Source of the DNA: an uncultured Candidatus Saccharibacteria bacterium
GTDB taxonomy: Bacteria > Patescibacteriota > Minisyncoccia > Phycocordibacterales > Zambryskibacteraceae
NCBI GenBank assembly: GCA_964642835.1
Contig: CAZXQA010000001.1
Coordinates: 268,831 to 323,386 of the forward strand
Length of the DNA stretch: 54,556 nucleotides
Reading direction: 5' to 3'
Shown: in pieces, positions 1-54,556 of the stretch
Layout: each line of letters opens with the position of its first letter
How positions within the stretch are numbered: position 1 is the first letter of the stretch
Position numbers and translations under genes: made by a program
Notes under the pieces: model-generated
Told to the model about the DNA's origin: nothing
Databases searched by the model: none
The model's input: only the letters and a program-made list of their open reading frames with translations

Positions 1-2
1 TC

Positions 3-569
3 TTCAAGATCTCACTCTACAGCTTCTCAGCTACTTCGCCGAACCTCTTCCGCCAGGCTCTCCGCGAGTTCATCCTCTCGGGTGATCAAAAGCTTATCCT
101 CGACATGCGCGGCAACCCTGGTGGTTATCTTGAGGCTGCCATCGACATGGCCAGCTGGTTCATGCCGGCAAGCAAGGTGGTCGTGAAGGAAGACTTCGCT
201 GGTACTAAGGATGAAAAAGTGTACCGAAGTCGTGGCTACGATATCTTTACTGACAAACTGAAGTTCGTCATCCTTGTCGACAAGGGCTCTGCTTCCGCGG
301 CTGAGATTCTCGCGGGCGCGCTCCAAGAACAAGGTGAGGCCGTCCTCGTCGGCGAGCAGACCTTCGGTAAGGGCTCGGTCCAAGAGCTCGTCGACCTCAC
401 TGCCGACACCTCTCTAAAGATCACGGTCGCCCGCTGGCTGACCCCACTCGGCAACTCCATCTCCGCCAAGGGCGTGACCCCTGATTACGTCGTGCCCTTT
501 ACCGCCGCCGACCAAGCCGCCGACCGCGACCCCCAGCTCGAGAAGGCGATCGAGATTTTGAATCAGTAA
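3..569 (+). CDS. S41 family C-terminal processing peptidase (5' end cut by window edge)
   Basis: The frame is open from the window start. LILDMRGNPGGYL and VLVDKGSASAAEILAGALQ...GEQTFGKGSVQ are typical S41/Ctp motifs. Confidence 0.85.
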   Translation, partial: FKISLYSFSATSPNLFRQALREFILSGDQKLILDMRGNPGGYLEAAIDMASWFMPASKVVVKEDFAGTKDEKVYRSRGYDIFTDKLKFVILVDKGSASAAEILAGALQEQGEAVLVGEQTFGKGSVQELVDLTADTSLKITVARWLTPLGNSISAKGVTPDYVVPFTAADQAADRDPQLEKAIEILNQ

Positions 570-585
570 ATAAATAAAAGAAGAA

Positions 586-613
586 GCGCCGCGAACCCTA
601 GGGTTCGCGGCGC
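586..613. terminator. Bidirectional intrinsic terminator hairpin between convergent genes
   Basis: gcgccgcgaaccc/gggttcgcggcgc is a perfect inverted repeat. An A-rich run precedes it and tttcg follows. Confidence 0.7.
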
Positions 614-621
614 TTTCGTAA

Positions 622-1059
622 CTAATAAGGTTCTTCGGGTTCGTGGAGAACGTGCCTTTTTTCAAGCATCAGCTCCTCAATCCGAGAAAGCCCGTTGTCG
701 GAGTCATTCTGCGCAGGGATGGAAACTGCAGCGGCTTGAGACTGAGCCAGTTTCTCTTGCAAGGCACCGACGTAGTCGCCGAGGGAGGCACAAGTGACCC
801 AACCATCTTCACTCACCCGTAGCCGAGGTCGGGGAGATCGGAACACTTCGATGAGATGGTCACGAAGCGACTCAGCAAGAGCCAGTTCTCTTTCAAATGT
901 TCGATCTTTCTCTTCTGGCGCGTCAGAAATCACATCAAACTCACCAAAAGAAAAAGATTGCACTGTTCCTTTCGAAAAAACTGCAGACAGTGCCTTCTCA
1001 AGGCTTTGAACCAACTCCTCTCCTTTATTCTTTTGAACCTTTACGCCAATGCGCAGCAT
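622..1059 (-). CDS. hypothetical protein
   Basis: 145-aa ORF convergent with the peptidase gene. No motif recognised. The overlapping + strand ORFs are shorter and low-complexity. Confidence 0.6.
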   Translation of the reverse strand: MLRIGVKVQKNKGEELVQSLEKALSAVFSKGTVQSFSFGEFDVISDAPEEKDRTFERELALAESLRDHLIEVFRSPRPRLRVSEDGWVTCASLGDYVGALQEKLAQSQAAAVSIPAQNDSDNGLSRIEELMLEKRHVLHEPEEPY

Positions 1060-1134
1060 GAACTTTTCTCCTCTCGTTGAGCGAGTTTTGCCTGCCTTTA
1101 TGTATATGCCTCCCGTGTGGTAAAGTCAAAGTCT

Positions 1135-1404
1135 ATGAAAGTCATATTACTCAAAGACGTGAAGGGGATTGGACGCCGGTTTGAAGAGAAGACAGTCTCT
1201 GACGGCTATGCCGCGAACATGCTTCTCCCGAAGGGTCTCGCCCTCGTCGCCGATAAGCAAGGGTTAGCCAAGGCTGCCCAACTCAAGGCTCAGAGCGAAG
1301 CGAAGCACGCCCGCGAAGAAGCCATCCAGCAGGAAAAAGAAAACAAGCGCCTGGAGAAGCGCTTGCAACTTGAGCAGTTCAAACAGAGCCGCTCGGCTAA
1401 ATAA
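1135..1404 (+). CDS. rplI: 50S ribosomal protein L9, N-terminal domain plus helix only (~89 aa)
   Basis: [36 protein letters not shown] matches the L9 N-domain. I place the start at ATG 1135; the ORF track begins at GTG 1117. Confidence 0.8.
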
Positions 1405-1413
1405 GGTTTCGAA

Positions 1414-1701
1414 TTAAGCCTTGACCTTCGGGGTCACATTCATGACCTTCTTCTTGGAAACGGTGTTGTCGAAGTTCACCTTACGCTTGTAGGTCATCGA
1501 GGTGATGCCATCAACGAGAGCGAAGAGGGTGTGGTCCTTGCCCATGGAGACATTCTGACCGGCCATAACGTCGGAACCACGCTGGCGAACGAGGATCGCG
1601 CCGTGCTTGGCGAAAGCGCCCGGGGTAACCTTCATGCCGAGGTACTTCGGGTTTGAATCTCTACCGTTTTTGGATACGCCTGCTGATTTCTTATGTGCCA
1701 T
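1414..1701 (-). CDS. rpmA: 50S ribosomal protein L27
   Basis: [24 protein letters not shown]...ILVRQRGS is the L27 signature. Confidence 0.95.
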
Positions 1702-1722
1702 CTTGGTCTATAATTAAGTCGT

Positions 1723-2115
1723 ATGAATATAGCAGAAACTATTAGCTTTGACAAGGAAGGGGAGGCTGCGCCAGGAGGAGCCCGGGGCCTTATCCGGAAG
1801 CTCTTCCTCTCCCTCCTCATCTGCCTCGTGGCCGCTCTTTCCTTTGGTCTTGGCCGCCTCTCAGGGCAGGGAAGAGGGGAGCCGGTGCGGGTCGAGTATG
1901 ATCCCACCCTCTCGGCAGCGGCTGCGGCCGCCTCGGCGCCTGCGCTACAGAGTAGTAACGGAGCGGTGGTAGGCTCGAAAAGCGGCTCCAAGTACCATTA
2001 CCTCACCTGTCCGGGGGCTAAACAGATCAAAGAAGCCAACAAAATCACGTTCTCGTCTAAGGAAGCCGCCGAAGCCGCTGGATACACCCTGGCAGCCAAC
2101 TGCAAGGCCCCATAA
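1723..2115 (+). CDS. membrane-anchored protein with C-terminal small Cys/His (Ada-like metal-binding type) motif
   Basis: It has an N-terminal TM helix (LFLSLLICLVAALSFGLG) and an Ala-rich linker. The C-terminal motif is KYHYLTCPG...ITFSSKEAAEAAGYTLAANC. Confidence 0.65.
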   Translation: MNIAETISFDKEGEAAPGGARGLIRKLFLSLLICLVAALSFGLGRLSGQGRGEPVRVEYDPTLSAAAAAASAPALQSSNGAVVGSKSGSKYHYLTCPGAKQIKEANKITFSSKEAAEAAGYTLAANCKAP

Positions 2116-2162
2116 ATATGGCTCAACAGAGCCATTCTATTAAACTCGACCACAAATAGTCC

Positions 2163-2191
2163 TTGACATCAAGGCTTGCATGTGATAGGAT
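2163..2191 (+). promoter_or_regulatory. sigma-70-like promoter (TTGACA-17-TAGGAT with TGn)
   Basis: TTGACA lies at 2163-2168, followed by a 17-nt spacer and TAGGAT at 2186-2191 preceded by tga. It sits ~45 nt upstream of the 2237 start. Confidence 0.6.
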
Positions 2192-2236
2192 GTATGTAAA
2201 TCAGCGAGAGCTGGTTTTTCATTTAGGAGAGCTCGG

Positions 2237-2788
2237 TTGACCCTTACCGGTCACACCGAATCCGGACACAGCCACCTAAGATTAAAAGTTTATCCCACCG
2301 TTATTCTTCAGTTATCTACCATTAGCCTTCTGATGAGCCTTTCTTCGAGTGCGATGGCCGTCATGCCTGCCGCTACCGGCACCACGACCGCTGACGCTCC
2401 GATGAAGGTGGCAATCCTCCCTAAGGAGATTGTATCCGAAGACTATCAGCCGATTACTGACCCTGACAACGTCGAGAGGTTCCTCAAGGACTACTTTGCC
2501 GATATCCCGCTCATGACGAAGATCGCCAAGTGTGAGTCCCACAACCGTCACTACGACTCCACCGGAGCAGTGCTGAAGGGTGAGAAGACCCCGCTCGACC
2601 GCGGCGTCATGCAGATCAACCTGTACTATCACGGGGAGACTGCCAAGAAGCTCGGGATAGACTTGAACACTATCGACGGTAACGTGGCCTACGCCCGCTA
2701 CCTCTATGAGAAATCAGGTGCCCAGCCTTGGATGTCCTCTTCGCCTTGTTGGTCTAAGTTCGCTTCCCCGGAGGTTGCCAAGAGGTAA
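2237..2788 (+). CDS. secreted lysozyme-like/transglycosylase-domain protein
   Basis: The TTG start lies 7 nt after AGGAG. The N-terminus is hydrophobic and signal-like. CESHNRHYD...RGVMQINLYYH resembles the catalytic region of SLT/lysozyme-like domains. Confidence 0.7.
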   Translation: MTLTGHTESGHSHLRLKVYPTVILQLSTISLLMSLSSSAMAVMPAATGTTTADAPMKVAILPKEIVSEDYQPITDPDNVERFLKDYFADIPLMTKIAKCESHNRHYDSTGAVLKGEKTPLDRGVMQINLYYHGETAKKLGIDLNTIDGNVAYARYLYEKSGAQPWMSSSPCWSKFASPEVAKR

Positions 2789-2795
2789 TCTCGAC

Positions 2796-2832
2796 ACAAA
2801 CCCCGCCCTCACCGGCGGGGTTTGTTGTATTT
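2796..2832 (+). terminator. intrinsic terminator
   Basis: The acaaaccccgcc...ggcggggtttgt hairpin is followed by tgtattt. Confidence 0.75.
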
Positions 2833-2888
2833 CAATACGAAGGGAGGTGCTACAGTATATTGAGACTCGTTTCTAGGAAAGGGGAGAT

Positions 2889-3161
2889 ATGAATTACGAT
2901 GATCTCGTTCCGACGGTACGCCGAAGCGACATCCGACCCGAATATATCTGGTCGGCGAGCGAGGTGGTGAGCAAAATCATCCCGGGCAAGCGGGTGCAGA
3001 ACAAGCAGAGTGGGCGCCACGCTCGCGTGGTCGAATTCGTCGACGATCGGAAGATTTGGGTACGCGTTGTCATGCAACGTCGCCAGAACTCTCCTCGCAA
3101 GCATCTGCGCGCCGTCAAAACTACCTGGCGGATCGAGAACATCCGACCCCTGAATCCCTAG
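2889..3161 (+). CDS. hypothetical small protein
   Basis: 90-aa ORF with a GGAG 6 nt upstream of the ATG and an intrinsic terminator directly downstream. Confidence 0.6.
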   Translation: MNYDDLVPTVRRSDIRPEYIWSASEVVSKIIPGKRVQNKQSGRHARVVEFVDDRKIWVRVVMQRRQNSPRKHLRAVKTTWRIENIRPLNP

Positions 3162-3175
3162 CGTTCCACACCTGT

Positions 3176-3210
3176 GCGCCGCAACCGATTTCTCGGTTGC
3201 GGCGCTTTTC
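3176..3210 (+). terminator. intrinsic terminator
   Basis: gcgccgcaaccga-tttc-tcggttgcggcgc (13-bp stem) is followed by ttttc. Confidence 0.8.
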
Positions 3211-3224
3211 ATTTCTATCTATAT

Positions 3225-3262
3225 AAATAAAAAGGGTCGCTCTGCGTGGAGCAAAGCGACCC
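3225..3262 (-). terminator. intrinsic terminator of the integrase gene
   Basis: On the minus strand, gggtcgct...agcgaccc is followed by tttttattt. Confidence 0.65.
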
Positions 3263-3414
3263 GCCACCCGGAAAACATTTCAGGGCATTGCGTACAAGGA
3301 AGCGTCCTTCCCCCTGAGCCGAGCAGCGGCCAACTGTTTTGCCTCGTAAGCAAGTGGGGTTTGGCCAGAACGACCCACCAGTCATTCCATAGTAAACCTG
3401 AAAGGAAAGGAGAG

Positions 3415-4383
3415 CTAGTCCTTGAGAGGATGGAAGTCCTTATGCGTCTTCTCGGCGTATTTGTCCGAGGCGTGGACGTAGCGGGTGGTCGTGTCGAGAG
3501 ACTCATGGCCCAGGAGGATCTGGATCGCAGCCGGGTTCGCGCCTTGCTCGGCTAAGTACGTGGCGAAGCCGTGACGCAGGGAGTGCGCTGAAGTCGGCAC
3601 GTTAATGCCCAGAAGCTCGCGATACTTCTTGATCTTCATCTGGAGATAGTTAGGGGAGATGTGTTTGTTCTTCTCCTTCATATTGAGACCCATTTCCGGA
3701 ATAAAGAGGTAAGGGAAGTCGTCTGCCCTCGCCTTCAAGTAATTGTCGATATGCTTCTTGGCACGCTCGGTGAGGTAGATAAAGCGCTGCTTCTTCCCCT
3801 TACCCTGGATAAAGATTCGCCCCGTCTTGTCGAGCTGAGCCCGTTTAAGATTGATGAGTTCCGAAATACGCATCCCAGAAGCAAACAACGTCTCAAGCAT
3901 GGCGCGGTTCCTGAGCGCCGTTAATTTATTTTTCTCAAACTGCATCGGAGACTCAATGAGCTTCTGGAGTTCGTTCAATTCCGCCACCTGGCCATGTTTC
4001 TTACCCATACGAAGAAGTTTTACCGAGCCAGGCACCACAGGCACGGGCTGGTCCATGTCGATGAGGTATGTGAGATAGCGTCGGAGAGAGGTGAGCGTGC
4101 GGTTAATAGAACCACTCGATAGATCTTTCTCCGCCTGCTTACCCTTCGCGGTTTTGCGGTCGCTCGAATTGAGATATGCCTTAAATTGCTCAACTGTGCG
4201 CTTCGTCATATCTTCAAACTTCATATCCACTTCCTTGCTTAAGAAATATGCCAGAGTTTCGAGATCGCGCTCATAGTTATAGAGTGTCTCCTTGGAATAA
4301 TTATTTGCCTGAATGAACAAGAGGAAATCATCGATAAGCGGCAAAGGGCCCGTGTTTTCAGAAACTTTTTTAACGTTATACAT
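3415..4383 (-). CDS. tyrosine recombinase/integrase, XerC/XerD family
   Basis: It has an N-terminal core-binding-type domain. The C-terminal catalytic box is GMRISEL...HSLRHGFATYL...LGHESLDTTTRYVH (R..H-x-x-R..Y). Confidence 0.9.
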   Translation of the reverse strand: MYNVKKVSENTGPLPLIDDFLLFIQANNYSKETLYNYERDLETLAYFLSKEVDMKFEDMTKRTVEQFKAYLNSSDRKTAKGKQAEKDLSSGSINRTLTSLRRYLTYLIDMDQPVPVVPGSVKLLRMGKKHGQVAELNELQKLIESPMQFEKNKLTALRNRAMLETLFASGMRISELINLKRAQLDKTGRIFIQGKGKKQRFIYLTERAKKHIDNYLKARADDFPYLFIPEMGLNMKEKNKHISPNYLQMKIKKYRELLGINVPTSAHSLRHGFATYLAEQGANPAAIQILLGHESLDTTTRYVHASDKYAEKTHKDFHPLKD

Positions 4384-4444
4384 AGAGTATGGAGACGTGT
4401 TGATTATACCAGCGGAACAGATGCGGAGTGGTTACAGGAGCTAT

Positions 4445-4473
4445 TTGACTTTTTATTATAAATGTGCTAATAT
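4445..4473 (+). promoter_or_regulatory. sigma-70-like promoter (TTGACT-17-TAATAT with TGn)
   Basis: TTGACT lies at 4445-4450 and TAATAT at 4468-4473 preceded by tgc. AGGAGGG follows, then ATG at 4492. Confidence 0.65.
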
Positions 4474-4491
4474 CCATATAGGAGGGAATAG

Positions 4492-4956
4492 ATGAAACGA
4501 GTTCTGAGTTTAAGTATTTGCGTGATCATGTTGACCGCTGGCTTGGCTGCTCACGCAGATCGGAAAATTGAAATGCCGAGCTTCGTCCAGTCCGCCATCG
4601 ACTCAATTAACAAAAAGACTCGGGTGCGGAAGATCAATTCGGTCACCATGTTTGAACACCGCACCGGTGAGCTCGCGACGAGCTACTATGGCGACCTCGT
4701 CATCGACTGCGACGCCAAGCTCCGGGCCATCACGAGCTTCGTGTTCGGAGGCGGCCAAGATACAAGCAAACTGGCAAACTTCATGGACAAGAGCTCAACA
4801 GATGAGCAGTTGCGGGCCGTAGCTGCCTTCATCACCCAGGGAGCGATGAGTTGCGATGGGCGAGTGCCGCAACGCTTTGTACGGGTTCAATTAGACCCGA
4901 GCAACTCGTTCACGTTCACACAAGTATCGGTGGACCGTTTTGAGATTCTCAAGTAA
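4492..4956 (+). CDS. secreted hypothetical protein
   Basis: It has a signal peptide (MKRVLSLSICVIMLTAGLAAHA), a strong RBS, and a hairpin plus T-run downstream (about 4960-5008). Confidence 0.7.
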   Translation: MKRVLSLSICVIMLTAGLAAHADRKIEMPSFVQSAIDSINKKTRVRKINSVTMFEHRTGELATSYYGDLVIDCDAKLRAITSFVFGGGQDTSKLANFMDKSSTDEQLRAVAAFITQGAMSCDGRVPQRFVRVQLDPSNSFTFTQVSVDRFEILK

Positions 4957-5444
4957 CAGAGCTAGTGGAGGAGCGGGCAATCATTGCCACTCAACCACTA
5001 GCTTTTTCATTTTGTAAGAAGAATTCGAAATCATAAAGAGGAGAGAGTGCAATGAGAAAGGGGTGAGGAAAGAAATCTTTTTAGCTTCAGCTTTGTGGAT
5101 ACCTAACTGAGTATAATATCTCTAATACTCACTATTATAGCAGGAAGAGGCCGGGTGCCAAGGCTTATGTGTGGATATCTGGTTCTTGAGCCTTTTCCAA
5201 ATAACTAACTTCCCTGTCCCAAAATCTCTCTATTATTTCTAAAAATATTTCTCCCCCACTTCTCTCCAATCACTCAAAAATTAATTGCCAGAAATACCAC
5301 TAAGCGCCACTCCCCCGTTTTTTCGGGTCTCAGCAGGGGAGTCGCAAAGAAATTTTGAATTTGATAAGGTACTGGCAGAAATACAAGTTCCCTACCCCAT
5401 CTTCCAAACCCGTAACCCAGGCCACGTGGCCCAAGGAGTAGCAT

Positions 5445-6143
5445 ATGACGTTCACAGAAAGAATTCACGCTCGATTCGGCAAGGGCCAGTTCACGTGCGT
5501 CTCACTTCCTGAGGTGAGACATGCTACAGAAGAAGCTGTGGCAAAAAACATACGAGAAACAAAAGATCTCGTGGCCGCCTATTTGATCGCCGATCCACAA
5601 GCACTCATGCTGGCACATATCATCGCCCCCGAGGTGCCAGTCGTTACAAAGTTCGAGGACAAATGGAGCGACGCAGTGATCGTAAGCCTGTATGACTATG
5701 AAGGCTCGCCCGACGACACAATGGTCTTCGTGAACTGCCGTACGAAGGGTAGCGGCTACGCCGATGCATTCCAGACAACCTCTGTTCTCATCACCCCGGA
5801 CTCACCCTCACACATGCATCGAGAGGAACCAGGATTCGAACCTCTCTATGTGCGAGTGGCACGAGGAGTTGCCATGATGAACGAGGTGTCGGCGTTAGGC
5901 CTCGTGGTAAGTGCGGGGTGTAGCGAGGAAGAAATGGGGCTCATCAGAACAGAAGCGCCGAACGTGATGACGCTCATTACCGGAGCGGTAACTCACCCCG
6001 CTATCGAGACATCGGTCAGGATCTTTGGAGTGCACTGTCTCATCAACATTCCCGATTACAACTTTCGCGGAAATGGCACGAGATGGCTCACAGACATCAA
6101 CAAGTCGATCAACAAGGCTCTCATCCCAACAGCAAAGGCCTAG
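5445..6143 (+). CDS. hypothetical protein (weak resemblance to an OMP-decarboxylase-like TIM-barrel layout, not supported)
   Basis: 232-aa ORF with a GGAG upstream of the ATG and a terminator downstream. No firm motif. Confidence 0.6.
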   Translation: MTFTERIHARFGKGQFTCVSLPEVRHATEEAVAKNIRETKDLVAAYLIADPQALMLAHIIAPEVPVVTKFEDKWSDAVIVSLYDYEGSPDDTMVFVNCRTKGSGYADAFQTTSVLITPDSPSHMHREEPGFEPLYVRVARGVAMMNEVSALGLVVSAGCSEEEMGLIRTEAPNVMTLITGAVTHPAIETSVRIFGVHCLINIPDYNFRGNGTRWLTDINKSINKALIPTAKA

Positions 6144-6157
6144 CAAGCAAGGAATCA

Positions 6158-6191
6158 AACGGTGCAAGGATCATCCTCGCACCGTTTTTTA
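6158..6191 (+). terminator. intrinsic terminator
   Basis: The aacggtgc...gcaccgtt hairpin is followed by tttttt. Confidence 0.75.
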
Positions 6192-6306
6192 GTCCAACAA
6201 ACTACTCCACCATTTAAAGGTCCAGTGCATGAGGAGATATACTGGCGCGTAGATAGGCAGAAGGATAAAGAACAGGAGCACCTTGATGGGGCGCGGCAAC
6301 TTCATC

Positions 6307-6501
6307 TTAGTGGATATAAGACCAGACGCTCACAAGTAAGTTCTTCAACCACACGAGAATATCCTTGGCGTATTGGAGAGCCGACTTCCCTGCTGGGGTC
6401 TCTGCCGCCTCAAAAGCCGACCAGTCAAAGAAATATTTGAGGGCGACGAGAGCGATAAGGATAAGGACGGCCAAGGTGACGAAGCCGCGATTTTTATTCA
6501 T
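6307..6501 (-). CDS. small membrane protein
   Basis: 64 aa with a TM helix (GFVTLAVLILIALVALKYFF). It lies 12 nt downstream of the M23 peptidase gene on the same strand. Confidence 0.55.
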   Translation of the reverse strand: MNKNRGFVTLAVLILIALVALKYFFDWSAFEAAETPAGKSALQYAKDILVWLKNLLVSVWSYIH

Positions 6502-6513
6502 AGGGAAAGTCTA

Positions 6514-7803
6514 TTAGAGCGACGGAAGGTATGCAAGCGGGTCGAGATACGCCTTCACATCGACGATCGGGACCACCACCTGCTTACAGCCACGACTCTC
6601 GACGAACTGGCGGATCTCCATACCCTGCGTGGCGAAGAGGCCAACGTGGAGATGTGGGCCGGTTGAGTAACCGGAGCCGAAGACTCCTGGCGTGCCGCCC
6701 GAGTAAGCGACGGTTTGCCCCGCGGTCACGCGAGCGCCCTTCTGCACCGAGAGCGATGAGAGGTGTCCGTAGACGCTTGAGAGGCCGTTATCATAGGAAA
6801 TGACGATCCAGCGGCCATAGGAGCCGCATCCCTTCTGCTCGTCCGTATTACCAGTGCCAGCTACCACGCCCGCTCCCATGGCCTTCACGGCCGTGCCCTG
6901 CGAGGCGCGGAAGTCTGTGCCGTTGTGACTACCCGAGGCGTAGATGCGCGTGTTCACGCCCGAGACCGCGCCGAAGTTGTTGGTGACATAGACACTCGCC
7001 AAAGGCCACGAGAGCACGCCGTGACGCGGAGCAGCGACGAGCGACGAGTCAATGTTGAGGTCGAGGCTCGACTCAAGACGGAAGAGATCTGCTTCGAACT
7101 GCTTCTGACGAGCAACGTTCTCGGCGAGGAGGGCTTGGTACGCCGCCTCCTTGCTCTTGGTCTCCGCGAGGAGTTGTTCCTTGGCCTTCTGACTCTCTTC
7201 GACGGCACTCTTCTGACTCGAGAGATCCTTGGCGAGCGCGGCGGCCTGGTCGCGTGCCTTTTCCTTGGCGGCTTTCTGGAGCGAGAGTGCCGTCTTCGTG
7301 TCACGTAGTTCCGCCACTTCTTCATCGAGAGAGTCACTCAAGCCCGCGAGCTGCGCGGTGTCTTGCCACGCATCAGAGAAATTCGCGGAGGCGAGGAGGT
7401 CGAGGACGATAGGCCTCGAGTCGCTCTGGAAGAGCGAGCGGAGCGCCTCGCCGACCGCCGAACGATGCAAGGTAATTTGCCGCTCGGTCTCGCTCACATT
7501 CTGCCCCAGGAGCTTAATGTTGAGATCGGTCGAAGCGATCTTTGACTGAGTAACCTTAATATCGGCGGCGAGCTTCTTCTTCGAAGCATCGAGGCTCTTC
7601 ACGGCCGTACCCAAGGTCTTCCCTTCCGCGGTGATCTTGTCGAGTTCGGCCTGGAGACGGGCCTGTTCGGCCACCAAGGCATCACGATCACGACGAATAC
7701 TCTCGATCTGGGAGTTGAGGCTCGAACTCGTCGCCGCCCGGCTTACGAGCGGGAGCGCAACAAGGAGAATGAGCAGAAACGCAGCATGTTTAAAGCGCGG
7801 CAT
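6514..7803 (-). CDS. M23 family metallopeptidase with N-terminal coiled coil (EnvC-like murein hydrolase)
   Basis: It has a signal peptide and a long coiled-coil region. The C-terminal motif HNGTDF...GPHLH is the M23/LytM signature. Confidence 0.9.
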   Translation of the reverse strand: MPRFKHAAFLLILLVALPLVSRAATSSSLNSQIESIRRDRDALVAEQARLQAELDKITAEGKTLGTAVKSLDASKKKLAADIKVTQSKIASTDLNIKLLGQNVSETERQITLHRSAVGEALRSLFQSDSRPIVLDLLASANFSDAWQDTAQLAGLSDSLDEEVAELRDTKTALSLQKAAKEKARDQAAALAKDLSSQKSAVEESQKAKEQLLAETKSKEAAYQALLAENVARQKQFEADLFRLESSLDLNIDSSLVAAPRHGVLSWPLASVYVTNNFGAVSGVNTRIYASGSHNGTDFRASQGTAVKAMGAGVVAGTGNTDEQKGCGSYGRWIVISYDNGLSSVYGHLSSLSVQKGARVTAGQTVAYSGGTPGVFGSGYSTGPHLHVGLFATQGMEIRQFVESRGCKQVVVPIVDVKAYLDPLAYLPSL

Positions 7804-9046
7804 TCTTAAGCACCATTATAGCGTGTTCGAGACGGTTTTGGGACTTTTCCTTGCCTAAAATATCCAGCATAGTCATGGGGTCAGGGCTCGCCTGCGCACC
7901 GGTAAGTGAGTAGCGTAACGGCCAAAGCACATTCCCCCGCCCGAACGACTGTTCAGTCGGGCGGGCCTTCCCGCTATCGGCATAAGCCATGATTGTATTT
8001 TTCAGCACTTCGCCTTCTTCTGATTTAATCATTTCCAAAACTTTTTCGAGGTGAAGAATCGTATTTTCTTTCGTCTCCTTTTTCCACACAATACTGGCCG
8101 CGTCGAGTGCGGGCTCCCCTACCATGTAGGGCTCATGCTCGATTGATTTCAAAACAAGCTTTCTCTGCTCAGCGGCGGGAAGGAGTTTGATGTGCTCCTT
8201 ATTCACCCAGTCGAGTTTCTTCTGGTCAAAGATAGCGCCGCCTTTCTGAATCTTTTTCAAATCGAACTGCTTGATGAGTTCTTCCATCGTGAAGATTTCC
8301 TGCTCGGTACCTGGGTTCCAGCCAAGAAGAGCAAGGTAGTTCAAAACGGCTCCTGGCAAATAGCCTTGCTCGCGATATTCCGTCACCGCCGTCGCACCAT
8401 GACGCTTCGAGAGCTTGGAGCGGTCCGGAGCGAGGATGAGTGGAATGTGCGCGTAGACAGGGCGCTCATAACCCAAGGCTTCTTGGATGAGAATTTGTCG
8501 AGGTGTATTCGAAATATGATCCTCCCCGCGGATAACGTGCGTCACTCCCATGGCATGGTCGTCGAAAACGACTGCCAGGTGGTACAACGGTTCTTCCAAA
8601 CTCTTGGCAATGACGAAGTCGCCAAGCTCCGTGGTGTCGAAGGAAATATCTCCACGCACAACGTCGGTGAAGGTAATCACCTGGCCTGGGTTCTTTAATC
8701 TAATCACCTCCACTTCCCTACTCGGGTCATCTTTAGCGGGCTCTTTAGAAACATAAGCTTTACCATTTGAGATAAGTTCTCCCAGCGCTTCGCGATAAAG
8801 CGTGGTGCGTTCAGATTGGCGGAAAGGACCTTCGTCATACGTAATACCGAGCCATTGTAAGCTCTCGACGATATTGGCTTCATACTCCCCTTTCGAACGC
8901 TCCTTGTCGGTGTCCTCGAGACGGAAAACAATTTTGCCATTATTCTGCTTGGCGAAGAGATAGTTAAAGAGCATCGTGCGCGCTGTGCCGATGTGGAGAT
9001 TGCCGGTTGGAGACGGTGGAAATCTGACGATCACTTTTTCTGACAT
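7790..9046 (-). CDS. gltX: glutamate--tRNA ligase (compact, 418 aa)
   Basis: RFPPSPTGNLHIGTARTMLFNYLFAK is the HIGH region and KLSKRHG is the KMSKS-type motif. Confidence 0.92.
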   Translation of the reverse strand: MSEKVIVRFPPSPTGNLHIGTARTMLFNYLFAKQNNGKIVFRLEDTDKERSKGEYEANIVESLQWLGITYDEGPFRQSERTTLYREALGELISNGKAYVSKEPAKDDPSREVEVIRLKNPGQVITFTDVVRGDISFDTTELGDFVIAKSLEEPLYHLAVVFDDHAMGVTHVIRGEDHISNTPRQILIQEALGYERPVYAHIPLILAPDRSKLSKRHGATAVTEYREQGYLPGAVLNYLALLGWNPGTEQEIFTMEELIKQFDLKKIQKGGAIFDQKKLDWVNKEHIKLLPAAEQRKLVLKSIEHEPYMVGEPALDAASIVWKKETKENTILHLEKVLEMIKSEEGEVLKNTIMAYADSGKARPTEQSFGRGNVLWPLRYSLTGAQASPDPMTMLDILGKEKSQNRLEHAIMVLKNAAL

Positions 9047-9092
9047 AGGGGGTATTTTAGCATAATTAGCCTTAAATCCCTCCCCTACCCTC

Positions 9093-9103
9093 CCTTTATC
9101 AAG
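9093..9103. repeat. left copy of inverted 11-mer (CTTGATAAAGG, reverse orientation) flanking the DUF559 gene
   Basis: cctttatcaag at 9093-9103 is the reverse complement of cttgataaagg at 9492-9502. Both sit in polypyrimidine/polypurine hairpin-prone context. Confidence 0.4.
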
Positions 9104-9479
9104 AGAGGGTTAATACTTTCACTTTTTCTATAAAATCTTCGAGAACTTTTTTTGTATTATTGAGCACTTCTTCGTTCCTATATCTCAGAATTTTGACTCC
9201 AAATTCTTGTTTAAGATTTTCATCACGCTCCTCGTCTCGCTCGATTTGAGTATTATGAATTTCACCGTCAATTTCTATGCCTAATTGCAGCTTCGCGCAG
9301 TAAAAGTCGATAATAAAATGACCGATCGGCTTCTGTCGAAGAAACGTGAGATGAGAAAATTGCTCACGCTTAAGGATATGTTTCCAAAAGTACTTCTCCG
9401 CTTCCGTCTGATTTTTCCGTAACTCTCCGGCTCGAGCTACGAGATTCTTATCGTAAGGAATGTAAGGATATTTGGGCAT
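9099..9479 (-). CDS. DUF559/Vsr-like endonuclease-domain protein
   Basis: The pattern LRKNQTEAEKYFWKHIL...FLRQKPIGHFIIDFYCAKLQLGIEIDGEIH...D..RD..L...G..ILRY is typical of DUF559 restriction-endonuclease-like proteins. It is visibly AT-richer than its neighbours. Confidence 0.85.
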   Translation of the reverse strand: MPKYPYIPYDKNLVARAGELRKNQTEAEKYFWKHILKREQFSHLTFLRQKPIGHFIIDFYCAKLQLGIEIDGEIHNTQIERDEERDENLKQEFGVKILRYRNEEVLNNTKKVLEDFIEKVKVLTLS

Positions 9480-9491
9480 TTCGCTCCTCTC

Positions 9492-9502
9492 CTTGATAAA
9501 GG
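9492..9502. repeat. right copy of inverted 11-mer flanking the DUF559 gene (inside hairpin 9487-9506)
   Basis: ctctcctt-gata-aaggagag is a perfect 8-bp hairpin containing cttgataaagg. It also supplies the AAGGAG RBS of the DUF559 gene. Confidence 0.4.
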
Positions 9503-9524
9503 AGAGGCTGGGAGAGGATTAGAT

Positions 9525-10670
9525 CTATTTCTCCACCTCGTGCTCCAATGCAATCTTCAAAATTTCTCCGGCGATGAGCTTGGCGGCATCTGGTTTATAG
9601 AAGGTCTTGTCCGCCTCCTGCATCTTCTCGCGAGCAGCAGGGTTCCCAACGAGACGATCGATCTCGGATTCTAAAATGTTTGGCGTGAGGTTATCTTCCT
9701 CAATCACCTCACATCCACCAGCGCGCGCGAAGGCAAAGGCGTTTGTATGCTGGTCATGAGCAGTACGCTTGTTAATAGGGATGATGATAGCTGGGACTCT
9801 CCACGCCGCGATTTCAAAGATGGTGGAGCCCGCCCGTGAGACGACTACCGTGGCTGCTCCGGCTGCCATACGCATCGCCAAATGGTTTAAGTAGTCGAAG
9901 GGCTTGTAGCGGTCCTTGTGCGGGGAGTCAAAGAGAATAGCCTCCGCCGTCGCCTTCACCTCTGCAATATTATTGGCTCCGGTCTGATGAATGATGGCAT
10001 ACTTCCCTACCAAGCTCTTCAACGCGGCGAGCACGGTGTCATTCACCCGACGGGCGCCTTGTGAGCCGCCGAGGATAAGAATGACCGGAATACCTTCCTC
10101 GATCTTTAAGAACTCGTGGGCACCAGCTGATGTCGGCATGGCGATTTCCCTCCTGATTGGCTGGCCGGTATGGACCGCTTTGCCGGCCGGGAACTTCGCC
10201 GAAGCGTCACGATACGAGACGGCCACTCGTGCCGCGAACTTACCAGCCCAAGCATTCACCTTCCCCGGAATAGTGTCTGACTCATGAATCACGACAGGGA
10301 TACGGAGAATACGCGCTGCGAGGAGTGCTGGGAAAGAAGCGTAGCCACCCTTACCGAAGACGACGTCCGGATAGAGTTGATACACTTGAATGACTGAAAC
10401 AAGGACGCCCCACCCTGTGCGAAAGAGGTCGAAGAAATTGCGAATCATTTTAAACACCCCTCCACCCAAGCGAATTTTGCCGGCACTGTTCTTCTTGTAG
10501 GTAATATTGTTCTCGTACAGGATCGCCTCGTTGTACGGCGTTGGCGACATGTAGAAAAGCTCGAGGTTAAGAAGGTGTTTCTCCTTAGCCAACGCGTTGA
10601 GTTCTTCCGCCACGGAAATAATCGGGTAAAAGTGTCCTCCCGTACCACCACCGGTAAATAAGATGCGCAT
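9525..10670 (-). CDS. murG: undecaprenyldiphospho-muramoylpentapeptide beta-N-acetylglucosaminyltransferase
   Basis: MRILFTGGGTGGHFYPIISVAEEL is the G-loop, and the C-terminal part has the GGSQGA and sugar-binding region. Confidence 0.93.
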   Translation of the reverse strand: MRILFTGGGTGGHFYPIISVAEELNALAKEKHLLNLELFYMSPTPYNEAILYENNITYKKNSAGKIRLGGGVFKMIRNFFDLFRTGWGVLVSVIQVYQLYPDVVFGKGGYASFPALLAARILRIPVVIHESDTIPGKVNAWAGKFAARVAVSYRDASAKFPAGKAVHTGQPIRREIAMPTSAGAHEFLKIEEGIPVILILGGSQGARRVNDTVLAALKSLVGKYAIIHQTGANNIAEVKATAEAILFDSPHKDRYKPFDYLNHLAMRMAAGAATVVVSRAGSTIFEIAAWRVPAIIIPINKRTAHDQHTNAFAFARAGGCEVIEEDNLTPNILESEIDRLVGNPAAREKMQEADKTFYKPDAAKLIAGEILKIALEHEVEK

Positions 10671-11767
10671 TAGACTTTTTGTGTTTTGGAAATGGCGAGC
10701 ACGACGCCAATCTCGAAGAGAGAAACGAAGAGCGAGGTGCCGCCGTGCGAAACGAAGGGCAAGGTAATACCCGAGAGCGGCAAGACCCCGAGCATGGCAC
10801 CGATGTTCACGAATGCCTGGGCAATAATCATTATAACAATTCCGATGACCACCAGTCTACCGAAGGTATTGGGCACCCGGGATGCCACCTTAAGTCCGCG
10901 TGTGGCAAAAAGGAGGAAGATGGTAAGGAGAAGGACGGAACCCACGAAGCCGAATTCCTCAGCCGCGACGGCAAAGATAGAGTCCCCGATCGGCTCAGGA
11001 AGGTAGGTGAACTTCTGGACACTCTTGCCATAGCCGCGGCCAAACATTTCTCCCGAACCAATAGCAATAAGCGACTGCTGGATCTGATATCCGGAGCCGA
11101 GCGCGTTGGCCGTTGGGTTGAGGAAGGTTTGAATGCGCTGCATGACGTACGGACGAGTGAACGCGAGAATACCCAAACCTAAGAGACCGCAGCAGCCCAA
11201 GATAAGGATCCAGCGCCACTGTCCGCCCGCGGCAATGTACATGGCAAAACCGGTGATGACGATAATGAGAAAAGTGTCAGTGTCCGGCTGCTGGAGAAGG
11301 AGTCCGCCACAAACACCCAGGAGAGCGAGCATGGGCACGAGGCCGCCTTTAATGTCTTTGACCTTATCCTTGGCGCTCGCGAGCCAGCCGGCGAAGTAGA
11401 GTACGAAAGCGAACTTGAGAATCTCCGAAGGTTGGAAGGAGACCCCTGCCACCATGATCCAGCGTCGCGCGCCGCCGTGTTCGAAGCCAATAGCCGGAAT
11501 GAGCACGAGAATGTTGAGGATGATGGCGAGGATGAAGATGTAGAACGCGGACTTTTTCCAAAAGGTGAAGTTCACGCGCGAGACCGCGATCATCGCGAGC
11601 GTACCGAGGAAGAGACCAAGGAAGGTTTGAGAGAACGTGACGCTCGAATAATTGGAATTCTCCTTAGCCAAGAGACCGAGAGAAGCTGAGGAGAAGATGA
11701 AGAACCCCATGACAATGAGGATCACGGTGATCACGAGGAATGTCTTGTCGACTTTGAGTTTGCTCAT
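10670..11767 (-). CDS. ftsW: SEDS family peptidoglycan polymerase/lipid II flippase FtsW/RodA
   Basis: Polytopic membrane protein with QPSE..K and LP..G.TLPF.S.GGTS motifs. Its stop overlaps the murG start. Confidence 0.9.
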   Translation of the reverse strand: MSKLKVDKTFLVITVILIVMGFFIFSSASLGLLAKENSNYSSVTFSQTFLGLFLGTLAMIAVSRVNFTFWKKSAFYIFILAIILNILVLIPAIGFEHGGARRWIMVAGVSFQPSEILKFAFVLYFAGWLASAKDKVKDIKGGLVPMLALLGVCGGLLLQQPDTDTFLIIVITGFAMYIAAGGQWRWILILGCCGLLGLGILAFTRPYVMQRIQTFLNPTANALGSGYQIQQSLIAIGSGEMFGRGYGKSVQKFTYLPEPIGDSIFAVAAEEFGFVGSVLLLTIFLLFATRGLKVASRVPNTFGRLVVIGIVIMIIAQAFVNIGAMLGVLPLSGITLPFVSHGGTSLFVSLFEIGVVLAISKTQKV

Positions 11768-11768
11768 C

Positions 11769-12836
11769 TTATTGGGTACTCGTTACCAGGGGCACCGCGT
11801 TGGCGCTCTCCACAATTTTGAAATTGACGCGACCGATAACTTGCCCGCTCGCGGTCTTTACATCCACGCGCCAGTTGCCGGGTGTGAAATTAAATTTGCT
11901 CGAGTAGGTACGGAAGCCACCAGAGCGCCCGCCGACAAGCTTAAGAGGAATGCGCGTTGCCGTGACCCACTTCCCTTCGGCATCCTCGTACTGCCAGTCA
12001 TGTTCGATATCCGCCGAGGACAAGGCGCCTGGCGAGTAAATGGCCGTATAGACATAGAGCGGATCTCCGGGACGCCAATGAATCGTGGGGCGAAGCGTGA
12101 AGTATTTCTCCACTCCCCTCACCTCTTCGGTAAGAACGTAATTCCCGCGGCTATCCTTGGAAAGATCATGATAGACGCCTGCTTCCTGGAGCGAGAGCGG
12201 AATGGGTGGAATGAGGTTCGTGAAGTAGAGACCGTTTACCAAAATATAGATTGCGACAATGAAGCTCCACACGTGCGTACGACTCTCAAGGAATTTCTCT
12301 TTAGCAAACTTGTTAAGGAGTTTAATAAAGAACCAGATAGCGATGAGGCTCGCCCCGCCGGAGAGAATGAAGACGGAAGGACCGATCTTCCCTACGGCCA
12401 AGGGTACGAGGAAAATACTCACAGAGAAACACGAGAAGTACAAGAAGGAAATCTGGAATGCGAGCCGCGCGTACCGCTTCTGGAAAAATTCGTTCGCGAG
12501 AAGCGCGAAGAGGAGCAGCATAAGGAAGGGCCACGTCACCGCGATCGTTGTTGAGCGCAAGTAGAAGACGAAGATGGAACCTAAGAGGGCACCGAAGCTG
12601 AACTGCAAAATGTTCGGCGTCCAGAATCCTTCATCCTCATCCGAACGACGACTCAAGAGGATAATGCAGAGTGCCGCGATACAAAGGTTCGAAGCAATCC
12701 AGAGATTATCATAGAAGTTATCAATGCCTTGGAGCGTGAGCGAGTCGATAATGAAGCCCACAATAAGCGAGGAAACGGAAATCTTCCGCTCGTTGTATTC
12801 GTACCAGTGCTTGAGACTGTTGATTCGTTTTCCCAT
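11769..12836 (-). CDS. polytopic membrane protein with C-terminal DUF2914-like beta domain
   Basis: About 6 TM helices precede a soluble C-terminus (GGFRTYSSKFNFTPGNWRVDVKTASGQVIGRVNFKIV). From memory this resembles DUF2914. Confidence 0.7.
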   Translation of the reverse strand: MGKRINSLKHWYEYNERKISVSSLIVGFIIDSLTLQGIDNFYDNLWIASNLCIAALCIILLSRRSDEDEGFWTPNILQFSFGALLGSIFVFYLRSTTIAVTWPFLMLLLFALLANEFFQKRYARLAFQISFLYFSCFSVSIFLVPLAVGKIGPSVFILSGGASLIAIWFFIKLLNKFAKEKFLESRTHVWSFIVAIYILVNGLYFTNLIPPIPLSLQEAGVYHDLSKDSRGNYVLTEEVRGVEKYFTLRPTIHWRPGDPLYVYTAIYSPGALSSADIEHDWQYEDAEGKWVTATRIPLKLVGGRSGGFRTYSSKFNFTPGNWRVDVKTASGQVIGRVNFKIVESANAVPLVTSTQ

Positions 12837-12857
12837 TTCACTTAATAGTAAACCAAA

Positions 12858-13910
12858 TCAGCTCACAACGTAGAGGATAACTCCGGTGATCGCACAAATG
12901 ACCGAGACGATCCAGTAGCGCATGACGACCTTCTCGCGCGGCCAGCCTAAGGCTTGGAAGTGGTGATGGAGCGGAGCGACGCGGAAGACGCGACGTTTGT
13001 TGAAGTATTTATAGCAATTAACCTGGACAATGACCGAGAAGGAGGTGGCTACGAGAGGTAAGGCAATAATCGGAAGGAGCAGCACTGCGTTCGTGAGGAA
13101 GGCAATAACCGCGAGAAGCACTGTTAAGGAAAGCATGCCCGTCTCTCCCATGTAGAAGCGCGCGGGCGGCACATTGAACCAGAGGAAGGCGAGAATAGCT
13201 CCCGCCACCGCTCCCGAGAGAGCCGAGATGTCATACTGACTGCCGATAAAGGCGATAACCGCGAAGGCAGTGAAGGCCGAGGCGAGGACACCGCCCGCCA
13301 AGCCGTCGATCCCGTCGATGACCGAGGTCGAGAAGGTGGCCAAAACAACAAGCACGAAAAGTGGGATGAAGAGGATCCCGAGCTGCCACTCTCCGTCGAA
13401 CGGAATATGGATCGAGACAAAGCCTAATTTAAAGTAAAACCACGACGCGACAGCAAGTCCGATAAGCGTCACGAAGACGACCTTCACCTTGCGATAGATA
13501 AGCGGATCCTTGGCGTAACTCCCCTGCCCAAAGATCTGTAAGAGGTCATCGGCCAAGCCAATAAACGCCGCCATAAAGAACGCGCCGAGCGGCACGAGCG
13601 TCTGCGAGCGACTAAAGAAGTTCAACTGGCCCAAGAACTCGGTGGGTAAGAAATACGAGAGCGCGTAGATAATCGCCACGGTAAGCGCGACGCCTACCCA
13701 AATGATCATGCCGCCGATGCGCGGGGTCGAGACCTCGTGGTCGGTGTTGTGGATCTTCGCGAAGGTGTCGGAGACGCCATCCGCGTTGTGAATGCGGGCG
13801 CTCTTCTTCCACATTTTATATTTGTAGAAGTAACGAGTGAAGAAAGGCGTAATACCAAAGCCAATAAAGAAGGAGAGAGCCGTCGGCGCAATAATCTTGA
13901 GAATATCCAT
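12858..13910 (-). CDS. mraY: phospho-N-acetylmuramoyl-pentapeptide-transferase
   Basis: The motifs GLADDLLQI, IDGIDGLAGG, NVPPARFYMGETG and APLHHHFQALGW are MraY hallmarks. Confidence 0.93.
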   Translation of the reverse strand: MDILKIIAPTALSFFIGFGITPFFTRYFYKYKMWKKSARIHNADGVSDTFAKIHNTDHEVSTPRIGGMIIWVGVALTVAIIYALSYFLPTEFLGQLNFFSRSQTLVPLGAFFMAAFIGLADDLLQIFGQGSYAKDPLIYRKVKVVFVTLIGLAVASWFYFKLGFVSIHIPFDGEWQLGILFIPLFVLVVLATFSTSVIDGIDGLAGGVLASAFTAFAVIAFIGSQYDISALSGAVAGAILAFLWFNVPPARFYMGETGMLSLTVLLAVIAFLTNAVLLLPIIALPLVATSFSVIVQVNCYKYFNKRRVFRVAPLHHHFQALGWPREKVVMRYWIVSVICAITGVILYVVS

Positions 13911-13913
13911 GAC

Positions 13914-15734
13914 CTATTTTTGTATGAAGGTATTGTACCAGATGGCCAAGATGAGGAGGAGGTAAATCTTGCGCGAGTTGTCGGCCCGGCCAGAAACATG
14001 AGCGGCGATAAGCTCACGAATCTCCCCCACATCGAGATGCTCCTTGATATAGGAATTCTCCACAACGACCTCGTAGAGATCTTCGCGTTCACGGGTAAAC
14101 CACGTACGTACCGGCGTCGGGAAACCGAGCTTCTTTCTCGTGCGCGTCGACTCCGGCAAAACGCTCTGGAAAGCTTCGCGCAAGAGATACTTCGTCACGC
14201 CGTTTCTCCACTTGAAGCGGTCCGGCAAGGTCGCCGCGAGCTTGGCCACGACGACATCGAGGAAGGGCACGCGAAGCTCAAGCGAGTGAGCCATGGTCAT
14301 CTTGTCCGCCTTCGCCAAAATGTCTCCGACAAGCCACGTGTGGATGTCGATGTATTGCATCTTCACGGAATCACTCTGGCCAGAGACATCGGCATAGAGT
14401 TTCTTAAGCGAGAAGGTGTCTTCACTCTCCCCCTTCCAAAGCGCGCGCACTTCCGATGGTTTGAAGATGGAGGCGTTGCCGATATATCTCTCTTCGAGAC
14501 GCGTGAGCAGGCGGTTCGCGAAATTGCGGCCACGGAACGGCAGTTTGGAAATAATCTTTAGAATAAAGGAGGGCACCCAGGCCACTTTCTGGCGGGCAAA
14601 CGGCTCAAGATAAATGTTGTAGCCGCCAAAGAATTCGTCAGAACCCTCTCCGGAGAGGACCACCTTCACGTGCTTACGAGCTTCACGAGCGAGAAAGTAG
14701 AGACCAATCGCGGAAGGGTCAGCCACCGGCTCGTCGAAGTGATATACGGCTTTAGGCAAAGCTTCGAAATACTCGTCCGCGGATACGGTCAGCTCGGTGT
14801 GATCCGTCCCTAGAGGTTCTGCGGTCTCCTTGGCCTCCTTCCCCTCAGTAAGAGAGCTGAAGCCGACCGTGAACGTTTTGATTTTCTTCTCACCACGAAT
14901 CCGTTGCATGAGCGTCGCGATGATGGAGGAATCAATGCCACCCGAGAGGAAGGAACCAACCGGCACGTCGGCGATCATGTGGTGCGCCACGGAGTCTTCC
15001 ATCGTTTCGAAAATGGTGCGCTTCGTCTCCTCTTCGTCGAGTCGCTCCTGAGGATGGAAGGCGAACTTGAAGTACCTCGTGATTTCAAAGACACTGGTCG
15101 TGAGATCGATGGTGAGGAAGTGCCCTGGCGCGAGTTTGTACACGCCTTTGAAAAAGGTTTCCTCAAGCGGATTGTATTGATACGAAAGATAGTTATAAAC
15201 CGCGGCGTCATTGACCTCCGGCTTAAAGGCCTTAAGAGAAAGGATGCTCTTGATCTCGGAGGAAAAGGCGGCAATCTTGTTCCCACGCTTCCAGTAGTAG
15301 AGCGGCTTAATGCCGAAGGGGTCACGGGCGATGACGAGCTTATGCGCCACCGTGTCATAGATCGAGACCGCGAACATCCCTCGCAGTTTATTGAAGCCTC
15401 CTGTTCCCTCACGCTCAAAGAGCTGGAGAATCACTTCCGTATCACTCTTTGTAGCAAATACCGCTCCCGCGGCCTCGAGCTTCGCCTTGAGTTCCTGATA
15501 GTTATAAATCTCACCGTTAAAGAAGATGACATAACGCCCATTCGCGGAGGTCATCGGTTGGCGCCCGCTCTCAAGATCGATGATGGCGAGACGACGCATC
15601 CCCAAGCCCACGTGGTCGTCGACAAAGAAGCCATCGTCATCGGGGCCGCGGTGCGCGATGCAACGCGTCATCTTTTGGATAGCTTCCTCGAGTCCTTCTA
15701 TTTGCGAATCAGTGATGCCGGTGATGCCACACAT
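13914..15734 (-). CDS. asnB: asparagine synthase (glutamine-hydrolysing) family amidotransferase
   Basis: N-terminal MCGI is the Ntn Cys. SFLSGGIDSS is the PP-loop. It is 606 aa long. Confidence 0.9.
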   Translation of the reverse strand: MCGITGITDSQIEGLEEAIQKMTRCIAHRGPDDDGFFVDDHVGLGMRRLAIIDLESGRQPMTSANGRYVIFFNGEIYNYQELKAKLEAAGAVFATKSDTEVILQLFEREGTGGFNKLRGMFAVSIYDTVAHKLVIARDPFGIKPLYYWKRGNKIAAFSSEIKSILSLKAFKPEVNDAAVYNYLSYQYNPLEETFFKGVYKLAPGHFLTIDLTTSVFEITRYFKFAFHPQERLDEEETKRTIFETMEDSVAHHMIADVPVGSFLSGGIDSSIIATLMQRIRGEKKIKTFTVGFSSLTEGKEAKETAEPLGTDHTELTVSADEYFEALPKAVYHFDEPVADPSAIGLYFLAREARKHVKVVLSGEGSDEFFGGYNIYLEPFARQKVAWVPSFILKIISKLPFRGRNFANRLLTRLEERYIGNASIFKPSEVRALWKGESEDTFSLKKLYADVSGQSDSVKMQYIDIHTWLVGDILAKADKMTMAHSLELRVPFLDVVVAKLAATLPDRFKWRNGVTKYLLREAFQSVLPESTRTRKKLGFPTPVRTWFTREREDLYEVVVENSYIKEHLDVGEIRELIAAHVSGRADNSRKIYLLLILAIWYNTFIQK

Positions 15735-15736
15735 AA

Positions 15737-16678
15737 TTATTGGGTATGAATATACTGCATCGTCGCGTTGATAAGCTTCGCCGCGTCGGCAAAGCGTCCT
15801 TCCGCCGAGGACCCGAGCACCGTAATAACGATTGGCCGCCCCAACTCAGGGTCGAAGGCAAACGTCACATTACCACCCGCGATGTCGGTGAAGCCAGTCT
15901 TCGACCCCAAGACGCCCGGGATGCCGCTCACGAGCATATTGGTGTTCTTGGCCTCATGAGTGGCACTCATGGAGGCAACGGTAGTCGCCACTTCGCGCGT
16001 GGCTTCGAGAGCCTCAGGGTGCGTCTCCAGAAAGTATCCGAGAAGCTTCGAGACATCCTCCGCGCTCCCATAGGCTCCGTTCTTGACGCTCGACTCATCG
16101 AGGCCGGTTTCGTTCCAGAAATAGGTGTTCTTGAGACCGAGTTCGGAAGCCTTTTCATTCATCTTGAGGACAAATGCTCCCAGACGCTCGTCGTCGGTGG
16201 CCATCGCCTTGTCGAGAGCGGCCAAGGAGAGCGCCACGGCACGGATCCCGTCATTACTTGAGGTAAGAAGCGAGAAGTCGAGCAAATTCTTGAGAGTCCA
16301 CTTCTCCTCGGAGAGAAGCCCGCTGTCACCATAATTCTCAAGCGCTTTGTTGGTCACCTTCACCGTCCCGTATGACGTGGGAGAGAGATCGAGCGCCACC
16401 ACCGCAGACATGAGCTTAGCGATTGAGGCGAGCGGCAGACGAGTCTCCGGGTTCTTCTCATAGAGCACCTTGCCGGTCCGCAAGTCATACACATACGCGC
16501 TCTTGGCTTCGAGGGTCACGGTCGGGAAGGTCGCGGCGAGTCTCGTCGGCACGGAGACGCTCCCCCGTTCTACCCGCGTTCCCAGAACAAAAGAGACGAG
16601 GATAAAGAAGGCGAGCGCTCCCGCGATGATGAAAAAGAATCTCGTCTCCGTTTCTCTGTTGGGGAAAATATTATCCAT
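15737..16678 (-). CDS. serine-type D-Ala-D-Ala carboxypeptidase (S11, PBP5-like)
   Basis: An N-terminal TM anchor is followed by SIAK (SxxK), SSN (SxN) and KTGFT (KTG). Confidence 0.88.
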   Translation of the reverse strand: MDNIFPNRETETRFFFIIAGALAFFILVSFVLGTRVERGSVSVPTRLAATFPTVTLEAKSAYVYDLRTGKVLYEKNPETRLPLASIAKLMSAVVALDLSPTSYGTVKVTNKALENYGDSGLLSEEKWTLKNLLDFSLLTSSNDGIRAVALSLAALDKAMATDDERLGAFVLKMNEKASELGLKNTYFWNETGLDESSVKNGAYGSAEDVSKLLGYFLETHPEALEATREVATTVASMSATHEAKNTNMLVSGIPGVLGSKTGFTDIAGGNVTFAFDPELGRPIVITVLGSSAEGRFADAAKLINATMQYIHTQ

Positions 16679-17225
16679 TGGTTTCTTGAGACGCGTCTTC
16701 CGCTTTTACAAAGGCTTCGAGCGACTGCCAGGCGGTCGCGTATTCCGGCAAGGCCTCCTTGTTCGTCACGCCCAAATGTTCAAAGAGTTTGAGGGTTGGC
16801 TTGTAGGTGAAGCTGCGCTCCCCCGTCGTGCTGTCAGTCCGCTCGATAAGTCCGCGGATAAGAAGATTGCGCAAAATAAATCCCGAGTTCACCCCACGGA
16901 TCTGGTCAATCTCGCGTCGCGAGACCGGACCTCGATAGAGAATGACGGCCAAGGTCTCAAGCCCAGCACGACCAAGTTCGCGGGAGACCTCCTCCTTCTG
17001 GAGCTTCTCAATGAGCGCGGTGTTGGCCGGACTCGTGCCGAAGCTCCAGAGCTCTCCGTCGGTCACAAGGACGATGCCGCGCTCGCGATAGGCCTCGGCG
17101 AGGCTCGCGAGCGCGGCCGTGACGTCTCCCGTGTTCGCACCCGTGAGCGCGGCCAAAGTCTTCACCGAGACAGGCTCGCTCTGGTAGAAGAGGGCGGATT
17201 CAAGCAATGATTCGAGGTTAGGCAT
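16671..17225 (-). CDS. scpB: segregation and condensation protein B
   Basis: LESALFYQSEPVSVKTLA...RGVNSGFILRNLLIRGLIE is typical ScpB. It overlaps scpA by 8 nt. Confidence 0.9.
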   Translation of the reverse strand: MPNLESLLESALFYQSEPVSVKTLAALTGANTGDVTAALASLAEAYRERGIVLVTDGELWSFGTSPANTALIEKLQKEEVSRELGRAGLETLAVILYRGPVSRREIDQIRGVNSGFILRNLLIRGLIERTDSTTGERSFTYKPTLKLFEHLGVTNKEALPEYATAWQSLEAFVKAEDASQETNG

Positions 17226-17991
17226 AGGTCGGTGTCGTCACGATATCGGTTTCCATCTCGATCTCTCCCCCGTTCTCCTGCGTCACTCTGATGGCTCCGC
17301 GCTTAACAAGTTCAAGCATAGCAAGAAAGCCGACGATAATCGAAACTTTCTTCTCTTGCGTCATCTCTCCCATTGAACTCCCGTTCAGGGAGTTCAATCC
17401 ATGGAAATCCTTGAAGGACATGCGGCTCACCTTGCTCACGCGCTCGGAGAGTCGCTCGATCATTTCTTCGAGGCTAATCACCTTCCGCACCGTCACCTTC
17501 GGCAAGATATCTCTCTTCGGGAGAGTCATAATGACACGCTCGAGAGCGGCGAGGAGATTCGTCGTATCGGTCTTTGAGTCCGGAGCAAAGATGTTCCCCA
17601 CAAACTTGCGCGGCTCCTTCTCAAAGATAACCTGCGTGCCATAGCGCCCCTTCAGGAGGGCGGCGAGCTCTTTGACGCGCGAGTAGATCACGAGGCGGCT
17701 CTCCAAATCATCGATACTACTCTCCTCTTCAGTCGTAAGTTGTAAGCTCGGCAGAAGCGAGCGCGACTTAATGAGCATGAGGGTCGAGGCGACGAGGATA
17801 AACTCCGCGCTCTCCGAGAGCGGGAACCCACCACTCTCCTTCTCTCGCTCTTCGATATAGCAGATGAAGTCATCTGTCACCTGGGCCAAGGACACGTCGT
17901 TGACGAAGAGTTTGCGCTTTGTGACAAGCTCCAAGAGGACGTCGAGCGGCCCTTCAAACACCTGAGTCTTCACCTGATACGTGCCTTCCAT
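17218..17991 (-). CDS. scpA: segregation and condensation protein A
   Basis: VFEGPLDVLLELVTKRKLFVNDVSLAQVTDDF is the kleisin N-terminal motif. Confidence 0.9.
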   Translation of the reverse strand: MEGTYQVKTQVFEGPLDVLLELVTKRKLFVNDVSLAQVTDDFICYIEEREKESGGFPLSESAEFILVASTLMLIKSRSLLPSLQLTTEEESSIDDLESRLVIYSRVKELAALLKGRYGTQVIFEKEPRKFVGNIFAPDSKTDTTNLLAALERVIMTLPKRDILPKVTVRKVISLEEMIERLSERVSKVSRMSFKDFHGLNSLNGSSMGEMTQEKKVSIIVGFLAMLELVKRGAIRVTQENGGEIEMETDIVTTPTYA

Positions 17992-18027
17992 AATTGAGGC
18001 TTATTATAGCGTTTTTGAACAGTTTCC

Positions 18028-18066
18028 CCAAATAAATAAGCGCCGATCCAGAAGGACCGGCGCTCT
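18028..18066 (-). terminator. intrinsic terminator
   Basis: On the minus strand, the gcgccgg...ccggcgc-type hairpin (18041-18064) is followed by ttatttattt. Confidence 0.55.
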
Positions 18067-18071
18067 CAGAC

Positions 18072-18452
18072 TCACGGAATCAGGAAGCGTACAGACAGAC
18101 AGATATATGGAACGTCAACACTTCCTTCGTCCCCCATGCCATGATCAAGACTCTCAGTCTCAACCACATCCTTCCGTTCGAATTGAAGGCCTTGTTCCTG
18201 ACTCAACTCGGCGTACCACTCAATTGCCTTTTCGTCGACTCGGTCTTTTCGATACTTGAAATCGACGCGATCTCGACCTTCTTGAGCCGCCCTAATGAGA
18301 GCGTCAACAAGCTGGCCACGGGCATCGACGCGCCGCATCTGCTGATTGGCCTCATCTCGTTCTTTTGAGATTGCATCCCGCAGAGCTTTGATTGTTTCGC
18401 CCCGCTTGTAAGACGTGGTAGCCAGTGTTCTCAAATCTGATAAGATCGACAT
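18072..18452 (-). CDS. hypothetical protein
   Basis: I prefer the ATG at 18452 (MSILSDL), which is preceded by AAGGGGGTG. The ORF track start is 18488. Confidence 0.6.
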   Translation of the reverse strand: MSILSDLRTLATTSYKRGETIKALRDAISKERDEANQQMRRVDARGQLVDALIRAAQEGRDRVDFKYRKDRVDEKAIEWYAELSQEQGLQFERKDVVETESLDHGMGDEGSVDVPYICLSVRFLIP

Positions 18453-18523
18453 CTCACACCCCCTTTTTTCTGAGTGAGATAGTAACAAAAAATGCTACGA
18501 TAAACCACCCCGTGTGCCGAATA

Positions 18524-18552
18524 GCAAAAAAGCCCCTCACGGGGCTTTTTTG
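18524..18552. terminator. bidirectional intrinsic terminator (downstream of aspS)
   Basis: aaaaaagcccc-tcac-ggggctttttt. Confidence 0.85.
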
Positions 18553-18554
18553 CT

Positions 18555-19943
18555 TTACGAGAGTTTGATGCCAAGTTCCTTCAACTGTTTCTCGGAAACA
18601 GGAGCGGGAGATTCCATCATGAGATCTTTACCTTCACCTGTCTTTGGGAATGCGATCACCTCACGAATATTCGGCTCACCTTGGAGAAGCATGATAAGGC
18701 GGTCGAAGCCCCAAGCAATGCCGCCGTGCGGGGGAGCGCCAGATGCGAGAGCATTCAGCATGTGGCCGAAGTTTGCTTCAATCTCTTCTGTTGGATAGCC
18801 GAGTACTTCAAAGACGGTTTTGAGAAGCTTGGGATCGTGGTTGCGAATACTGCCACCGCCAATCTCGTAACCGTTAAGCACGATGTCGTACTGAGCAGTC
18901 ACAATCTCACCAATTCTCTCCTTGTTGCGAAGCCATTCAGTATGGGCTGGAATAGCGGACGAGAACGGATTGTGGGTGAAAGTCCATTCGCTTCGTTCCC
19001 CCTCTGCCTTTTCAAAGAACGGGAAATCGACAACCCAGCAAAACGCGAGAAGGTTGGGATCGGTTTTGTCTTCGCGGATATCCGGACGGTCGCTGCCATA
19101 TTTCTCCATGGCATCTTTATATGAAATGCGCGGGAACGGAATTTGCTGGATGCGCTTTTCCGGGTAAAGCTCCTTCACAATTTTTATAAGAAGTGCTTCG
19201 TTTAAGTTCATGACATCTTCCTGTGTCACAAAACTCATTTCCAAGTCCATCTGAGTAAACTCAGGCTGTCTATCACCTCGAGTATCTTCATCTCTCATGC
19301 AGCGCACAATCTGGAAGTAACGTTCCAAACCGGCCACCATAAGAAGTTGCTTGTACTGCTGAGGAGATTGCGGAAGGGCGTAGAAATTACCCGGGTAGAG
19401 ACGAGCTGGCACAATATAGTCACGCGCGCCTTCAGGAGTCGATTTGGTAAGATACGGCGTTTCAATCTCGAAGAATCCCTGCTTGTCGAGTTCGTCACGG
19501 ACCATCTTAGCCACCTTGTGACGTATTTTAATATTGCTCTGCAAGCGTGGGCGACGAAGGTCGATGTAGCGGTAGCGGAGACGATTCTCATCACCAATCT
19601 CTTTACCATCACTACGGACGTCGAAAGCTGGGGTCTCAGCCTCGTTAAGGACGATGATCTCCAACACCTCAAGCTCGATCGAGCCGTTCTCACCTTCAGT
19701 ACGGTTCTTCTCGGGTCGCTCGTTGACCTTGCCACGCACACCCACCACCCACTCTGAGCGGAGCGTCTTTGCCGTTTCCATTGCAGGAGAACCTGGCAAC
19801 ACGACCGACTGCGTGCGACTCGTTACATCACGAATATCAAGGAAGATGAGCTTCCCCTGGTCACGACGGACGTCCACCCAGCCAGAAATAGAGACTTCCT
19901 GACCAACATAGTCCTTCAAATCCTTAATATAGGTTCTTTTCAT
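18555..19943 (-). CDS. aspS: aspartate--tRNA ligase, bacterial-type core without GAD insertion (462 aa)
   Basis: FYALPQSPQQYKQLLM and FQIVRCMRDEDTRGDRQPEFTQMDLEMSF are class II motifs, along with GGGSIR. YGSDRPDIR is followed after ~12 aa by WVVDFPFFE. Confidence 0.93.
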   Translation of the reverse strand: MKRTYIKDLKDYVGQEVSISGWVDVRRDQGKLIFLDIRDVTSRTQSVVLPGSPAMETAKTLRSEWVVGVRGKVNERPEKNRTEGENGSIELEVLEIIVLNEAETPAFDVRSDGKEIGDENRLRYRYIDLRRPRLQSNIKIRHKVAKMVRDELDKQGFFEIETPYLTKSTPEGARDYIVPARLYPGNFYALPQSPQQYKQLLMVAGLERYFQIVRCMRDEDTRGDRQPEFTQMDLEMSFVTQEDVMNLNEALLIKIVKELYPEKRIQQIPFPRISYKDAMEKYGSDRPDIREDKTDPNLLAFCWVVDFPFFEKAEGERSEWTFTHNPFSSAIPAHTEWLRNKERIGEIVTAQYDIVLNGYEIGGGSIRNHDPKLLKTVFEVLGYPTEEIEANFGHMLNALASGAPPHGGIAWGFDRLIMLLQGEPNIREVIAFPKTGEGKDLMMESPAPVSEKQLKELGIKLS

Positions 19944-20009
19944 ATAGGCGATATTAACACAAATTAAAGCTGATCGAAACGTTAATTTTGAGCTCTTCCA
20001 GATTCGTAG

Positions 20010-20585
20010 TTATTTAATTCCTACGAAGTGAAAAACGTGCCAGTGTTTCTGAGCTCCTGAGGCAATAAGACCCTCTTTTTCCTCCTCAACAAACTCCTCC
20101 AGGGTAAGACCATGCAAAAGCCCCAATACCTCTTCTTTAGTTTGAAATGTCATATTTTTATCCGCATTGTTCCATCCATCTCTTTCTCCGAAAAATTGTC
20201 CTACTATTACTCCTTCTTTCTTGAGAGAGGATAATAATTTTATAAAAAAATTATTGAAACCTTCTTTACCGTAAAAAGGTAAAGCATATTGAGCAGTAAT
20301 AAGATCGTAATATTCTTCCGGAAGCTCTACGTCTTGGAAAGATGATACTTTGATTTCAAGTCTGCTATCTACTATTCCCTTTGCAAATTCTTTAATCTCT
20401 GGAGAGCTGTCAACACTAACCACCTTCTCAAAGCCTGAATCGAGTAGAAATTTAGACTCTACCAATGTACCTGCACCCAGGTCCAAAGCACAACCTTTAT
20501 TCTTACAAAAAGAGAGGGCTCTAACTAAAATAGGCCTTGGAGGGCGGGAGAGGTGTTTACTATAATAAGTTTGCCAATCAGTCAT
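20010..20585 (-). CDS. class I SAM-dependent methyltransferase
   Basis: ALDLGAGTLVESKFLL is motif I (GxGxG type), followed by an acidic VVSVDSS. The gene is clearly AT-richer than its flanks. Confidence 0.8.
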   Translation of the reverse strand: MTDWQTYYSKHLSRPPRPILVRALSFCKNKGCALDLGAGTLVESKFLLDSGFEKVVSVDSSPEIKEFAKGIVDSRLEIKVSSFQDVELPEEYYDLITAQYALPFYGKEGFNNFFIKLLSSLKKEGVIVGQFFGERDGWNNADKNMTFQTKEEVLGLLHGLTLEEFVEEEKEGLIASGAQKHWHVFHFVGIK

Positions 20586-20601
20586 AGGAACTTGGCTGTT
20601 C

Positions 20602-21552
20602 TTAATAAAGCTTTAGACCAACAGCTTTTCTCACCTCTTCCATCTTCTTCTCTGCGCGTTCGTAAGCGACCTTGCCACCACTCTTCAATACTTCGAGCAC
20701 GGCGGCCTTATCTTCCTCAAGCGCCTGGCGCTTCTCGCGCATGGGACCAATGAAAGCTTTGAGGTCTTCGATCAAGAGTTCCTTCAACTTCTTGTACTGG
20801 CCCTTGTTCTCGGCATAGATCACTTCAAGATCATTCTTGTTGCGCAGAAGCGCGTGGATGGCATAGACGTTCGTCGGAATCTCCGAGCCAGAATCCGTAA
20901 CGATACCCATGACCGCCTTCTCGATTTCTTCATCAGTCGCGAAGAGTGGAATCGTGTTGCCATAGCTCTTACTCATCTTCTGGCCGTCGGTACCCGGCAC
21001 CGTTGCCACATCTTTTACAATCATGGGCTCGGGAAGAGTGAACGTTTCGCCGAAAACGCGGTTAAACTTCTCCGCGATATCGCGCGCGATCTCCACATGC
21101 TGCTTCTGGTCCTGGCCTACAGGGACGATCTCCGGGTTCTGGATAAGAATATCGGCGGCCATGAGGACCGGGTAGTCGAAGACGCCGACATTAATCTCCT
21201 TGTTCTTGGCTTCGGCATCCTTGAAGGCGTGAGCGCGCATGAGATACGGCATGGTCGTGAGGCAGTTGAAGATCCACGCAAGTTCTGTCACCTGCGGCAC
21301 ATCGGATTGTTTGAAGAGGGTGACATTCTTGGGATCGAGGCCAATAGTCATGTAGTCGAGAAGCACCCCGAGTGTCGCCTCCTCCATCTCCTGCTTATTC
21401 TGAACGCTCGTAAGCGCGTGGAGGTCAGCAACGAAGACGTAGCTCTCGTAATCATTCTGAAGGTCGACGAATTGCTTCATCGCGCCGAAATAGTTGCCGA
21501 TATGCGGCCGCCCGGTTGGCTTTACTCCCGAGAGCAGAATCTTTTTTGACAT
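20602..21552 (-). CDS. trpS: tryptophan--tRNA ligase
   Basis: SGVKPTGRPHIGNYFGA is the HIGH-type motif and KMSKS is present. It is 316 aa long. Confidence 0.93.
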   Translation of the reverse strand: MSKKILLSGVKPTGRPHIGNYFGAMKQFVDLQNDYESYVFVADLHALTSVQNKQEMEEATLGVLLDYMTIGLDPKNVTLFKQSDVPQVTELAWIFNCLTTMPYLMRAHAFKDAEAKNKEINVGVFDYPVLMAADILIQNPEIVPVGQDQKQHVEIARDIAEKFNRVFGETFTLPEPMIVKDVATVPGTDGQKMSKSYGNTIPLFATDEEIEKAVMGIVTDSGSEIPTNVYAIHALLRNKNDLEVIYAENKGQYKKLKELLIEDLKAFIGPMREKRQALEEDKAAVLEVLKSGGKVAYERAEKKMEEVRKAVGLKLY

Positions 21553-21610
21553 GGGTTTATCGTACCAAGAAAAGCCTTTGTTTGAAACGGTTTCTTCCCT
21601 TCCTCAGCAC

Positions 21611-21638
21611 TTGACTTTAGCCACAAAAATGATATTAT
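21611..21638 (+). promoter_or_regulatory. sigma-70-like promoter (TTGACT-16-TATTAT with TGn)
   Basis: TTGACT lies at 21611-21616 and tga-TATTAT at 21633-21638, upstream of the ABC transporter gene. Confidence 0.55.
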
Positions 21639-21678
21639 TAGGAGTGGACTGTTCACAATTCTCGAAGGGAGAAGCTAA

Positions 21679-23469
21679 TTGCGAAAACAACGAAGAAACC
21701 TCAACAAAGAGACGCTCAGGCTCTACTGGCAACACTCTAAAAAATACTGGTCGCTCACAAGCACCTGTATTGTCGGAGTCACGCTTGTCATCGGACTCGA
21801 CGTTACTTCACCAATCATCTTCAAGCAATTCTTCGACATGCTCGCGAATGCGACTGCAGACACAAGAAGTGCTCAGTTGGTGAATGCGATCTACTGGGCA
21901 ATCCTTCCGATCGCCGCGATCAAGATCCTGACGTTTTTCTGCTGGCGGACGATCATGTGGGCGCTTTCGAAATTCCTCAGTGTTGCCATGAAAGATATGA
22001 GTGACATGAGCTACGCCTACCTGCAGAAACACTCCACGCGCTTCTTTAGTGATGCGTTCGGAGGAGCTCTCGTCCAGCGAGTTAATCGCTTCACGGGAGG
22101 ATTTCAAGTGATCGCGGAACAGTTTCTCATGCATCTGGGCCAAACGATTCTCCGAGTAGTGCTCGTTCTTGGGGTGCTCTTCTGGTACAACAAAGTACTT
22201 GGGAGCATCTTCCTCGTCTGGGCACTTATTCTCACCACGTTCAACTACTCTTTTTCCAAGTACAAAATGAAGTTTGACTTGGTAAGAGCAGAAATCGATA
22301 CGAGGGTGACGGCTCGTCTGGCAGATACGATTACCAACGCAGTGAATCTCAAGCTCTTCGCCGGTACCAACCGGGAAATCGGAGAGTTCGAGAAAGTCAC
22401 CGGTGAACATCAGCGGGCTCGCTATAAGTCTTGGATGGTTGGATGGACCTACGAAGCCGTACAAGGCTTTTCGGGGAGAGCGATGGAAATCATCATGCTC
22501 CTCGTCGCAGTGAAATACTGGAGTATGGGCCAGCTCACTATCGGAGATCTTGTCATGTTGCGTTCGTATCTCGAGCAGTTACAAGAAGAGGTACGCGCTC
22601 TGGGCGGAAACATTCGTAATACCTACGAAGCCCTCGCCAATGCAAACGAGATGACTGAAATCCTCATGACAGAACATGAGATCATCGATCAGCCGGGCGC
22701 AGCAGTGCTCCAGGTGGCGAAAGGTGAAGTCGAGTTTCGCGCCATTCAGTTCTCCTACCACACCGGCAATCGGATCATCCTTAAGGATTTCTCTCTCAAG
22801 ACATTACCGGGAGAGAAAGTGGGCGTGGTGGGTCCTTCAGGCGGCGGCAAGTCCACCGTCCTCAAGGTACTCGTGCGCCTCTACGACATCCAGGAAGGAC
22901 ACATTCTGGTCGACGGACAGGATATCGCGATGGTGACGCAAGACAGTCTCCACCGTAGTATCGCCTACGTGCCGCAGGATCCGATGCTCTTCCATCGCAG
23001 TTTAATGGAGAACATCCGGTACTCGCGGCCCGAAGCGACGGACGCAGAAGTCCTCAAGGCAGCCGAACTTGCTCACTGCCACGAGTTCATCTCTTCCTTC
23101 CCTGAAAGGTACAACACCCTCGTCGGCGAACGCGGTGTGAAGCTCTCAGGTGGAGAAAAACAACGCGTTGCAATCGCCCGGGCCATTCTCATGAATGCCC
23201 CGATCCTCGTCCTCGACGAGGCGACCTCAAGCCTCGACTCCGAGTCCGAACTCTTCATCCAGGATTCGCTTTCGAAGTTCATGCCGGGAAAAACGGTCAT
23301 CGCCGTCGCCCACCGGCTTGCGACCATTCAGAAGATGGACCGCATCGTCGTCGTGAAAGACGGACGCGTCGTCGAAGAAGGCCGACATGACCTTCTGCTG
23401 AAAATCGAGGACGGTCACTATCAGCGACTCTGGGGTCTCCAGACGGCTGACACTGAAACTGTACATTAA
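21679..23469 (+). CDS. ABC exporter, fused permease/ATPase (MsbA/type I exporter-like)
   Basis: Six TM segments are followed by GPSGGGKST (Walker A), LSGGEKQRVAIARA (signature) and ILVLDEATS (Walker B). The start is TTG. Confidence 0.9.
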   Translation: MRKQRRNLNKETLRLYWQHSKKYWSLTSTCIVGVTLVIGLDVTSPIIFKQFFDMLANATADTRSAQLVNAIYWAILPIAAIKILTFFCWRTIMWALSKFLSVAMKDMSDMSYAYLQKHSTRFFSDAFGGALVQRVNRFTGGFQVIAEQFLMHLGQTILRVVLVLGVLFWYNKVLGSIFLVWALILTTFNYSFSKYKMKFDLVRAEIDTRVTARLADTITNAVNLKLFAGTNREIGEFEKVTGEHQRARYKSWMVGWTYEAVQGFSGRAMEIIMLLVAVKYWSMGQLTIGDLVMLRSYLEQLQEEVRALGGNIRNTYEALANANEMTEILMTEHEIIDQPGAAVLQVAKGEVEFRAIQFSYHTGNRIILKDFSLKTLPGEKVGVVGPSGGGKSTVLKVLVRLYDIQEGHILVDGQDIAMVTQDSLHRSIAYVPQDPMLFHRSLMENIRYSRPEATDAEVLKAAELAHCHEFISSFPERYNTLVGERGVKLSGGEKQRVAIARAILMNAPILVLDEATSSLDSESELFIQDSLSKFMPGKTVIAVAHRLATIQKMDRIVVVKDGRVVEEGRHDLLLKIEDGHYQRLWGLQTADTETVH

Positions 23470-23493
23470 CTAAATCGGTCCCTAAACATGTTT

Positions 23494-23522
23494 AAAGAGC
23501 GCCTGACCAGCGCTCTTTTTCT
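23494..23522. terminator. bidirectional intrinsic terminator
   Basis: aaagagcgc-ctgacca-gcgctcttttt. Confidence 0.8.
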
Positions 23523-23527
23523 TTGCT

Positions 23528-23830
23528 TTATTTTTCGCCTTTCAGGATAATCCGCTCTTCAAAGCCGCCTCGCTCTTCCCTCTTTTCTAACCGAATCCGC
23601 TCGACGTCCGCGTACTCCGGTAAGCGCTTGAGTGCTTCGACAACCTCAAGCACATCAGCCAGCTCCGCAGCATCTCCTGCCTCGGCAAATTCCGCCGCCT
23701 CTTCCTGCAATTTCTTTATAAGTTCTGCTTTGTATTCTTCGGCAGAGGCGATTCTCTTTTCGTACGCAATCCCCTTTGCGTCCAAGATCCCCGGAATCCT
23801 GTCCCTCACAAGTTTGTTATAGGAAACCAT
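23528..23830 (-). CDS. MazG-like/PRA-PH-like nucleoside triphosphate pyrophosphohydrolase
   Basis: MVSYNKLVRDRIPGIL...KLQEEAAEF...ELADVLEVVEAL...REERGGF is the small all-alpha NTP-PPase pattern. The ATG at 23830 lies 1 nt after the pepF stop. Confidence 0.8.
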   Translation of the reverse strand: MVSYNKLVRDRIPGILDAKGIAYEKRIASAEEYKAELIKKLQEEAAEFAEAGDAAELADVLEVVEALKRLPEYADVERIRLEKREERGGFEERIILKGEK

Positions 23831-23831
23831 G

Positions 23832-25595
23832 CTACTTTGCTCGCGAGACCAATTTCTCAAGCTTCGCGATATCACGCTCAATAGCCTTGAGACCCGTGGC
23901 AAAGAAGGCGGGGTCTGAGGTATCAATCCCGATTTTCTTGAAGATATCCTTCGGGCTCATGGAGGAACCGGCGGAGAGGAATTGCTCAATCTTCTTAATG
24001 TAACTCGGATCAGCCTTCCACTTCTCAAAAAGAGCGCGACTTATAAGCTGACCGTACACATATGAGTATACGTAGAAGAAATAGCGCACATGAGGCAAGC
24101 GGACGAAGAAGTATCCATCGTCATCCGACATCTCGACGGCATCGCCAAGGAACCTCTTGAAATGCTTCTTCATAAGCTTCGCCATATCAACTCCGGAGAG
24201 CGCTCCTTCCATACGGATGCGGTTGTGAAGCTCCGTTTCGAAGTTAAAGAGAGTGGTCTGAAGGAAAATGGTTGAGAGATCTCCGTTAATCCTGTTGTGT
24301 AGGGAAATAAGATAATCCTTCTCATCCAAGACCTTCTCAAGCTTCGCTAAAGCCACCTGTTCAAAGAAGGTGCTGGCCACCTCGGCAACCGACATCGTGT
24401 AGTCGCGATAATGGAACGGCTGCACGCGGCTAAGCTCGGTGTGGAAAGCGTGCCCCATCTCGTGCGCCAAGGTCTCATACGAGCGCATGTTATCGGTGTG
24501 GTTCAAAAGAATGTACGTCGGCATGTCTCCCCCGCCCGAACAATAGGCCCCATCACGCTTGCCGCGTCGAGGATATACATCTACTTGGCCGTTCTCAAGA
24601 TACGATTTAAAAATAGCAGGATACTTTGGGTCTACTTCGGCGAAGCTTTGCATAACAAGCTCGCACGTCTCGGCGAAGGTGAATTTCTTCTTTACCTCTC
24701 CCATCTTCGCATTCCTGTCTGCAAAATTAATCTTCTTCTCCTTCTGGATCTTGGCCTGAAGTTTGAAGAAGCGCTGACTGATACGAAAGTTCTTTGACAC
24801 CAGAGCGATCAGGTTCTCAACTGTCTTCTCATCATTCTCGTAGCTCGCGATAGTGGCACTATATGGTTTCTTGTATCCACGGCGCTCGTCCATGATCTTC
24901 TTGTACGTCACGATGGCGTTTATCTCGGCCTCGGCGAAGTGGGCTACCGACTTCACGGTGGTGTTGAGAGCATCATTGAGCGCCTTTCTCTCCCCTTTCG
25001 GCAACTCATTGATCATCGCCGTAGCTTTAGGGATTGGTAAATCTTCGCCCTTATAGGAAACAGACTGAGCATTGAGAAGCTTGCTCTGACCAGTGGTCCA
25101 GGAAGTCATCCCTGGTTGTGACAAGAGACTCGCAAGCTGCTCCTCACCCTCTGGTAAGTGATGCTTCGCTCCCTCAAAGAGTACTTTGAGCATGTACGCG
25201 TAATCCTTAAGAAGAGGGTGCTTGAGATACGCCTTCTGCAAGGTTCCTGGCACCCGACCCAACGCCAACTTCAAGAAAGTCGTGCGATTACCAGCCGCCA
25301 CGATACGTTCCCGAATCTGCACCAGTCTCGCCGCCACTTTCTCATCGGCAGAGTTCGTATCATTTTTCAAATGGAAATAGCGCCACGGCTTATTATCCTG
25401 CCCGACACGAAGGAGAGTTTCGTAAGCATCAAGAGCTCTTTTAAGCTTCTCCGGCGTACTCGTAAAATCTTTTCCTTTATATTTCTTCTCAAAAGCTGCG
25501 GCGGCCTGTTCAAGGGCTTTGATATCCTTCTCAATCTGCGGGTCAGTGTCGCTTTTGTAGAGAAGCTTGAGGTTCCAGGTTTCTTTAATGTTCAT
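23832..25595 (-). CDS. pepF: M3B family oligoendopeptidase F
   Basis: HEMGHAFH is the zinc motif. The size (587 aa) and overall pattern fit PepF. Confidence 0.88.
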   Translation of the reverse strand: MNIKETWNLKLLYKSDTDPQIEKDIKALEQAAAAFEKKYKGKDFTSTPEKLKRALDAYETLLRVGQDNKPWRYFHLKNDTNSADEKVAARLVQIRERIVAAGNRTTFLKLALGRVPGTLQKAYLKHPLLKDYAYMLKVLFEGAKHHLPEGEEQLASLLSQPGMTSWTTGQSKLLNAQSVSYKGEDLPIPKATAMINELPKGERKALNDALNTTVKSVAHFAEAEINAIVTYKKIMDERRGYKKPYSATIASYENDEKTVENLIALVSKNFRISQRFFKLQAKIQKEKKINFADRNAKMGEVKKKFTFAETCELVMQSFAEVDPKYPAIFKSYLENGQVDVYPRRGKRDGAYCSGGGDMPTYILLNHTDNMRSYETLAHEMGHAFHTELSRVQPFHYRDYTMSVAEVASTFFEQVALAKLEKVLDEKDYLISLHNRINGDLSTIFLQTTLFNFETELHNRIRMEGALSGVDMAKLMKKHFKRFLGDAVEMSDDDGYFFVRLPHVRYFFYVYSYVYGQLISRALFEKWKADPSYIKKIEQFLSAGSSMSPKDIFKKIGIDTSDPAFFATGLKAIERDIAKLEKLVSRAK

Positions 25596-25604
25596 GAATA
25601 TGTG

Positions 25605-26471
25605 TTAAATCCCCTGTTTCTTTAACTCCTCGACAAGCTTCTTCTGCTCCTTGGACAATTTCTCGGGAATATCGATAAGTGTTCTCACGTACAAGTCTCC
25701 GCGCTTGCCGGTTGGAGTTCCTTCGTATGGCACGCCCTTCCCCTTCACGCGCAGAATCGTGCCATGGCGCGTGCCAGCGGGTACCTTAAGCGTGATCTCG
25801 CCATCGAGCGTCGAGATAGGGCGTTCGCCACCCAAGAGGGCCTCGGTAAGCTTCACGGGGAGATCCATGACGAGGTTGTAACCCTCCTTTCTCAAGTGTG
25901 AATGCTTCCGTACGTGGACCTTCACGTAGAGGTCACCAGCCACACCACCTTCGAGTGTCTCGCCCATGCCGGTGAGACGAATCATCTGACCATCGTCGAT
26001 ACCAGGTGGGACATTGATACCCACTTCCTTCTGCTTCACGAGCTTCGAGTTGATAACAACCTTCCTCTCCGTACCGAAAACAGATTCCTGAAAAGAGAGT
26101 TCGATGTCGACGGCAATATCGCGCCCGCGACGCATGCGTCGACCGCCAAAGATCGAAGAGAGAATGTCTCCCAAGTCTCCATTATCGAAGCCGCCCGTGC
26201 CAAAGCCCGAGAAGTCGAAACCGAATCCATTTGGGTCGAAGCCGCCGAAGCCGCTCGCTCCACCTCCTGCCCCCATGCCGCCCGCGTCATACTGAGCGCG
26301 CTTCTCCTTGTCGGAGAGAACGGCGTAAGCCTCGGAAGCCTCTTTGAACTTCGCTTCATCTCCCCCTTTCTTGTCGGGGTGATGCGCGTGCGCGAGCTTC
26401 CTGAACGCCTTTTTAATCTCGTCTTCCGAGGCGTTCTTCTCGACTCCTAAGATCTTGTAATAGTCCTTCAT
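25605..26471 (-). CDS. dnaJ: J-domain co-chaperone DnaJ/CbpA-type lacking the Cys-rich zinc-finger domain
   Basis: YYKILGV...HHPDK is the J domain, followed by a G/F-rich linker and C-terminal substrate-binding domains. The whole protein contains no cysteine. Confidence 0.88.
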
Positions 26472-28375
26472 TACTTCGTCTCCGCGTCTTTGATGTCAGG
26501 ATTTTCTTCCGGCTTCTGTTCAGGAGCTGCGGCGTCGGCAGGAGCCGCTTGCTGATTTTTGCTCATCCACTCACCAATCTTCTGCATCTCAGTCGAGAGG
26601 GCTTCGGTCGCGGACTTCAAGGATTCAATGGTGCCTCCATCCTTCTCTTTCTTCAGTGCATCGATCTTACCCTGCACAGCAGTCTTAATATCTTCCGGAA
26701 GCGTCGGGGCATCCTTCAAGGACTTCTCGGCCGTGTAGGTGAGCTGCTCGGCCATATTGCGAGCATCAACTAAGTCCTTCTTCTTCGCATCTTCGCCGGC
26801 GTTCGCTTCAGCATCCTTCTGCATCTTCTCGATCTCATCCTTCGAGAGACCTGAGGAAGCTTCGATACGGATACTCTGTTCCTTGTTTGTCGTCTTGTCC
26901 TTGGCTTTCACATTGAGGATGCCGTTCGCGTCGACGTCGAAGGTCACTTCGACTTGCGGCATACCGCGTGGAGCCGGTGGGATACCATCGAGGATGAAGC
27001 GGCCCAAGGACTTGTTGTCCGAGGCCATAGCGCGTTCACCTTGGACGATGTGGATCTCGACAGACGTCTGGTTGTCGGCGGCGGTCGAGAAGACTTGCGA
27101 CTTCGCGGAAGGAATCGTCGTGTTCTTTTCAATAAGCTTCGTTGCCACACCTCCCATCGTCTCAATACCAAGAGAGAGCGGGATAACGTCGAGGAGGAGA
27201 ACGTCCTTCACGTCACCAGCGAGAATACCACCCTGAATCGCGGCGCCGAGGGCCACCACTTCGTCGGGGTTAATACTCTTGTTTGGCTCCTTACCGAAGA
27301 AGGCCTTGGCTGCTTCGACGAGAGCGGGCATGCGAGTCTGACCACCGACGAGAATGACTTCGTCGATATCTCCCACCTTAAAGGGCGAAGCTTCCATGGC
27401 GCGCTTCGTGATTTCCATGGCGCGGTCAACGAACTCACGCGAGAGTTCCTCGAGCTTGGCACGGGTCATCTTCATGAGAAGGTGACGCGGACCAGAGGCG
27501 TCGGAAGTGATAAATGGGATATTGATCTCGGTCTCCGTTGCAGTAGAGAGCTCAATCTTTGCCTTCTCGGCGGCCTCATCCAAGCGCTGGAGGGCCAAGG
27601 CGTCGGAGCGCACGTCGATACCGGACTCCTTCTTAAATTCTTCCGCAATATAGTTCAGGATTTTCTGGTCGATATCCTTACCACCCAAGTGGGAGTCGCC
27701 GTCGGTCGACTTCACTTCGACAACATCATCACCCACTTCGAGGATCGAGACGTCGAAGGTTCCGCCACCGAAGTCGAAAACCGCGATCTTCTCGTTCTTC
27801 TTCTTATTAAAGCCATACGCGAGCGCGGCGGCCGTCGGCTCGTTGATGATGCGGAGCACTTCGAGGCCGGCGATTTGGCCAGCGTCCTTCGTCGCCTGGC
27901 GCTGCGAGTCGTTGAAGTAAGCCGGTACGGTGATGATGGCCTGAGTGACCTTCTCACCAAGACGAGCTTCGGCGTCGGCCTTCAACTTCTGGAGAATCAT
28001 GGCGGAAATTTCTTCCGGGCGATACTCCTTCTCCCCCATTCTTACTAAAACCCCTTCCCCGCCTGCTCCCGAACTATCGTGAGGGCGGGCAGGCTTCATC
28101 TCATACGGCACCGTCACCTTGTCCTTCTGCACGGCCGGGTCAGAGAAGGTGTGGCCGATGAAGCGTTTGATGCCGAAGACGGTGTTCTTCGGATTCGTCA
28201 CTGCCTGACGCTTAGAGAGAAGACCCACGAGTCGCTCACCCGTCTTTGAAACCGCGACAATAGAAGGCGTTGTGCGAGCGCCTTCCGCGTTCTCCAAGAT
28301 CTTCGGAGCGCCGGCTTCCATAACCGCCACTGCCGAGTTCGTCGTGCCCAAGTCGATACCGATGATTTTTGCCAT
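26471..28375 (-). CDS. dnaK: molecular chaperone DnaK (Hsp70)
   Basis: [26 protein letters not shown] and [11 protein letters not shown] are Hsp70 signatures. Confidence 0.97.
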
Positions 28376-28411
28376 ATGTGTAGTAGATAGTGGTTAGTAA
28401 ATGGTAGACAG

Positions 28412-28942
28412 TTAACCCTGGTATTCCCCAATCTTCACCTTCGCCGCCCGCACCACCTTCCCCGCCAAGCTGTATCCCTTCTGAAGAACTTGGATCACCG
28501 TGTGGTCTCTTTCTTTCTCCGTCACGGGCTCCATGCTGATTGCCTCGTGGAAGCGGGGGTCGAACGGTTCTCCGAGAGGTTCCACTTCCTCGAGACCCTT
28601 ACTCTTTAAGACGGAGAGAAACTGTTTATAAATGGGTTCGAGTCCCGTCTGGCCGGCGGCGATAGCTATAGTAAAGCTATCGAGGACGGGAATCAATTCC
28701 TCGAGGAGGCCTTGATTCGCGAACTTCAAGAACTCCATCTTCGCCTCTTCGTCACGTTTGCGAATGTTGACGAAGTCGGCCTGCGCGCGTTGCCACCCGT
28801 CCAAATTCTCCTTCGCCTTCTCCTCTGCCACCTTCAACTTGTCCTTCAACTTTTTGATCGAGGCGCCTTGGGATTCTTCAGCGAGCACTGAATCATCGAG
28901 CGCGTCATCTTGTTCTATCGAGATATCGTTTTCATCGTTCAT
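28412..28942 (-). CDS. grpE: nucleotide exchange factor GrpE
   Basis: An acidic N-terminus is followed by RAQADFVNIRKR and a C-terminal beta domain. I prefer the ATG at 28942. The ORF track's 28993 start is a TTG lying within the divergent promoter. Confidence 0.88.
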   Translation of the reverse strand: MNDENDISIEQDDALDDSVLAEESQGASIKKLKDKLKVAEEKAKENLDGWQRAQADFVNIRKRDEEAKMEFLKFANQGLLEELIPVLDSFTIAIAAGQTGLEPIYKQFLSVLKSKGLEEVEPLGEPFDPRFHEAISMEPVTEKERDHTVIQVLQKGYSLAGKVVRAAKVKIGEYQG

Positions 28943-28986
28943 AGTGCACATAGAATACTGAAATTGGAAGGGCAAATCAAGCATAC

Positions 28987-29015
28987 TTGACAAATAGTCT
29001 ATTTGGGTGTATGAT
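28987..29015 (+). promoter_or_regulatory. sigma-70-like promoter (TTGACA-17-TATGAT)
   Basis: TTGACA lies at 28987-28992 and TATGAT at 29010-29015. GGAGG and the ATG at 29035 follow. Confidence 0.6.
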
Positions 29016-29034
29016 AGTAAACGGAGGTTTGGAC

Positions 29035-29235
29035 ATGGCCGATAGCTTCAACAAATCAGAGACAACAGTGAAACTGGCTGCAGTGTCGTACTGGGGTAGC
29101 GTGGCTATGGCCACCACTCTCTTAGGGATTCACAGCCAGAGCGTGTTGGTGGCAATCGCGGTTGCGCTGCTGGGCTTTGCCGGTAGAATGCTCAGCGTGA
29201 TCGTGTGCACTAGGGCCAGGGAGACACCCAAGTAA
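29035..29235 (+). CDS. small membrane protein (66 aa)
   Basis: It has GGAGG 7 nt upstream, two hydrophobic helices, and a strong terminator downstream. Confidence 0.55.
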   Translation: MADSFNKSETTVKLAAVSYWGSVAMATTLLGIHSQSVLVAIAVALLGFAGRMLSVIVCTRARETPK

Positions 29236-29247
29236 AACCCCACGCCG

Positions 29248-29289
29248 CCGCCGATCACTGGACCGCCAGTCGATCGGCGGTTTCTTTTA
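29248..29289 (+). terminator. intrinsic terminator
   Basis: The ccgccgatc...gatcggcgg hairpin is followed by tttctttt. Confidence 0.75.
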
Positions 29290-29419
29290 TATAAAACAAA
29301 ACCGACCCATGCGGGCCGGTTCTCTTTTTGAAACTAGCGCTTGGGTCACTCATAATTTTTGCTAAAAATTTGCTCGGCCCCGCCTCGGCACCGTCGTGCC
29401 TGCGGCCGAGCAAGCGCAA

Positions 29420-29448
29420 AGAAAAAACCGACCAGAGGTCGGATTTTT
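29420..29448. terminator. intrinsic terminator downstream of rpsI (bidirectional shape)
   Basis: gaaaaaaccgac-cagag-gtcggattttt. Confidence 0.65.
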
Positions 29449-29456
29449 CGAGAGCG

Positions 29457-29861
29457 TTAGCGCTTGCTCCACTGTGGGGCCTTGCGGGCCTTCTTGAGAC
29501 CGAACTTGCGGCGTTCCTTGGCGCGAGGGTCGCGCTTGAGGAAGCCCTTCACCTTGAGCTTCGTGCGGAGAGCTGGTTCGTTCTTCTCGAGAGCGCGGGC
29601 GAGGCCGTGGCGGAGAGCCTGAGCCTGAGAGGAAACACCACCACCGACGAGCTTGGCCGTGACCGTGAACTTCTCGGCCGTATCGGCAAAGACGGACATG
29701 ATGTCGGAGCGGAGCTGAGCGACCGGGAAGTAGTTCTCGAACTCGCGATTGTTAATGGTGAGCTCCATCTTGGCAGCCGGCGTGATGCGGACACGAGCGA
29801 CGGAGGTCTTCCTGCGACCAACGGTTTCAATATAGCGAGTGGCGTCTTTGGTAGCAGTCAT
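29457..29861 (-). CDS. rpsI: 30S ribosomal protein S9
   Basis: GRRKTSVARV...GGG.SGQA-type core, with the C-terminal end RRKFGLKKARKAPQWSKR. Confidence 0.95.
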   Translation of the reverse strand: MTATKDATRYIETVGRRKTSVARVRITPAAKMELTINNREFENYFPVAQLRSDIMSVFADTAEKFTVTAKLVGGGVSSQAQALRHGLARALEKNEPALRTKLKVKGFLKRDPRAKERRKFGLKKARKAPQWSKR

Positions 29862-29862
29862 G

Positions 29863-30210
29863 TTAGTCGGTTATAGTCAAATTCTTCATCATGCGAGGAC
29901 GAAGTTTGTTCTTGGGGAGCATACCATAGACGGCGCGGCGGAGCACTTCCTTCGGGCCCTTGGTGTCAACGACGTGCTGCATGCTCTCAAGCGTCAAGCC
30001 GCCCGGGTAGAGCGAGTGACGAGCGTACTTCTTGTCGCGGAGCTTCTTGGCACCGAGAGACATAGCAGCAGCAGCGCGAACTTCGACGGAAACGGTTGGG
30101 ATAGCATTCCTCGCGAAGTCGGTGCGGTTCTTGCCCATGAGAATAACTGCCACTTCCGTAGCAATGCGGCCGGGAACCTTACCTGTAGCGTCGATGACGT
30201 ATTTTTCCAT
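29863..30210 (-). CDS. rplM: 50S ribosomal protein L13 (short N-terminus, 115 aa)
   Basis: YVIDATGKVPGRIATEVAVILMGK...YPGGL...MLPKNKL is the L13 pattern. The ATG at 30210 follows the rplQ stop. The ORF track's longer extension overlaps rplQ. Confidence 0.9.
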   Translation of the reverse strand: MEKYVIDATGKVPGRIATEVAVILMGKNRTDFARNAIPTVSVEVRAAAAMSLGAKKLRDKKYARHSLYPGGLTLESMQHVVDTKGPKEVLRRAVYGMLPKNKLRPRMMKNLTITD

Positions 30211-30214
30211 AAAT

Positions 30215-30562
30215 TTAAACGAGTTCGATAACCGCTTCCGGAGCACCGTCAGAGGCGCGGCGGACCATCTTGGTGATCCTCGTGTATCCACCAGCCCTCT
30301 CTTTATAGCGGATCGCGAGGTCTGTGGCAATCTTTGCCGCGGCGATCTTCCCCACGCGCGACTCAAGGAGGCGGCGGGAGGCCTGCGTCTGCTTCTTACC
30401 CAAGGTGATAAGCTTCTCGATCATCGGGCGCAAGGACTTAGCCTTGGCCTCGGTGGTCTTGATCTTCTCTTCCGTCGCGAGCGCGTAGGCCAAAGACTTC
30501 ATCAGAGCCACTCTCTGGTTCTTCTCGCGGCCGAATTTTCTAAAAGTCTTTTGGTGCGCCAT
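30215..30562 (-). CDS. rplQ: 50S ribosomal protein L17
   Basis: HQKTFRKFGREKNQRVALMKSLAYALATEEKIKTTEAKAKSLRP...GGYTRI. Confidence 0.95.
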   Translation of the reverse strand: MAHQKTFRKFGREKNQRVALMKSLAYALATEEKIKTTEAKAKSLRPMIEKLITLGKKQTQASRRLLESRVGKIAAAKIATDLAIRYKERAGGYTRITKMVRRASDGAPEAVIELV

Positions 30563-30568
30563 AGTCGT

Positions 30569-31531
30569 TTACTTAAGAGTGATACCGAATTCGCCCAAGG
30601 CCTTCCTGATCTCCTGGATACCCTTGGCACCCAAGCCCTCGACTTCTAGGAGATCCTTCTCCTTCTTGCGAGCGAGACCACCAACGGTGCGGATGTTGGC
30701 ACTCGTGAGCGCGTTCTGCGTGCGAGCGGAGAGGTCGAGAGATTCGATGCGGGTCTTCAAGACTTCCGGATCAACTTCCGACTTCGTGACGTTGGCGCTC
30801 ATTTCCTTCATGGCCATCGGAGCGACTTCTGGCTCATCTTCCTTGAAGCCGACAACGGCCTTGAGCTGGTTAATCATGATCTCGATAGCCGAGGAGAGAG
30901 CGACGGTTGGAGAAACGGTGCCATCAGTCTCGATAAACATGCGGAGCTTGTTGAAGTCCGTGCGATCACCGACGCGCATGTTCTCTACTTCGTAGGAAGC
31001 GCGGCGGATAGGAGTGAAGATACCGTCGAGCGCAATCGAACCGATGTCAACGCGGTTCTTGTCGATCATTTCCTTCGGCATGAAGCCCAAGCCCTTCTCG
31101 GCCTTGATCTCCATCTCGATCGAAGCGTTCTTCGAAGTGAGGGTAGCGATCACCTGGTCCGGCGTGAGGATTTCAACCTGGCCTGGGACTTCGAGGTCAG
31201 CAGCCGTAACAACCTTCTCACCCTTGATCTTGAGAGAGATAGTCTGAGGTTCGTCGACAGTCATGCGCATGCGGATCTTCTTGAGGTTAAGAAGAATGGT
31301 GATGACGTCTTCCTTAACGCCTTCGATGACGGAGAACTCGTGAGTAACGCCCGAGATCTTCACGGCTGTGATAGCCACGCCCGGAAGAGACGAGAGGATA
31401 ATGCGGCGCAAGGAGTTACCAAGCGTGTGACCGTAGCCAGGGTAAAGTCCCTCAATTTCGAAAACGCCGGTCTCGCCCTCTTCAGAAATCACGCGAGGCT
31501 TGCTCGGAAGATGAATGGTGTAGTCGGCCAT
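30569..31531 (-). CDS. rpoA: DNA-directed RNA polymerase subunit alpha
   Basis: GYGHTLGNSLRRILLSSLPG is the N-domain and LDLSARTQNALTSANIRTVGGL is the C-terminal HhH domain. Confidence 0.96.
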   Translation of the reverse strand: MADYTIHLPSKPRVISEEGETGVFEIEGLYPGYGHTLGNSLRRIILSSLPGVAITAVKISGVTHEFSVIEGVKEDVITILLNLKKIRMRMTVDEPQTISLKIKGEKVVTAADLEVPGQVEILTPDQVIATLTSKNASIEMEIKAEKGLGFMPKEMIDKNRVDIGSIALDGIFTPIRRASYEVENMRVGDRTDFNKLRMFIETDGTVSPTVALSSAIEIMINQLKAVVGFKEDEPEVAPMAMKEMSANVTKSEVDPEVLKTRIESLDLSARTQNALTSANIRTVGGLARKKEKDLLEVEGLGAKGIQEIRKALGEFGITLK

Positions 31532-31558
31532 AAAATTAGCTATTGAAAACTGTTAAAT

Positions 31559-32161
31559 TTATCTGTTATAGAATCCGATAACGATACCGAGGTCGAACAC
31601 GTTCCCACCGCGATCGTACACCGGGGCGCCCACGACCTTTGCCTCACGCTTCTCCGGATTCGTCTCGAGCCAAGCGGGAGCAGTCTGACCCTTCATCCGC
31701 TCGGTCGTCTCAGCAAAGAGCGGAGACTGTGCCGAACCCGCGCGGATGCCCACGACGTCGCCTTCGGAAAGAAGAATGGAAGGCACCGTCACGCGGCGAC
31801 CGTTGACCGTCGCGTGACCGTGGCTCGCGGCCTGGCGAGCCTGGGCGCGAGTCTTTGCGAGGCCGGAGCGGAAGAGAACGTTGTCGAGACGGGTCTCAAG
31901 GAGAGCGAAGAGGGTGCCGGTCGGGTTAGCATTCTTACTGGCCTTGTCGACGTATCCGCGGAACTGAGTTTCGGAGAGACCGTAGGTAAAGCGAGCCTTC
32001 TGCTTCTCGTTCAAAGCCTGGCCGAACTCCGACTTCTGCTTCTTGAACTTGGCGGTCTTCTCTTTGCGCGCGAGGGAGAGACCGAACTTGGCGGTCTGCG
32101 TCTTCTCGAAGACAGGGGCTCCGAGGCGGCGTGCGATTTTGTACTTAGGTCCAATTTTCAT
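31559..32161 (-). CDS. rpsD: 30S ribosomal protein S4
   Basis: GPKYKIARRLG...LETRLDNVLFRSGLAKTRAQARQ..SHGH..VNG is the S4 domain. Confidence 0.95.
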   Translation of the reverse strand: MKIGPKYKIARRLGAPVFEKTQTAKFGLSLARKEKTAKFKKQKSEFGQALNEKQKARFTYGLSETQFRGYVDKASKNANPTGTLFALLETRLDNVLFRSGLAKTRAQARQAASHGHATVNGRRVTVPSILLSEGDVVGIRAGSAQSPLFAETTERMKGQTAPAWLETNPEKREAKVVGAPVYDRGGNVFDLGIVIGFYNR

Positions 32162-32176
32162 ACGTATATATAAAGA

Positions 32177-32620
32177 TTATGTGCGGCGAGCGCGCGGCGG
32201 CTTAGGACCGTTGTGCGGCACTGGGGTAAGGTCCTGAATGGTCGTAAGGTTAATACCCTTCGAGATAAAGCCGCGGATAGCGGACTCGCGACCGGAGCCC
32301 ACGCCCTTGATAACGACCTTCACTTCCTTAATACCGAGGTCAGCAGCCTTAGCGGCGAGGGTCTCACCGATCTTCGCGGCGGCAAAGGGAGTCCCCTTCT
32401 TAGCGCCACGGAAACCGAGCGAGCCCGAGGTCGACCACGCGAGAGTGCCACCCTTCGGGTCGGTCAAGACGAGCTTAGTGTTGTTGTAGGTCGACTCAAC
32501 GCAGAGAATACCAGAGTCAAAGCGGCGACCCTTAACCTTCGGCGCGACGACAGTCTCGGCAGCCTTTTCGGCTCCTTCGACGACCTTCTCTTCAGTTGTA
32601 GCGAGTTTCTTCTTTCCCAT
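32177..32620 (-). CDS. rpsK: 30S ribosomal protein S11
   Basis: STYNNTKLVLTD..G....STSGSLGFRGAKKGTPFAA...DLTPVPHNG.KPPR.RR. Confidence 0.95.
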   Translation of the reverse strand: MGKKKLATTEEKVVEGAEKAAETVVAPKVKGRRFDSGILCVESTYNNTKLVLTDPKGGTLAWSTSGSLGFRGAKKGTPFAAAKIGETLAAKAADLGIKEVKVVIKGVGSGRESAIRGFISKGINLTTIQDLTPVPHNGPKPPRARRT

Positions 32621-32629
32621 ATAGAAATA

Positions 32630-33010
32630 TTACTTCTTCTCGGCGATCTTCCTGCCGGTACCCATCGTCTTGCGGACGTTACCGCGACGAGTGCGGGAGT
32701 TGGTCTTCGTGCGCTGACCGCGAACCGGGAGACCGCGCATGTGACGAACACCACGGTAAGCCTTGATATCCTTCAAGCGCTTCACATTGGCAGCCGTCTC
32801 ACGCTTGAGGTCACCTTCGAGCGTCAATGTCTCGATGATGGTGCGGATCTTGTTCTCCTGGTCGATCGTCACTTCCTTGACCTTGGTAGCACCAGCAATG
32901 CCGGCCTGAACCAAGATCTCCTGCGCGCGAGAGCGGCCAACGCCGTAGAGCGTGGTCAATCCGATCTCAAGACGCTTTTCGTCTGGAATGGTGATGCCGA
33001 GAATTCTCAT
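32630..33010 (-). CDS. rpsM: 30S ribosomal protein S13
   Basis: MRILGITIPDEKRLEIGLTTLYGVGRSRAQEIL...RGLPVRGQRTKTN. Confidence 0.95.
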   Translation of the reverse strand: MRILGITIPDEKRLEIGLTTLYGVGRSRAQEILVQAGIAGATKVKEVTIDQENKIRTIIETLTLEGDLKRETAANVKRLKDIKAYRGVRHMRGLPVRGQRTKTNSRTRRGNVRKTMGTGRKIAEKK

Positions 33011-33127
33011 TTATCCTTGTCTTTGCTTATGACGCGGGTTGGCCTTGCACACGACGTACACGTAGCCCTTTCTTCGGACTACCTGGCATTTGGCACAGAT
33101 TTTCTTGACCGCAGCCTTTACTTTCAT
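33011..33127 (-). CDS. rpmJ: 50S ribosomal protein L36 (38 aa, below ORF-track cutoff)
   Basis: My own translation of the minus strand gives [38 protein letters not shown] followed by a stop. The stop abuts the rpsM start. Confidence 0.9.
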
Positions 33128-33164
33128 AAGGAACCCGTATTCTAACCCAAGCGGGTTTTATTGT

Positions 33165-33401
33165 CTAGAGCCTCTTAATAATCCGGGCTTTACCGCCATA
33201 CGGTTCGAGCTCCAAAAGTACTCTATCCCCCACTAAAACGCGAATGCGGTGAAGGCGCATCTTACCAGAAAGATAGGCGAGAAGCGAGGCATCTTCCTGA
33301 GCTTCTTGGCCCTCCACGGGGTCAAGCGTCACTCGGAACATAATGTTCGGGAGAGATTCAATAACAGTAGCGGTACGTTCGAGGTCTTTGTTAGCGGGCA
33401 T
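33165..33401 (-). CDS. infA: translation initiation factor IF-1
   Basis: [12 protein letters not shown]...[25 protein letters not shown] is the S1-like fold. It carries a small acidic insertion. Confidence 0.92.
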
Positions 33402-34756
33402 TATTGTATGGCGGTTTTCTTAACGGTAATCTCGGCAGCCTTGGTCGGGAAGGTGCTCTTCCAGAACGGACGAATCGTGGCGGTAGCCGTCTTAACGGTT
33501 GGATAATTTTTTAATACTTGCGGAAGGTCTGAGGTGCCGCGGCCAGCGAGGTCGGCCTTGAGAGCCACCTCATCCGTCTGCCAGACAAGAAGCGCGGAGC
33601 CTGTAACCGTAAAGTCGATCTTATTGAGACCAAGGACATCGGTCGGGACTTCTCCGGCGAAGGCCACCTGGAGCTTATCGAGGCCCTCGATCACGACGGC
33701 ATCAGTCGCAGAGACCCCATCCTGCCCGAGTGAGAGAGCGGTGGCAAGGTCAGTCTTCTTGAACATGACGCCATAGAGCGTGCCGCGCATGTTGACCATC
33801 GCATCCCCGCTCGTCTGGGCGGGCGTCTGAGCCAAATCCTCATAGGTAATAGTCGAGAGTGATGGGAAGAGGATGAAGTCAGCTGGAACCTCAGCGGCAG
33901 CCTTCACGAGGAGGTCCTGGCGGATGTTCTGCTTGAGATCGCCCTTGGCCTTGGTGAGATCAGCGCCGTTCACGGTGCGCTCCTTGCCGATAAAGCCGTT
34001 CGTCATAGGAGTCTTCGAGCGAGCATAGATTGTGGCGGCGCGCGGCGTACCCTTAAGACCCGGGAGAGTGAAGTCGGTGAGCCCAATGTTGTAGCTCTGA
34101 CCTGGTTGATCCGCGGTCACGACGGCCTCGATAGAACCCGGCGTTGTCCCCTTCTTGCCCGGGATCGTAATCGCCTGAGCAATACGGTAGACCTTGCCGT
34201 CAGCGCTTTCGAAACGGGTGTTCTCGACCAATTTCTGCGGATCAGCAGAGGCATCATTATAAACAATGATCGTCCCCGAGGCCTTACGACTGACATCTGA
34301 CTCTCCGGAAGCCGGGACGGCAACGCCCTTATCCCCAGAGAGCTTCACGACACTATAGAGAAGACCCGTACCTCCACTCTTGTACGCGGAGTAGGTCTGA
34401 CCGGTAAAGGCGAGCGCCAAACTCTTGGGCGTATAGGCAAGTGTCGCCCCTTTGAAGAGGGAGAGGATGGCGAAGGTAAGGATAATGAGCGCCGCACCGA
34501 GAGAAAGCCAGATCGTCTTTCGAGAAGTGGTGTGCGGGCGAGGCGGGAGCGGCGTGTTGTATTCTACCGGCTCTCGCGTTTCGGGTTCATCGGCGAGAGG
34601 GCGCACGATGGGAGCGGGGCGTCTTACGCCATCCATCCCCACGGGAGCGGCTGGCATCGCGACGCGATCGGTGCGACGGCGGCCTTCGGGAATCGGAATG
34701 TTCCTGATGCTTCTGCGTCTCTCGGGTAGAGAAACGCCGTCAATGTTCTTGGGCAT
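33401..34756 (-). CDS. single-pass membrane protein with large extracytoplasmic domain, function unknown
   Basis: A Pro/Arg-rich N-terminus is followed by one TM helix ([20 protein letters not shown]) and a ~350-aa beta-rich domain. Its stop overlaps the infA start (TAATG). Confidence 0.7.
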
Positions 34757-34781
34757 GTAGAAATTATACCTCGACTTATGA

Positions 34782-36413
34782 TTATTCCAATACTGCTTTT
34801 ATTCTTCTCACACCAGCGGAGACTGCTTCTTCCTTCACAATCTTGAAGTGACCGAGCAAAGAAATGTTTTCCACATGTGGGCCGCCACAGAATTCCTTCG
34901 AGTAAGCGCCCTCGAGTGTGTCCCCAATATAATAGACGCTCACCTCGTCAGGATATTTCTCACCGAAGAAGTGGCGCGCGCCCGTCGCCTCCGCCTCTGC
35001 CTTCGGCATGACGACCTTATGGACCGGAAGCGCGGCCGCGATCTTCTCGTTCACGATCTCTTCTACCTTCTGCTTTTCTTCATCGGTCATCTTGCGGTCG
35101 AAGGAGAAGTCGAAACGAAGCCGCTCCGGCGTAATGTTCGAACCCTTCTGCCCTACCCCATCACCCAACACATCGTGGAGCGCTTGATGGAGAAGATGGG
35201 TCGCGGTGTGATACTTCACCTCCATATCTGAGTGACCGGCGAGCCCGCCTTTAAACTTCTGGTCCGCACCAACGCGGGAAAGTTCCTGGTGTTTCTTAAA
35301 GTCTTCTTCGAATTTTGCGCGATCAATTTCGAGTCCCTTTTCCTTGGCAATCTCCTCAGTGAGCTCAAATGGGAAACCATAGGTCGTAAAGAGCACGAAC
35401 GGATCAACCCCTTGTTCAAACTTTTTCAAACCTTCATCAAGAGTTTTCTCAAATTTCGCTACTTCTTCAAGCAGAATCTGTTCTGTCTGCGAATTAAATT
35501 CGTAGAAAACAGCATAATCCTTCATGATCGCGCGGGCCACGGACAACAAATCCTTGTTCCTAAAATAAGCGCGGCGAATCAATCGACGCAAAATGTATCC
35601 TCTTTCAGTATTAGAAGGCACGACTCCGTCAGCAATCATAAAGACGGCCGCTCGAACATGATCAGCCACCACTCTTTCCCCCGTCGTATTGGGGTTGTGA
35701 GCAAATGCAAAAAGATCAGTATCAAATACCGTCTTTACTCCCTGAGAAACCATGGCCAAGCGTTCAAGACCCATGCCTGTGTCGATCCCCTTCGTTGGGA
35801 GCGGCGTGAGCGTCTTATCTTTCGATTGATAGAACTCGTTAAAGACAACATTCCAAATTTCAATCCCACCGGCATAAATTTCCGTTGTCGGACCGCACGG
35901 ACCTTCTTCGCCTGTCGGGCCCCAGAAGTTGTCACTGCGATCACATTTCCTGATCTCAATATTCGGATCGAGCGACTTCCAAATCTCGGCCGATTCTATG
36001 TCTTCCGGTACGCCAGGCTCACCTTCAAAAACCGTCACGTAGTCGATCTTCAGCCCCATCACCTTCGTCACAAATTCGTATGCATACGCAATCGCTTCCT
36101 TCTTCCAATACCCGCCGAAGGAGAAGTTGCCGAGCATTTCGAAGAAGGTCAGGTGACGTTCATCGCCCACTTCTTCAATGTCGGAAGTACGCACACTCTT
36201 CTGGACTGAAGTCGTGTTCTTGGAATTAAAATCCACCATCGGGTCCTTCTTACCAATATAGTAAGACTTGAACTGCTGCATGCCGGCAGTGGTAAAGAGA
36301 ACCGAGGCATCTCCGTCAGGCGCGAGCGAGGAAGACGGCACAATCGTGTGGCCTTTCGATTTGAAAAATTCTAAGAATTTTTGCCTGATTTCCGCAGAAT
36401 TCATAAAAAGCAA
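34782..36413 (-). CDS. alaS: alanine--tRNA ligase, compact form (543 aa) ending after the editing domain
   Basis: IRQKFLEFFKSKGHTIVPSSSL and FTTAGMQQFK mark the catalytic core. The editing-domain motifs HTATHLLHQAL and CGGPHV are present. No C-Ala region follows. Confidence 0.9.
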   Translation of the reverse strand: MLFMNSAEIRQKFLEFFKSKGHTIVPSSSLAPDGDASVLFTTAGMQQFKSYYIGKKDPMVDFNSKNTTSVQKSVRTSDIEEVGDERHLTFFEMLGNFSFGGYWKKEAIAYAYEFVTKVMGLKIDYVTVFEGEPGVPEDIESAEIWKSLDPNIEIRKCDRSDNFWGPTGEEGPCGPTTEIYAGGIEIWNVVFNEFYQSKDKTLTPLPTKGIDTGMGLERLAMVSQGVKTVFDTDLFAFAHNPNTTGERVVADHVRAAVFMIADGVVPSNTERGYILRRLIRRAYFRNKDLLSVARAIMKDYAVFYEFNSQTEQILLEEVAKFEKTLDEGLKKFEQGVDPFVLFTTYGFPFELTEEIAKEKGLEIDRAKFEEDFKKHQELSRVGADQKFKGGLAGHSDMEVKYHTATHLLHQALHDVLGDGVGQKGSNITPERLRFDFSFDRKMTDEEKQKVEEIVNEKIAAALPVHKVVMPKAEAEATGARHFFGEKYPDEVSVYYIGDTLEGAYSKEFCGGPHVENISLLGHFKIVKEEAVSAGVRRIKAVLE

Positions 36414-36423
36414 TATAGCATAA

Positions 36424-36455
36424 ATGAGAAAACCCGGCGCTATACGCGCCGGGTT
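36424..36455 (-). terminator. intrinsic terminator between the small Zn-ribbon gene and alaS
   Basis: aacccggcgc-tatac-gcgccgggtt is followed on the minus strand by ttctcattt. Confidence 0.75.
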
Positions 36456-36461
36456 CTGAAT

Positions 36462-36695
36462 CTAGGAGTGACAGTACTTCCTGATAATCTCGGATTTGAT
36501 TATCGGGGCCCGGATGCCGCCATAAAGAGGCAGCTCGGGAAGTGGCTGCTGGCACATGCCGCACTTAAGCACATTTCCAGCATGATCAAAGCGATGCGGG
36601 TGAGGACACGCGACAACACTCTTGCACGTGTCGCAAAACACGTCACCAGGGAAACCAGTTGCCCTAAGCGACGCAATCGGATGCGGACAACTCAT
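36462..36695 (-). CDS. small Cys/His-rich (zinc-ribbon-like) protein
   Basis: There are two CxxC pairs (CDTC, CGMC) plus two CPHP motifs. The ATG at 36695 is preceded by AAGGGGG, and the gene has its own terminator. Confidence 0.6.
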   Translation of the reverse strand: MSCPHPIASLRATGFPGDVFCDTCKSVVACPHPHRFDHAGNVLKCGMCQQPLPELPLYGGIRAPIIKSEIIRKYCHS

Positions 36696-36743
36696 GACAA
36701 CCCCCTTCATTCAGGAACAGGCCAGACCTAATAATACCACTTC

Positions 36744-37337
36744 TTACAAATCCTTCAACACCTGCATATCCCTCTCAAGAGTGACGAGCAATTCGCGATT
36801 ATAGATCGTAGCGGCAGGGTGATAGAGCGGAAGGAGCTTAAAGGTGGTGGCTTCTAGAACCTTCCCGTGGAGAGCGCCGATCGAGGCCACTTCCTTCTCC
36901 AACCCATATCGATTCATTACATACATCATCGCGAACCGACCGAGCGTCGCCACCACTTTCGGTTTAATAATTTCGATCTGCCTGTCGAGAAACGGGGCGT
37001 AGGTATCAATTTCTTCTGGCAACGGATCACGGTTCTTGGGCGGACGATCCTTCACGATGTTTGTAATATAGACATCCTCGCGCTTGATTCCCACTGAGTG
37101 TAAAAGCTTCTCAAGCACCTTACCCGCCGCGCCGACAAAGGGTCGCCCCGTCTTCGCCTCACTCTCTCCCGGCGCTTCACCGATAAACATAATCTTCGCG
37201 TCATGACTTCCCTCTCCGATCACTGGGAAGTAATGATTTTCTCTGCGATACAGAGCTAGAGGCGAATCCGCAAGCGCCACCACGTCGTCTTTGATTTGTT
37301 TGAGCGCGGGGGTTTTAGTATCCATATCTTTATTCAA
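36744..37337 (-). CDS. uracil-DNA glycosylase, family 4
   Basis: IMFIGEAPGESEAKTGRPFVGAAGKVLEKLL and the C-terminal HPAA motif fit family 4. Confidence 0.9.
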   Translation of the reverse strand: MNKDMDTKTPALKQIKDDVVALADSPLALYRRENHYFPVIGEGSHDAKIMFIGEAPGESEAKTGRPFVGAAGKVLEKLLHSVGIKREDVYITNIVKDRPPKNRDPLPEEIDTYAPFLDRQIEIIKPKVVATLGRFAMMYVMNRYGLEKEVASIGALHGKVLEATTFKLLPLYHPAATIYNRELLVTLERDMQVLKDL

Positions 37338-38487
37338 TAATGCGATCCATCACCGCGCCGCCCAGGCAGACATCACCAGCGTAGAAGACGATCGACTGAC
37401 CGAGCGAGAGACCGCGCACCGATTCGGCAAACTCGACCTCATCGCCGCGCACAATGACTGGAAGTTTCTCACCACGATAGCGAATGCGAGCGGTAACATT
37501 TTTGTCTTGCGGTTCGCGCATCCAGTTCACGTTCTTGAGAGCAATTTTCTTTGGTGAATACTCCGTAATTTCTGCTAATTTATCAGAAACGATGAGCCGA
37601 TTGTTCTCAACTTCTTTGGCCACTACGTAGAACGGCCCGCTGGCGGCATCCTTCTTCGTAATCTCAAACCCATGCCGCCCACCGATCGTGTAGTGCACAA
37701 GACCTCGGTGAGTGCCAATAACATTATCTTGGGTATCGACCACCTCACCTGGTTTGCTCTCGATATAGTGCGAGAGGAAATCTTCCATCGAGACATTCCC
37801 CATGAAGCAAATGCCCTGGCTGTCCTTCTTCTCGGCCACTGGGAGGTTATATTTCTTGGCCAACTTTCTTACCTCTGACTTTTCCAAGCCGCCGACCGGG
37901 AACATGGTGTGAGCAAGATCAGCTTGGGTGAGCATCCAGAGGAAGTAACTCTGGTCCTTATCCCCATCCTTCCCTTCCGCCAACTGCAGAGGATGATCCT
38001 CTGCATGGGAATCTGTGGATAACTTGAGAGGTTTAGCCTCTAGAACGCGCGCGTAGTGACCAGTGGCGATATGGGTAGCACCGAGCGCCTTCGCCTTTTC
38101 CCAAAAGATCCCGAACTTAATCTCCCGGTTACAAAGCACATCGGGATTCGGCGTACGGTTGGCGCGGTACTCAGTGAGCATCGTGTCGACAACGGCTTCC
38201 TTGTACTCCTTCTCCGCGTCGATAAAGAGAAACGGAATCCCCAAGGTGAGGGCCACCTTCATAGCATCGCGACGTTCCTCCCGCCAGGTGCACGGGAGCC
38301 ACTCCGGCTGCCACGCCCGGATGAAGACACCGGCGACATCGTAACCCTGCTCTTTCAAAAGGGCGGCCGAGACCGCGCTGTCTACTCCCCCCGAAAGCCC
38401 GACAAATACTTTTGCCTTAGTTCGGGAGATATTTGATGATGTTTTGTTTGTGTTCTTCAAAGGTCTTCGCATAGTGCATCTTCCCAT
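37330..38487 (-). CDS. mnmA: tRNA 2-thiouridine(34) synthase MnmA
   Basis: VFVGLSGGVDSAVSAALL is the PP-loop, and CNREIKF and DQSYFL are present. The start may instead be the ATG at 38472. Either start overlaps the mltG 3' end. Confidence 0.9.
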   Translation of the reverse strand: MGRCTMRRPLKNTNKTSSNISRTKAKVFVGLSGGVDSAVSAALLKEQGYDVAGVFIRAWQPEWLPCTWREERRDAMKVALTLGIPFLFIDAEKEYKEAVVDTMLTEYRANRTPNPDVLCNREIKFGIFWEKAKALGATHIATGHYARVLEAKPLKLSTDSHAEDHPLQLAEGKDGDKDQSYFLWMLTQADLAHTMFPVGGLEKSEVRKLAKKYNLPVAEKKDSQGICFMGNVSMEDFLSHYIESKPGEVVDTQDNVIGTHRGLVHYTIGGRHGFEITKKDAASGPFYVVAKEVENNRLIVSDKLAEITEYSPKKIALKNVNWMREPQDKNVTARIRYRGEKLPVIVRGDEVEFAESVRGLSLGQSIVFYAGDVCLGGAVMDRIIE

Positions 38488-39301
38488 CCTTCCCTGTCAA
38501 GAAATAAAGATACGGCGTCGCGGTAGGGTGAAGAGCGGCGTTCAAGGAAACGAGACCAGGGTTGTTGATAGGCTTTTTCGGCAAGCCTTGGAATTCATAG
38601 GTCCCCATTTCGGAGTCGACCTGGAGCGGCATGCCAAGCTTCAAACGCTTCCAAAGAATATCGGCGGCCACCTTTCTGTCCTCTGCCGTCTTCGCTTCCG
38701 CTTCGAGAAGTGAGGCCATCGTCACAATTTCTTCGAGCGTATGACCTGAAGCCTCGATATCCGTCATAAGCGGAGCAATTCGACGAGTGAAGTTCTCACG
38801 CATCACCTGGATTGTCGAAGAGGCGGTAGCAGTCACCGGCATAAAGTAGGTGTCCGGGAAGAGATATCCTTCCGGTGCCGTGGCGAGGAACATCGCGTTG
38901 TCGAAAAAGGCAAACTCTTCTTTGAAAAGATTGGAAATCTTGGCGCTCGTGAAGCCTTCCGGCACGGTTACTTTAATCGTCTCAATCTCATGATCACCAC
39001 GGAAGATCCGCCATGCAATGGTGAAGGCGCTTTCTGGTTTCTCAAAGTAGTACTGCCCCGCCTTCATCCCCCGCTCGCCACCGAGCACAATGGAAAAGCT
39101 GCGGAACCAGAAACTCGAACGGATAAAGTGCCCTTTCTCTAACGTCTGCGAAATCTCCTGAAGACCCGCGCCGTTCGGTACCGTCACAATCGTGTCCTTG
39201 GGAAAGGCCGCGGGGGCCGTCACACTCCACGCTACCACCGCTATCACGATGACGAGAAGTGCGATAAGGGGGCGCCGGTCGTGGGGAAAGTTCTCAAACA
39301 T
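38417..39301 (-). CDS. mltG: endolytic murein transglycosylase MltG (YceG-like)
   Basis: An N-terminal TM helix is followed by MASLLEAEA...PLQVDSE...PGLVSLNAALHP..T.YLYF. Confidence 0.88.
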   Translation of the reverse strand: MFENFPHDRRPLIALLVIVIAVVAWSVTAPAAFPKDTIVTVPNGAGLQEISQTLEKGHFIRSSFWFRSFSIVLGGERGMKAGQYYFEKPESAFTIAWRIFRGDHEIETIKVTVPEGFTSAKISNLFKEEFAFFDNAMFLATAPEGYLFPDTYFMPVTATASSTIQVMRENFTRRIAPLMTDIEASGHTLEEIVTMASLLEAEAKTAEDRKVAADILWKRLKLGMPLQVDSEMGTYEFQGLPKKPINNPGLVSLNAALHPTATPYLYFLTGKDGKMHYAKTFEEHKQNIIKYLPN

Positions 39302-40545
39302 TAGACAGGAAGGTTGGCTGGAGCATCGGCCTTCTTCGACGGGATGCGGTTCAAGGTTGGGGTCGCGGCCACCATAGCGCTTGGGAAGTGATAGAGCGTG
39401 GCAATTTCTTCGGTCGTGAGAATGTAGGGCTTGTCGTCATGCAAATGTTTGAACGGTTCGTTGAAAATAGCGCGGCGCTTGTAGGCCTCGAGCATCTTGC
39501 GCTCGCTCTCCTTCTTGCGCATATCGCGGAAGTCCTGCCACGGATAGTCGAAGTCATAGCCGGATGGTTTAAAGCCGTTCAATGTCTGCGAGCTGAACTG
39601 CTTGAAGACGCCGAGGATGCCGCCAATCTTATTGGCATCGAACGCGGCCGTCTCGGCAAAATAAGCGACGCGGATCATGGAGTCGAAGGCGGTCTTCTCA
39701 AGGGAGCGCTCGATCGCCTTAATCGTTTCCTTCTGAGCATCCGTGAGAGCCTGGAGGGTCGCCGGCTTGTCCTTCTCAGGCTTCACATGCGCCTCCTTCT
39801 CGATAATGGTTTTAATCTCCGCCTTCGCCGCTGCCTTCCAGTCTGGTTTCGTCGTCAAACGACCATACTTAAAGGTCTCTTTCACATGACCTTGGAGAAG
39901 AATTTGGATCCAGGCATGTTCGCCGGGGCGCAAGGAACCCAAGAACTCGAGCAAGGGCGTCATGGGGTCGTTCTTGTACTCTTCCTTCGGATCCTTGTCG
40001 AGGCCGTAATCTACGTACGTCTTAATCGGATAGGCGTCAGCCTTCGTGAGAACAATATGAGAGAACTTCCCGAATTTATACTTCGCCGGATCGTGGTGAA
40101 TGCCGAGCGCGTAGTCGGGCGCTTCGTGAATTTCAATATTGGGAAACTGAGCGTAGAGTGCCGTCTCGACCGGACCTTTGAACTTGGCGTGCATCCATAT
40201 ATAAAAGTGCACTTGCCCTCCCGTCGAGACGAGCTCGAGCGAGAACCACGGACGAACACGACCCTTCAGATAGGCATCCGCCACCGTACCCACCCCCGTC
40301 TGACTCAAGCTCTGGATAAACACTTCCATGAGCGCCGGGCTCTTCAACATCTCATTGGGCAACTTCACCTCAAGGAGGACGCTTCCCTGCGCCTTGATCC
40401 ATTCCTGACGCTTAAAGGCCATCCACGAGTGGAAAGCGAAATAGAGCGCGGCGCACGGCACCCACACGGGCCAGAGCAAAAGCGCGATGTGCGCCGCGCG
40501 AGGGAAAATATCGTATTTGAAAAGCGTGAGGAATTCTTCGAACAT
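39301..40545 (-). CDS. conserved hypothetical membrane-anchored protein
   Basis: 414 aa with an N-terminal hydrophobic hairpin (IALLLWPVWVPCAALYFAF). The C-terminal motif is LTTEEIATLYHFP. Its stop overlaps the mltG start. Confidence 0.7.
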   Translation of the reverse strand: MFEEFLTLFKYDIFPRAAHIALLLWPVWVPCAALYFAFHSWMAFKRQEWIKAQGSVLLEVKLPNEMLKSPALMEVFIQSLSQTGVGTVADAYLKGRVRPWFSLELVSTGGQVHFYIWMHAKFKGPVETALYAQFPNIEIHEAPDYALGIHHDPAKYKFGKFSHIVLTKADAYPIKTYVDYGLDKDPKEEYKNDPMTPLLEFLGSLRPGEHAWIQILLQGHVKETFKYGRLTTKPDWKAAAKAEIKTIIEKEAHVKPEKDKPATLQALTDAQKETIKAIERSLEKTAFDSMIRVAYFAETAAFDANKIGGILGVFKQFSSQTLNGFKPSGYDFDYPWQDFRDMRKKESERKMLEAYKRRAIFNEPFKHLHDDKPYILTTEEIATLYHFPSAMVAATPTLNRIPSKKADAPANLPV

Positions 40546-40593
40546 GCCCTTATTCTACACTACCCCACGAGAGACAGTATGTGGAAACGAGGA

Positions 40594-41658
40594 TTAACCG
40601 ACGCTCGAATAGCGGCCTTCCTTGTCACGCTTGAAGTACTTCGGGTTCTGGAGATTGACGAGAATCGTATTCTCCTTAACGTAACGTTCCTTGAGAACTT
40701 TTTCCACAATTTTCTCCTTGGTAAGAGGACCTTCCTTGTCGATGATTTTCTTGATCACGTCCTTCACGACACCAGACATGTATCCCCACTCGGCGAGAGC
40801 GTAGAGACCGCGGCCGACGAGGACGAAGCGAGGATCCTTAATAAGCTCGTTGTGAGTTGTCGCGACGTGAGCCTTTTTATCGAAATACTGCGAGATGGCC
40901 TTGGCCACTTCCTTGAAGTGGATAGGAGAACCATGCTTGCGAATAACCAAGAAAGCGTAGTCACGCATCCCCTTGGCATTCACGTTCGCGGAGGAGGCGC
41001 GGCCCCATTCGCCGAGCGGGTTCTTGCCAATCTTGTGGGAAATCGAGAGCCAGCGCTTGATGACTTCTTCGTTCTTATACTTTTCGTTAATATCCTTCAC
41101 CTCTTCGAGGAACGAGCTAATGAGATCGCCTTCCATGACAAGTTCGTCGTCGGAGAGTTTGGCATAGAGCTTGCGCAGAGCGCCTTGAATCTTCTGAGAA
41201 AGTTCTGGGTCAGCATGCCAGCGGTGCTTGAATTCTTCATCTTCCTTCTCACGCTTAAATTCCTCACCGATCACAAGGAGGAAGTGGAGATGGTTCTGTA
41301 CGCTCGCGTCCTTAGAGAGATGCGCGAGCAAATCCTTCTCAGAGACAAGTCCGCCGAGGCCAATGAGAATCGCCTTGAGCTCGGTAAAGACCGCTTCGGA
41401 ATCCTTGTAGACCTTAGACTTCCTGATGGCGGCGAGAGAGTGATTCTCGATCTGACGAACGCGTTCACGGGTGATTGTGTACTTCTTGCCGATGGCGTCG
41501 AGGGTCAACTTGTTCGACTTAGCACCCAATCCGTAACGCGAAACGAGCACGTCTTGCGCGCGCTTTGCCAACACCGAAAGGAGGCGCTTGGTGATCTCTT
41601 TAGGCTTGAAATTCAGGGTGATCTTTTCGTTCATATACCTATTTCTATCACTTGACAT
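40594..41658 (-). CDS. sigma-70 region 4-like HTH protein with C-terminal HARE-HTH domain
   Basis: The N-terminal part, RAQDVLVSRYGL....LTLDAIGKKYTITRERVRQIENHSLAAIRK, is the region 4.2 pattern. The C-terminal part, MRDYAFLVIRKHGSPIHFKEVAK...DPRFVLVGRGLYALAEWG, is HARE-HTH-like. Confidence 0.8.
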   Translation of the reverse strand: MSSDRNRYMNEKITLNFKPKEITKRLLSVLAKRAQDVLVSRYGLGAKSNKLTLDAIGKKYTITRERVRQIENHSLAAIRKSKVYKDSEAVFTELKAILIGLGGLVSEKDLLAHLSKDASVQNHLHFLLVIGEEFKREKEDEEFKHRWHADPELSQKIQGALRKLYAKLSDDELVMEGDLISSFLEEVKDINEKYKNEEVIKRWLSISHKIGKNPLGEWGRASSANVNAKGMRDYAFLVIRKHGSPIHFKEVAKAISQYFDKKAHVATTHNELIKDPRFVLVGRGLYALAEWGYMSGVVKDVIKKIIDKEGPLTKEKIVEKVLKERYVKENTILVNLQNPKYFKRDKEGRYSSVG

Positions 41659-41677
41659 AACCTATGTCAAGGCCAGG

Positions 41678-43837
41678 CTACCCGGTGACAAAATTGACCA
41701 ATTTCCCCGGCACCCAGAGGGCCTTCGTAACCGTTTTACCTTCCAACCACTTCCCCATCTCAGGGAGGGCCCGGGCCATCTCCAAGGCCTCAGCCTCTCC
41801 TATACTTGACGAAGCAGAGAACTTACTTCTTACTTTGCCATCTACTTGGACGACAATCAAGGCCGTGGCGGAAACGAGCTTCGCCCTGTCATACGTCGGC
41901 CAAGGAGTAGTGTGAATAGAGTCGGCGTGCCCCAGCGCTTGCCAGAGTTCTTCGACCACGTGCGGCGCGAAAGGCGCGAGAAGAGTGAGAAGGGTTTCGT
42001 ATTCTTCCTCACCTATGACGGTCTGCTTCTCGAGCGCGTTCGTGTAAATCATGAGACTCGAGACTGCCGTGTTGAAGCCGAGCGTTTCAATGTCTTCGGA
42101 GACCTTCTGAATCGTCTGATGCATGAGAGAGACATCGGTAACTGGCGTGCCAGCGACCACCTTTTCTCGCAACTTCCAAACTCGTTCGATAAACCGGCGC
42201 GGCCCCACGAGCGAACTCTCGTTCCAGGCAATAGCTTGCTCGAACGGACCCATGAACATCTCATAGAGACGGAGCGTGTCGGCACCGAAGCGCTCGACGA
42301 TGGCGTCTGGGTTCACGACATTCCCTTTTGACTTACTCATCTTCTCCCCACCCTCCGCGAGGATAAGTCCGTGAGAGGTGCGCTTCTTGTACGGCTCAGG
42401 GGTCGGCACCAATCCAATATCAAAGAGGAACTTATTCCAGAAGCGCGAGTAGAGCAGGTGAAGCACCGTGTGTTCCATGCCGCCGTTGTACCAGTCGACG
42501 GGCATCCAATACTTCAACTGTTCCGGCGAAGCGAAGGCCTCGTCGTTATGTACATCAGCATAGCGGAGGAAGTACCACGAAGAACCTGCCCAGTTAGGCA
42601 TCGTATCGGTCTCTCGCTTGGCCGCACCACCACAGGTAGGGCACGTCGTGTTAACCCAGTCGAAAATAGCGGCAAGTGGCGACTCTCCGTTGTCGGTTGG
42701 CTGATAATTTTCTACCTTAGGCAATTCGAGAGGCAGGTCCTTTTCTGAAAGCGGCACTATTCCGCACTTCTCACAGTGCACGACGGGAATCGGCTCACCC
42801 CAATAACGCTGACGCGAGAAGACCCAGTCGCGCAGTTTGTACTTCGTCACCTTTTCTCCGAATTCTTCAACCGAAGCTTTAGGATACCCTTCGATAATCG
42901 GCAGGTCGTGCTTTAAGGCAAAGGCGTGGTCACGCTCGTCATCCGCTGGGACGCCCATAATGGCCCCGGTGCCGTAGTCAGAGAGAACGTAGTCGGCTTC
43001 CCACACTGGAATCTGCGCTTTCGTCGCTGGGTTCGTCACATATCTACCCGTGAACTTATCTTCCTTACCAGCAACCGCGAGGAAGGTAGCGCCGTGGATT
43101 GTGTCAGGACGAGTGGTGAAGACTTCGAGGTCGTCAAACTTTATAAGTGCTCCCTCAGACTTCCCGATCCAATTCCTCTGCTGCGTCTTCACGCGCTCAG
43201 GGTAATCGACTGTTTCCAAATCATTCAAAAGACGTTCGGCATACGCCGTGATCCTCAACATCCATTGCTCCTTCTCCTTCTGCTCGACCGGCGTACCGCA
43301 GCGCTCGCAGCAACCATCGACCACTTCTTCGTTGGCGAGACCAATCTTGTCCTTGGGGCACCAGTTGATCGGGATCTTCGCCTTGTACGCTAACCCATGC
43401 TCAAGGAATTTGAGGAAGAGCCACTGCGTCCACTTGTAGTACCTGGGGTCAGTCGTGTTCACTTCTCGTGACCAGTCGAAAGAAATGCCCAGAGCCTTAA
43501 GCTGACGGCGGAAATTATCAGTATTGTCTTGAGTGACGACTCTCGGGTCTTTGCCGGTCTTAATAGCATAGTTCTCCGTCGGCAAACCGAAGGCGTCCCA
43601 CCCGATGGGATAGAGCACGTTGTAACCTTCGCGACGACGCTTGCGCGATACCACGTCGAGCGCGGCGTAACTTCTCACGTGACCGGTATGAAGACCGTCT
43701 CCCGAGGGATACGGGAATTCAATAAGCGCGTAGTACTTAGGTTTAGAAGAATTCTCCAGGGCGCGATACAAGCCTTCACTCTCCCACTTCTCCTGCCACT
43801 TGCGTTCTATTTGTTTCGGGTCGTAATCCTGAGACAT
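41678..43837 (-). CDS. leuS: leucine--tRNA ligase (compact, 719 aa)
   Basis: FPYPSGDGLHTGHVRSY is the HIGH region and KMSKSKGN is present. The CP1 editing marks TTRPDTIHGATF and GTGAIMGVPADDERD are also present. Confidence 0.95.
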   Translation of the reverse strand: MSQDYDPKQIERKWQEKWESEGLYRALENSSKPKYYALIEFPYPSGDGLHTGHVRSYAALDVVSRKRRREGYNVLYPIGWDAFGLPTENYAIKTGKDPRVVTQDNTDNFRRQLKALGISFDWSREVNTTDPRYYKWTQWLFLKFLEHGLAYKAKIPINWCPKDKIGLANEEVVDGCCERCGTPVEQKEKEQWMLRITAYAERLLNDLETVDYPERVKTQQRNWIGKSEGALIKFDDLEVFTTRPDTIHGATFLAVAGKEDKFTGRYVTNPATKAQIPVWEADYVLSDYGTGAIMGVPADDERDHAFALKHDLPIIEGYPKASVEEFGEKVTKYKLRDWVFSRQRYWGEPIPVVHCEKCGIVPLSEKDLPLELPKVENYQPTDNGESPLAAIFDWVNTTCPTCGGAAKRETDTMPNWAGSSWYFLRYADVHNDEAFASPEQLKYWMPVDWYNGGMEHTVLHLLYSRFWNKFLFDIGLVPTPEPYKKRTSHGLILAEGGEKMSKSKGNVVNPDAIVERFGADTLRLYEMFMGPFEQAIAWNESSLVGPRRFIERVWKLREKVVAGTPVTDVSLMHQTIQKVSEDIETLGFNTAVSSLMIYTNALEKQTVIGEEEYETLLTLLAPFAPHVVEELWQALGHADSIHTTPWPTYDRAKLVSATALIVVQVDGKVRSKFSASSSIGEAEALEMARALPEMGKWLEGKTVTKALWVPGKLVNFVTG

Positions 43838-44398
43838 TTAAGCTGAGACATTGTTGAACTTTTTCACCGCGATCCAACACAAGAGACCAAGAGCGACGGC
43901 AAGGATAAGGAGCTTGATGACATCGTTCGCCGAACCCCAGTAGCGCATCGAAGCAATGATGAAGGAGAGGACCCCCGCGAGAGAGAGACCGCTCGCAATA
44001 ACACCGTTCTTCGCAAAGAAGTTACCAGCGGCGACAGAGAGAGCCCCGAGTATGACGAGGATCACAAAGACGTTGCGATCATAATCCTGACGCGAGGTGT
44101 CATAGGTCTGACGGCAGGTGTATTGCACGTCGCAGTAGCCGGCTGGAGCAGACTTCGCACCCTCACCGTAGTACATATTCTCATTCCACTGTCCTCCTTG
44201 AGCCACGCATGCGGCCTGGGTTCCAGGAACATTTACCACCTGAGAAGTCGGGCAAAATGCTTCGAGCTCCGGAGACTTATAGACAAGCGAGATGGCGTAG
44301 TTGAAGAAGAGATTGAGGACGATCATGATGCCAATAATCGTGGACCACTTACCAATGCGCTGTGATGTATTCATAGGGAGTAGTATACGCCGTTTCAA
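43838..44398 (-). CDS. membrane protein, function unknown
   Basis: TM helices flank a Cys-containing loop (CPTSQ...ACVAQGG...YCDVQYTC). Its stop abuts the leuS start. The true start may be the ATG at 44374. Confidence 0.65.
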   Translation of the reverse strand: MKRRILLPMNTSQRIGKWSTIIGIMIVLNLFFNYAISLVYKSPELEAFCPTSQVVNVPGTQAACVAQGGQWNENMYYGEGAKSAPAGYCDVQYTCRQTYDTSRQDYDRNVFVILVILGALSVAAGNFFAKNGVIASGLSLAGVLSFIIASMRYWGSANDVIKLLILAVALGLLCWIAVKKFNNVSA

Positions 44399-44457
44399 CC
44401 GCCTTTGACAAATCGCTCTCCAAACTGTAGAAAGAACTCAGACAAAGGAGAACTACC

Positions 44458-45033
44458 TTGGAAAACCGTGCCTATCAGAACGTCTTGAGCGCCTTCAAAC
44501 TCATCGTCGATCTTAACCTCTTTGCAGCTGAAGGGATGAACGCTCTCATTGAACGTGTACTCGCCTCGTCGCCGACACGCGAACAACTTTGGGAAATTTT
44601 CCAGATTATCGGACCGTGGTACGAGGAGCATGGTCCGTCTGAAAGCTGGGGGTTTTTCGACAAACAGGAGTTCGACGCCGTGCCGTACTACAATCTGTAC
44701 ATACGCTGGTCGGAACTTTCGAAAGTCGAGCTCAAGAGTGCTGTCGACTTCCCTTCCGCCCTTTCTCTCACCCGCAGCATGCTCGCAACACGGGAAAGGT
44801 CTGAGGCACGGTATCTCCTTCTCGATTTTGCCTCGACTCCCGAACACGCCCTCATTTTCATCGGCCTCAAGCAAAACCTCGGTGAGGGCTGCAGCGAAAA
44901 AGAAGAGAGGAAGCTTCTCAAACTAGCGACGACTGACGAAGTGCGGCTAGCACTCATCAACTTCGGCAACGAACGCAGATGGAACGTACAGGACAAAACC
45001 ATGATGCGTCTCGCAGAAATGATTGGGACATAA
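44458..45033 (+). CDS. hypothetical protein
   Basis: The TTG start lies 7 nt after AAGGAG, and a strong terminator follows directly. I prefer it to the antisense ORF 44395..44874. Confidence 0.6.
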   Translation: MENRAYQNVLSAFKLIVDLNLFAAEGMNALIERVLASSPTREQLWEIFQIIGPWYEEHGPSESWGFFDKQEFDAVPYYNLYIRWSELSKVELKSAVDFPSALSLTRSMLATRERSEARYLLLDFASTPEHALIFIGLKQNLGEGCSEKEERKLLKLATTDEVRLALINFGNERRWNVQDKTMMRLAEMIGT

Positions 45034-45040
45034 CCCGAAA

Positions 45041-45074
45041 GCGCGCGACCCTTAGGTCGCGCGCATATTTTGTT
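45041..45074. terminator. intrinsic terminator between convergent genes
   Basis: gcgcgcgacc-ctta-ggtcgcgcgc is followed by atattttgttt. Confidence 0.8.
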
Positions 45075-45083
45075 TGAGGAAAC

Positions 45084-45950
45084 CTACTTCCCTGTCACGA
45101 TGTACTGTAACCGTCGCCCGATCTCGGTGAGGATTTGCTCACCTTTTTCGCCGGGGATACTGACGATCACCGCCACGATGCAAGAATCACTGCCGTCGAA
45201 ACAGGTGACGCCACAATCTCCCACGACACCAACGTGAGGATTACCTGGATCTGTCCACCACCCTGTCTTGTGATAAAACGGCGTGGAAGATGGCAACCCA
45301 GCCCGCAGCTTACCGTTATCCCGCTGTTTCTGGAGAAGCCGAGACAATCTTTGCGATGAGTCAACTCCAAGAAGTGTGCCATTGTCGACCAGACAAAGGA
45401 ACTCTGCAAGGTGCCGAGTATATCCTTGGACCATTGGAGCGTCTTGATACGGAAGATCTTCGAGCTTGCGGCTGAGAAACTTCCTGGTAAGAGCACTTTT
45501 CTCCCAACCATGTTTACGAAGAAGCTTGTTGACCTCCTCACGACCCACGAAGTCGATAAGGACATTAGCTGCCGTGTTATCGCTCCGGGTGATCATGAGA
45601 TCGAGAAGAACTTCGAGGGTCGAGAAGGCGCCTCCTTCAAGCAACGGTCGCGTATCACTAGCCACTTCCGGCTTCTCATCGACGGCATTTTTCTTCACCA
45701 CATAGATTCGTCTGTCCCAGCGAGTGCGCGTTCGCTTCATGTACTCAAGAAGTGCCGCGGCGATGTAGAGCTTGGTGAGTGAAGCGGGGTAAATGGGCGT
45801 CAGATCACGCCAACCCGCATAGGCATAACCTCTCACATTGCTTTTCGCAATCGAAAGATGGATCGACGCTGCACCACCCAATTCAGAAACTACGTTTCTT
45901 ACTCGCGTTGTCATCTCCGGGTCTTGCGAGAATTTCATTCTCTGTACCAC
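45084..45950 (-). CDS. class A beta-lactamase-like serine hydrolase
   Basis: SLTK (SxxK), SDN and HKTG (KTG) occur in class A order and spacing. Confidence 0.8.
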   Translation of the reverse strand: MVQRMKFSQDPEMTTRVRNVVSELGGAASIHLSIAKSNVRGYAYAGWRDLTPIYPASLTKLYIAAALLEYMKRTRTRWDRRIYVVKKNAVDEKPEVASDTRPLLEGGAFSTLEVLLDLMITRSDNTAANVLIDFVGREEVNKLLRKHGWEKSALTRKFLSRKLEDLPYQDAPMVQGYTRHLAEFLCLVDNGTLLGVDSSQRLSRLLQKQRDNGKLRAGLPSSTPFYHKTGWWTDPGNPHVGVVGDCGVTCFDGSDSCIVAVIVSIPGEKGEQILTEIGRRLQYIVTGK

Positions 45951-45997
45951 AAGATTCCTCCTGGAAAGGTTCTGGCTCTGGGCCCACCCTAACGTAT

Positions 45998-47008
45998 TTA
46001 AACAAGGAACTCAATCACATCCCCATCTTGGACGACATACTCCTTCCCTTCCGTTCTCACCCAGCCCTTAGACTTCGCGGCGGCGTAGGAGCCGGCTTCG
46101 AGGAGCTTGTCGCAGGCAATCACTTCCGCGCGGATGAAACGAGCTTCGAAGTCGGTGTGGATTGAGCGGCCGGCATACGGCGCCTTGGCATCACGCTTCG
46201 TCGTCCAGGCACGTGTCTCGGCTTCGCCTGTCGTCAGGAAGGTGATGAGGTCGAGAAGTTTGTAGCTCTCCGTAATTAAATTATCCAAGCCCTCGCCGAA
46301 GACCGGATCGAGCTTCACATACGGTCCGGGGATCTTCGAAGCAATCTCGTCCGCCAAGTTCTCTGCCGCGGCAGAGGTGTTCAATATATAGAGCATCGGC
46401 TTCATGGTAAGGAGGTGAAGGTTGCCGACGAGTTTCTTCTCTTCCTCGGTGAGCACTGCTTCGTTCGCGAGCTTCCCTTCCTTGAGCAGAGCTTCCACTT
46501 TCTGAAGAGCGGCTTCTTCGGCGGCCGCTTCCTTCTTGCCGGTCTTCGCTTCACGAGCGACACCGCCCAAGCGCTTAGAGACCGTTTCCATATCGGCAAG
46601 AATAAGTTCGAGGTTAATGACCGCGATGTCTGAGAGTGGGTCTACCGTGCCAGCCACGTGGATGACGTCATCGTCGCGGAAGGTGCGAACCATGTGCGCG
46701 ATGGCATCTACTTCGCGGATGTTCTGGAGGAATTTATTGCCCAGACCTTCTCCCTCGGAAGCACCCTTCACGAGACCGGCAATGTCGACGAATTCGACCA
46801 CCGCGGGGACCGTCTTCTTCGACTGACTCATGGCGGAGAGTTTCTCCAAGCGCTCGTCAGGCACCGGGACGATACCGACGGAAGGATCGATCGTACAGAA
46901 GGGGTAATTCTCGGCCGGAACGCTCTTCTTGGTGAGCGTATTAAAGAGCGTGGACTTCCCCACGTTCGGCAGACCGACAATGCCGATACTTAGTGCAGAA
47001 TAAGACAT
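45998..47008 (-). CDS. ychF: redox-regulated/ribosome-binding ATPase YchF
   Basis: [19 protein letters not shown] is the G1 motif. The protein continues [14 protein letters not shown] and ends with a TGS-like C-terminus (DGDVIEF). Confidence 0.92.
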
Positions 47009-47054
47009 TACCTTCGTTGATTATTGGTATATAACCAGTGACTTTTAATTCCTT

Positions 47055-47297
47055 TTGATTACCTACGACCTTTTCAACAGTGTTCAATACTATCTCCCGT
47101 TTCTCACTAAAACTCAAGTTCGAAAGTGGGACACCCTCAAGGTCTTACTGATGGTGCTGTGGGAAACAAAGGGTATTGATAATAAAAAATATGTTGCCTT
47201 ATCTGTGCCAATGGAAGAAGTTGGAAAAATGCTTGGAGGATGGAACGGGCAGGTCGCTTCAAAACAAAACTCTCTGCCCTTGAGCAGAGAGAAATGA
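47055..47297 (+). CDS. Avd-like four-helix-bundle protein, apparently N-terminally short (80 aa)
   Basis: The C-terminal TKGIDNKKYVALSVPMEEVGKMLGGW matches, from memory, the conserved ...IDNKKY...EIGKMLGGW end of DGR accessory (Avd)/four-helix-bundle proteins. An in-frame TAA at 47046 prevents upstream extension. Confidence 0.5.
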   Translation: MITYDLFNSVQYYLPFLTKTQVRKWDTLKVLLMVLWETKGIDNKKYVALSVPMEEVGKMLGGWNGQVASKQNSLPLSREK

Positions 47298-47303
47298 AGA
47301 GAG

Positions 47304-47437
47304 TTGCGAAGCGAGGAACACGAAACCGTTCTCACGATTCCACCTGTTGTCAGCGTTGCCGTTGTAGGCGTTCAGCCAGCGACCATTGTCGTTGCGATTG
47401 ATGCCGAGAACGTTCGGGTTGCCGTCCGAATCGGTTT
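47304..47437 (-). repeat. DGR template repeat (TR), sense on minus strand
   Basis: It aligns gap-free to 47785-47918. All 22 core mismatches are T on the + strand here, which is A on the - strand. In the VR frame it reads 11 Asn codons (8 AAC, 3 AAT). Confidence 0.85.
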
Positions 47438-47692
47438 GTATAAAGCACCTTCAGTGCCATTGCCCACAAGAGAGCCTCCGCGCTCAATCCACAGGTTGTA
47501 TCGAATTCCGCATCGTAATGCGATAGTGCTCTATACCAAGTATCTTCATTTTTTTGAAGTGTCTGCATACACCACCCTACCCTTGTCCTTAGACAAGGAT
47601 AATCTCGATGCATGGATACTGGGGTCGGTAGCGGGGAACCTTAATCCCCCACATATTCACCTACTGCCATTGCAGATTATATCAAAACGAAA

Positions 47693-47723
47693 GGCCCGGA
47701 CACCCATTTTTGGATGCCGGGCC
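47693..47723 (-). terminator. intrinsic terminator of the DGR target gene
   Basis: On the minus strand, the ggcccggcatcc-aaaaat-gggtgtccgggcc hairpin is followed by tttcgtttt. Confidence 0.65.
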
Positions 47724-47778
47724 CGAAGGGCAAAGGTCAAAGGATCTGAAGAAGATCCAAGTGACCAAGTCCTAAGTA

Positions 47779-48453
47779 CTAGTCTTGCGGGACGAGGAAC
47801 ACGAAACCGAGCTCACGACCCCACCTGTCGTCAGCGAAGCCGCTGCAGGCGCTCAGCCAGCGACCACGGCCGTCGCGATCGATGCCGAGAACGTCCGGGC
47901 CGCCGCCCGAACCGGTGATGGGCTCGTGCATGACGATGAGCCACCACAAACCCATCGCTTCGAGATCGTCGTCGGAGACCATCTCCCGGAGGAGCGGTGC
48001 GACTTCGACCGGAGGCGTCAGGTATCCGCGCTTCTTGGCTTCCTCGCGGATCTTCGAGGTGAGGCGATCGTTGTCTTCGAACTCGTCGCCCTTGATCACG
48101 ACCAGCTTGTACGTCTTGCCGTTGGTGGAGACGAACTTGTCGCTCCGGAGCAACTGCTTGGCGTAGTCGCCGACGTTGTAGTTGGCGGTCGTGAGCGATT
48201 CGATGAACTGCTCGCCGGTGCGGCCGTCCGTGGTCACGTGCCGAACGATCATGTTGCTGATCATCTCGACGCGCTTGCGGAAGACCGAGTAGAGCTCCGG
48301 CCAGATGTCGTTGTTGCCGAGCACCTGCTGGACTGCGTCCGTCGGAAGCTCCGCGCGGAAGCGCTTGAGAATCGAACGGAACAGCTCTCCGGCCTTGTCG
48401 ATCTGGCCGTCGGTCATCTGCGTATCCACGGATGGGGTCACGGTCTTTGCCAT
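47779..48453 (-). CDS. DGR variable (target) protein, 224 aa, VR at extreme C-terminus
   Basis: AAAGGAGG lies 8 nt upstream of the ATG. The gene is GC-rich. The last ~45 codons are the VR. No signal peptide or TM segment is visible. Confidence 0.85.
   Translation of the reverse strand: MAKTVTPSVDTQMTDGQIDKAGELFRSILKRFRAELPTDAVQQVLGNNDIWPELYSVFRKRVEMISNMIVRHVTTDGRTGEQFIESLTTANYNVGDYAKQLLRSDKFVSTNGKTYKLVVIKGDEFEDNDRLTSKIREEAKKRGYLTPPVEVAPLLREMVSDDDLEAMGLWWLIVMHEPITGSGGGPDVLGIDRDGRGRWLSACSGFADDRWGRELGFVFLVPQD
47785..47918 (-). repeat. DGR variable repeat (VR)
   Basis: It is the counterpart of TR at an offset of 481 nt. Substitutions occur only opposite TR adenines, except for 3 nt at the 3' end (47790-47792, IMH-like). 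Confidence 0.85.
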
Positions 48454-48493
48454 GGCGTCATCCTCCTTTGAGGTGAGCTAGACCACCGGAATG

Positions 48494-48545
48494 GTAGTCA
48501 TAGCCAGAAAGTACCGAGAGTTCGGAGCCTTTTGGCTATGACTAC
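48494..48545 (-). promoter_or_regulatory. 12-bp perfect-stem hairpin in the predicted 5' UTR of the DGR target gene
   Basis: gtagtcatagcc (48494-48505) pairs with ggctatgactac (48534-48545) around a 28-nt loop. The loop contains a smaller ccga/tcgg stem. Confidence 0.5.
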
Positions 48546-48578
48546 ACGCAAGAATAAGTAAAAGAACTAGCTAGGTTA

Positions 48579-48607
48579 AGCATAGCACCTTTGGCGTGTT
48601 TTGTCAA
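48579..48607 (-). promoter_or_regulatory. sigma-70-like promoter for the DGR target gene (TTGACA-17-TATGCT on minus strand)
   Basis: The reverse complement of 48602-48607 is TTGACA and that of 48579-48584 is TATGCT, with a 17-nt spacer. Confidence 0.55.
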
Positions 48608-49021
48608 GTTCATGAATTTCCAAAAAATTTTATAGGATATGGGGAAATTAAATTTCCTTTTGAAATCTGGGGGTATGGGGGTGGGTATCTGAAAATTAGA
48701 TCTTTATGGCTTACTTATACTAACGTCCCGTATAAAGGATACCGGGGGTGAGTTCGGGGGGGGTGTATGCCCCTTACCCCTGAAAACTATAGTGTGCGCC
48801 CCTGTGGGGTAAATAGGAGCTATCTGATAGGCACTACCCAGCGAGGAGGAGGGAGTTTGATAGTGAATGAGAACGGAATGACCTTAGGGCTATGTTCTTT
48901 TGTGTTCAGGCCATGCCAACAGACAATTTGGACATGGGGTTAGAATAGCGGAAAATTGCAATAAGGTACATGTGTGGTACATTTTCGGCAGAATTTGTAC
49001 CTACAACCAAGGGGGGTTAAC

Positions 49022-50296
49022 ATGTCTGACGCGTACCAGGAACTCAAGGACCGCGGCTTCATCAGGCAAGAAACGGCACCGGTGGATGTGCGCCATCTGG
49101 GCACTCACGAGCTCATCGAAACGCTTTCAGCGGAGAAAAGGCTCAAGAGCGGCCAGACGACGTTCTACGTCGGCTTCGATCCGACCTCGGACAGCCTTCA
49201 CGTCGGAAGCCTCATGCCCATCATGGCCATGATGCATCTCCAGCGCGCTGGACACATTCCGATCTGCATCATCGGCGGGGGCACGGCTCTCATCGGAGAT
49301 CCGAGCGGCAAGACGCAGATGCGGCAGATGCTCTCGGAAGAAGATATCGCTTCGAACGGCCGGGGCATCCTGGCACAGCTCGAGCAGTATCTCTCTTTCG
49401 AAAACGGCTCAGGCGTCTTCGTCAATAACGCCGAGTGGCTCACGAAGCTCAATTACATCGAGTTTCTGCGCGACATCGGCAAACACTTCCGCGTCAACGA
49501 AATGTTGCGCATGGAAGCATACAAGGCGCGGCTCGAACGCAATGAGGGACTTTCCTTCATCGAGTTCAACTACCAGCTCCTGCAGGCCTACGACTTTCTC
49601 GTCCTTTTCGAGAAGTACGGCTGCACGATCCAGATGGGCGGCGACGACCAGTGGGGCAATATCCTCGCCGGCATCGATCTCATCCGGAAAGTAAGGCAGA
49701 GTGCATCGCACGGCCTCACCTTTCCTCTTCTCACTACGGCCAGCGGCCAGAAGATGGGTAAGACCGAGACGGGCGCCGTCTGGCTCGATGCAGCGAAGAC
49801 CTCGCCGTACGAGTACTATCAGTTCTGGATCAACACGGACGACCGGGATGTGGAGAGATTCCTCAAATTCTTCACCTTCCTGCCGCTCGGAAACATTGCT
49901 GATCTCTGCGCTGAAGGAGGCAGCCTCTTGCGCCATGCGAAAGAGGTCCTCGCCTTCGAAGCCACGCAGATCACGCACGGTTACGACGCAGCCGTAGAAG
50001 CACGGGAATCTTCCGAACGCCTCTTCGCCTCCGGCGGAAGCGGTGCGGCGAATGTCCCCTCGCTCTCGCTCACCAAAAGCGAAGCGGATCTTCTGAAACT
50101 CACCGAGATCCTCGTGCGGACCGGCCTCAGCTCGTCGAAGTCGGAAGCCACCAAGCTCATCAAGAGCGGCGGCGTCTCCGTCGACAACGTAAAGGTCACG
50201 GACGAGAAAGTTTTCCTCTCAGAATTTCTGAAAGAGAAATCTTCGCTCCTCCTGAGGAAAGGCAAGAAAACCTACCACAGAGTCGATGTGGAATGA
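49022..50296 (+). CDS. tyrS: tyrosine--tRNA ligase
   Basis: The ATG at 49022 follows AAGGGGGG. GFDPTSDSLHVGSL is the HIGH-type motif and KMGKTE is the KMSKS-type motif. A C-terminal S4-like domain is present. The ORF track's GTG at 48974 is less likely. Confidence 0.93.
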   Translation: MSDAYQELKDRGFIRQETAPVDVRHLGTHELIETLSAEKRLKSGQTTFYVGFDPTSDSLHVGSLMPIMAMMHLQRAGHIPICIIGGGTALIGDPSGKTQMRQMLSEEDIASNGRGILAQLEQYLSFENGSGVFVNNAEWLTKLNYIEFLRDIGKHFRVNEMLRMEAYKARLERNEGLSFIEFNYQLLQAYDFLVLFEKYGCTIQMGGDDQWGNILAGIDLIRKVRQSASHGLTFPLLTTASGQKMGKTETGAVWLDAAKTSPYEYYQFWINTDDRDVERFLKFFTFLPLGNIADLCAEGGSLLRHAKEVLAFEATQITHGYDAAVEARESSERLFASGGSGAANVPSLSLTKSEADLLKLTEILVRTGLSSSKSEATKLIKSGGVSVDNVKVTDEKVFLSEFLKEKSSLLLRKGKKTYHRVDVE

Positions 50297-50309
50297 TGTG
50301 AAATCGTAC

Positions 50310-50339
50310 AAGTGCATGGCTCCAGCCATGCACTTTTTA
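50310..50339 (+). terminator. intrinsic terminator
   Basis: aagtgcatggct/agccatgcactt is followed by ttttaa. Confidence 0.8.
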
Positions 50340-50425
50340 ATACATTGACACTCGCCTGATAAAACATTACTCTTTCAGCAGAAAGTAACGCTCCAAGACA
50401 TTTTCACTGAGACGTAAGGAGGCCC

Positions 50426-50965
50426 ATGAAGACTCTTATGCTACTTGCCGGGTTGCCGGGGGTTGGCAAGTCAACCATCTCCCGCCATCTCCGAGAAAAA
50501 ATCAAAGACGCGCGCGTGATCGACATCGACGTCTTCAAAGCGATGATCGTCGACCCCACCCTTATTGGCGATCAAGTCGATCCGCCGGAAATCCGCTGGG
50601 CGTGCTACCAACTCGCCCTGAACACGGCCTTCGGACTCTTCGAATATGGACTGACCTCAACCGTAATCATGGACGAAGTCTTCCATCTCGCCTCTTTGCG
50701 ATGCAAGGTCGAGAAGCTCTGCGCCGAGCGCGGGGTCAACGTCCTCTGGGTTGAAGTGCGGTCTCCACACCACGTGGTAAAAGAGCGCCTTCAGCAACGA
50801 AAGGGGCACATCCTCTCCCCGGAAGAGGCTCTGAATATTCATCAGATGTTCAGAGAGATCTTCGAGAAATTTCCAGACGCTCACCCAGGCTATATCGCCG
50901 TCGAGAACGACGGCAGGGATGTCGGCACTCTCGTCGACGACATCATGGAGAAACGAGCGGTCTAG
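50426..50965 (+). CDS. P-loop kinase/AAA_33-type ATP-binding protein
   Basis: MLLAGLPGVGKSTIS is the Walker A motif. The small size is typical of zeta-toxin/gluconate-kinase-like NTP-binding proteins. Confidence 0.75.
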   Translation: MKTLMLLAGLPGVGKSTISRHLREKIKDARVIDIDVFKAMIVDPTLIGDQVDPPEIRWACYQLALNTAFGLFEYGLTSTVIMDEVFHLASLRCKVEKLCAERGVNVLWVEVRSPHHVVKERLQQRKGHILSPEEALNIHQMFREIFEKFPDAHPGYIAVENDGRDVGTLVDDIMEKRAV

Positions 50966-50985
50966 AAATAGCGAAACAAGCCTCA

Positions 50986-51024
50986 AGACTGGTTCCGGCG
51001 CAAGCCGAAACCAGTCTGTTTTTA
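50986..51024 (+). terminator. intrinsic terminator
   Basis: agactggtt...aaccagtct, with an inner cggc/gccg stem, is followed by gttttta. Confidence 0.75.
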
Positions 51025-51036
51025 TAAGCAAAACCA

Positions 51037-51843
51037 TTGTGTTATAGTGGCGGCACAAATATGATGAAGCAAAGGGTCATCAACCAGAGCCTCCTCCAGG
51101 CGGCGGCGGCCGCCGGAAAAATTCTGCGCTCCGCTTTTGAGAAAGGTGTGACCCAAGAAATGAGTAAGGGTGCAGGCGGATCCTACTACGACGTCGTCTC
51201 CAAAGCCGACCTCCAGGCCGAGAAAGCGATTCTCAAAATCCTCAAGAAGAACCTCCCCGGTATTAATATATTAAGCGAAGAAACCGGCCTCACAGACCGT
51301 GGTTCGATGGACACTATCATCGTCGATCCGCTCGACGGCACGAGCAACTTCCTCCTCGGCATTCCCCACTTCTCCGTCGCCCTTGCGCACGTCAGGAACG
51401 GCGAAGTCATCGCCTCCGCAGTCTACAATCCTGTCCTGAAGAAAATGTACTTTGCAGAAAAGAGTAAAGGAACCTTTATCAACAAGAAGAAGCAGAAGCG
51501 TTCTCCCAACATCTCCCTCTCTTACGTCGCCATTAACTTCAGCCACCAGGATACGTGGCCGAAGAAAGGCACTAAGTTTAACTCCCTCTACAAACAAGGC
51601 ACCAAGCGCGTGCTCAACAACTGGTCTCCCAACCTCGACTTCTGCCTCCTCGCTGAGGGCAAGATTGATGCCGTTATCTCAAGCGGGAGTCTTATCTTCG
51701 ACTTTGCCCCGGGCCTTCTCATTGCCACAGAAGCCGGATACGGGCACTATCCTGAGAACGTACGTATTGGCAACACAATCGACGGCACCGCGAAGCTTGT
51801 CACCGGGCCGAAGGGTTCTTTCCTAAAAGCCTTACTCAAATAG
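51037..51843 (+). CDS. inositol monophosphatase family protein (SuhB-like)
   Basis: ILSEE...IVDPLDGTSNF is the metal-binding motif, with a C-terminal WD-type region. The true start is probably ATG 51061 or 51064. Confidence 0.85.
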   Translation: MCYSGGTNMMKQRVINQSLLQAAAAAGKILRSAFEKGVTQEMSKGAGGSYYDVVSKADLQAEKAILKILKKNLPGINILSEETGLTDRGSMDTIIVDPLDGTSNFLLGIPHFSVALAHVRNGEVIASAVYNPVLKKMYFAEKSKGTFINKKKQKRSPNISLSYVAINFSHQDTWPKKGTKFNSLYKQGTKRVLNNWSPNLDFCLLAEGKIDAVISSGSLIFDFAPGLLIATEAGYGHYPENVRIGNTIDGTAKLVTGPKGSFLKALLK

Positions 51844-51845
51844 TT

Positions 51846-52724
51846 ATGAAAAACATATTAGCGGGCGACAAGAAGAAGGAATACGCATCCCTCTTCGGTC
51901 TCTTGTATTGCTCGATCATCCTCGGCACACACTACATCGTGACGAAGCAGGTCTCCGCCTCCGTTGATGCACCCACTCTCACCGCCTATCGTTTCCTTAT
52001 CGCCGCACTTCCTTTGTTCGGATATTTGATCTATAAGAAGAAAGATCCTTTCGCAAACTTTAAGCCCGGAGCAATCCTGGGCTTTTTTCTATGGCTCGTC
52101 TTCATCATGATCAGCCTCGGTCTCGAGTACACGTCGGCGACAAACACGGGGTTCATCAGCGGCATCTTCTTCGTCTTCGTACCTTTCGTCGATTATCTGA
52201 TATTCAAAAAGAGACTCCAGCTATTCAACCTGCCGATCATTACCCTCTCTCTCGGCGGACTCTATCTGCTGACAGGCGGTCTCACCCACTTAAGCATGGG
52301 TGACATCCTCATCTTTCTTTCCGCGATCTGTACTGCGGTACACCTCTTGCTTGTCGGGTATTATTCGAAACAAGAACTTGATCCTGTCCTCGCCTGCTTC
52401 CAGCAATTCATCATGGTGTTTCTTCTCAGTATTCTCTTCGCCTTTGCCAGAGGAGGATTCCACCCGCTTATCCCCCCGGCGCAAATTGCTCCGCTTCTCT
52501 TCCTCGGACTTCTGGCTACCTTCTCGGTCTTCTTCGTCCAAATGCTTTCTTTGAAACGCGCTTCGGGCACGCACGGCGCCGTACTCTTATCGCTCCAGCC
52601 GGGCTTCGCGGCTTTCTTCGCTTACTGGCTCGGAGGAGAGAAGTTTTCCGGCCTCCAACTTACGGGCGGCTTACTCCTCTTCGTCTCTGCAATTATCTAC
52701 TCCATCTTCGCGAAGAAAAACTAA
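51846..52724 (+). CDS. EamA/DMT family transporter
   Basis: Ten predicted TM helices are arranged in two EamA-like halves. Confidence 0.8.
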   Translation: MKNILAGDKKKEYASLFGLLYCSIILGTHYIVTKQVSASVDAPTLTAYRFLIAALPLFGYLIYKKKDPFANFKPGAILGFFLWLVFIMISLGLEYTSATNTGFISGIFFVFVPFVDYLIFKKRLQLFNLPIITLSLGGLYLLTGGLTHLSMGDILIFLSAICTAVHLLLVGYYSKQELDPVLACFQQFIMVFLLSILFAFARGGFHPLIPPAQIAPLLFLGLLATFSVFFVQMLSLKRASGTHGAVLLSLQPGFAAFFAYWLGGEKFSGLQLTGGLLLFVSAIIYSIFAKKN

Positions 52725-53734
52725 AGGAGATTATCCGTCTCGTGGAAGAGTTTCTCGGTCTCGGAAGCAATGCGGACCATGGCTTCGACAGATTCGAGAG
52801 GATACTTACCGTTCGCGCTCTCATCCGAGAGCATGACTGCGTCAGCGCCGTCAAGGACAGCGTTTGCGACGTCAGAGACTTCGGCGCGGGTCGGCTGCTT
52901 GTTCTCCATCATCGAGAGGAGCATCTGGGTCGCGACAATCGCGCCCTTGTTGTGCCAGTGGGCCACGCGGATAAGATGCTTCTGGACGAAAGGCACCTTC
53001 TCCATTGGGAGCTCCACTCCTAAGTCACCGCGAGCGACCATAATCGAGTCCGTCGCGCGGATAATTTCATCGATATTTCTTAACGCTTGCGCGCTCTCGA
53101 TCTTCGCGACGATGCGAGCGCGGCCACGAACGATCTCTTGCACCGCTTTAATATCTTCCGCCGTCTGCACAAAGGAAACGGCGACATAGTCGACGCCTTG
53201 CGCGAGGCCGAATTCCAAATCCTTCAAATCTTTTGGTGTAAGGCCGCCGAAGTTTAAGTGAGTCTCAGGCACGTTTACCCCCTTTCTCGAGAAGAGCATC
53301 CCGCCACGCACAACTTCCGCTTCGAAGTCAGCACCCTCGATCTTGGTCACCACCAGCTCCATATCACCAGAGGCAAGGAACAGTCGATGCCCCGCCGCGA
53401 GCGACTGCATGAGAATAGCCTGGTCGATAAAGATCTTACCCTCAGCTTCACCGGCTGTCGTGAACACAACCTTCTCGCCCTTATGAAGCTCCCTTCCTTC
53501 CTTAGGCAATGTGCCGACGCGAATACGCGGGCCTTGAAGGTCTTGCAGAATAGAAACTTTCTTTCCTTGTTTGGCTGCTTCTTCGCGGATAATGGTGACG
53601 CGATTTTTAAATTCCTCTTCCGTGCAGTGTGAGAAGTTCATACGGGCGATGTCGAGCCCTGCTCTAATCAGTTTGGCCAGTGTGTCCCTATCCTCGGACT
53701 TCGGTCCGATGGTGGCAATGATTTTGGTCTTCAT
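52721..53734 (-). CDS. pyk: pyruvate kinase, A+B domains only (337 aa)
   Basis: KTKIIATIGP, ARMNFSH, MVARGDLGVE and ATQMLLSM are present. The protein ends about where the C-terminal regulatory domain would begin. Confidence 0.88.
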   Translation of the reverse strand: MKTKIIATIGPKSEDRDTLAKLIRAGLDIARMNFSHCTEEEFKNRVTIIREEAAKQGKKVSILQDLQGPRIRVGTLPKEGRELHKGEKVVFTTAGEAEGKIFIDQAILMQSLAAGHRLFLASGDMELVVTKIEGADFEAEVVRGGMLFSRKGVNVPETHLNFGGLTPKDLKDLEFGLAQGVDYVAVSFVQTAEDIKAVQEIVRGRARIVAKIESAQALRNIDEIIRATDSIMVARGDLGVELPMEKVPFVQKHLIRVAHWHNKGAIVATQMLLSMMENKQPTRAEVSDVANAVLDGADAVMLSDESANGKYPLESVEAMVRIASETEKLFHETDNLL

Positions 53735-53737
53735 AGG

Positions 53738-54313
53738 TTATTTCGCTTTCGAACCGAATCGATAAATCTTTCTTTTAATACGTTCGCGTCGCCATGGGGA
53801 GCCAAAATGTTTCAGATAGCCGAACTTCTTGACTCGAATAGGCGCAAATCCGGAGAACCAGAGGATACCATTCTTGAGCTCATTTGTCGTATCGCCAAAG
53901 ATCATTCGCTGCACGAGAGGCACTGTGTCCGAGGTTACGACCATGCGGGCGGACTTACCCTTCAGTAACTTCTTCCAAGAAAATTCGGAAGTAAACTTAT
54001 ACGCGAAGCCCGGCAACCAGGCCCTGTCGAAGAGTCCTTTGAGAAGAGCAGGCATTGTCGACCACCACGACGGATAAAAGACGACGAAGTGATCGCACCA
54101 TCGCACATTCTCTTGGAAAGCGACGAGATCTGGCTCAAGTTCCTGAACAAGACGATAGCCATTGTGAAGAATTGGGTCGAACGTCATCTCACCGATGTTC
54201 ATGCGACGCACCTCGTGTCCGGCTTCCGCGGCACCACGTTCGTACTCGCTCGCGAGGGTGAAGTTGAAGCTGTCGTTGTCAGGGTGGCCAAGAAGGATAA
54301 ATACTTTTTTCAT
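53738..54313 (-). CDS. flavodoxin-like fold NAD(P)H (quinone) oxidoreductase
   Basis: KKVFILLGHPDNDSFNFTLA...DHFVVFYPSWWSTMPALLKG is the Flavodoxin_2/NQO-type pattern. Confidence 0.8.
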   Translation of the reverse strand: MKKVFILLGHPDNDSFNFTLASEYERGAAEAGHEVRRMNIGEMTFDPILHNGYRLVQELEPDLVAFQENVRWCDHFVVFYPSWWSTMPALLKGLFDRAWLPGFAYKFTSEFSWKKLLKGKSARMVVTSDTVPLVQRMIFGDTTNELKNGILWFSGFAPIRVKKFGYLKHFGSPWRRERIKRKIYRFGSKAK

Positions 54314-54321
54314 AGATAGAA

Positions 54322-54552
54322 TTACTTCGTCATGATCTTCTGGAACTCGGACTGATGCTCGCGCATGACCGCCATCGTGGCCGCCATCTCGCTTGCCCCG
54401 CTCTTCACCCGCTTCTGCACTTCTTCGCCAATCTTTTTGAAAAAGTCAGGATGCTCCTCCATGAGGGCCATCAGTTTCTCCCGCTGATCGGCGGGAACGT
54501 CCTTTAATTTATATTTGAGGGCTTGGCCCAGGAAAAAATCTTTGATACCCAT
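54322..54552 (-). CDS. hypothetical small helical protein
   Basis: 76-aa ORF on the same strand as its neighbours. No motif recognised. Confidence 0.5.
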   Translation of the reverse strand: MGIKDFFLGQALKYKLKDVPADQREKLMALMEEHPDFFKKIGEEVQKRVKSGASEMAATMAVMREHQSEFQKIMTK

Positions 54553-54556
54553 TTCT

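Follow-up and report, generated by a model that had tools for sequence, protein, structure and literature searches.

A chromosomal DGR locus of Patescibacteria without a reverse transcriptase gene, probably truncated by a rearrangement

The window, i.e. the whole 54.6-kb stretch of DNA that was analysed, carries a DGR island of about 2 kb whose borders proved to be those given in the preliminary description, with the end of ychF at 47008 and the start of tyrS at 49022. The target gene and the template repeat (TR) lie on the minus strand and an avd remnant on the plus strand. The features of the island and its borders are as follows.

45998-47008, minus strand: ychF (336 aa), intact, with Pfam YchF-GTPase_C and MMR_HSR1 matches.
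46941-47126, minus strand: what is left of a large serine recombinase gene, about 50-60 codons of its 3' end, overlapping the ychF start in another frame.
47124-47126: rearrangement or deletion junction, where the avd homology of intact relatives ends and recombinase 3'-end homology begins.
47124-47297, plus strand: avd remnant, the C-terminal 57 codons (RKWDTLKV...SREK, stop) of a ~117-aa Avd.
47260-47291, minus strand: hairpin and U-run directly after the TR, within the avd C-terminal codons, found in a terminator scan.
47312-47435, minus strand (read 47435 to 47312): TR; after it comes an IMH*-like end reading CTT CGCAA (the VR has TCC CGCAA).
47436-47667, minus strand: structured RNA domain of ~230 nt directly 5' of the TR, intact.
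47676-47684, minus strand: putative extended -10 promoter, TGaTATAAT, ~8 nt upstream of the conserved RNA start GCAGTAGG.
47685-47730, minus strand: predicted terminator-like hairpin and U-run after the target gene, with equivalents in L004, L008, L011 and L013.
47735-47766, minus strand: inverted repeat, 13 nt past the target stop codon, conserved in L004, L008, L011 and L013.
47779-48453, minus strand (read 48453 to 47779): DGR target gene (224 aa), with the VR at 47793-47916.
48494-48607, minus strand: predicted target promoter and 5' leader hairpin.
48610-48917, minus strand: non-coding "X region" with C-runs.
48918-48949, minus strand: displaced copy of a ychF 5' end (-14 to +19).
49022-50296, plus strand: tyrS, the right-hand border of the island.

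The arrangement was reproduced in an independent assembly. A Logan contig from SRR14271372 showed 100% identity over 7011 nt spanning the island, its VR included, and this 7-kb sequence was seen in two samples; the island proteins were also present on a 486,712-nt NCBI contig. A chimeric or collapsed assembly had been named beforehand as an outcome that could overturn the observation; the TR/VR repeat or a mixture of strains would then have led to a join hiding the reverse transcriptase (RT). Assemblies do often break at DGR loci, as in L001/L002, L007, L013 and L097, whose ends all fall within or close to the target or VR. Against such an artefact stand the independent Logan assembly, the NCBI contig, the position of the junction, which lies 190 nt beyond the TR and not at the repeat, and the real-gene homology found on both sides of it, and we hold this explanation to be exceedingly improbable.

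The TR and the VR (47916 to 47793, minus strand), the latter at the 3' end of the 224-aa target ORF, are 124 nt each and differ by 20 mismatches, all of them (20/20) at TR adenines, of which there are 31 in all. The changes from TR to VR were 15 A>G, 3 A>T and 2 A>C, with a probability of P = 1.4e-15 that 20 random mismatches would all hit adenines. Read in the target frame the TR has 8 AAC and 3 AAT codons, the mismatches fall nearly all at codon positions 1 and 2, and the VR ends 12 nt upstream of the target stop codon. The locus exhibits in this way the adenine-limited TR/VR differences and the VR at the 3' end of a coding target, with AAC-type adenines, by which a DGR is recognised. An IMH-like block, GGTTTCGTGTTCCTCG, is common to TR and VR, beyond which the VR reads TCC and the TR CTT; this conserved 3' end of the VR, together with the inverted repeat downstream, has the appearance of DGR recognition elements. 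At the 93 non-adenine positions of the TR no difference from the VR was found (0/93 over 124 nt), in agreement with the absence of drift reported before, and this argues against an old remnant. One base of the TR is private to the window, a T in AATGG where the other compared TRs and VRs have G (A in the L008 pair); the same T is present in the window VR, and homing therefore took place later than that base change. Across genomes labelled Saccharibacteria and Zambryskibacteria, identity was 90-97% for the TR and 81-95% for the RNA domain. No further VR copy was present within the 54.6-kb window, and an adenine-masked search for the TR/VR pattern returned only the L001 VR in genome contigs, with 0 viral and 0 metagenome contigs.

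The target protein has 181 homologues, all from CPR, with hypervariability exactly at the codons corresponding to TR adenines; this CPR-wide family had no match to a Pfam domain. The AlphaFold model of the target (pLDDT 75.9) gave nothing at E ≤ 0.001 in a Foldseek search against the PDB, a C-type lectin domain appearing first at rank 36 with E 7.6, and a profile search against PDB sequences found nothing. Neither the fold nor the profile search gave a significant match that would assign the target to the C-type lectins. A target promoter, TTGACA-17-TATGCT preceded by TG (48607 to 48579), is predicted upstream of the leader hairpin (48545 to 48494). Past the stop codon, the inverted repeat (47766 to 47735) is by its position the counterpart of the hairpin downstream of the IMH in the Bordetella phage DGR (PMC5758913).

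We examined the region between the target gene and the TR. The extended -10 promoter, read from the sequence and with a function that is only presumed, was unlisted in a simple sigma-70 scan because it has no -35 hexamer. For the RNA domain that follows, RNAalifold on 7 sequences proposed 77 pairs, 18 of them with compensatory changes. A covariance model of the 3' half of the domain scored 137.7 bits in the window compared to 136-144 in intact DGRs; 26 of its 32 pairs covary among 75 distinct sequences, and the model matched 68 of the 69 RT loci with enough upstream sequence. Rfam 15 contained no family for the island RNA at gathering thresholds or at E ≤ 10, by which a known RNA family in the island was ruled out, and tRNA and tmRNA were also absent. 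In the literature searched, a clade-specific structured RNA 5' of the TR is not described, and the domain is defined in the present analysis. An 87-aa ORF at 47350-47613 (minus strand) was rejected as a gene, with no family match and a conservation that is RNA-like, with compensatory pairs. On the other side, the hairpin and U-run lie within about 20 nt after the TR. This hairpin has compensatory variants in L004, L008 and L011, and L032 has a hairpin of differing sequence at the same place; it probably terminates the TR RNA and, read from the opposite strand, avd as well. Promoter, ~230-nt RNA, TR and terminator apparently survive in the window as a complete transcription unit for the TR, which would be transcribed. 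It had been suggested that the 3' flank of the TR, antisense to avd, might supply the RNA elements needed by an RT. The comparison led to the opposite side: the conserved, covarying RNA sits 5' of the TR, the 3' side consists of the hairpin and U-run, and the relevant RNA element is, as judged from covariation, the 5' domain and not the antisense-avd flank.

The gene order, previously described as non-canonical, turned out to be the usual one for these bacteria. An inverted avd between TR and RT is standard in architecture B3, TR-(avd)-RT, which accounts for 90% of CPR DGRs (PMC5758913), and all 75 related RT loci for which upstream sequence was available have avd divergent from RT and the TR beyond the avd 3' end. 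The parts that remain in the window follow the B3 order target - TR - (avd, reverse strand) - RT. From 48608 to 47124 the window has 80-84% nucleotide identity to its closest relatives, L004, L013, L014 and L097, whose sequences run on into a complete avd and an RT that carries the motifs GLPLGNLTSQ and YADD. L005 and L001 have only pyk-target-ychF with a VR-like 3' end, without TR, avd or RT, and no TR was found across the assembly of the L005/L001 genome. Their gene content indicates that DGR loss is recurrent at this locus. Three stages of decay can be set side by side, namely intact (L004, L013 and L097), RT and avd lost with the TR kept (the window), and target only (L005 and L001). L011 was also considered as a circular contig and this was ruled out, a terminal overlap being absent.

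The RT itself could not be found in the window. A six-frame motif scan of the 54.6 kb gave nothing RT-like, tblastn with four DGR RTs of the same clade gave a best E of 0.9, and Pfam searches on 40 window ORFs had no RVT match, so that the absence of an RT in cis, first noted from open reading frames, was confirmed by three methods. The clade RT that relatives encode with the TR, adjoining avd, is thus missing here. An RT frame broken by a frameshift within 47438-47780 or 48454-49021 had been put forward as another way out, but tblastn detected no RT remnant there. A hidden RT in these stretches was rejected, the first being the structured RNA with its promoter and terminator and the second the X region with the target leader.

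We then compared the left end of the island with intact loci. The called 80-aa ORF at 47055-47297 (plus strand) consists of the avd remnant and 22 unrelated N-terminal residues. It matched Pfam bAvd at positions 65-104 of 107 (23.8 bits) and NCBIfam DivGenRetAVD at positions 64-102 of 104 (28.2 bits), both below the family cut-off; aligned with the full-length Avd of L004, L008, L011, L013 and L097, the homology begins at residue ~61 of 117. An intact Avd is a four-helix bundle of about 110-130 aa and only profile positions ~64-104 remain, which upholds the view of a C-terminal Avd fragment on the opposite strand. The blastn alignments with L004, L013, L014, L015 and L097 all stop at 47124. 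Beyond this point, tblastn with the 535-aa recombinase of L035 (Resolvase, Recombinase and Zn_ribbon_recom domains) aligned its residues 487-535 to the window from 47126 to 46968 (43% identity, E 1.8e-8), and a peptide upstream of ychF in L098 matched 47120 to 47010 at 62%. An intact large serine recombinase gene overlaps the ychF start in 18 genomes, and the L035 gene is likewise intact and overlaps ychF. The ychF 5' end of the window, MSYSALSIG..., is of the type found wherever such a gene overlaps the ychF start, and the same N-terminus is present in L099 and L116. Pfam had no match on the remnant, the catalytic and recombinase domains being gone and only the last ~50 codons left; the recombinase gene is, by its remaining content, dead in the window. 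The RT is probably missing from the island because of the rearrangement junction at 47124-47126.

These observations are probably best explained by a decayed chromosomal DGR of CPR/Patescibacteria from which the RT was removed by deletion or rearrangement, i.e. a known system that was broken and not a new design. In the native layout of the clade, the target with its VR is followed by a terminator, the TR promoter, the structured RNA with the TR, a second terminator, the opposite-strand avd and the RT. A deletion, or an equivalent illegitimate recombination, at 47124-47126 would have removed the entire RT together with the 5' half of avd, and the same event would have taken all but the last ~50 codons of the serine recombinase gene that normally overlaps the ychF start; we infer a single loss event. 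What is left would be the target gene, its recognition elements and a TR RNA gene that is complete and, it seems, can still be transcribed. As RT and Avd are absent, the locus alone should make no mutagenised cDNA; the cassette would be frozen, and the present VR would be the allele that was written last before the RT was lost. No relative with the intact order RT - recombinase - ychF was found, and the state preceding the event is therefore reconstructed and not observed.

Of the two options offered in the preliminary description, the very recent loss of the RT is favoured, with its junction now placed at 47124-47126. In three-taxon relative-rate tests, neither the RNA domain nor the TR nor the avd remnant showed a raised rate in the window lineage. 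A relaxed constraint on the avd remnant, for which 12-13 singleton changes of the window (two counts) had been considered, was rejected, the excess being gone in these tests; the changes in the remnant, 6 synonymous versus 6 non-synonymous, are uninformative as a split. With no detectable decay, the loss therefore looks recent relative to the divergence from the sampled relatives. The absent RT and truncated avd would also fit an ancient dead remnant under neutral drift, but such a remnant is hardly credible in view of the zero non-adenine TR/VR differences, the RNA helices, which are all intact and reach the full model score, the unaccelerated rates, and the 57 codons of the avd remnant without a stop or frameshift.

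The lack of detectable decay is shared by the other option, a split DGR serviced in trans, in which an RT-Avd encoded elsewhere (second DGR, plasmid or phage) reverse-transcribes the autonomous TR RNA and rewrites the VR. Promoter, structured 5' domain and terminator make the TR unit self-contained, and its model score is like that of intact DGRs. The 3' half of its RNA is conserved across the clade, and a paralogous RT-Avd could therefore plausibly recognise it. Supplied on a plasmid, avd, TR and brt of the Bordetella phage system are functional in trans (PMC5758913), and some CPR contigs, e.g. MHTH01000005 and L031, have two RT loci. Servicing in trans is nevertheless unlikely. More than one DGR is present in only about 10% of DGR-bearing complete genomes (PMC5758913), the RNA model matched once per fetched locus (except on the duplicated L014 contig) with no orphan TR unit, the sister genomes plainly gave up the system, and the VR is identical among the available assemblies; as a weak indication, none of the 120 best RT homologues (69% identity or more), out of more than 7800 matches, is on the parent 486.7-kb contig, and the listed Avd and target homologues gave no lead to an RT there either. 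The undecayed TR, 230-nt RNA and VR-side hairpin, read above as a frozen cassette, are also what selection for use in trans would be expected to leave. A naturally split DGR would have its template and enzyme unlinked, with selection maintaining the TR unit, and the conserved 5' RNA domain, not the 3' spacer, would be the template handle for CPR RT-Avd complexes.

It is also conceivable, with a similarly low probability, that the RT was never at this locus and that a truncated DGR piece (ychF 5' fragment - X - leader - target - TR unit - half of avd) arrived horizontally and replaced the 5' part of the resident recombinase by illegitimate recombination. The cassette is mosaic and mobile, its TR and RNA domain being about 81-97% identical across the Saccharibacteria- and Zambryskibacteria-labelled genomes. 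The X region is homologous to the sequence directly after the RT stop in L097 and to that ahead of the target leader in L011, and the junction of ychF fragment and X accompanies the cassette in L004, L011 and L097. L008 has a ychF pseudogene right after the RT, 72-82% identical to the window ychF, and the first 161 nt of the target are 100% identical to L002 despite flanks of 84%. Import, however, needs two illegitimate junctions instead of one, and would be functionally equivalent to the deletion, both giving an RT-less frozen cassette; the present data do not separate them.

Compared with known systems, the window shares with CPR B3 DGRs (Wu et al. 2018, PMC5758913) the order and orientation of target, TR and inverted avd, and with DGR clade 2 (Roux et al. 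2021, PMC8144416) a small target without recognisable domain; the Avd, TR and target families, the AAC-rich TR and the adenine-only mismatches are the same as in these groups. As it has neither the RT nor the N-terminal half of Avd, the window locus is a truncated representative of these groups and not a functional one. The DGR of Trichodesmium erythraeum IMS101 (Pfreundt et al. 2014, PMC4143802) is similar in being inactivated through its RT, with a TR that persists as an independent RNA under its own promoter, with frozen VRs and with intact versions in related wild populations. It belongs to another lineage and architecture, with 12 targets, and its RT is present and knocked out by a single stop codon, whereas that of the window is deleted with half of avd. 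Features common to the window and the BPP-1 DGR of Bordetella phage (mtd-avd-TR-brt) are the adenine-specific flow from TR to VR, the VR at the target 3' end, a conserved 3' end of IMH type and an inverted repeat shortly after the VR. The avd of BPP-1, however, precedes the TR and shares its strand, and a spacer 3' of the TR belongs to the functional RNA, whereas the window has a terminator-like hairpin directly after the TR and the conserved structured RNA 5' of it.

Under the favoured reading of a recent loss, the apparent anomaly of an RT-less DGR with a strange layout would be resolved as a known CPR architecture cut by one rearrangement, a modest finding, and the window would be a dated snapshot of DGR decay. 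As a by-product, the TR in this very large clade of DGRs seems to form a transcription unit by itself, with a strongly covarying 5' RNA of ~230 nt and a 3' terminator, a design that differs from the Bordetella phage model and offers a concrete RNA for recognition by RT-Avd; the RT-less locus would be a natural substrate for trans-complementation.

At the right-hand end of the island, a 37-nt match (48949 to 48913) that includes the displaced ychF copy agrees at 35 of 37 positions with the genuine start of ychF in L005 and L001. The view of the island as a serine-integrase element with duplicated ychF 5' ends as its borders is half supported: the displaced copy is real, but recombinase and ychF form a conserved pair in 18 genomes, where no second ychF copy lies upstream within 8 kb, and the DGR of L035 is on the opposite side of ychF.

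The repeat pair of the island, a template repeat (TR) and a variable repeat (VR), carries a real DGR signature. TR and VR differ at 20 positions, all 20 of them adenines in TR (15 A>G, 3 A>T, 2 A>C), with no difference at the 93 non-adenine positions; the probability of such an adenine-only distribution is 1.4e-15. The lack of drift outside adenines reported in the preliminary description was recovered over 124 nt. Read in the target frame, TR contains eight AAC and three AAT codons. No second VR was found elsewhere in the window. Target homologues were exclusively from CPR/Patescibacteria and without Pfam domain. On the minus strand, the target promoter and leader are followed by the target, an inverted repeat, a terminator-like hairpin, a -10 promoter, a segment of about 230 nt, TR and a hairpin with a U-run.

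Features of the island and its flanks (window positions)
49022-50296: tyrS, one island flank
48949 to 48918, minus strand: displaced copy of the ychF 5' end, adjoining tyrS
within 48494-48607, minus strand: target promoter, TTGACA-17-TATGCT with TG ahead, called strong
48494-48545, minus strand: target leader hairpin, an inverted repeat of about 50 nt
48453 to 47779, minus strand: target ORF, 224 aa
47916 to 47793, minus strand: VR, 124 nt, at the 3' end of the target ORF
47766 to 47735, minus strand: conserved inverted repeat, 13 nt past the target stop codon
47730 to 47685, minus strand: terminator-like hairpin, after the inverted repeat
47684 to 47676, minus strand: extended -10 promoter, TGaTATAAT
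47667 to 47436, minus strand: conserved segment of about 230 nt, beginning GCAGTAGG, directly 5' of TR
47435 to 47312, minus strand: TR, 124 nt
47291 to 47260, minus strand: hairpin with U-run, after TR, within the last avd codons
46941-47126: recombinase remnant, last ~50 codons kept, rest lost
47008 to 45998, minus strand: ychF, the other island flank

The target gene is GC-rich (62.5% GC) and is spanned by an antisense ORF of 228 aa (47785-48471, plus strand), with counterparts in the related loci L011 (1938-2648) and L012 (2765-3451), where gene callers called the antisense ORF and missed the target. The first 161 nt of the target with its RBS (48317-48477) are 100% identical to positions 4740-4900 of the MAG L002, the flanking genes of which are only ~84% identical; this points to a recent exchange of the target 5' part, or to mixed strains in that co-assembly. 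The leader hairpin could be a cis-regulatory element; it is kept in L004, L007 and L011 with a changed stem sequence and a retained inverted repeat, and its conservation is weaker ahead of further DGR targets (L020, L031, L032, L043, L070 and L090).

RNAalifold analysis of seven sequences of the ~230-nt segment gave 77 pairs, 18 with compensatory changes, and the segment is a structured RNA. A covariance model built from its 3' half matched 68 of 69 reverse transcriptase (RT) loci with enough upstream sequence, on the RT strand and just 5' of TR; in loci L016-L095 the RNA lies about 120-250 nt upstream of the avd 3' end. Among 75 distinct sequences, compensatory changes were seen in 26 of 32 pairs, and 90.5% of cells were paired, compared to 72% with shuffled columns and 33-54% with slid partners. 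The window copy scored 137.7 bits (136-144 in intact DGRs). No Rfam 15 family matched this RNA, and no earlier description was found in the searchable literature. Because the covarying element sits just 5' of TR, this clade has its template-flanking RNA on the 5' side; the earlier suggestion that the flank antisense to avd supplies the RNA elements is not supported. TR seems to be transcribed as a unit of its own, and the structured RNA could serve B3 DGRs as their template-recognition domain.

The absence of an RT gene from the 54.6-kb window, noticed at the outset, was upheld by a six-frame motif scan (nothing RT-like), by tblastn with four RTs of the same clade (best E-value 0.9) and by Pfam on 40 ORFs (housekeeping genes only). 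The 80-aa ORF at 47055-47297 (plus strand) matched profiles of the accessory protein Avd over the C-terminal third only, with scores below the cut-offs. It keeps 57 C-terminal Avd codons (RKWDTLKV...) after 22 unrelated residues, with no stop codon or frameshift in the remnant, in agreement with the missing N-terminal half already remarked upon. In the nearest full Avd homologues, avd is head-to-head with the RT gene (L008, L009, L011, L012), with TR and target past the avd 3' end on the RT strand in the first three. We fetched 80 RT loci from species-representative genomes, and avd was divergent from RT in 75/75 loci with upstream sequence. 'Architecture B3, TR-(avd)-RT' represents 90% of CPR DGRs (Wu et al., PMC5758913), and such elements belong to a Patescibacteria-only clade whose targets are without recognisable domains (Roux et al., PMC8144416). 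Since the B3 layout is normal for the clade in both relatives and literature, an avd convergent with TR is expected and is no anomaly; the preliminary description had called it non-canonical. On the 3.5-kb L012 contig, a single TR-like copy of intermediate adenine content (2765-2896, 23 A) borders directly on avd and lies at the 3' terminus of an apparent target ORF; no separate TR was found.

The synteny comparison of the ychF-tyrS interval that had been proposed traced the missing RT to a junction. Four relatives (L004, L013, L014 and L097) share 80-84% identity with the window between 48608 and 47124, the point at which every alignment ends; beyond it the four run on into the avd N-terminal half, giving a full avd, and L013, L014 and L097 continue into an RT with GLPLGNLTSQ and YADD motifs. 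The sequence from 47126 to ychF, orphan at first sight, matches residues 487-535 of a 535-aa L035 protein with Resolvase, Recombinase and zinc ribbon domains (43% identity, E 1.8e-8), and a peptide upstream of the L098 ychF (62%). On this homology it is what remains, at the 3' end, of a gene for a large serine recombinase. Homology to the relatives' avd stops at 47124 and the recombinase-tail match starts at 47126, so that the junction 47124-47126 fuses mid-avd (antisense) to the recombinase tail. The avd 5' half, RT and ~485 recombinase codons are missing from the window, which would amount to at least ~2.7 kb if the three genes were adjacent; no relative with that exact gene order, adjacent avd-RT and recombinase, was found.

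A chimeric or collapsed assembly, a concern raised beforehand, was ruled out. The window's ychF protein is recorded on four contigs. One of these, a Logan contig of 28.8 kb assembled from SRR14271372 and seen in two samples, matches window 42998-50008, across the island, at 100% identity; a second is a 486,712-nt contig at NCBI. The junction itself is 190 nt past TR, away from the repeat.

Zero changes over 186 sites taken as neutral would limit divergence after the last homing to about 1.6% (rough 95% upper bound), and less tightly if the sites are selected. The window TR has a private T in AATGG, where the L008 pair has A and the remaining TRs and VRs of the comparison have G; homing postdates this substitution because the window VR has the same T. 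Three-taxon relative-rate tests on the RNA domain, TR and avd remnant did not find the window lineage evolving faster. On these comparisons, the loss is probably recent when set against the 16-25% by which sampled relatives diverge.

The autonomous, undecayed TR unit and the clade-wide conservation of the RNA domain would also fit a cassette served in trans by an RT encoded elsewhere in the genome; some CPR contigs carry two RT loci, and avd-TR-brt of a phage system works in trans experimentally (PMC5758913). We consider this unlikely, as genomes with multiple DGRs are a minority of about 10% (PMC5758913) and the sister genomes L005 and L001 dropped the system: they have pyk-target-ychF with no TR anywhere in the MAG, and two independent assemblies share the same VR-like end, a fixed allele. 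The suggested search for further TR/VR copies gave one related VR and was otherwise negative in genome, viral and metagenome collections. No RT on the 486,712-nt contig was among the best 120 of >7800 RT homologues (>=69% identity), which says little given that total. In L005 (1360-2170) and L001 (1-730), the loss runs from just past the target stop (GGACTTG|) to a stretch of ~25 nt that resembles the 3' end of RT, fused to the start of ychF.

The window cassette belongs to the CPR B3 DGR clade as a truncated member. Because it lacks two defining features, RT and an intact Avd, we class it among DGR remnants and do not count it as a working DGR. A similar case is the Trichodesmium IMS101 DGR, in which RT is inactivated, TR RNA still expressed and the VRs frozen (PMC4143802), but RT is deleted here and point-mutated there. 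Taken alone, the finding is unremarkable; more use can be made of the clade-wide RNA 5' of TR and of the staged decay series.

Both island ends involve ychF. The recombinase is intact in 18 CPR genomes, mostly Saccharibacteria (loci L099-L116, e.g. L107 6615-9270), where it overlaps the ychF start by ~30-45 nt and is 56-74% identical between genomes; for a recombinase and a housekeeping gene, the pairing is unusually conserved. No flanking duplication was found in 11 such loci. At the tyrS side, 35 of the 37 nt from 48949 to 48913 agree with the genuine ychF start of L005 and L001. This fragment is joined to a ~300-nt non-coding, C-run-rich X region (together 48610-48949, minus strand), placed after the RT stop in L097 (1946-2300) and ahead of the target leader in the window, L011 (2820-3054) and partly L004 (6283-6328). 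Travelling with the cassette, the two look like an attachment-site relic. The L097 RT stop overlaps a 9-codon ychF-like start (MSKTQIGMV*). L008, a Zambryskibacteria-labelled contig, has right after RT a ychF pseudogene (1496-2160, minus strand; residues 1-118 and 233-336, middle deleted), 72-82% identical to the window ychF, which suggests a transfer of the cassette between CPR classes together with flanking ychF DNA. From these displaced ends and the pseudogene, we infer that DGR cassettes of this subclade are repeatedly tied to ychF 5' ends and mobile between CPR lineages; the TRs of genomes labelled Saccharibacteria and Zambryskibacteria share 90-97% identity. The closest full RT, that of L097, is 89% identical to the L013 RT, and its surroundings resemble a mobile element or defence island; downstream of it (2365-8211) are genes for HTH_17/MerR-like, GmrSD_N, XRE-type HTH and Toprim-domain proteins.

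Follow-up and report, generated by a model that had tools for sequence, protein, structure and literature searches.

Diversity-generating retroelements (DGRs) of the CPR were reportedly treated by Paul et al. in 2017. Within the Patescibacteria, a cellular and mostly aquatic "DGR clade 2" that is restricted to this group has been described (Roux et al. 2021, PMC8144416). The prototype of the DGRs, by contrast, is the phage-borne element of BPP-1, with the order mtd-avd-TR-brt. It transfers sequence in an A-specific manner from a template repeat (TR) to a variable repeat (VR) at the 3' end of a target gene; inverted repeats stand just after its VR, it has an Avd accessory protein, and its TR is bracketed by a duplex and closely followed by a stem-loop (PMC6182149; bioRxiv 10.1101/2023.10.23.563531). 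Handa et al. (bioRxiv 10.1101/2023.10.23.563531) describe the RNA elements of DGRs more generally, those of the CPR included: a "cPRT Stop" duplex pairs sequence from upstream of the TR with sequence from downstream of it, and an Avd-binding stem-loop, commonly of 9 bp with a tetraloop, lies just downstream of the TR. Conserved RNA motifs associated with RTs (RT-1 to RT-19) were reported by Weinberg et al. 2017 (PMC5737381), RT-10 being the one found in the BPP-1 DGR, and Wu et al. 2018 (PMC5758913) described DGRs whose target genes are multiple or remote.

Here we analyse a DGR locus in a stretch of Patescibacteria DNA of 54,556 nucleotides (54.5 kb; "the window" in what follows, in whose positions all coordinates are given). 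Like other DGRs of the Patescibacteria/CPR, the locus lies on a Parcubacteria-type housekeeping fragment (leuS, tyrS, alaS, dnaK, ychF), and it has a small target with a C-terminal VR, an AAY-rich TR, and relatives that encode Avd and an RT with the I/LGxxxSQ motif; unlike them, the copy in the window has no RT, and its avd is truncated. Judged only by their taxonomy, the related loci probably belong to DGR clade 2 of Roux et al. (PMC8144416). With the BPP-1 element the locus shares the A-specific transfer from TR to VR, the position of the VR at the target 3' end, the inverted repeats just after the VR, the Avd protein, and the duplex and stem-loop around the TR. It differs from that prototype in several respects: avd and the TR are on opposite strands, tail to tail; in place of the ~140-nt spacer 3' of the TR in BPP-1 there is a leader of ~230 nt 5' of the TR and ~45 nt 3' of it, and nothing in the BPP-1 RNA corresponds to this large 5' leader; the repeat contains no conserved IMH/IMH* difference; and the element is chromosomal, with a target in which no C-type lectin sequence signature is recognised.

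We hold it likely that the locus is a well-preserved remnant of a Patescibacteria (CPR) DGR, in which the target gene, the VR, the TR and the whole TR-RNA gene persist and from which the RT and part of avd were recently deleted. The system is a known one, from a known Patescibacteria DGR group, and is not a new kind of element, nor presumably a working one.

Template and variable repeats

The features of the locus are listed in Table 1. An earlier note, made from the sequence of the window alone, had read two repeats as the TR and VR of a DGR, and exact pairwise realignment confirms its description of them: the copies form a gapless alignment with a shift of 481 nt, in which 25 of 134 nt are mismatched. 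At 22 of these the plus strand of the TR reads T (hence A on the minus strand), and the plus strand of the VR reads C at 15, A at 4 and G at 3. The remaining three mismatches are adjacent to each other (47309-47311, AAG vs GGA). In the 126-nt core there are 33 template positions with A on the minus strand, 22 changed and 11 kept, and there is not one mismatch at a non-A template position; the probability that all 22 core mismatches would fall at template A is 9.4e-17 (hypergeometric).

Table 1. Features of the DGR locus, in window coordinates
Feature	Position	Strand	Basis or remark
Promoter-like site, TTGACA-17-TATGCT with TG, 5' of target gene	48579..48607	-	Consensus match only
Target gene, 224-aa protein	47779..48453	-	ORF; last ~45 codons are the VR
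Variable repeat (VR)	47785..47918	-	Upper copy, 3' end of target gene
Short inverted repeat AGTAC-TTA-GGACT, directly 3' of VR	47768-47780	-	Fold; alignment by eye
Larger hairpin around GGATCT-TCTTC-AGATCC, 3' of VR	47735-47766	-	RNA fold
Terminator-like hairpin of target gene, GCCCGG...CCGGGC then CTTTCGTTTTG	47684..47722	-	Read from sequence
TATAAT box, ~8 nt 5' of conserved leader start	47676..47681	-	Candidate TR-RNA promoter
Structured TR-RNA leader, ~230 nt	47438..47668	-	RNAalifold covariation, nhmmer
Leader strand of long-range duplex, AAAUGAAGA	47543..47551	-	Otherwise unpaired; complementary to 47292-47300
Template repeat (TR)	47304..47437	-	Non-coding lower copy; repeat alignment
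Tail strand of the same TR-bracketing duplex, UCUUCAUUU	47292..47300	-	3 nt after TR
Stem-loop, 9-bp stem and tetraloop, CTCTCTGCT-CAAG-GGCAGAGAG then TTTTGTTTTG	47260..47291	-	Compensatory stem changes across loci
avd 3' remnant, last ~57-64 of 117 codons	47097..47294	+	Inside mechanical ORF 47055..47297
Deletion junction	47009..47124	.	Homology to intact relatives ends at ~47122-47124

Translated in the frame of the VR, the TR reads QTDSDGNPNVLGINRNDNGRWLNAYNGNADNRWNRENGFVFL, with 11 Asn codons (8 AAC, 3 AAT), and A stands at codon position 1 or 2 in 21 of its 44 codons. The VR recodes every one of the 11 Asn codons (to G, D, D, D, R, S, S, F, D, G and L), exactly the residues that had been given in the earlier note, whose placement of the upper copy at the end of the minus-strand target ORF is likewise correct. 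The frame of the TR is closed upstream, stop codons preceding the TR in the VR frame, and a repeat search across the 54.5 kb of the window found the TR/VR pair to be its sole long repeat.

The comparison of siblings, which had been proposed with the expectation that variation would gather at positions facing template adenines, bore this out. When the VRs of eight close target homologues (71-90% identical overall) were compared codon by codon with that of the window, differences were found at 11-14 of the 21 A-templated codons (those with A at position 1 or 2) vs 0-2 of the 23 other VR codons. Over residues 1-178 of the protein, 6-14% of residues differ in seven of the eight homologues, and 30% in the most distant (P0009). 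Because the mismatches are confined to template adenines and the homologues vary at exactly the A-templated codons, the two repeats are the TR and VR of a DGR. This much of the earlier reading stands, with RT-bearing relatives in its favour as well; as a whole DGR the element is incomplete, being without an RT and with only part of avd.

An alternative without any retroelement, in which the 3' end of the gene was simply duplicated and the copies diverged, draws on nothing beyond the existence of a repeat, and we give it practically no credence: mismatches restricted to one base of one copy (P ~1e-16), a template rich in AAY codons, and hypervariability of siblings at templated positions only all argue against it, as do the avd remnant at the locus and the RT in its relatives. 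The TR of the window is also 95% identical to the TR of a related locus, L003, and where these two TRs differ at non-A bases the VR of the window matches the TR of the window. Since the VR thus has its own template's non-A bases, homing occurred in this lineage after its split from L003.

The three non-adenine differences at 47309-47311 had been taken in the earlier note for the IMH/IMH* distinction, a reading that the relatives contradict: in L003, L053, L005 and L045 the TR and VR are identical through the matching stretch, up to the end of homology. In this region the window VR has the family sequence GTCCCGCAA and the window TR has GCTTCGCAA. As the VR of the window keeps the family sequence and the TR of the relatives equals their VR, the difference is a change in the TR that is specific to the window, and on these alignments it does not appear to be a conserved, directionality-setting feature. 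The changed bases may perhaps lie 3' of the point at which cDNA starts, and would hence never have been transferred to the VR.

On the other side of the VR boundary, the short inverted repeat of the window corresponds to a perfect stem in relatives and may represent the DGR hairpin that is expected downstream of a VR. Relatives also have hairpins at the position matching the terminator-like hairpin of the target gene.

Related loci and their common layout

Relatives were drawn from contigs encoding target homologues and from 36 metagenome loci retrieved with a full-length Avd as the query. About 40 related loci have one layout: target, terminator, ~230-nt leader, TR, short stem-loop tail, avd and RT, with avd (~117 codons) facing the TR tail to tail from the other strand, and the RT on the strand of the target, diverging from avd. 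The succession of target, leader, TR, avd and RT is seen, for example, in L005, L006, L007, L047 and L049-L051; in nearly all of the 36 loci found by Avd there is an RT beside avd, and the related loci with an RT number ~35. The RTs of the relatives carry LGNLTSQ and RYADDF motifs, a combination that we take to be the signature of DGR RTs.

Closest to the window is L053, from a Hainich groundwater assembly, whose target is 90% identical to that of the window. Its contig has the leader, the TR and a full-length avd, and ends 19 codons into the RT.

An apparently intact TR-RNA gene

At the place of the TATAAT box of the window, relatives have AT-rich boxes resembling TATAAT or TATACT before the leader. 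We derived a consensus structure for the leader from an alignment of 18 leaders with RNAalifold. It comprises 52 base pairs, 38 of which have compensatory changes, and 96.8% of the alignment cells at these positions are paired. Shuffling the columns lowers this figure to 80%, and in 500 shuffles the observed values were not attained once, whichever measure is taken; controls in which the partner was slid are 36-46% paired. The leader of the window breaks one of the 52 pairs, which is within the range of RT-bearing loci, and scores 186.6 bits against an nhmmer profile, within the range of intact loci. Like the RT-1 to RT-19 motifs (PMC5737381), the leader is a conserved structured RNA tied to a DGR-type RT locus; unlike them, it precedes the TR, on its 5' side, instead of standing between TR and RT, and it has no match in Rfam 15, of which no family matches the window, with none at E up to 5 in 46900-48700.

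A stretch of the leader and a stretch of the tail can form a 9-bp duplex that would bracket the TR. Across loci its pairs change together (G-C to A-U, U-A to C-G, A-U to U-A), and forcing it in the 407-nt TR RNA, which spans 47262-47668 on the minus strand, costs 0.6 kcal/mol. The pairs were counted by anchoring on the TTTCTC motif, since in MAFFT alignments of leader plus tail the tails were out of register, and a few loci are mis-anchored in this count; support for the duplex from these comparisons is moderate.

The stem-loop that follows in the tail has compensatory changes in its stem across loci and a U-run after the stem, and it overlaps the last avd codons on the opposite strand. The third codon positions of avd show low variation across loci only in codons 106-117. 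By analogy with the elements described by Handa et al. (bioRxiv 10.1101/2023.10.23.563531), which the duplex and the stem-loop match, the two would have the same roles here, and the stem-loop is a candidate Avd-binding element, TR-RNA terminator, or both. All components of the TR-RNA gene, that is, the promoter-like box, the leader, the TR, the bracketing duplex and the hairpin, thus appear to be intact in the window.

Missing RT and truncated avd

An RT was searched for in the whole 54.5-kb window in three ways and none was found: by a six-frame motif scan, by tblastn with three family RTs, and by an HMM of 30 family RTs against six-frame ORFs (best E = 0.56). A weak tblastn match at 27224-27436 was rejected, as it lies in dnaK. 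The best HMM match is to a minus-strand ORF at the junction (46944-47144), over the LGNLTSQ-YIRY region; this ORF was considered as an RT remnant and the match was treated as chance, for it is partly the antisense of the avd remnant and the ORF has no nucleotide homology to any family RT.

What is left of avd is its 3' part. The remnant covers only positions 65-104 of the 107 in the Pfam profile bAvd (PF22296), at 23.8 bits vs a cut-off of 40, and in tblastn the full-length Avd of L003 matches the window over residues 54-117 only, true identity beginning at RKWDTLKV, residue 61. On its other side the remnant adjoins ychF (45998..47008, with the start codon at 47008), and the 88 nt between the two (47009-47096) have no homology to any of the loci fetched. 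Homology between the window and L053 ends at 47122, and that with L003 and L008 breaks off there too. A deletion junction common to the window and to two syntenic relatives in which ychF directly follows the target, L001 and L044, was considered and rejected, the intergenic sequences failing to align.

The missing RT might be an artefact of assembly, in which a DGR-bearing strain was joined to a strain of the L001/L044 type, with the target abutting ychF. Relatives both with and without the element do exist, and metagenome contigs often break at TR/VR repeats, as in L052, which ends at the VR; the junction in the window, however, lies inside avd and not at a repeat, with no shared sequence there that could mislead an assembler, and the 88 nt next to ychF are unlike those of L001 and L044. 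The same kind of truncation, moreover, is found with different neighbours in an independent MAG contig, L045, and we regard an artefact as very improbable.

Probable recent deletion and piecemeal decay

Over 45 codons the avd remnant differs from the avd of L008 by 20 nt, of which 18 belong to synonymous codon changes, and a single amino acid is altered; the same comparison gives 22/6 with L053 and 27/6 with L003. As the divergence is mostly synonymous, it arose while avd was under selection as a protein, and the truncation is then recent, because the truncated piece cannot form the four-helix bundle of Avd. By this comparison, the truncation of avd is recent relative to the divergence of the strains compared. 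A recent loss of the RT explains the absence of non-A mismatches between TR and VR with no need of present activity.

Other loci of the group show different stages of incompleteness. In L008 an IS481-like transposase stands exactly in the place of the RT, L023 and L024 have RT fragments only, and in the syntenic relatives L001 and L044 the diversified target is directly followed by ychF, the TR, avd and RT having been lost. L045, on a MAG contig independent of the window and with different neighbouring genes, has a truncation like that of the window and no RT: its avd is cut ~5 codons from the breakpoint of the window, its 12 TR/VR mismatches are all at adenines, and the same RNA elements are kept. 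Decay of the element thus appears, from these loci, to be common in this group of Patescibacteria. Loci with a diversified VR and with no TR or RT within reach (L001, L044, L004 and L048) resemble the DGRs with remote targets (Wu et al. 2018, PMC5758913); unlike those, the window keeps its own TR, and a TR separated from its RT is outside the usual description.

The cassette might still be active if the RT-Avd of a second DGR, encoded elsewhere in the genome, used its complete TR RNA in trans. The 126-nt core is free of non-A mismatches, as would be expected of such activity, but the near-purely synonymous divergence of the avd remnant points to a recent deletion, which suffices to account for the clean pattern. 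In the window the leader, duplex and stem-loop are all intact, and the RT-less L045 likewise has mismatches at A sites only and has kept these elements; the close syntenic L001 and L044, however, have lost the TR altogether, which argues that the locus is decaying in this lineage. Multi-target DGRs are documented (PMC5758913) and the group includes a case of two complete DGRs on a single contig (L016 and L018), yet more than one DGR occurs in only ~10% of DGR-bearing complete genomes (PMC5758913). Our view of this genome is one of 54.5 kb, and in these 54.5 kb there is no second RT, avd or leader. On balance we consider activity in trans unlikely.

It is also quite doubtful that RT-less cassettes of this kind, composed of a target, a TR-RNA gene and an avd stub, are "satellites" kept by selection and served in trans by the RT-Avd of another DGR. 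In that case several templates would share one diversifying enzyme pair, and the window and L045 would exemplify this independently of each other. The retention of nearly the same piece of avd by these two loci could hint at selection rather than accident. A constraint on RNA as the reason for the shared 3' half of avd was rejected, third positions varying freely in codons 56-105.

Proposed history and significance

Under the reading that we prefer, a recently disabled DGR, the history of the locus would be as follows. In the intact element, the TR RNA would have consisted of the leader, the TR and the stem-loop tail; a complex of Avd and RT, encoded just downstream, would have copied this RNA into cDNA, misincorporating opposite template adenines; and the cDNA would have replaced the VR, recoding AAY (Asn) codons at the C-terminus of the 224-aa target protein. 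One recent deletion would then have taken the RT gene and approximately the first 60 codons of avd, with a breakpoint at ~47097-47124, beside ychF. The 22 A-only mismatches would be the record of past retrohoming, and the locus is presumably inactive at present, being unable to diversify unless an RT-Avd pair were supplied from elsewhere in the genome.

Programs that find DGRs start from the RT gene, and a locus such as this is invisible to them, even though its target carries a VR made by retrohoming. The losses seen in this Patescibacteria group are piecemeal and frequent (an RT replaced by an IS, RT fragments, truncation of avd, disappearance of all but the VR), which bears on how long DGR-diversified proteins remain open to diversification where genomes are reduced. 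A further product of the comparison is a compact and self-contained TR-RNA gene with a large leader, strong covariation and no Rfam family, offering DGR biochemists a second, differently organised RNA beside the model from the Bordetella phage.

The target protein

The target belongs to a widespread protein family that has no assigned fold or function. It has 181 detectable homologues, and those that are named come from Parcubacteria and Patescibacteria MAGs. Pfam holds no family for the target protein or for 83 members of its family, a sequence search of the PDB gave no match to the protein, and inspection by eye found no obvious signal peptide or membrane segment in it. With its AlphaFold model as the query, Foldseek returned nothing with E below 0.5 from the PDB and BFVD; the best matches to C-type lectins are weak (1egg and 1egi, TM 0.42-0.44, E 1.3-3.3). 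The model itself has a confident core at residues ~67-224, with pLDDT above 90, and the VR is predicted to occupy its last three or four strands. At a single Asn-templated position of the VR, up to six different residues are found among the homologues.

Cassettes and loci lacking the reverse transcriptase

Absence of the reverse transcriptase (RT) is found repeatedly among the relatives of the window, in several different forms. An independent RT-less cassette is carried by locus L045 of Parcubacteria SURF_31 and consists of a target gene, leader, template repeat (TR) and an avd reduced to codons ~55-111, after which unrelated genes follow; its avd breakpoint and that of the window are at most about 5 codons apart, and all 12 of its mismatches between TR and variable repeat (VR) fall at adenines. 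In L008, an IS481-like (rve) transposase gene occupies the exact place of the RT, diverging from an intact avd, and in comparison with the RT-bearing locus L039 homology begins at the avd start codon. Two more loci, L023 and L024, are further cases of RT decay, each with a full avd adjoining an RT reduced to fragments. In L001 and L044, which are syntenic with the window at a nucleotide identity of 80-90%, no TR, avd or RT lies between the diversified target gene and ychF; by base tabulation, the L001 VR equals the family TR save at adenines and two other bases.

Within the window, the best match to a profile built from 30 RTs of related loci was a stop-to-stop open reading frame (ORF) at the deletion junction, matching over the LGNLTSQ-YIRY region. 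We judged this candidate RT remnant to be a chance match: it is non-significant (E = 0.56), the avd remnant, read in antisense, accounts for part of it, and the ORF has no DNA homology to the family RTs.

Features of the window and related loci
Feature	Locus (contig)	Positions	Strand
RT-less cassette	L045 (QZJU01000003.1)	2389-2949	
IS481-like transposase gene	L008 (Ga0209542_10073358)	2692-3576	
Target gene, then ychF directly	L001 (JAHZTO010017933.1)	1360-3155	
Target gene, then ychF directly	L044 (CAZBQU010000007.1)	3-1690	
Junction ORF	window	46944-47144	minus
Leader RNA	window	47438-47668	minus
Partial second leader	L011	2906-3019	
tyrS, AAA_33 kinase, inositol monophosphatase, 292-aa membrane protein	window	48974-52724	+
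Pyruvate kinase	window	52721-53734	
Beta-lactamase2-family gene	window	45084-45950	

Gene neighbourhood

The neighbourhood of the diversity-generating retroelement (DGR) is undergoing quick rearrangement. Between pyruvate kinase and the target the window carries four genes in excess of the related loci L001 and L003, and a fifth extra gene, of the Beta-lactamase2 family, lies between ychF and leuS.

Leader RNA and multiple elements

The structured leader RNA (~230 nt, 5' of the TR), which has strong covariation support and no matching family in Rfam 15, is common to all 40+ loci of the window's Avd/RT family, including every DGR locus among L003-L053. Contig Ga0155673_103 carries two complete DGRs of this family (L016 and L018), ~60 kb apart; some genomes of the group therefore hold at least two RT-Avd pairs. 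Another locus, L011, has a second, partial leader copy in addition to the complete one; the two are ~1.3 kb apart, and the partial copy has the TR on one side and a target-like gene on the other.

Follow-up and report, generated by a model that had tools for sequence, protein, structure and literature searches.

The locus described here lies in a 54.5-kb stretch of DNA, the whole of which is called the window, and consists of the gene for a variable protein (the DGR target), a template repeat (TR), a remnant of the gene for Avd (accessory variability determinant), and several putative transcript signals (Table 1). The target gene is flanked by pyruvate kinase and ychF genes, in relatives as well as in the window, and its ATG is preceded at a distance of 8 nt by the Shine-Dalgarno sequence GGAGG. 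A promoter-like site is located ~125 nt upstream of the ATG, at the point where DNA homology to the related locus L084 starts. A terminator-like hairpin followed by a T-run may close the target transcript, and comparable hairpins and T-runs are also found in the family. Scans of the window against Rfam (gathering thresholds) and for tRNAs returned nothing.

Table 1. Positions of the features of the locus within the window
Feature	Position	Strand	Remarks
DGR target (variable protein) gene	47779..48453	-	224-aa ORF; homologues at 90-40% identity
Variable region (VR)	47785..47916	-	Codons 180-223 of target; repeats TR
Template repeat (TR)	47304..47435	-	Direct repeat of VR, 132 nt
Avd remnant	47124..47297	+	Last ~59 of ~135 codons only
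Conserved hairpin CTCTCTGC-TCAAGG-GCAGAGAG and U-tract TTTTGTTTT	47260..47291	-	13 nt after TR; terminator-like site
Hairpin GGATCT-TCTTC-AGATCC	47742..47758	-	Begins 21 nt past target stop codon; from sequence
Terminator-like GC-rich hairpin and T-run	47684..47724	-	Sequence inspection; not listed by consensus scan
Promoter-like site TTGACA, 17-nt spacer, TG-TATGCT	48579..48607	-	10/12 matches; consensus match only

A preliminary description of the locus had presented the target as a 224-residue protein whose N-terminal ~175 residues match no recognized family. Consistent with that description, the protein had zero matches to the families of Pfam, NCBIfam, PHROG, and PADLOC, no PDB sequence matched it, and a PDB profile search came back empty. 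Residues 1 to 67 form a helical N terminus that varies between lineages, and residues 68 to 224 form a conserved alpha/beta core. Comparison with close relatives gave dN/dS values of 0.22 to 0.32 for codons 1 to 179 and of 1.9 to 8.6 for the VR.

Variable region, template repeat, and target family

All 20 mismatches between TR and VR in a 124-nt core fall on adenines of the TR, such that 20 of the 31 core adenines are changed (A to G, 15; A to T, 3; A to C, 2), an outcome with a chance probability of P ~9e-13. Differences at other bases number three and are confined to the last 8 nt. The TR contains 33 adenines, 14 at codon position 1, 18 at position 2, and 1 at position 3, and holds 11 AAY codons. 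Nineteen codons, at residues 181 to 215, are diversifiable (11 of them AAY), which corresponds to ~4e17 variants, and no substitution at any of the 19 can produce a stop codon. The 3′ end of the VR (GGTTTCGTGTTCCTCGTCCCGCAA) is IMH-like, GC rich, and 24 nt long, with A only in its final CAA. Homology to the TR stops at codon 223 and is followed by one codon and then TAG, in agreement with the C-terminal VR and nearby stop codon reported in the preliminary description. The same description had called the VR very short, but at 132 nt, or 44 codons, it is close to the 134 nt of BPP-1 VR1 and TR, and the VRs of Mtd and TvpA are 45 residues long (PMC5006420). The estimate of ~15 diversifiable residues holds as the number that differ between the TR- and VR-encoded peptides, which is 15, but not as the number of diversifiable codons.

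Related loci carry the same signature. In L084, L085, L002/L003/L004, and the window, all or nearly all differences of the VRs from the TRs fall at A sites. Moreover, four TR substitutions specific to the window are also present in the window VR, which indicates that homing took place after the split from L084. We conclude that the last 44 codons of the target have been rewritten from the adjoining TR by adenine-specific mutagenesis and that the same gene in related strains bears different VRs that differ only, or almost only, at template adenines.

The target family is very large, is found only in Patescibacteria, and has no Pfam model; it comprises 3,331 clusters at 50% identity. A homologue search gave 181 matches (E values of 1e-129 to 1e-38 among the 120 matches listed), and relatives occur at at least 228 places in a species-genome collection. 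Motifs conserved in the ~155-residue core include YAKQ, FEDNDR, MHEPI, GRWL, RWxR, and GFxF. Several related loci come from the groundwater data sets GW2011 and RIFCSP, as used in surveys of CPR DGRs. Whether homologues bear VRs, a check suggested in the preliminary description, was answered by 49 of 85 family loci, in which an adjacent TR with A-specific mismatches lies ~350 nt after the target stop codon. The cassette order in the family is target, TR, Avd on the opposite strand, and RT, and this arrangement is complete at 30 of the 65 informative loci, with 27 loci having the target only and 7 being decayed. We conclude that the target is a genuine DGR target gene and that, rather than being unusual as originally thought, it is typical of a huge family of Patescibacteria proteins that are systematically DGR targets.

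Avd remnant, missing RT, and state of the VR

The target, TR, and Avd remnant of the window keep the order, spacing, and orientation of the family cassette, with the RT position deleted, and the layout is matched exactly by two of the decayed loci, L006 and L044. The open frame around the Avd remnant extends from 47055 to 47297, and homology to the avd genes of relatives begins at 47124, which is also the breakpoint of DNA homology. The remnant matched Pfam bAvd (6.5e-05), NCBIfam DivGenRetAVD (1.8e-06), the PHROG family "Avd protein of DGR" (8.8e-07), and an HMM of the family Avd (7.6e-27), and its tblastn alignment spans residues 60 to 135 of 135. Within the 54.5-kb window, no RT was found either as a YxDD context or as a tblastn match, an HMM of 33 RTs from the family gave a best E value of 1.2 against the six-frame translation, and there was no second Avd. 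The preliminary description had missed that the window lacks an RT and retains only the last third of Avd. One candidate for an RT relic, a 67-aa frame at 47144-46944 on the minus strand, lay at the place expected for RT and aligned to RT motif 4 (GLPLGNLTSQ...) at 36% identity. The candidate was rejected, as its GVPL part is the antisense of avd-homologous DNA (47124-47138), its identity to the RT of the closest relative (L118) was no higher, and DNA similarity is absent to the left of 47124. By sequence comparison, the deletion begins at avd codon ~76 and ends a short way upstream of ychF. Having lost its own RT, the locus is no longer able to diversify unaided, and given that the window holds no RT and that Avd is reduced to its last ~59 codons, we conclude that the locus is a non-autonomous remnant.

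Other loci of the family differ in what they retain. L084 has a TR and an Avd of at least 117 aa, and L118 has an RT and an Avd. At L002/L003/L004 the target directly adjoins ychF, there is no TR, and one identical VR is found in three samples. L087 has a transposase-like ORF in place of the RT.

The hairpin 3′ of the TR overlaps the C-terminal codons of Avd on the opposite strand. Across 32 family sequences, 94.5% of cells in the hairpin were paired, versus 35 to 68% in slid controls; six of the eight pairs showed double-sided changes, and the observed covariation score was reached by 0 of 500 shuffles. Hairpin and U-tract are both kept in four RT-less cassettes, that of the window and those of L006, L044, and L054. 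We conclude, from the alignment, that they are a family-wide element of the putative TR transcript. The TR 3′ end (47303-47314) and the DNA after the hairpin (47254-47265) are complementary over 12 nt, but this complementarity is absent in L084 and is possibly due to chance. Most family loci carry an equivalent (GGGAC-TTCA-GTCCC) of the hairpin after the target stop codon at an identical offset, even where the target has no TR of its own. The position of the hairpin matches that of the inverted repeat downstream of the IMH in other DGRs, and by analogy with BPP-1 it may serve the same role (PMC3240598, PMC5758913). If a complete cassette of the family works as BPP-1 does, transcription of the TR would end at the hairpin and U-tract that follow it, an RT-Avd complex would copy the TR RNA into cDNA with random bases opposite A, and the cDNA would replace the VR up to its A-free IMH-like end, aided by the post-stop hairpin.

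For a cassette truncated by deletion, there are two possible states of the VR, frozen or still subject to rewriting in trans. We regard as possible, though short of probable, that the TR-VR module is still active and that an RT-Avd encoded elsewhere in the genome uses the orphan TR and its hairpin to rewrite the VR. The TR is intact with all its AAY codons, has no non-A difference from the VR in 124 nt, and differs from the L084 TR at 7 of 132 nt, while the dS of adjacent coding DNA is 0.18; against this, neither an RT nor a second Avd is present within the window. Retention of the TR 3′ hairpin and U-tract in the four RT-less cassettes would fit use in trans, as would the remote, TR-less paralogue L041, whose VR shows 20 A and 3 non-A differences from the TR of L016, a cassette at a distance of 15 kb, but in the known cases of remote targets the shared TR is that of a complete cassette, and a TR apart from its RT is no documented working arrangement. 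Similarly, most of the 27 target-only loci still have the post-VR hairpin, yet the RT has been lost independently in three related lineages (the window, L002/L003/L004, and L087), and the identity of the L002/L003/L004 VR across three samples indicates that it is frozen there. We conclude that a frozen VR, as in the sister strains without a TR, is slightly more likely than rewriting by an RT-Avd encoded elsewhere. We note that the intact TR, its 3′ hairpin, the post-VR hairpin, and the lack of non-A differences in the core fit ongoing use in trans and recent deletion alike.

Predicted fold, location, and base composition of the target

A Foldseek search with the full-length AF2 model gave no useful result, and the core was then predicted alone (pLDDT 95, pTM 0.89). 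DSSP assigned to the core model E4-9, H13-22, H29-36, and E44-54, then an insert of H65-74, H84-91, and H94-99, and then E104-113, E119-125, E132-137, and E148-153. The predicted order is therefore beta-alpha-alpha-beta-(three-helix insert)-beta-beta-beta-beta, and the IMH-like end of the VR supplies the codons of the last strand, NGFVFL. The CLec core has the order beta1-alpha1-alpha2-beta2-beta3-beta4-beta4′-beta5 with inserts, the VR at its end, and beta5 from the invariant IMH (PMC5006420), and it is in element order and in the origin of the last strand that the predicted core matches it. Foldseek with the core model found no significant neighbor (best E value, 0.87; TM, <0.5). The only recurrent matches, all weak, were C-type lectin domains (mannose receptor CRD4, DEC205, and MCL), which made up 15 of the 50 PDB matches listed; their TM scores normalized to target length were 0.12 to 0.45, with mannose receptor CRD4 at 0.40 to 0.45 over ~130 columns. 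No solved DGR variable protein was among the listed matches, and a search against viral predicted structures found nothing.

The preliminary description had held that the VR does not look CLec-like. At the level of sequence the statement stands, as none of the 113 members matched a known CLec VR family; FGE-sulfatase, DUF1566, and Lectin_C matches in Pfam were absent even at E values up to 10, an hhalign comparison with BPP-1 Mtd, a single sequence and hence of low power, gave a probability of 0.2%, and a clear match to a known CLec-type family was looked for and not found. The claim that the fold is not CLec is nevertheless unproven and, judging from the model, probably wrong, because the predicted element order is that of CLec and C-type lectin domains are the only recurrent, if weak, structural matches. 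We conclude that the ~155-residue core most likely has a divergent C-type-lectin-like fold and that a ligand-binding face is most likely formed by the 19 variable residues, which the model places on the three final strands and associated loops.

No signal-peptide-like or TM-like segment was detected by a Kyte-Doolittle heuristic in the target or in 112 homologues, and the maximum 19-residue hydropathy of the target was 0.75, where a TM helix needs ~1.6. The earlier statement that the protein lacks a signal peptide, lipobox, or TM segment was thereby upheld for the family, and no secretion signal emerged. Moreover, the target has a single cysteine and is acidic (D+E, 35; K+R, 29). CPR DGR targets typically lack TM segments and conserved domains (Roux 2021, PMC8144416). 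We conclude that the target is a small soluble protein that, by hydropathy heuristics, is predicted to be cytoplasmic. One alternative is that the target is exported or displayed without a classical signal peptide and, like other DGR targets, serves as a variable adhesin directed at the episymbiont's host cell. The function of most characterized DGR targets is binding between cells or between virus and cell (PMC8144416), and AvpA-like targets of nanosized archaea have been proposed to serve symbiosis (PMC5006420), but Roux 2021 (PMC8144416) leaves it possible that CPR targets are truly not membrane bound. Nonclassical export would be invisible to hydropathy heuristics; nonetheless, the absence of signal-peptide-like and TM-like segments from all 113 members, the acidic single-cysteine composition, and the lack of a recurring secretion-related gene in the few neighborhoods inspected make an adhesin somewhat unlikely.

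At 62.5%, the GC content of the target is the highest of the 45 ORFs in the window (mean, 53.6%; standard deviation, 3.9; z = 2.3), its GC3 is 0.87, and the noncoding flanks have 45 to 46% GC. The preliminary description had recorded the high GC content correctly and had taken it to suggest foreign origin. Recent acquisition of the gene or of the whole cassette would account for a GC-rich ORF between AT-rich flanks but is, in our estimation, very improbable, as the target core exceeds its surroundings in GC in 76 of 77 loci, at any genome GC (28 to 61%), and the pyruvate kinase and ychF neighbors are shared with relatives. Moreover, the excess is specific to the target: in 33 full cassettes the GC offset was +12 points for the non-VR part of the target, -3 for Avd, and -4 for RT. 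Foreign origin is unsupported because the high GC is family-wide and restricted to the target, with RT and Avd not being GC rich. The excess sits in codon position 3, is symmetric for A and T, and forms a GC3 plateau across the 160 conserved codons. Depletion of adenine throughout the target by the RT was ruled out as the cause, since A3 and T3 are equally reduced, and a GC3 gradient falling away from the VR, as for repair-linked biased gene conversion, was not seen over the plateau. Lastly, that the repeat is an ordinary duplication or chance similarity and not a DGR pair, a reading to which the absence of a nearby RT might lend itself, has a negligible probability given that all core mismatches are on adenines (P ~1e-12), the TR has an AAY codon design, the Avd remnant has the place and orientation typical of the family, and homologous loci show the same TR/VR pattern (49 loci) and an RT with Avd (30 loci).

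Relation to known DGRs and significance

To our knowledge, prokaryotes have no system of targeted protein hypervariation other than DGRs, and no lineage is richer in DGRs than CPR bacteria. The locus shares with the CPR DGRs of clade 2 (Roux 2021, PMC8144416) and with the CPR set of Wu 2018 (PMC5758913) the host group, small non-TM targets without recognizable domains, and a C-terminal VR, and in both, as in the target family, the RT is cellular and not phage borne. The VR classes UVR1 to UVR6 given for CPR in Wu 2018 (PMC5758913) are of unknown fold. The window locus differs from the CPR DGRs of the two studies in that its RT and the greater part of its Avd are gone. Neither Roux 2021 nor Wu 2018 is the source for the GC3 island, the TR 3′ hairpin, or the recurrent decay, all of which were observed here.

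Likeness to the mtd-avd-TR-brt system of BPP-1 extends to adenine-specific transfer from TR to VR, a VR at the extreme C terminus, AAY codons, VR and TR length (132 nt here versus 134 nt), an A-free IMH-like end, and a hairpin after the VR. Mtd, however, is the tip of a phage tail fiber with an FGE-type CLec fold, to which the target has no profile similarity. Moreover, the family has avd between TR and RT and encoded on the opposite strand, a conserved hairpin and U-tract directly follow the TR, and the RT is missing at the window locus. The nanoarchaeal AvpA (PMC5006420) is likewise a small single-domain target in a nanosized organism, with a fold not predictable from sequence; its CLec core is broken by helical inserts and takes its last strand from the invariant IMH, features that are predicted for the target. 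The nearest structural neighbors of AvpA are mammalian C-type lectins and not Mtd or TvpA (PMC5006420), and the target's own matches of this kind are weak. AvpA differs in having an internal VR of 27 residues, where the target has a terminal one of 44, and no sequence relationship is detectable. Intracellular DGR targets of cyanobacteria and multicellular bacteria (PMC7517822, PMC10907252) provide a precedent for targets that are not secreted, but those are large multidomain signaling or conflict proteins with a recognizable CLec/FGE domain at the C terminus, whereas the window target is a stand-alone protein of 224 aa with no recognizable domain.

We are fairly confident that the gene encodes the variable protein of a DGR type confined to Patescibacteria (CPR), that the locus is an RT-less non-autonomous remnant, and that the core is most likely C-type-lectin-like and divergent. 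The finding is real but ordinary for the phylum, and the local element is defective. A more speculative proposal, which we think rather doubtful, is that the target is an intracellular variable sensor and not an adhesin and that the GC3 island and the TR hairpin with its U-tract are undescribed mechanistic requirements of this DGR lineage, for example, a minimal TR RNA usable in trans. If so, such an RNA would account for the TR and hairpin having outlasted the loss of the RT.

The commonest kind of CPR target is nameless and has no structure and no known compartment, a question that Roux 2021 (PMC8144416) calls open. The locus is a clean representative of that kind, with a high-confidence model and a defined, predicted variable face of 19 residues. 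The conserved RNA hairpin beside the TR is a candidate element of cDNA priming or termination. Moreover, strains in which the cassette around the same gene is intact, partly deleted, or fully deleted form a natural series, which could show what becomes of a variable protein once diversification stops.

Template repeat, variable region, and conserved hairpins

To characterize the diversity-generating retroelement (DGR), the template repeat (TR) was compared with the variable region (VR) of the target. Over a 124-nt core, all 20 mismatches fell at TR adenines (20 of 31 adenines changed; 15 A>G, 3 A>T, and 2 A>C), for which the probability by chance is ~9e-13, and the three non-A differences were all clustered within the last 8 nt of the repeat. 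TR adenines occupied codon positions 1, 2, and 3 in 14, 18, and 1 cases, respectively, 11 AAY codons were present, and no stop codon was reachable by adenine substitution in the TR. The preliminary description of the gene as a DGR target was thus borne out, and we conclude that the two repeats are a textbook DGR template/variable pair. Two further details of that description require revision. The VR was called very short, but its 132 nt (44 codons) compare with 134 nt for VR1 and the TR of BPP-1 and with 45 residues for the VRs of Mtd and TvpA (PMC5006420). The ~15 residues thought to be diversifiable are those that actually differ between the TR- and VR-encoded peptides, whereas 19 codons (residues 181-215) are diversifiable, giving ~4e17 variants.

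Features of the target locus and retroelement remnant
Feature	Coordinates	Strand	Description
Target ORF	47779-48453	(-)	224 aa
VR	47785-47916	(-)	Last 44 codons of target ORF
Post-VR hairpin	47742-47758	(-)	Starts 21 nt past target stop codon
TR	47304-47435	(-)	132-nt direct repeat shared with VR
TR 3' hairpin, then invariant GTTTTGTTT	47291-47270, T-run to ~47260	(-)	13 nt after TR
Avd remnant	47055-47297	(+)	Open frame; C-terminal part only

The hairpin that follows the TR, together with GTTTTGTTT, recurred at this position in 44 further loci. Pairing was maintained in 94.5% of cells compared with 35-68% in slid controls (32 distinct sequences), six of eight pairs showed compensatory changes, and the observed covariation was reached by 0 of 500 shuffles. 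The hairpin overlaps the C-terminal codons of Avd (accessory variability determinant) on the opposite strand, so the covariation is not due to coding. The hairpin was also kept in cassettes that lack reverse transcriptase (RT), namely, those of the window and of loci L006, L044, and L054, and the hairpin and U-tract may serve the TR RNA as a terminator or for priming. The TR 3' end (47303-47314), which bears three window-specific substitutions, is also complementary (10/12) to 47254-47265, just past the hairpin and U-tract; the pairing was not present in the relative L084 and may be due to chance. The hairpin past the VR reads GGGAC-TTCA-GTCCC in most relatives and is followed next by a terminator. 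An inverted repeat that promotes homing sits at the equivalent place in BPP-1 (PMC3240598, PMC5758913), and by analogy, the post-VR hairpin would have the same role. Separately, a strong promoter-like site (TTGACA, 17 nt, TG-TATGCT) lies upstream of the target at 48579-48607(-), and between it and the Shine-Dalgarno sequence, the presumed 5' leader contains an inverted repeat (48494-48545; 24-nt arms, 83% complementary, 4-nt loop) that may be regulatory.

The target family and its predicted fold

The target matched no Pfam, NCBIfam, PHROG, or PADLOC model, a PDB sequence search that included the family profile gave no match, and none of 113 family members matched any Pfam family at E values up to 10, in agreement with the earlier failure to recognize a family. 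Nonetheless, the target is not unusual, contrary to what had been claimed. Word-indexed homologues numbered 181, each either without a name or labeled "hypothetical," and came from Parcubacteria, Paceibacterota, Wolfebacteria, Giovannonibacteria, and comparable groups; relatives occurred at at least 228 places in the species-genome collection; and 3,331 clusters at 50% identity were related to the target at E values up to 1e-3 (806 at up to 1e-30). The tyrosyl-tRNA synthetase (TyrRS) of the window itself had Paceibacterota and Patescibacteria proteins as its closest matches, at ~70% identity, which places the host among the CPR bacteria. Family members are 165-260 aa long and conserved over the last ~155 residues (motifs YAKQ, FEDNDR, MHEPI, GRWL, RWxR, and GFxF), while the first ~65 residues differ from lineage to lineage. 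Two proteins of 329 and 374 aa (P0121 and P0128) carry the core domain in two tandem copies. Whether homologues also bear a VR was answered by 49 of 85 loci, in which an adjacent TR differed from the VR almost exclusively at adenines. Wu et al. 2018 (PMC5758913) list six VR classes of the CPR, UVR1-6, to which no fold is assigned and four of which have no match at all. We conclude that the target is typical of its very large family and is a genuine DGR variable protein of a CPR-specific kind, a class already catalogued and uncharacterized.

The target is acidic, contains one cysteine, and has a hydrophilic N terminus, and its highest 19-residue hydropathy anywhere was 0.75. By the same hydropathy heuristic, no signal-peptide-like or transmembrane-like stretch was found in the 113 members, which supports the earlier suggestion that the protein has no classical export signal. 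CPR targets as a rule have neither transmembrane nor conserved domains, and whether they are genuinely non-membrane-bound "remains to be established" (Roux et al. 2021, PMC8144416).

AlphaFold2 modeled the full-length protein with a pLDDT of 79, with low confidence in the N-terminal 67 residues and above 90 in the core, and the core alone with a pLDDT of 95 and a pTM of 0.89. Foldseek returned no significant neighbor among PDB and viral predicted structures (best E value, 0.87). C-type lectin (CLec) domains (mannose receptor CRD4, DEC205, and MCL) made up 15 of the 50 PDB matches listed, none significant; the nonsignificant CRD4 matches had TM scores of 0.40-0.45 (target-length normalized) over ~130 columns, and the full-length model also drew CD23. 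The core is predicted to comprise beta, alpha, alpha, beta, a three-helix insert, and four strands, the same element order as the CLec core of DGR proteins (beta1-alpha1-alpha2-beta2-beta3-beta4-beta4'-beta5 with inserts; PMC5006420). Moreover, the last strand derives from the invariant 3' end in Mtd, TvpA, and AvpA (PMC5006420) and likewise in the target (NGFVFL). Two invariant tryptophans within the VR, W199 and W211, recall the nonvariable aromatic residue that sits at the bottom of binding sites already described and offer a lead. The AvpA fold was likewise unpredictable from sequence, and its best structural match was mammalian CLEC5A (PMC5006420); for that reason, we think it reasonably probable that the modeled core adopts a divergent CLec-like fold. 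The earlier impression that the protein departs from the usual CLec type agrees with the Pfam searches but not with the predicted element order.

GC content of the target core

The target has the highest GC content of the 45 ORFs in the window (62.5% versus a mean of 53.6%, standard deviation of 3.9), with a GC3 of 0.87. The GC richness reported in the preliminary description was confirmed, but the foreign origin drawn from it was not: in 76 of 77 loci, from genomes of 28 to 61% GC, the target core was richer in GC than the sequence around it, with a mean difference of 13 points. In 33 complete cassettes, the offset was +12 points for the non-VR part of the target and +21 for the VR, versus -3 for Avd and -4 for RT. 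Family-wide, GC3 was ~0.69 in the target core versus 0.40 in the RT and Avd that accompany it, and the excess formed a plateau across the conserved last 160 codons, with background levels upstream. Foreign origin of the locus does not account for this family-wide, target-specific pattern. Adenine mutagenesis also does not explain the pattern, as the excess resides at codon position 3 with A and T depleted equally. We conclude that the conserved target core is a GC3 island and that the island is a trait of the family rather than of the locality.

Intact and decayed cassettes

The closed Giovannonibacteria genome CP066687 carries the target(+), TR(+), bAvd(-), and an RVT_1 reverse transcriptase(+). 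The fetched loci keep that order and spacing: the TR lies ~350 nt past the target stop codon, avd is on the opposite strand and ends ~10 nt past the TR, and RT is divergent from avd. Downstream sequence was long enough to judge in 65 loci, of which 30 had complete cassettes, 27 had the target only, and 7 had decayed cassettes (RT fragments in 3), including two with the TR and an Avd fragment without RT (L006 and L044) and two with the TR only (L040 and L054). In Falkowbacteria LCGL01000001.1, three paralogous targets (L016, L041, and L063) accompany a single cassette. The VR of the TR-less L041 differed from the TR of the L016 cassette, 15 kb away, at 20 A and 3 non-A positions, and the other TR-less copy was more diverged (13 A and 11 non-A). 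The fit of the L041 VR to the L016 TR makes it plausible that remote targets in the family are diversified in trans.

In the window, no YxDD context was found in any frame, tblastn with a family RT gave no match, and a model built from 33 family RTs gave none in six-frame translation (best E value, 1.2). The Avd remnant was detected by the family Avd model (7.6e-27) and labeled "Avd protein of DGR" or DivGenRetAVD by curated libraries; its DNA homology to the avd of relatives starts at 47124, and 115 nt of unrelated sequence separate that point from ychF. We conclude that the window retroelement is decayed, with the TR, the TR hairpin, and one third of avd left. We note that the 1.9-kb segment containing the target, TR, and Avd remnant sits within the 5' end of ychF. 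The original ychF 5' end is detached and now lies at 48913-48949(-), at a distance of 460 nt on the upstream side of the target; it consists of 14 upstream nt plus the initial 23 nt of the gene, which specify MSKLSVG, also found in L002 and L004. The remainder of ychF picks up past the Avd remnant from a new start (46987-47008(-)), and T[CT]GGCAT is present at both junctions. Pyruvate kinase lies ~100-630 nt upstream of the target in L002 and L084; in the window, four genes that run opposite to the target (48974-52724(+); TyrRS, an AAA-type kinase, an inositol monophosphatase-like protein, and an EamA transporter) intervene, a local rearrangement. The 54.5-kb window contained no tRNA genes and no Rfam families at the gathering threshold.

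Close relatives record the history of the cassette. In L084 (84% nucleotide identity), pyruvate kinase and the target are followed by a TR (25 TR/VR differences, all at A) and by Avd, of which at least 117 aa are present up to the end of the contig, and the Avd of L118, 90% identical to that of L084, adjoins a full RT. L087 (Ga0209542_10073358; Avd 91% identical), from the same sample as L118, retains Avd intact, with a DDE/rve-like transposase ORF after it in place of RT. In L002, L003, and L004, ychF directly follows the target without a TR, and one identical VR is common to all three across three samples. As the states of the window, L087, and L002/L003/L004 differ, RT was lost within the clade on at least three occasions, each time in a different way. 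We conclude that RT loss is recurrent and in part IS associated. The VRs of the window and its close relatives differed from one another essentially only at TR-adenine sites, and dN/dS was 1.9-8.6 in the VR versus 0.22-0.32 elsewhere in the gene, a pattern indicating that the target gene is under purifying selection and was actively diversified in this population. Four substitutions that separate the window TR from the L084 TR are copied in the window VR, and thus, the last homing was later than the split from L084.

The GC3 island, the TR hairpin, and the natural series from intact to deleted cassettes are of interest as side observations. The interest of the system is moderate and lies not in the window copy but in the family, which is large and has no structural assignment.
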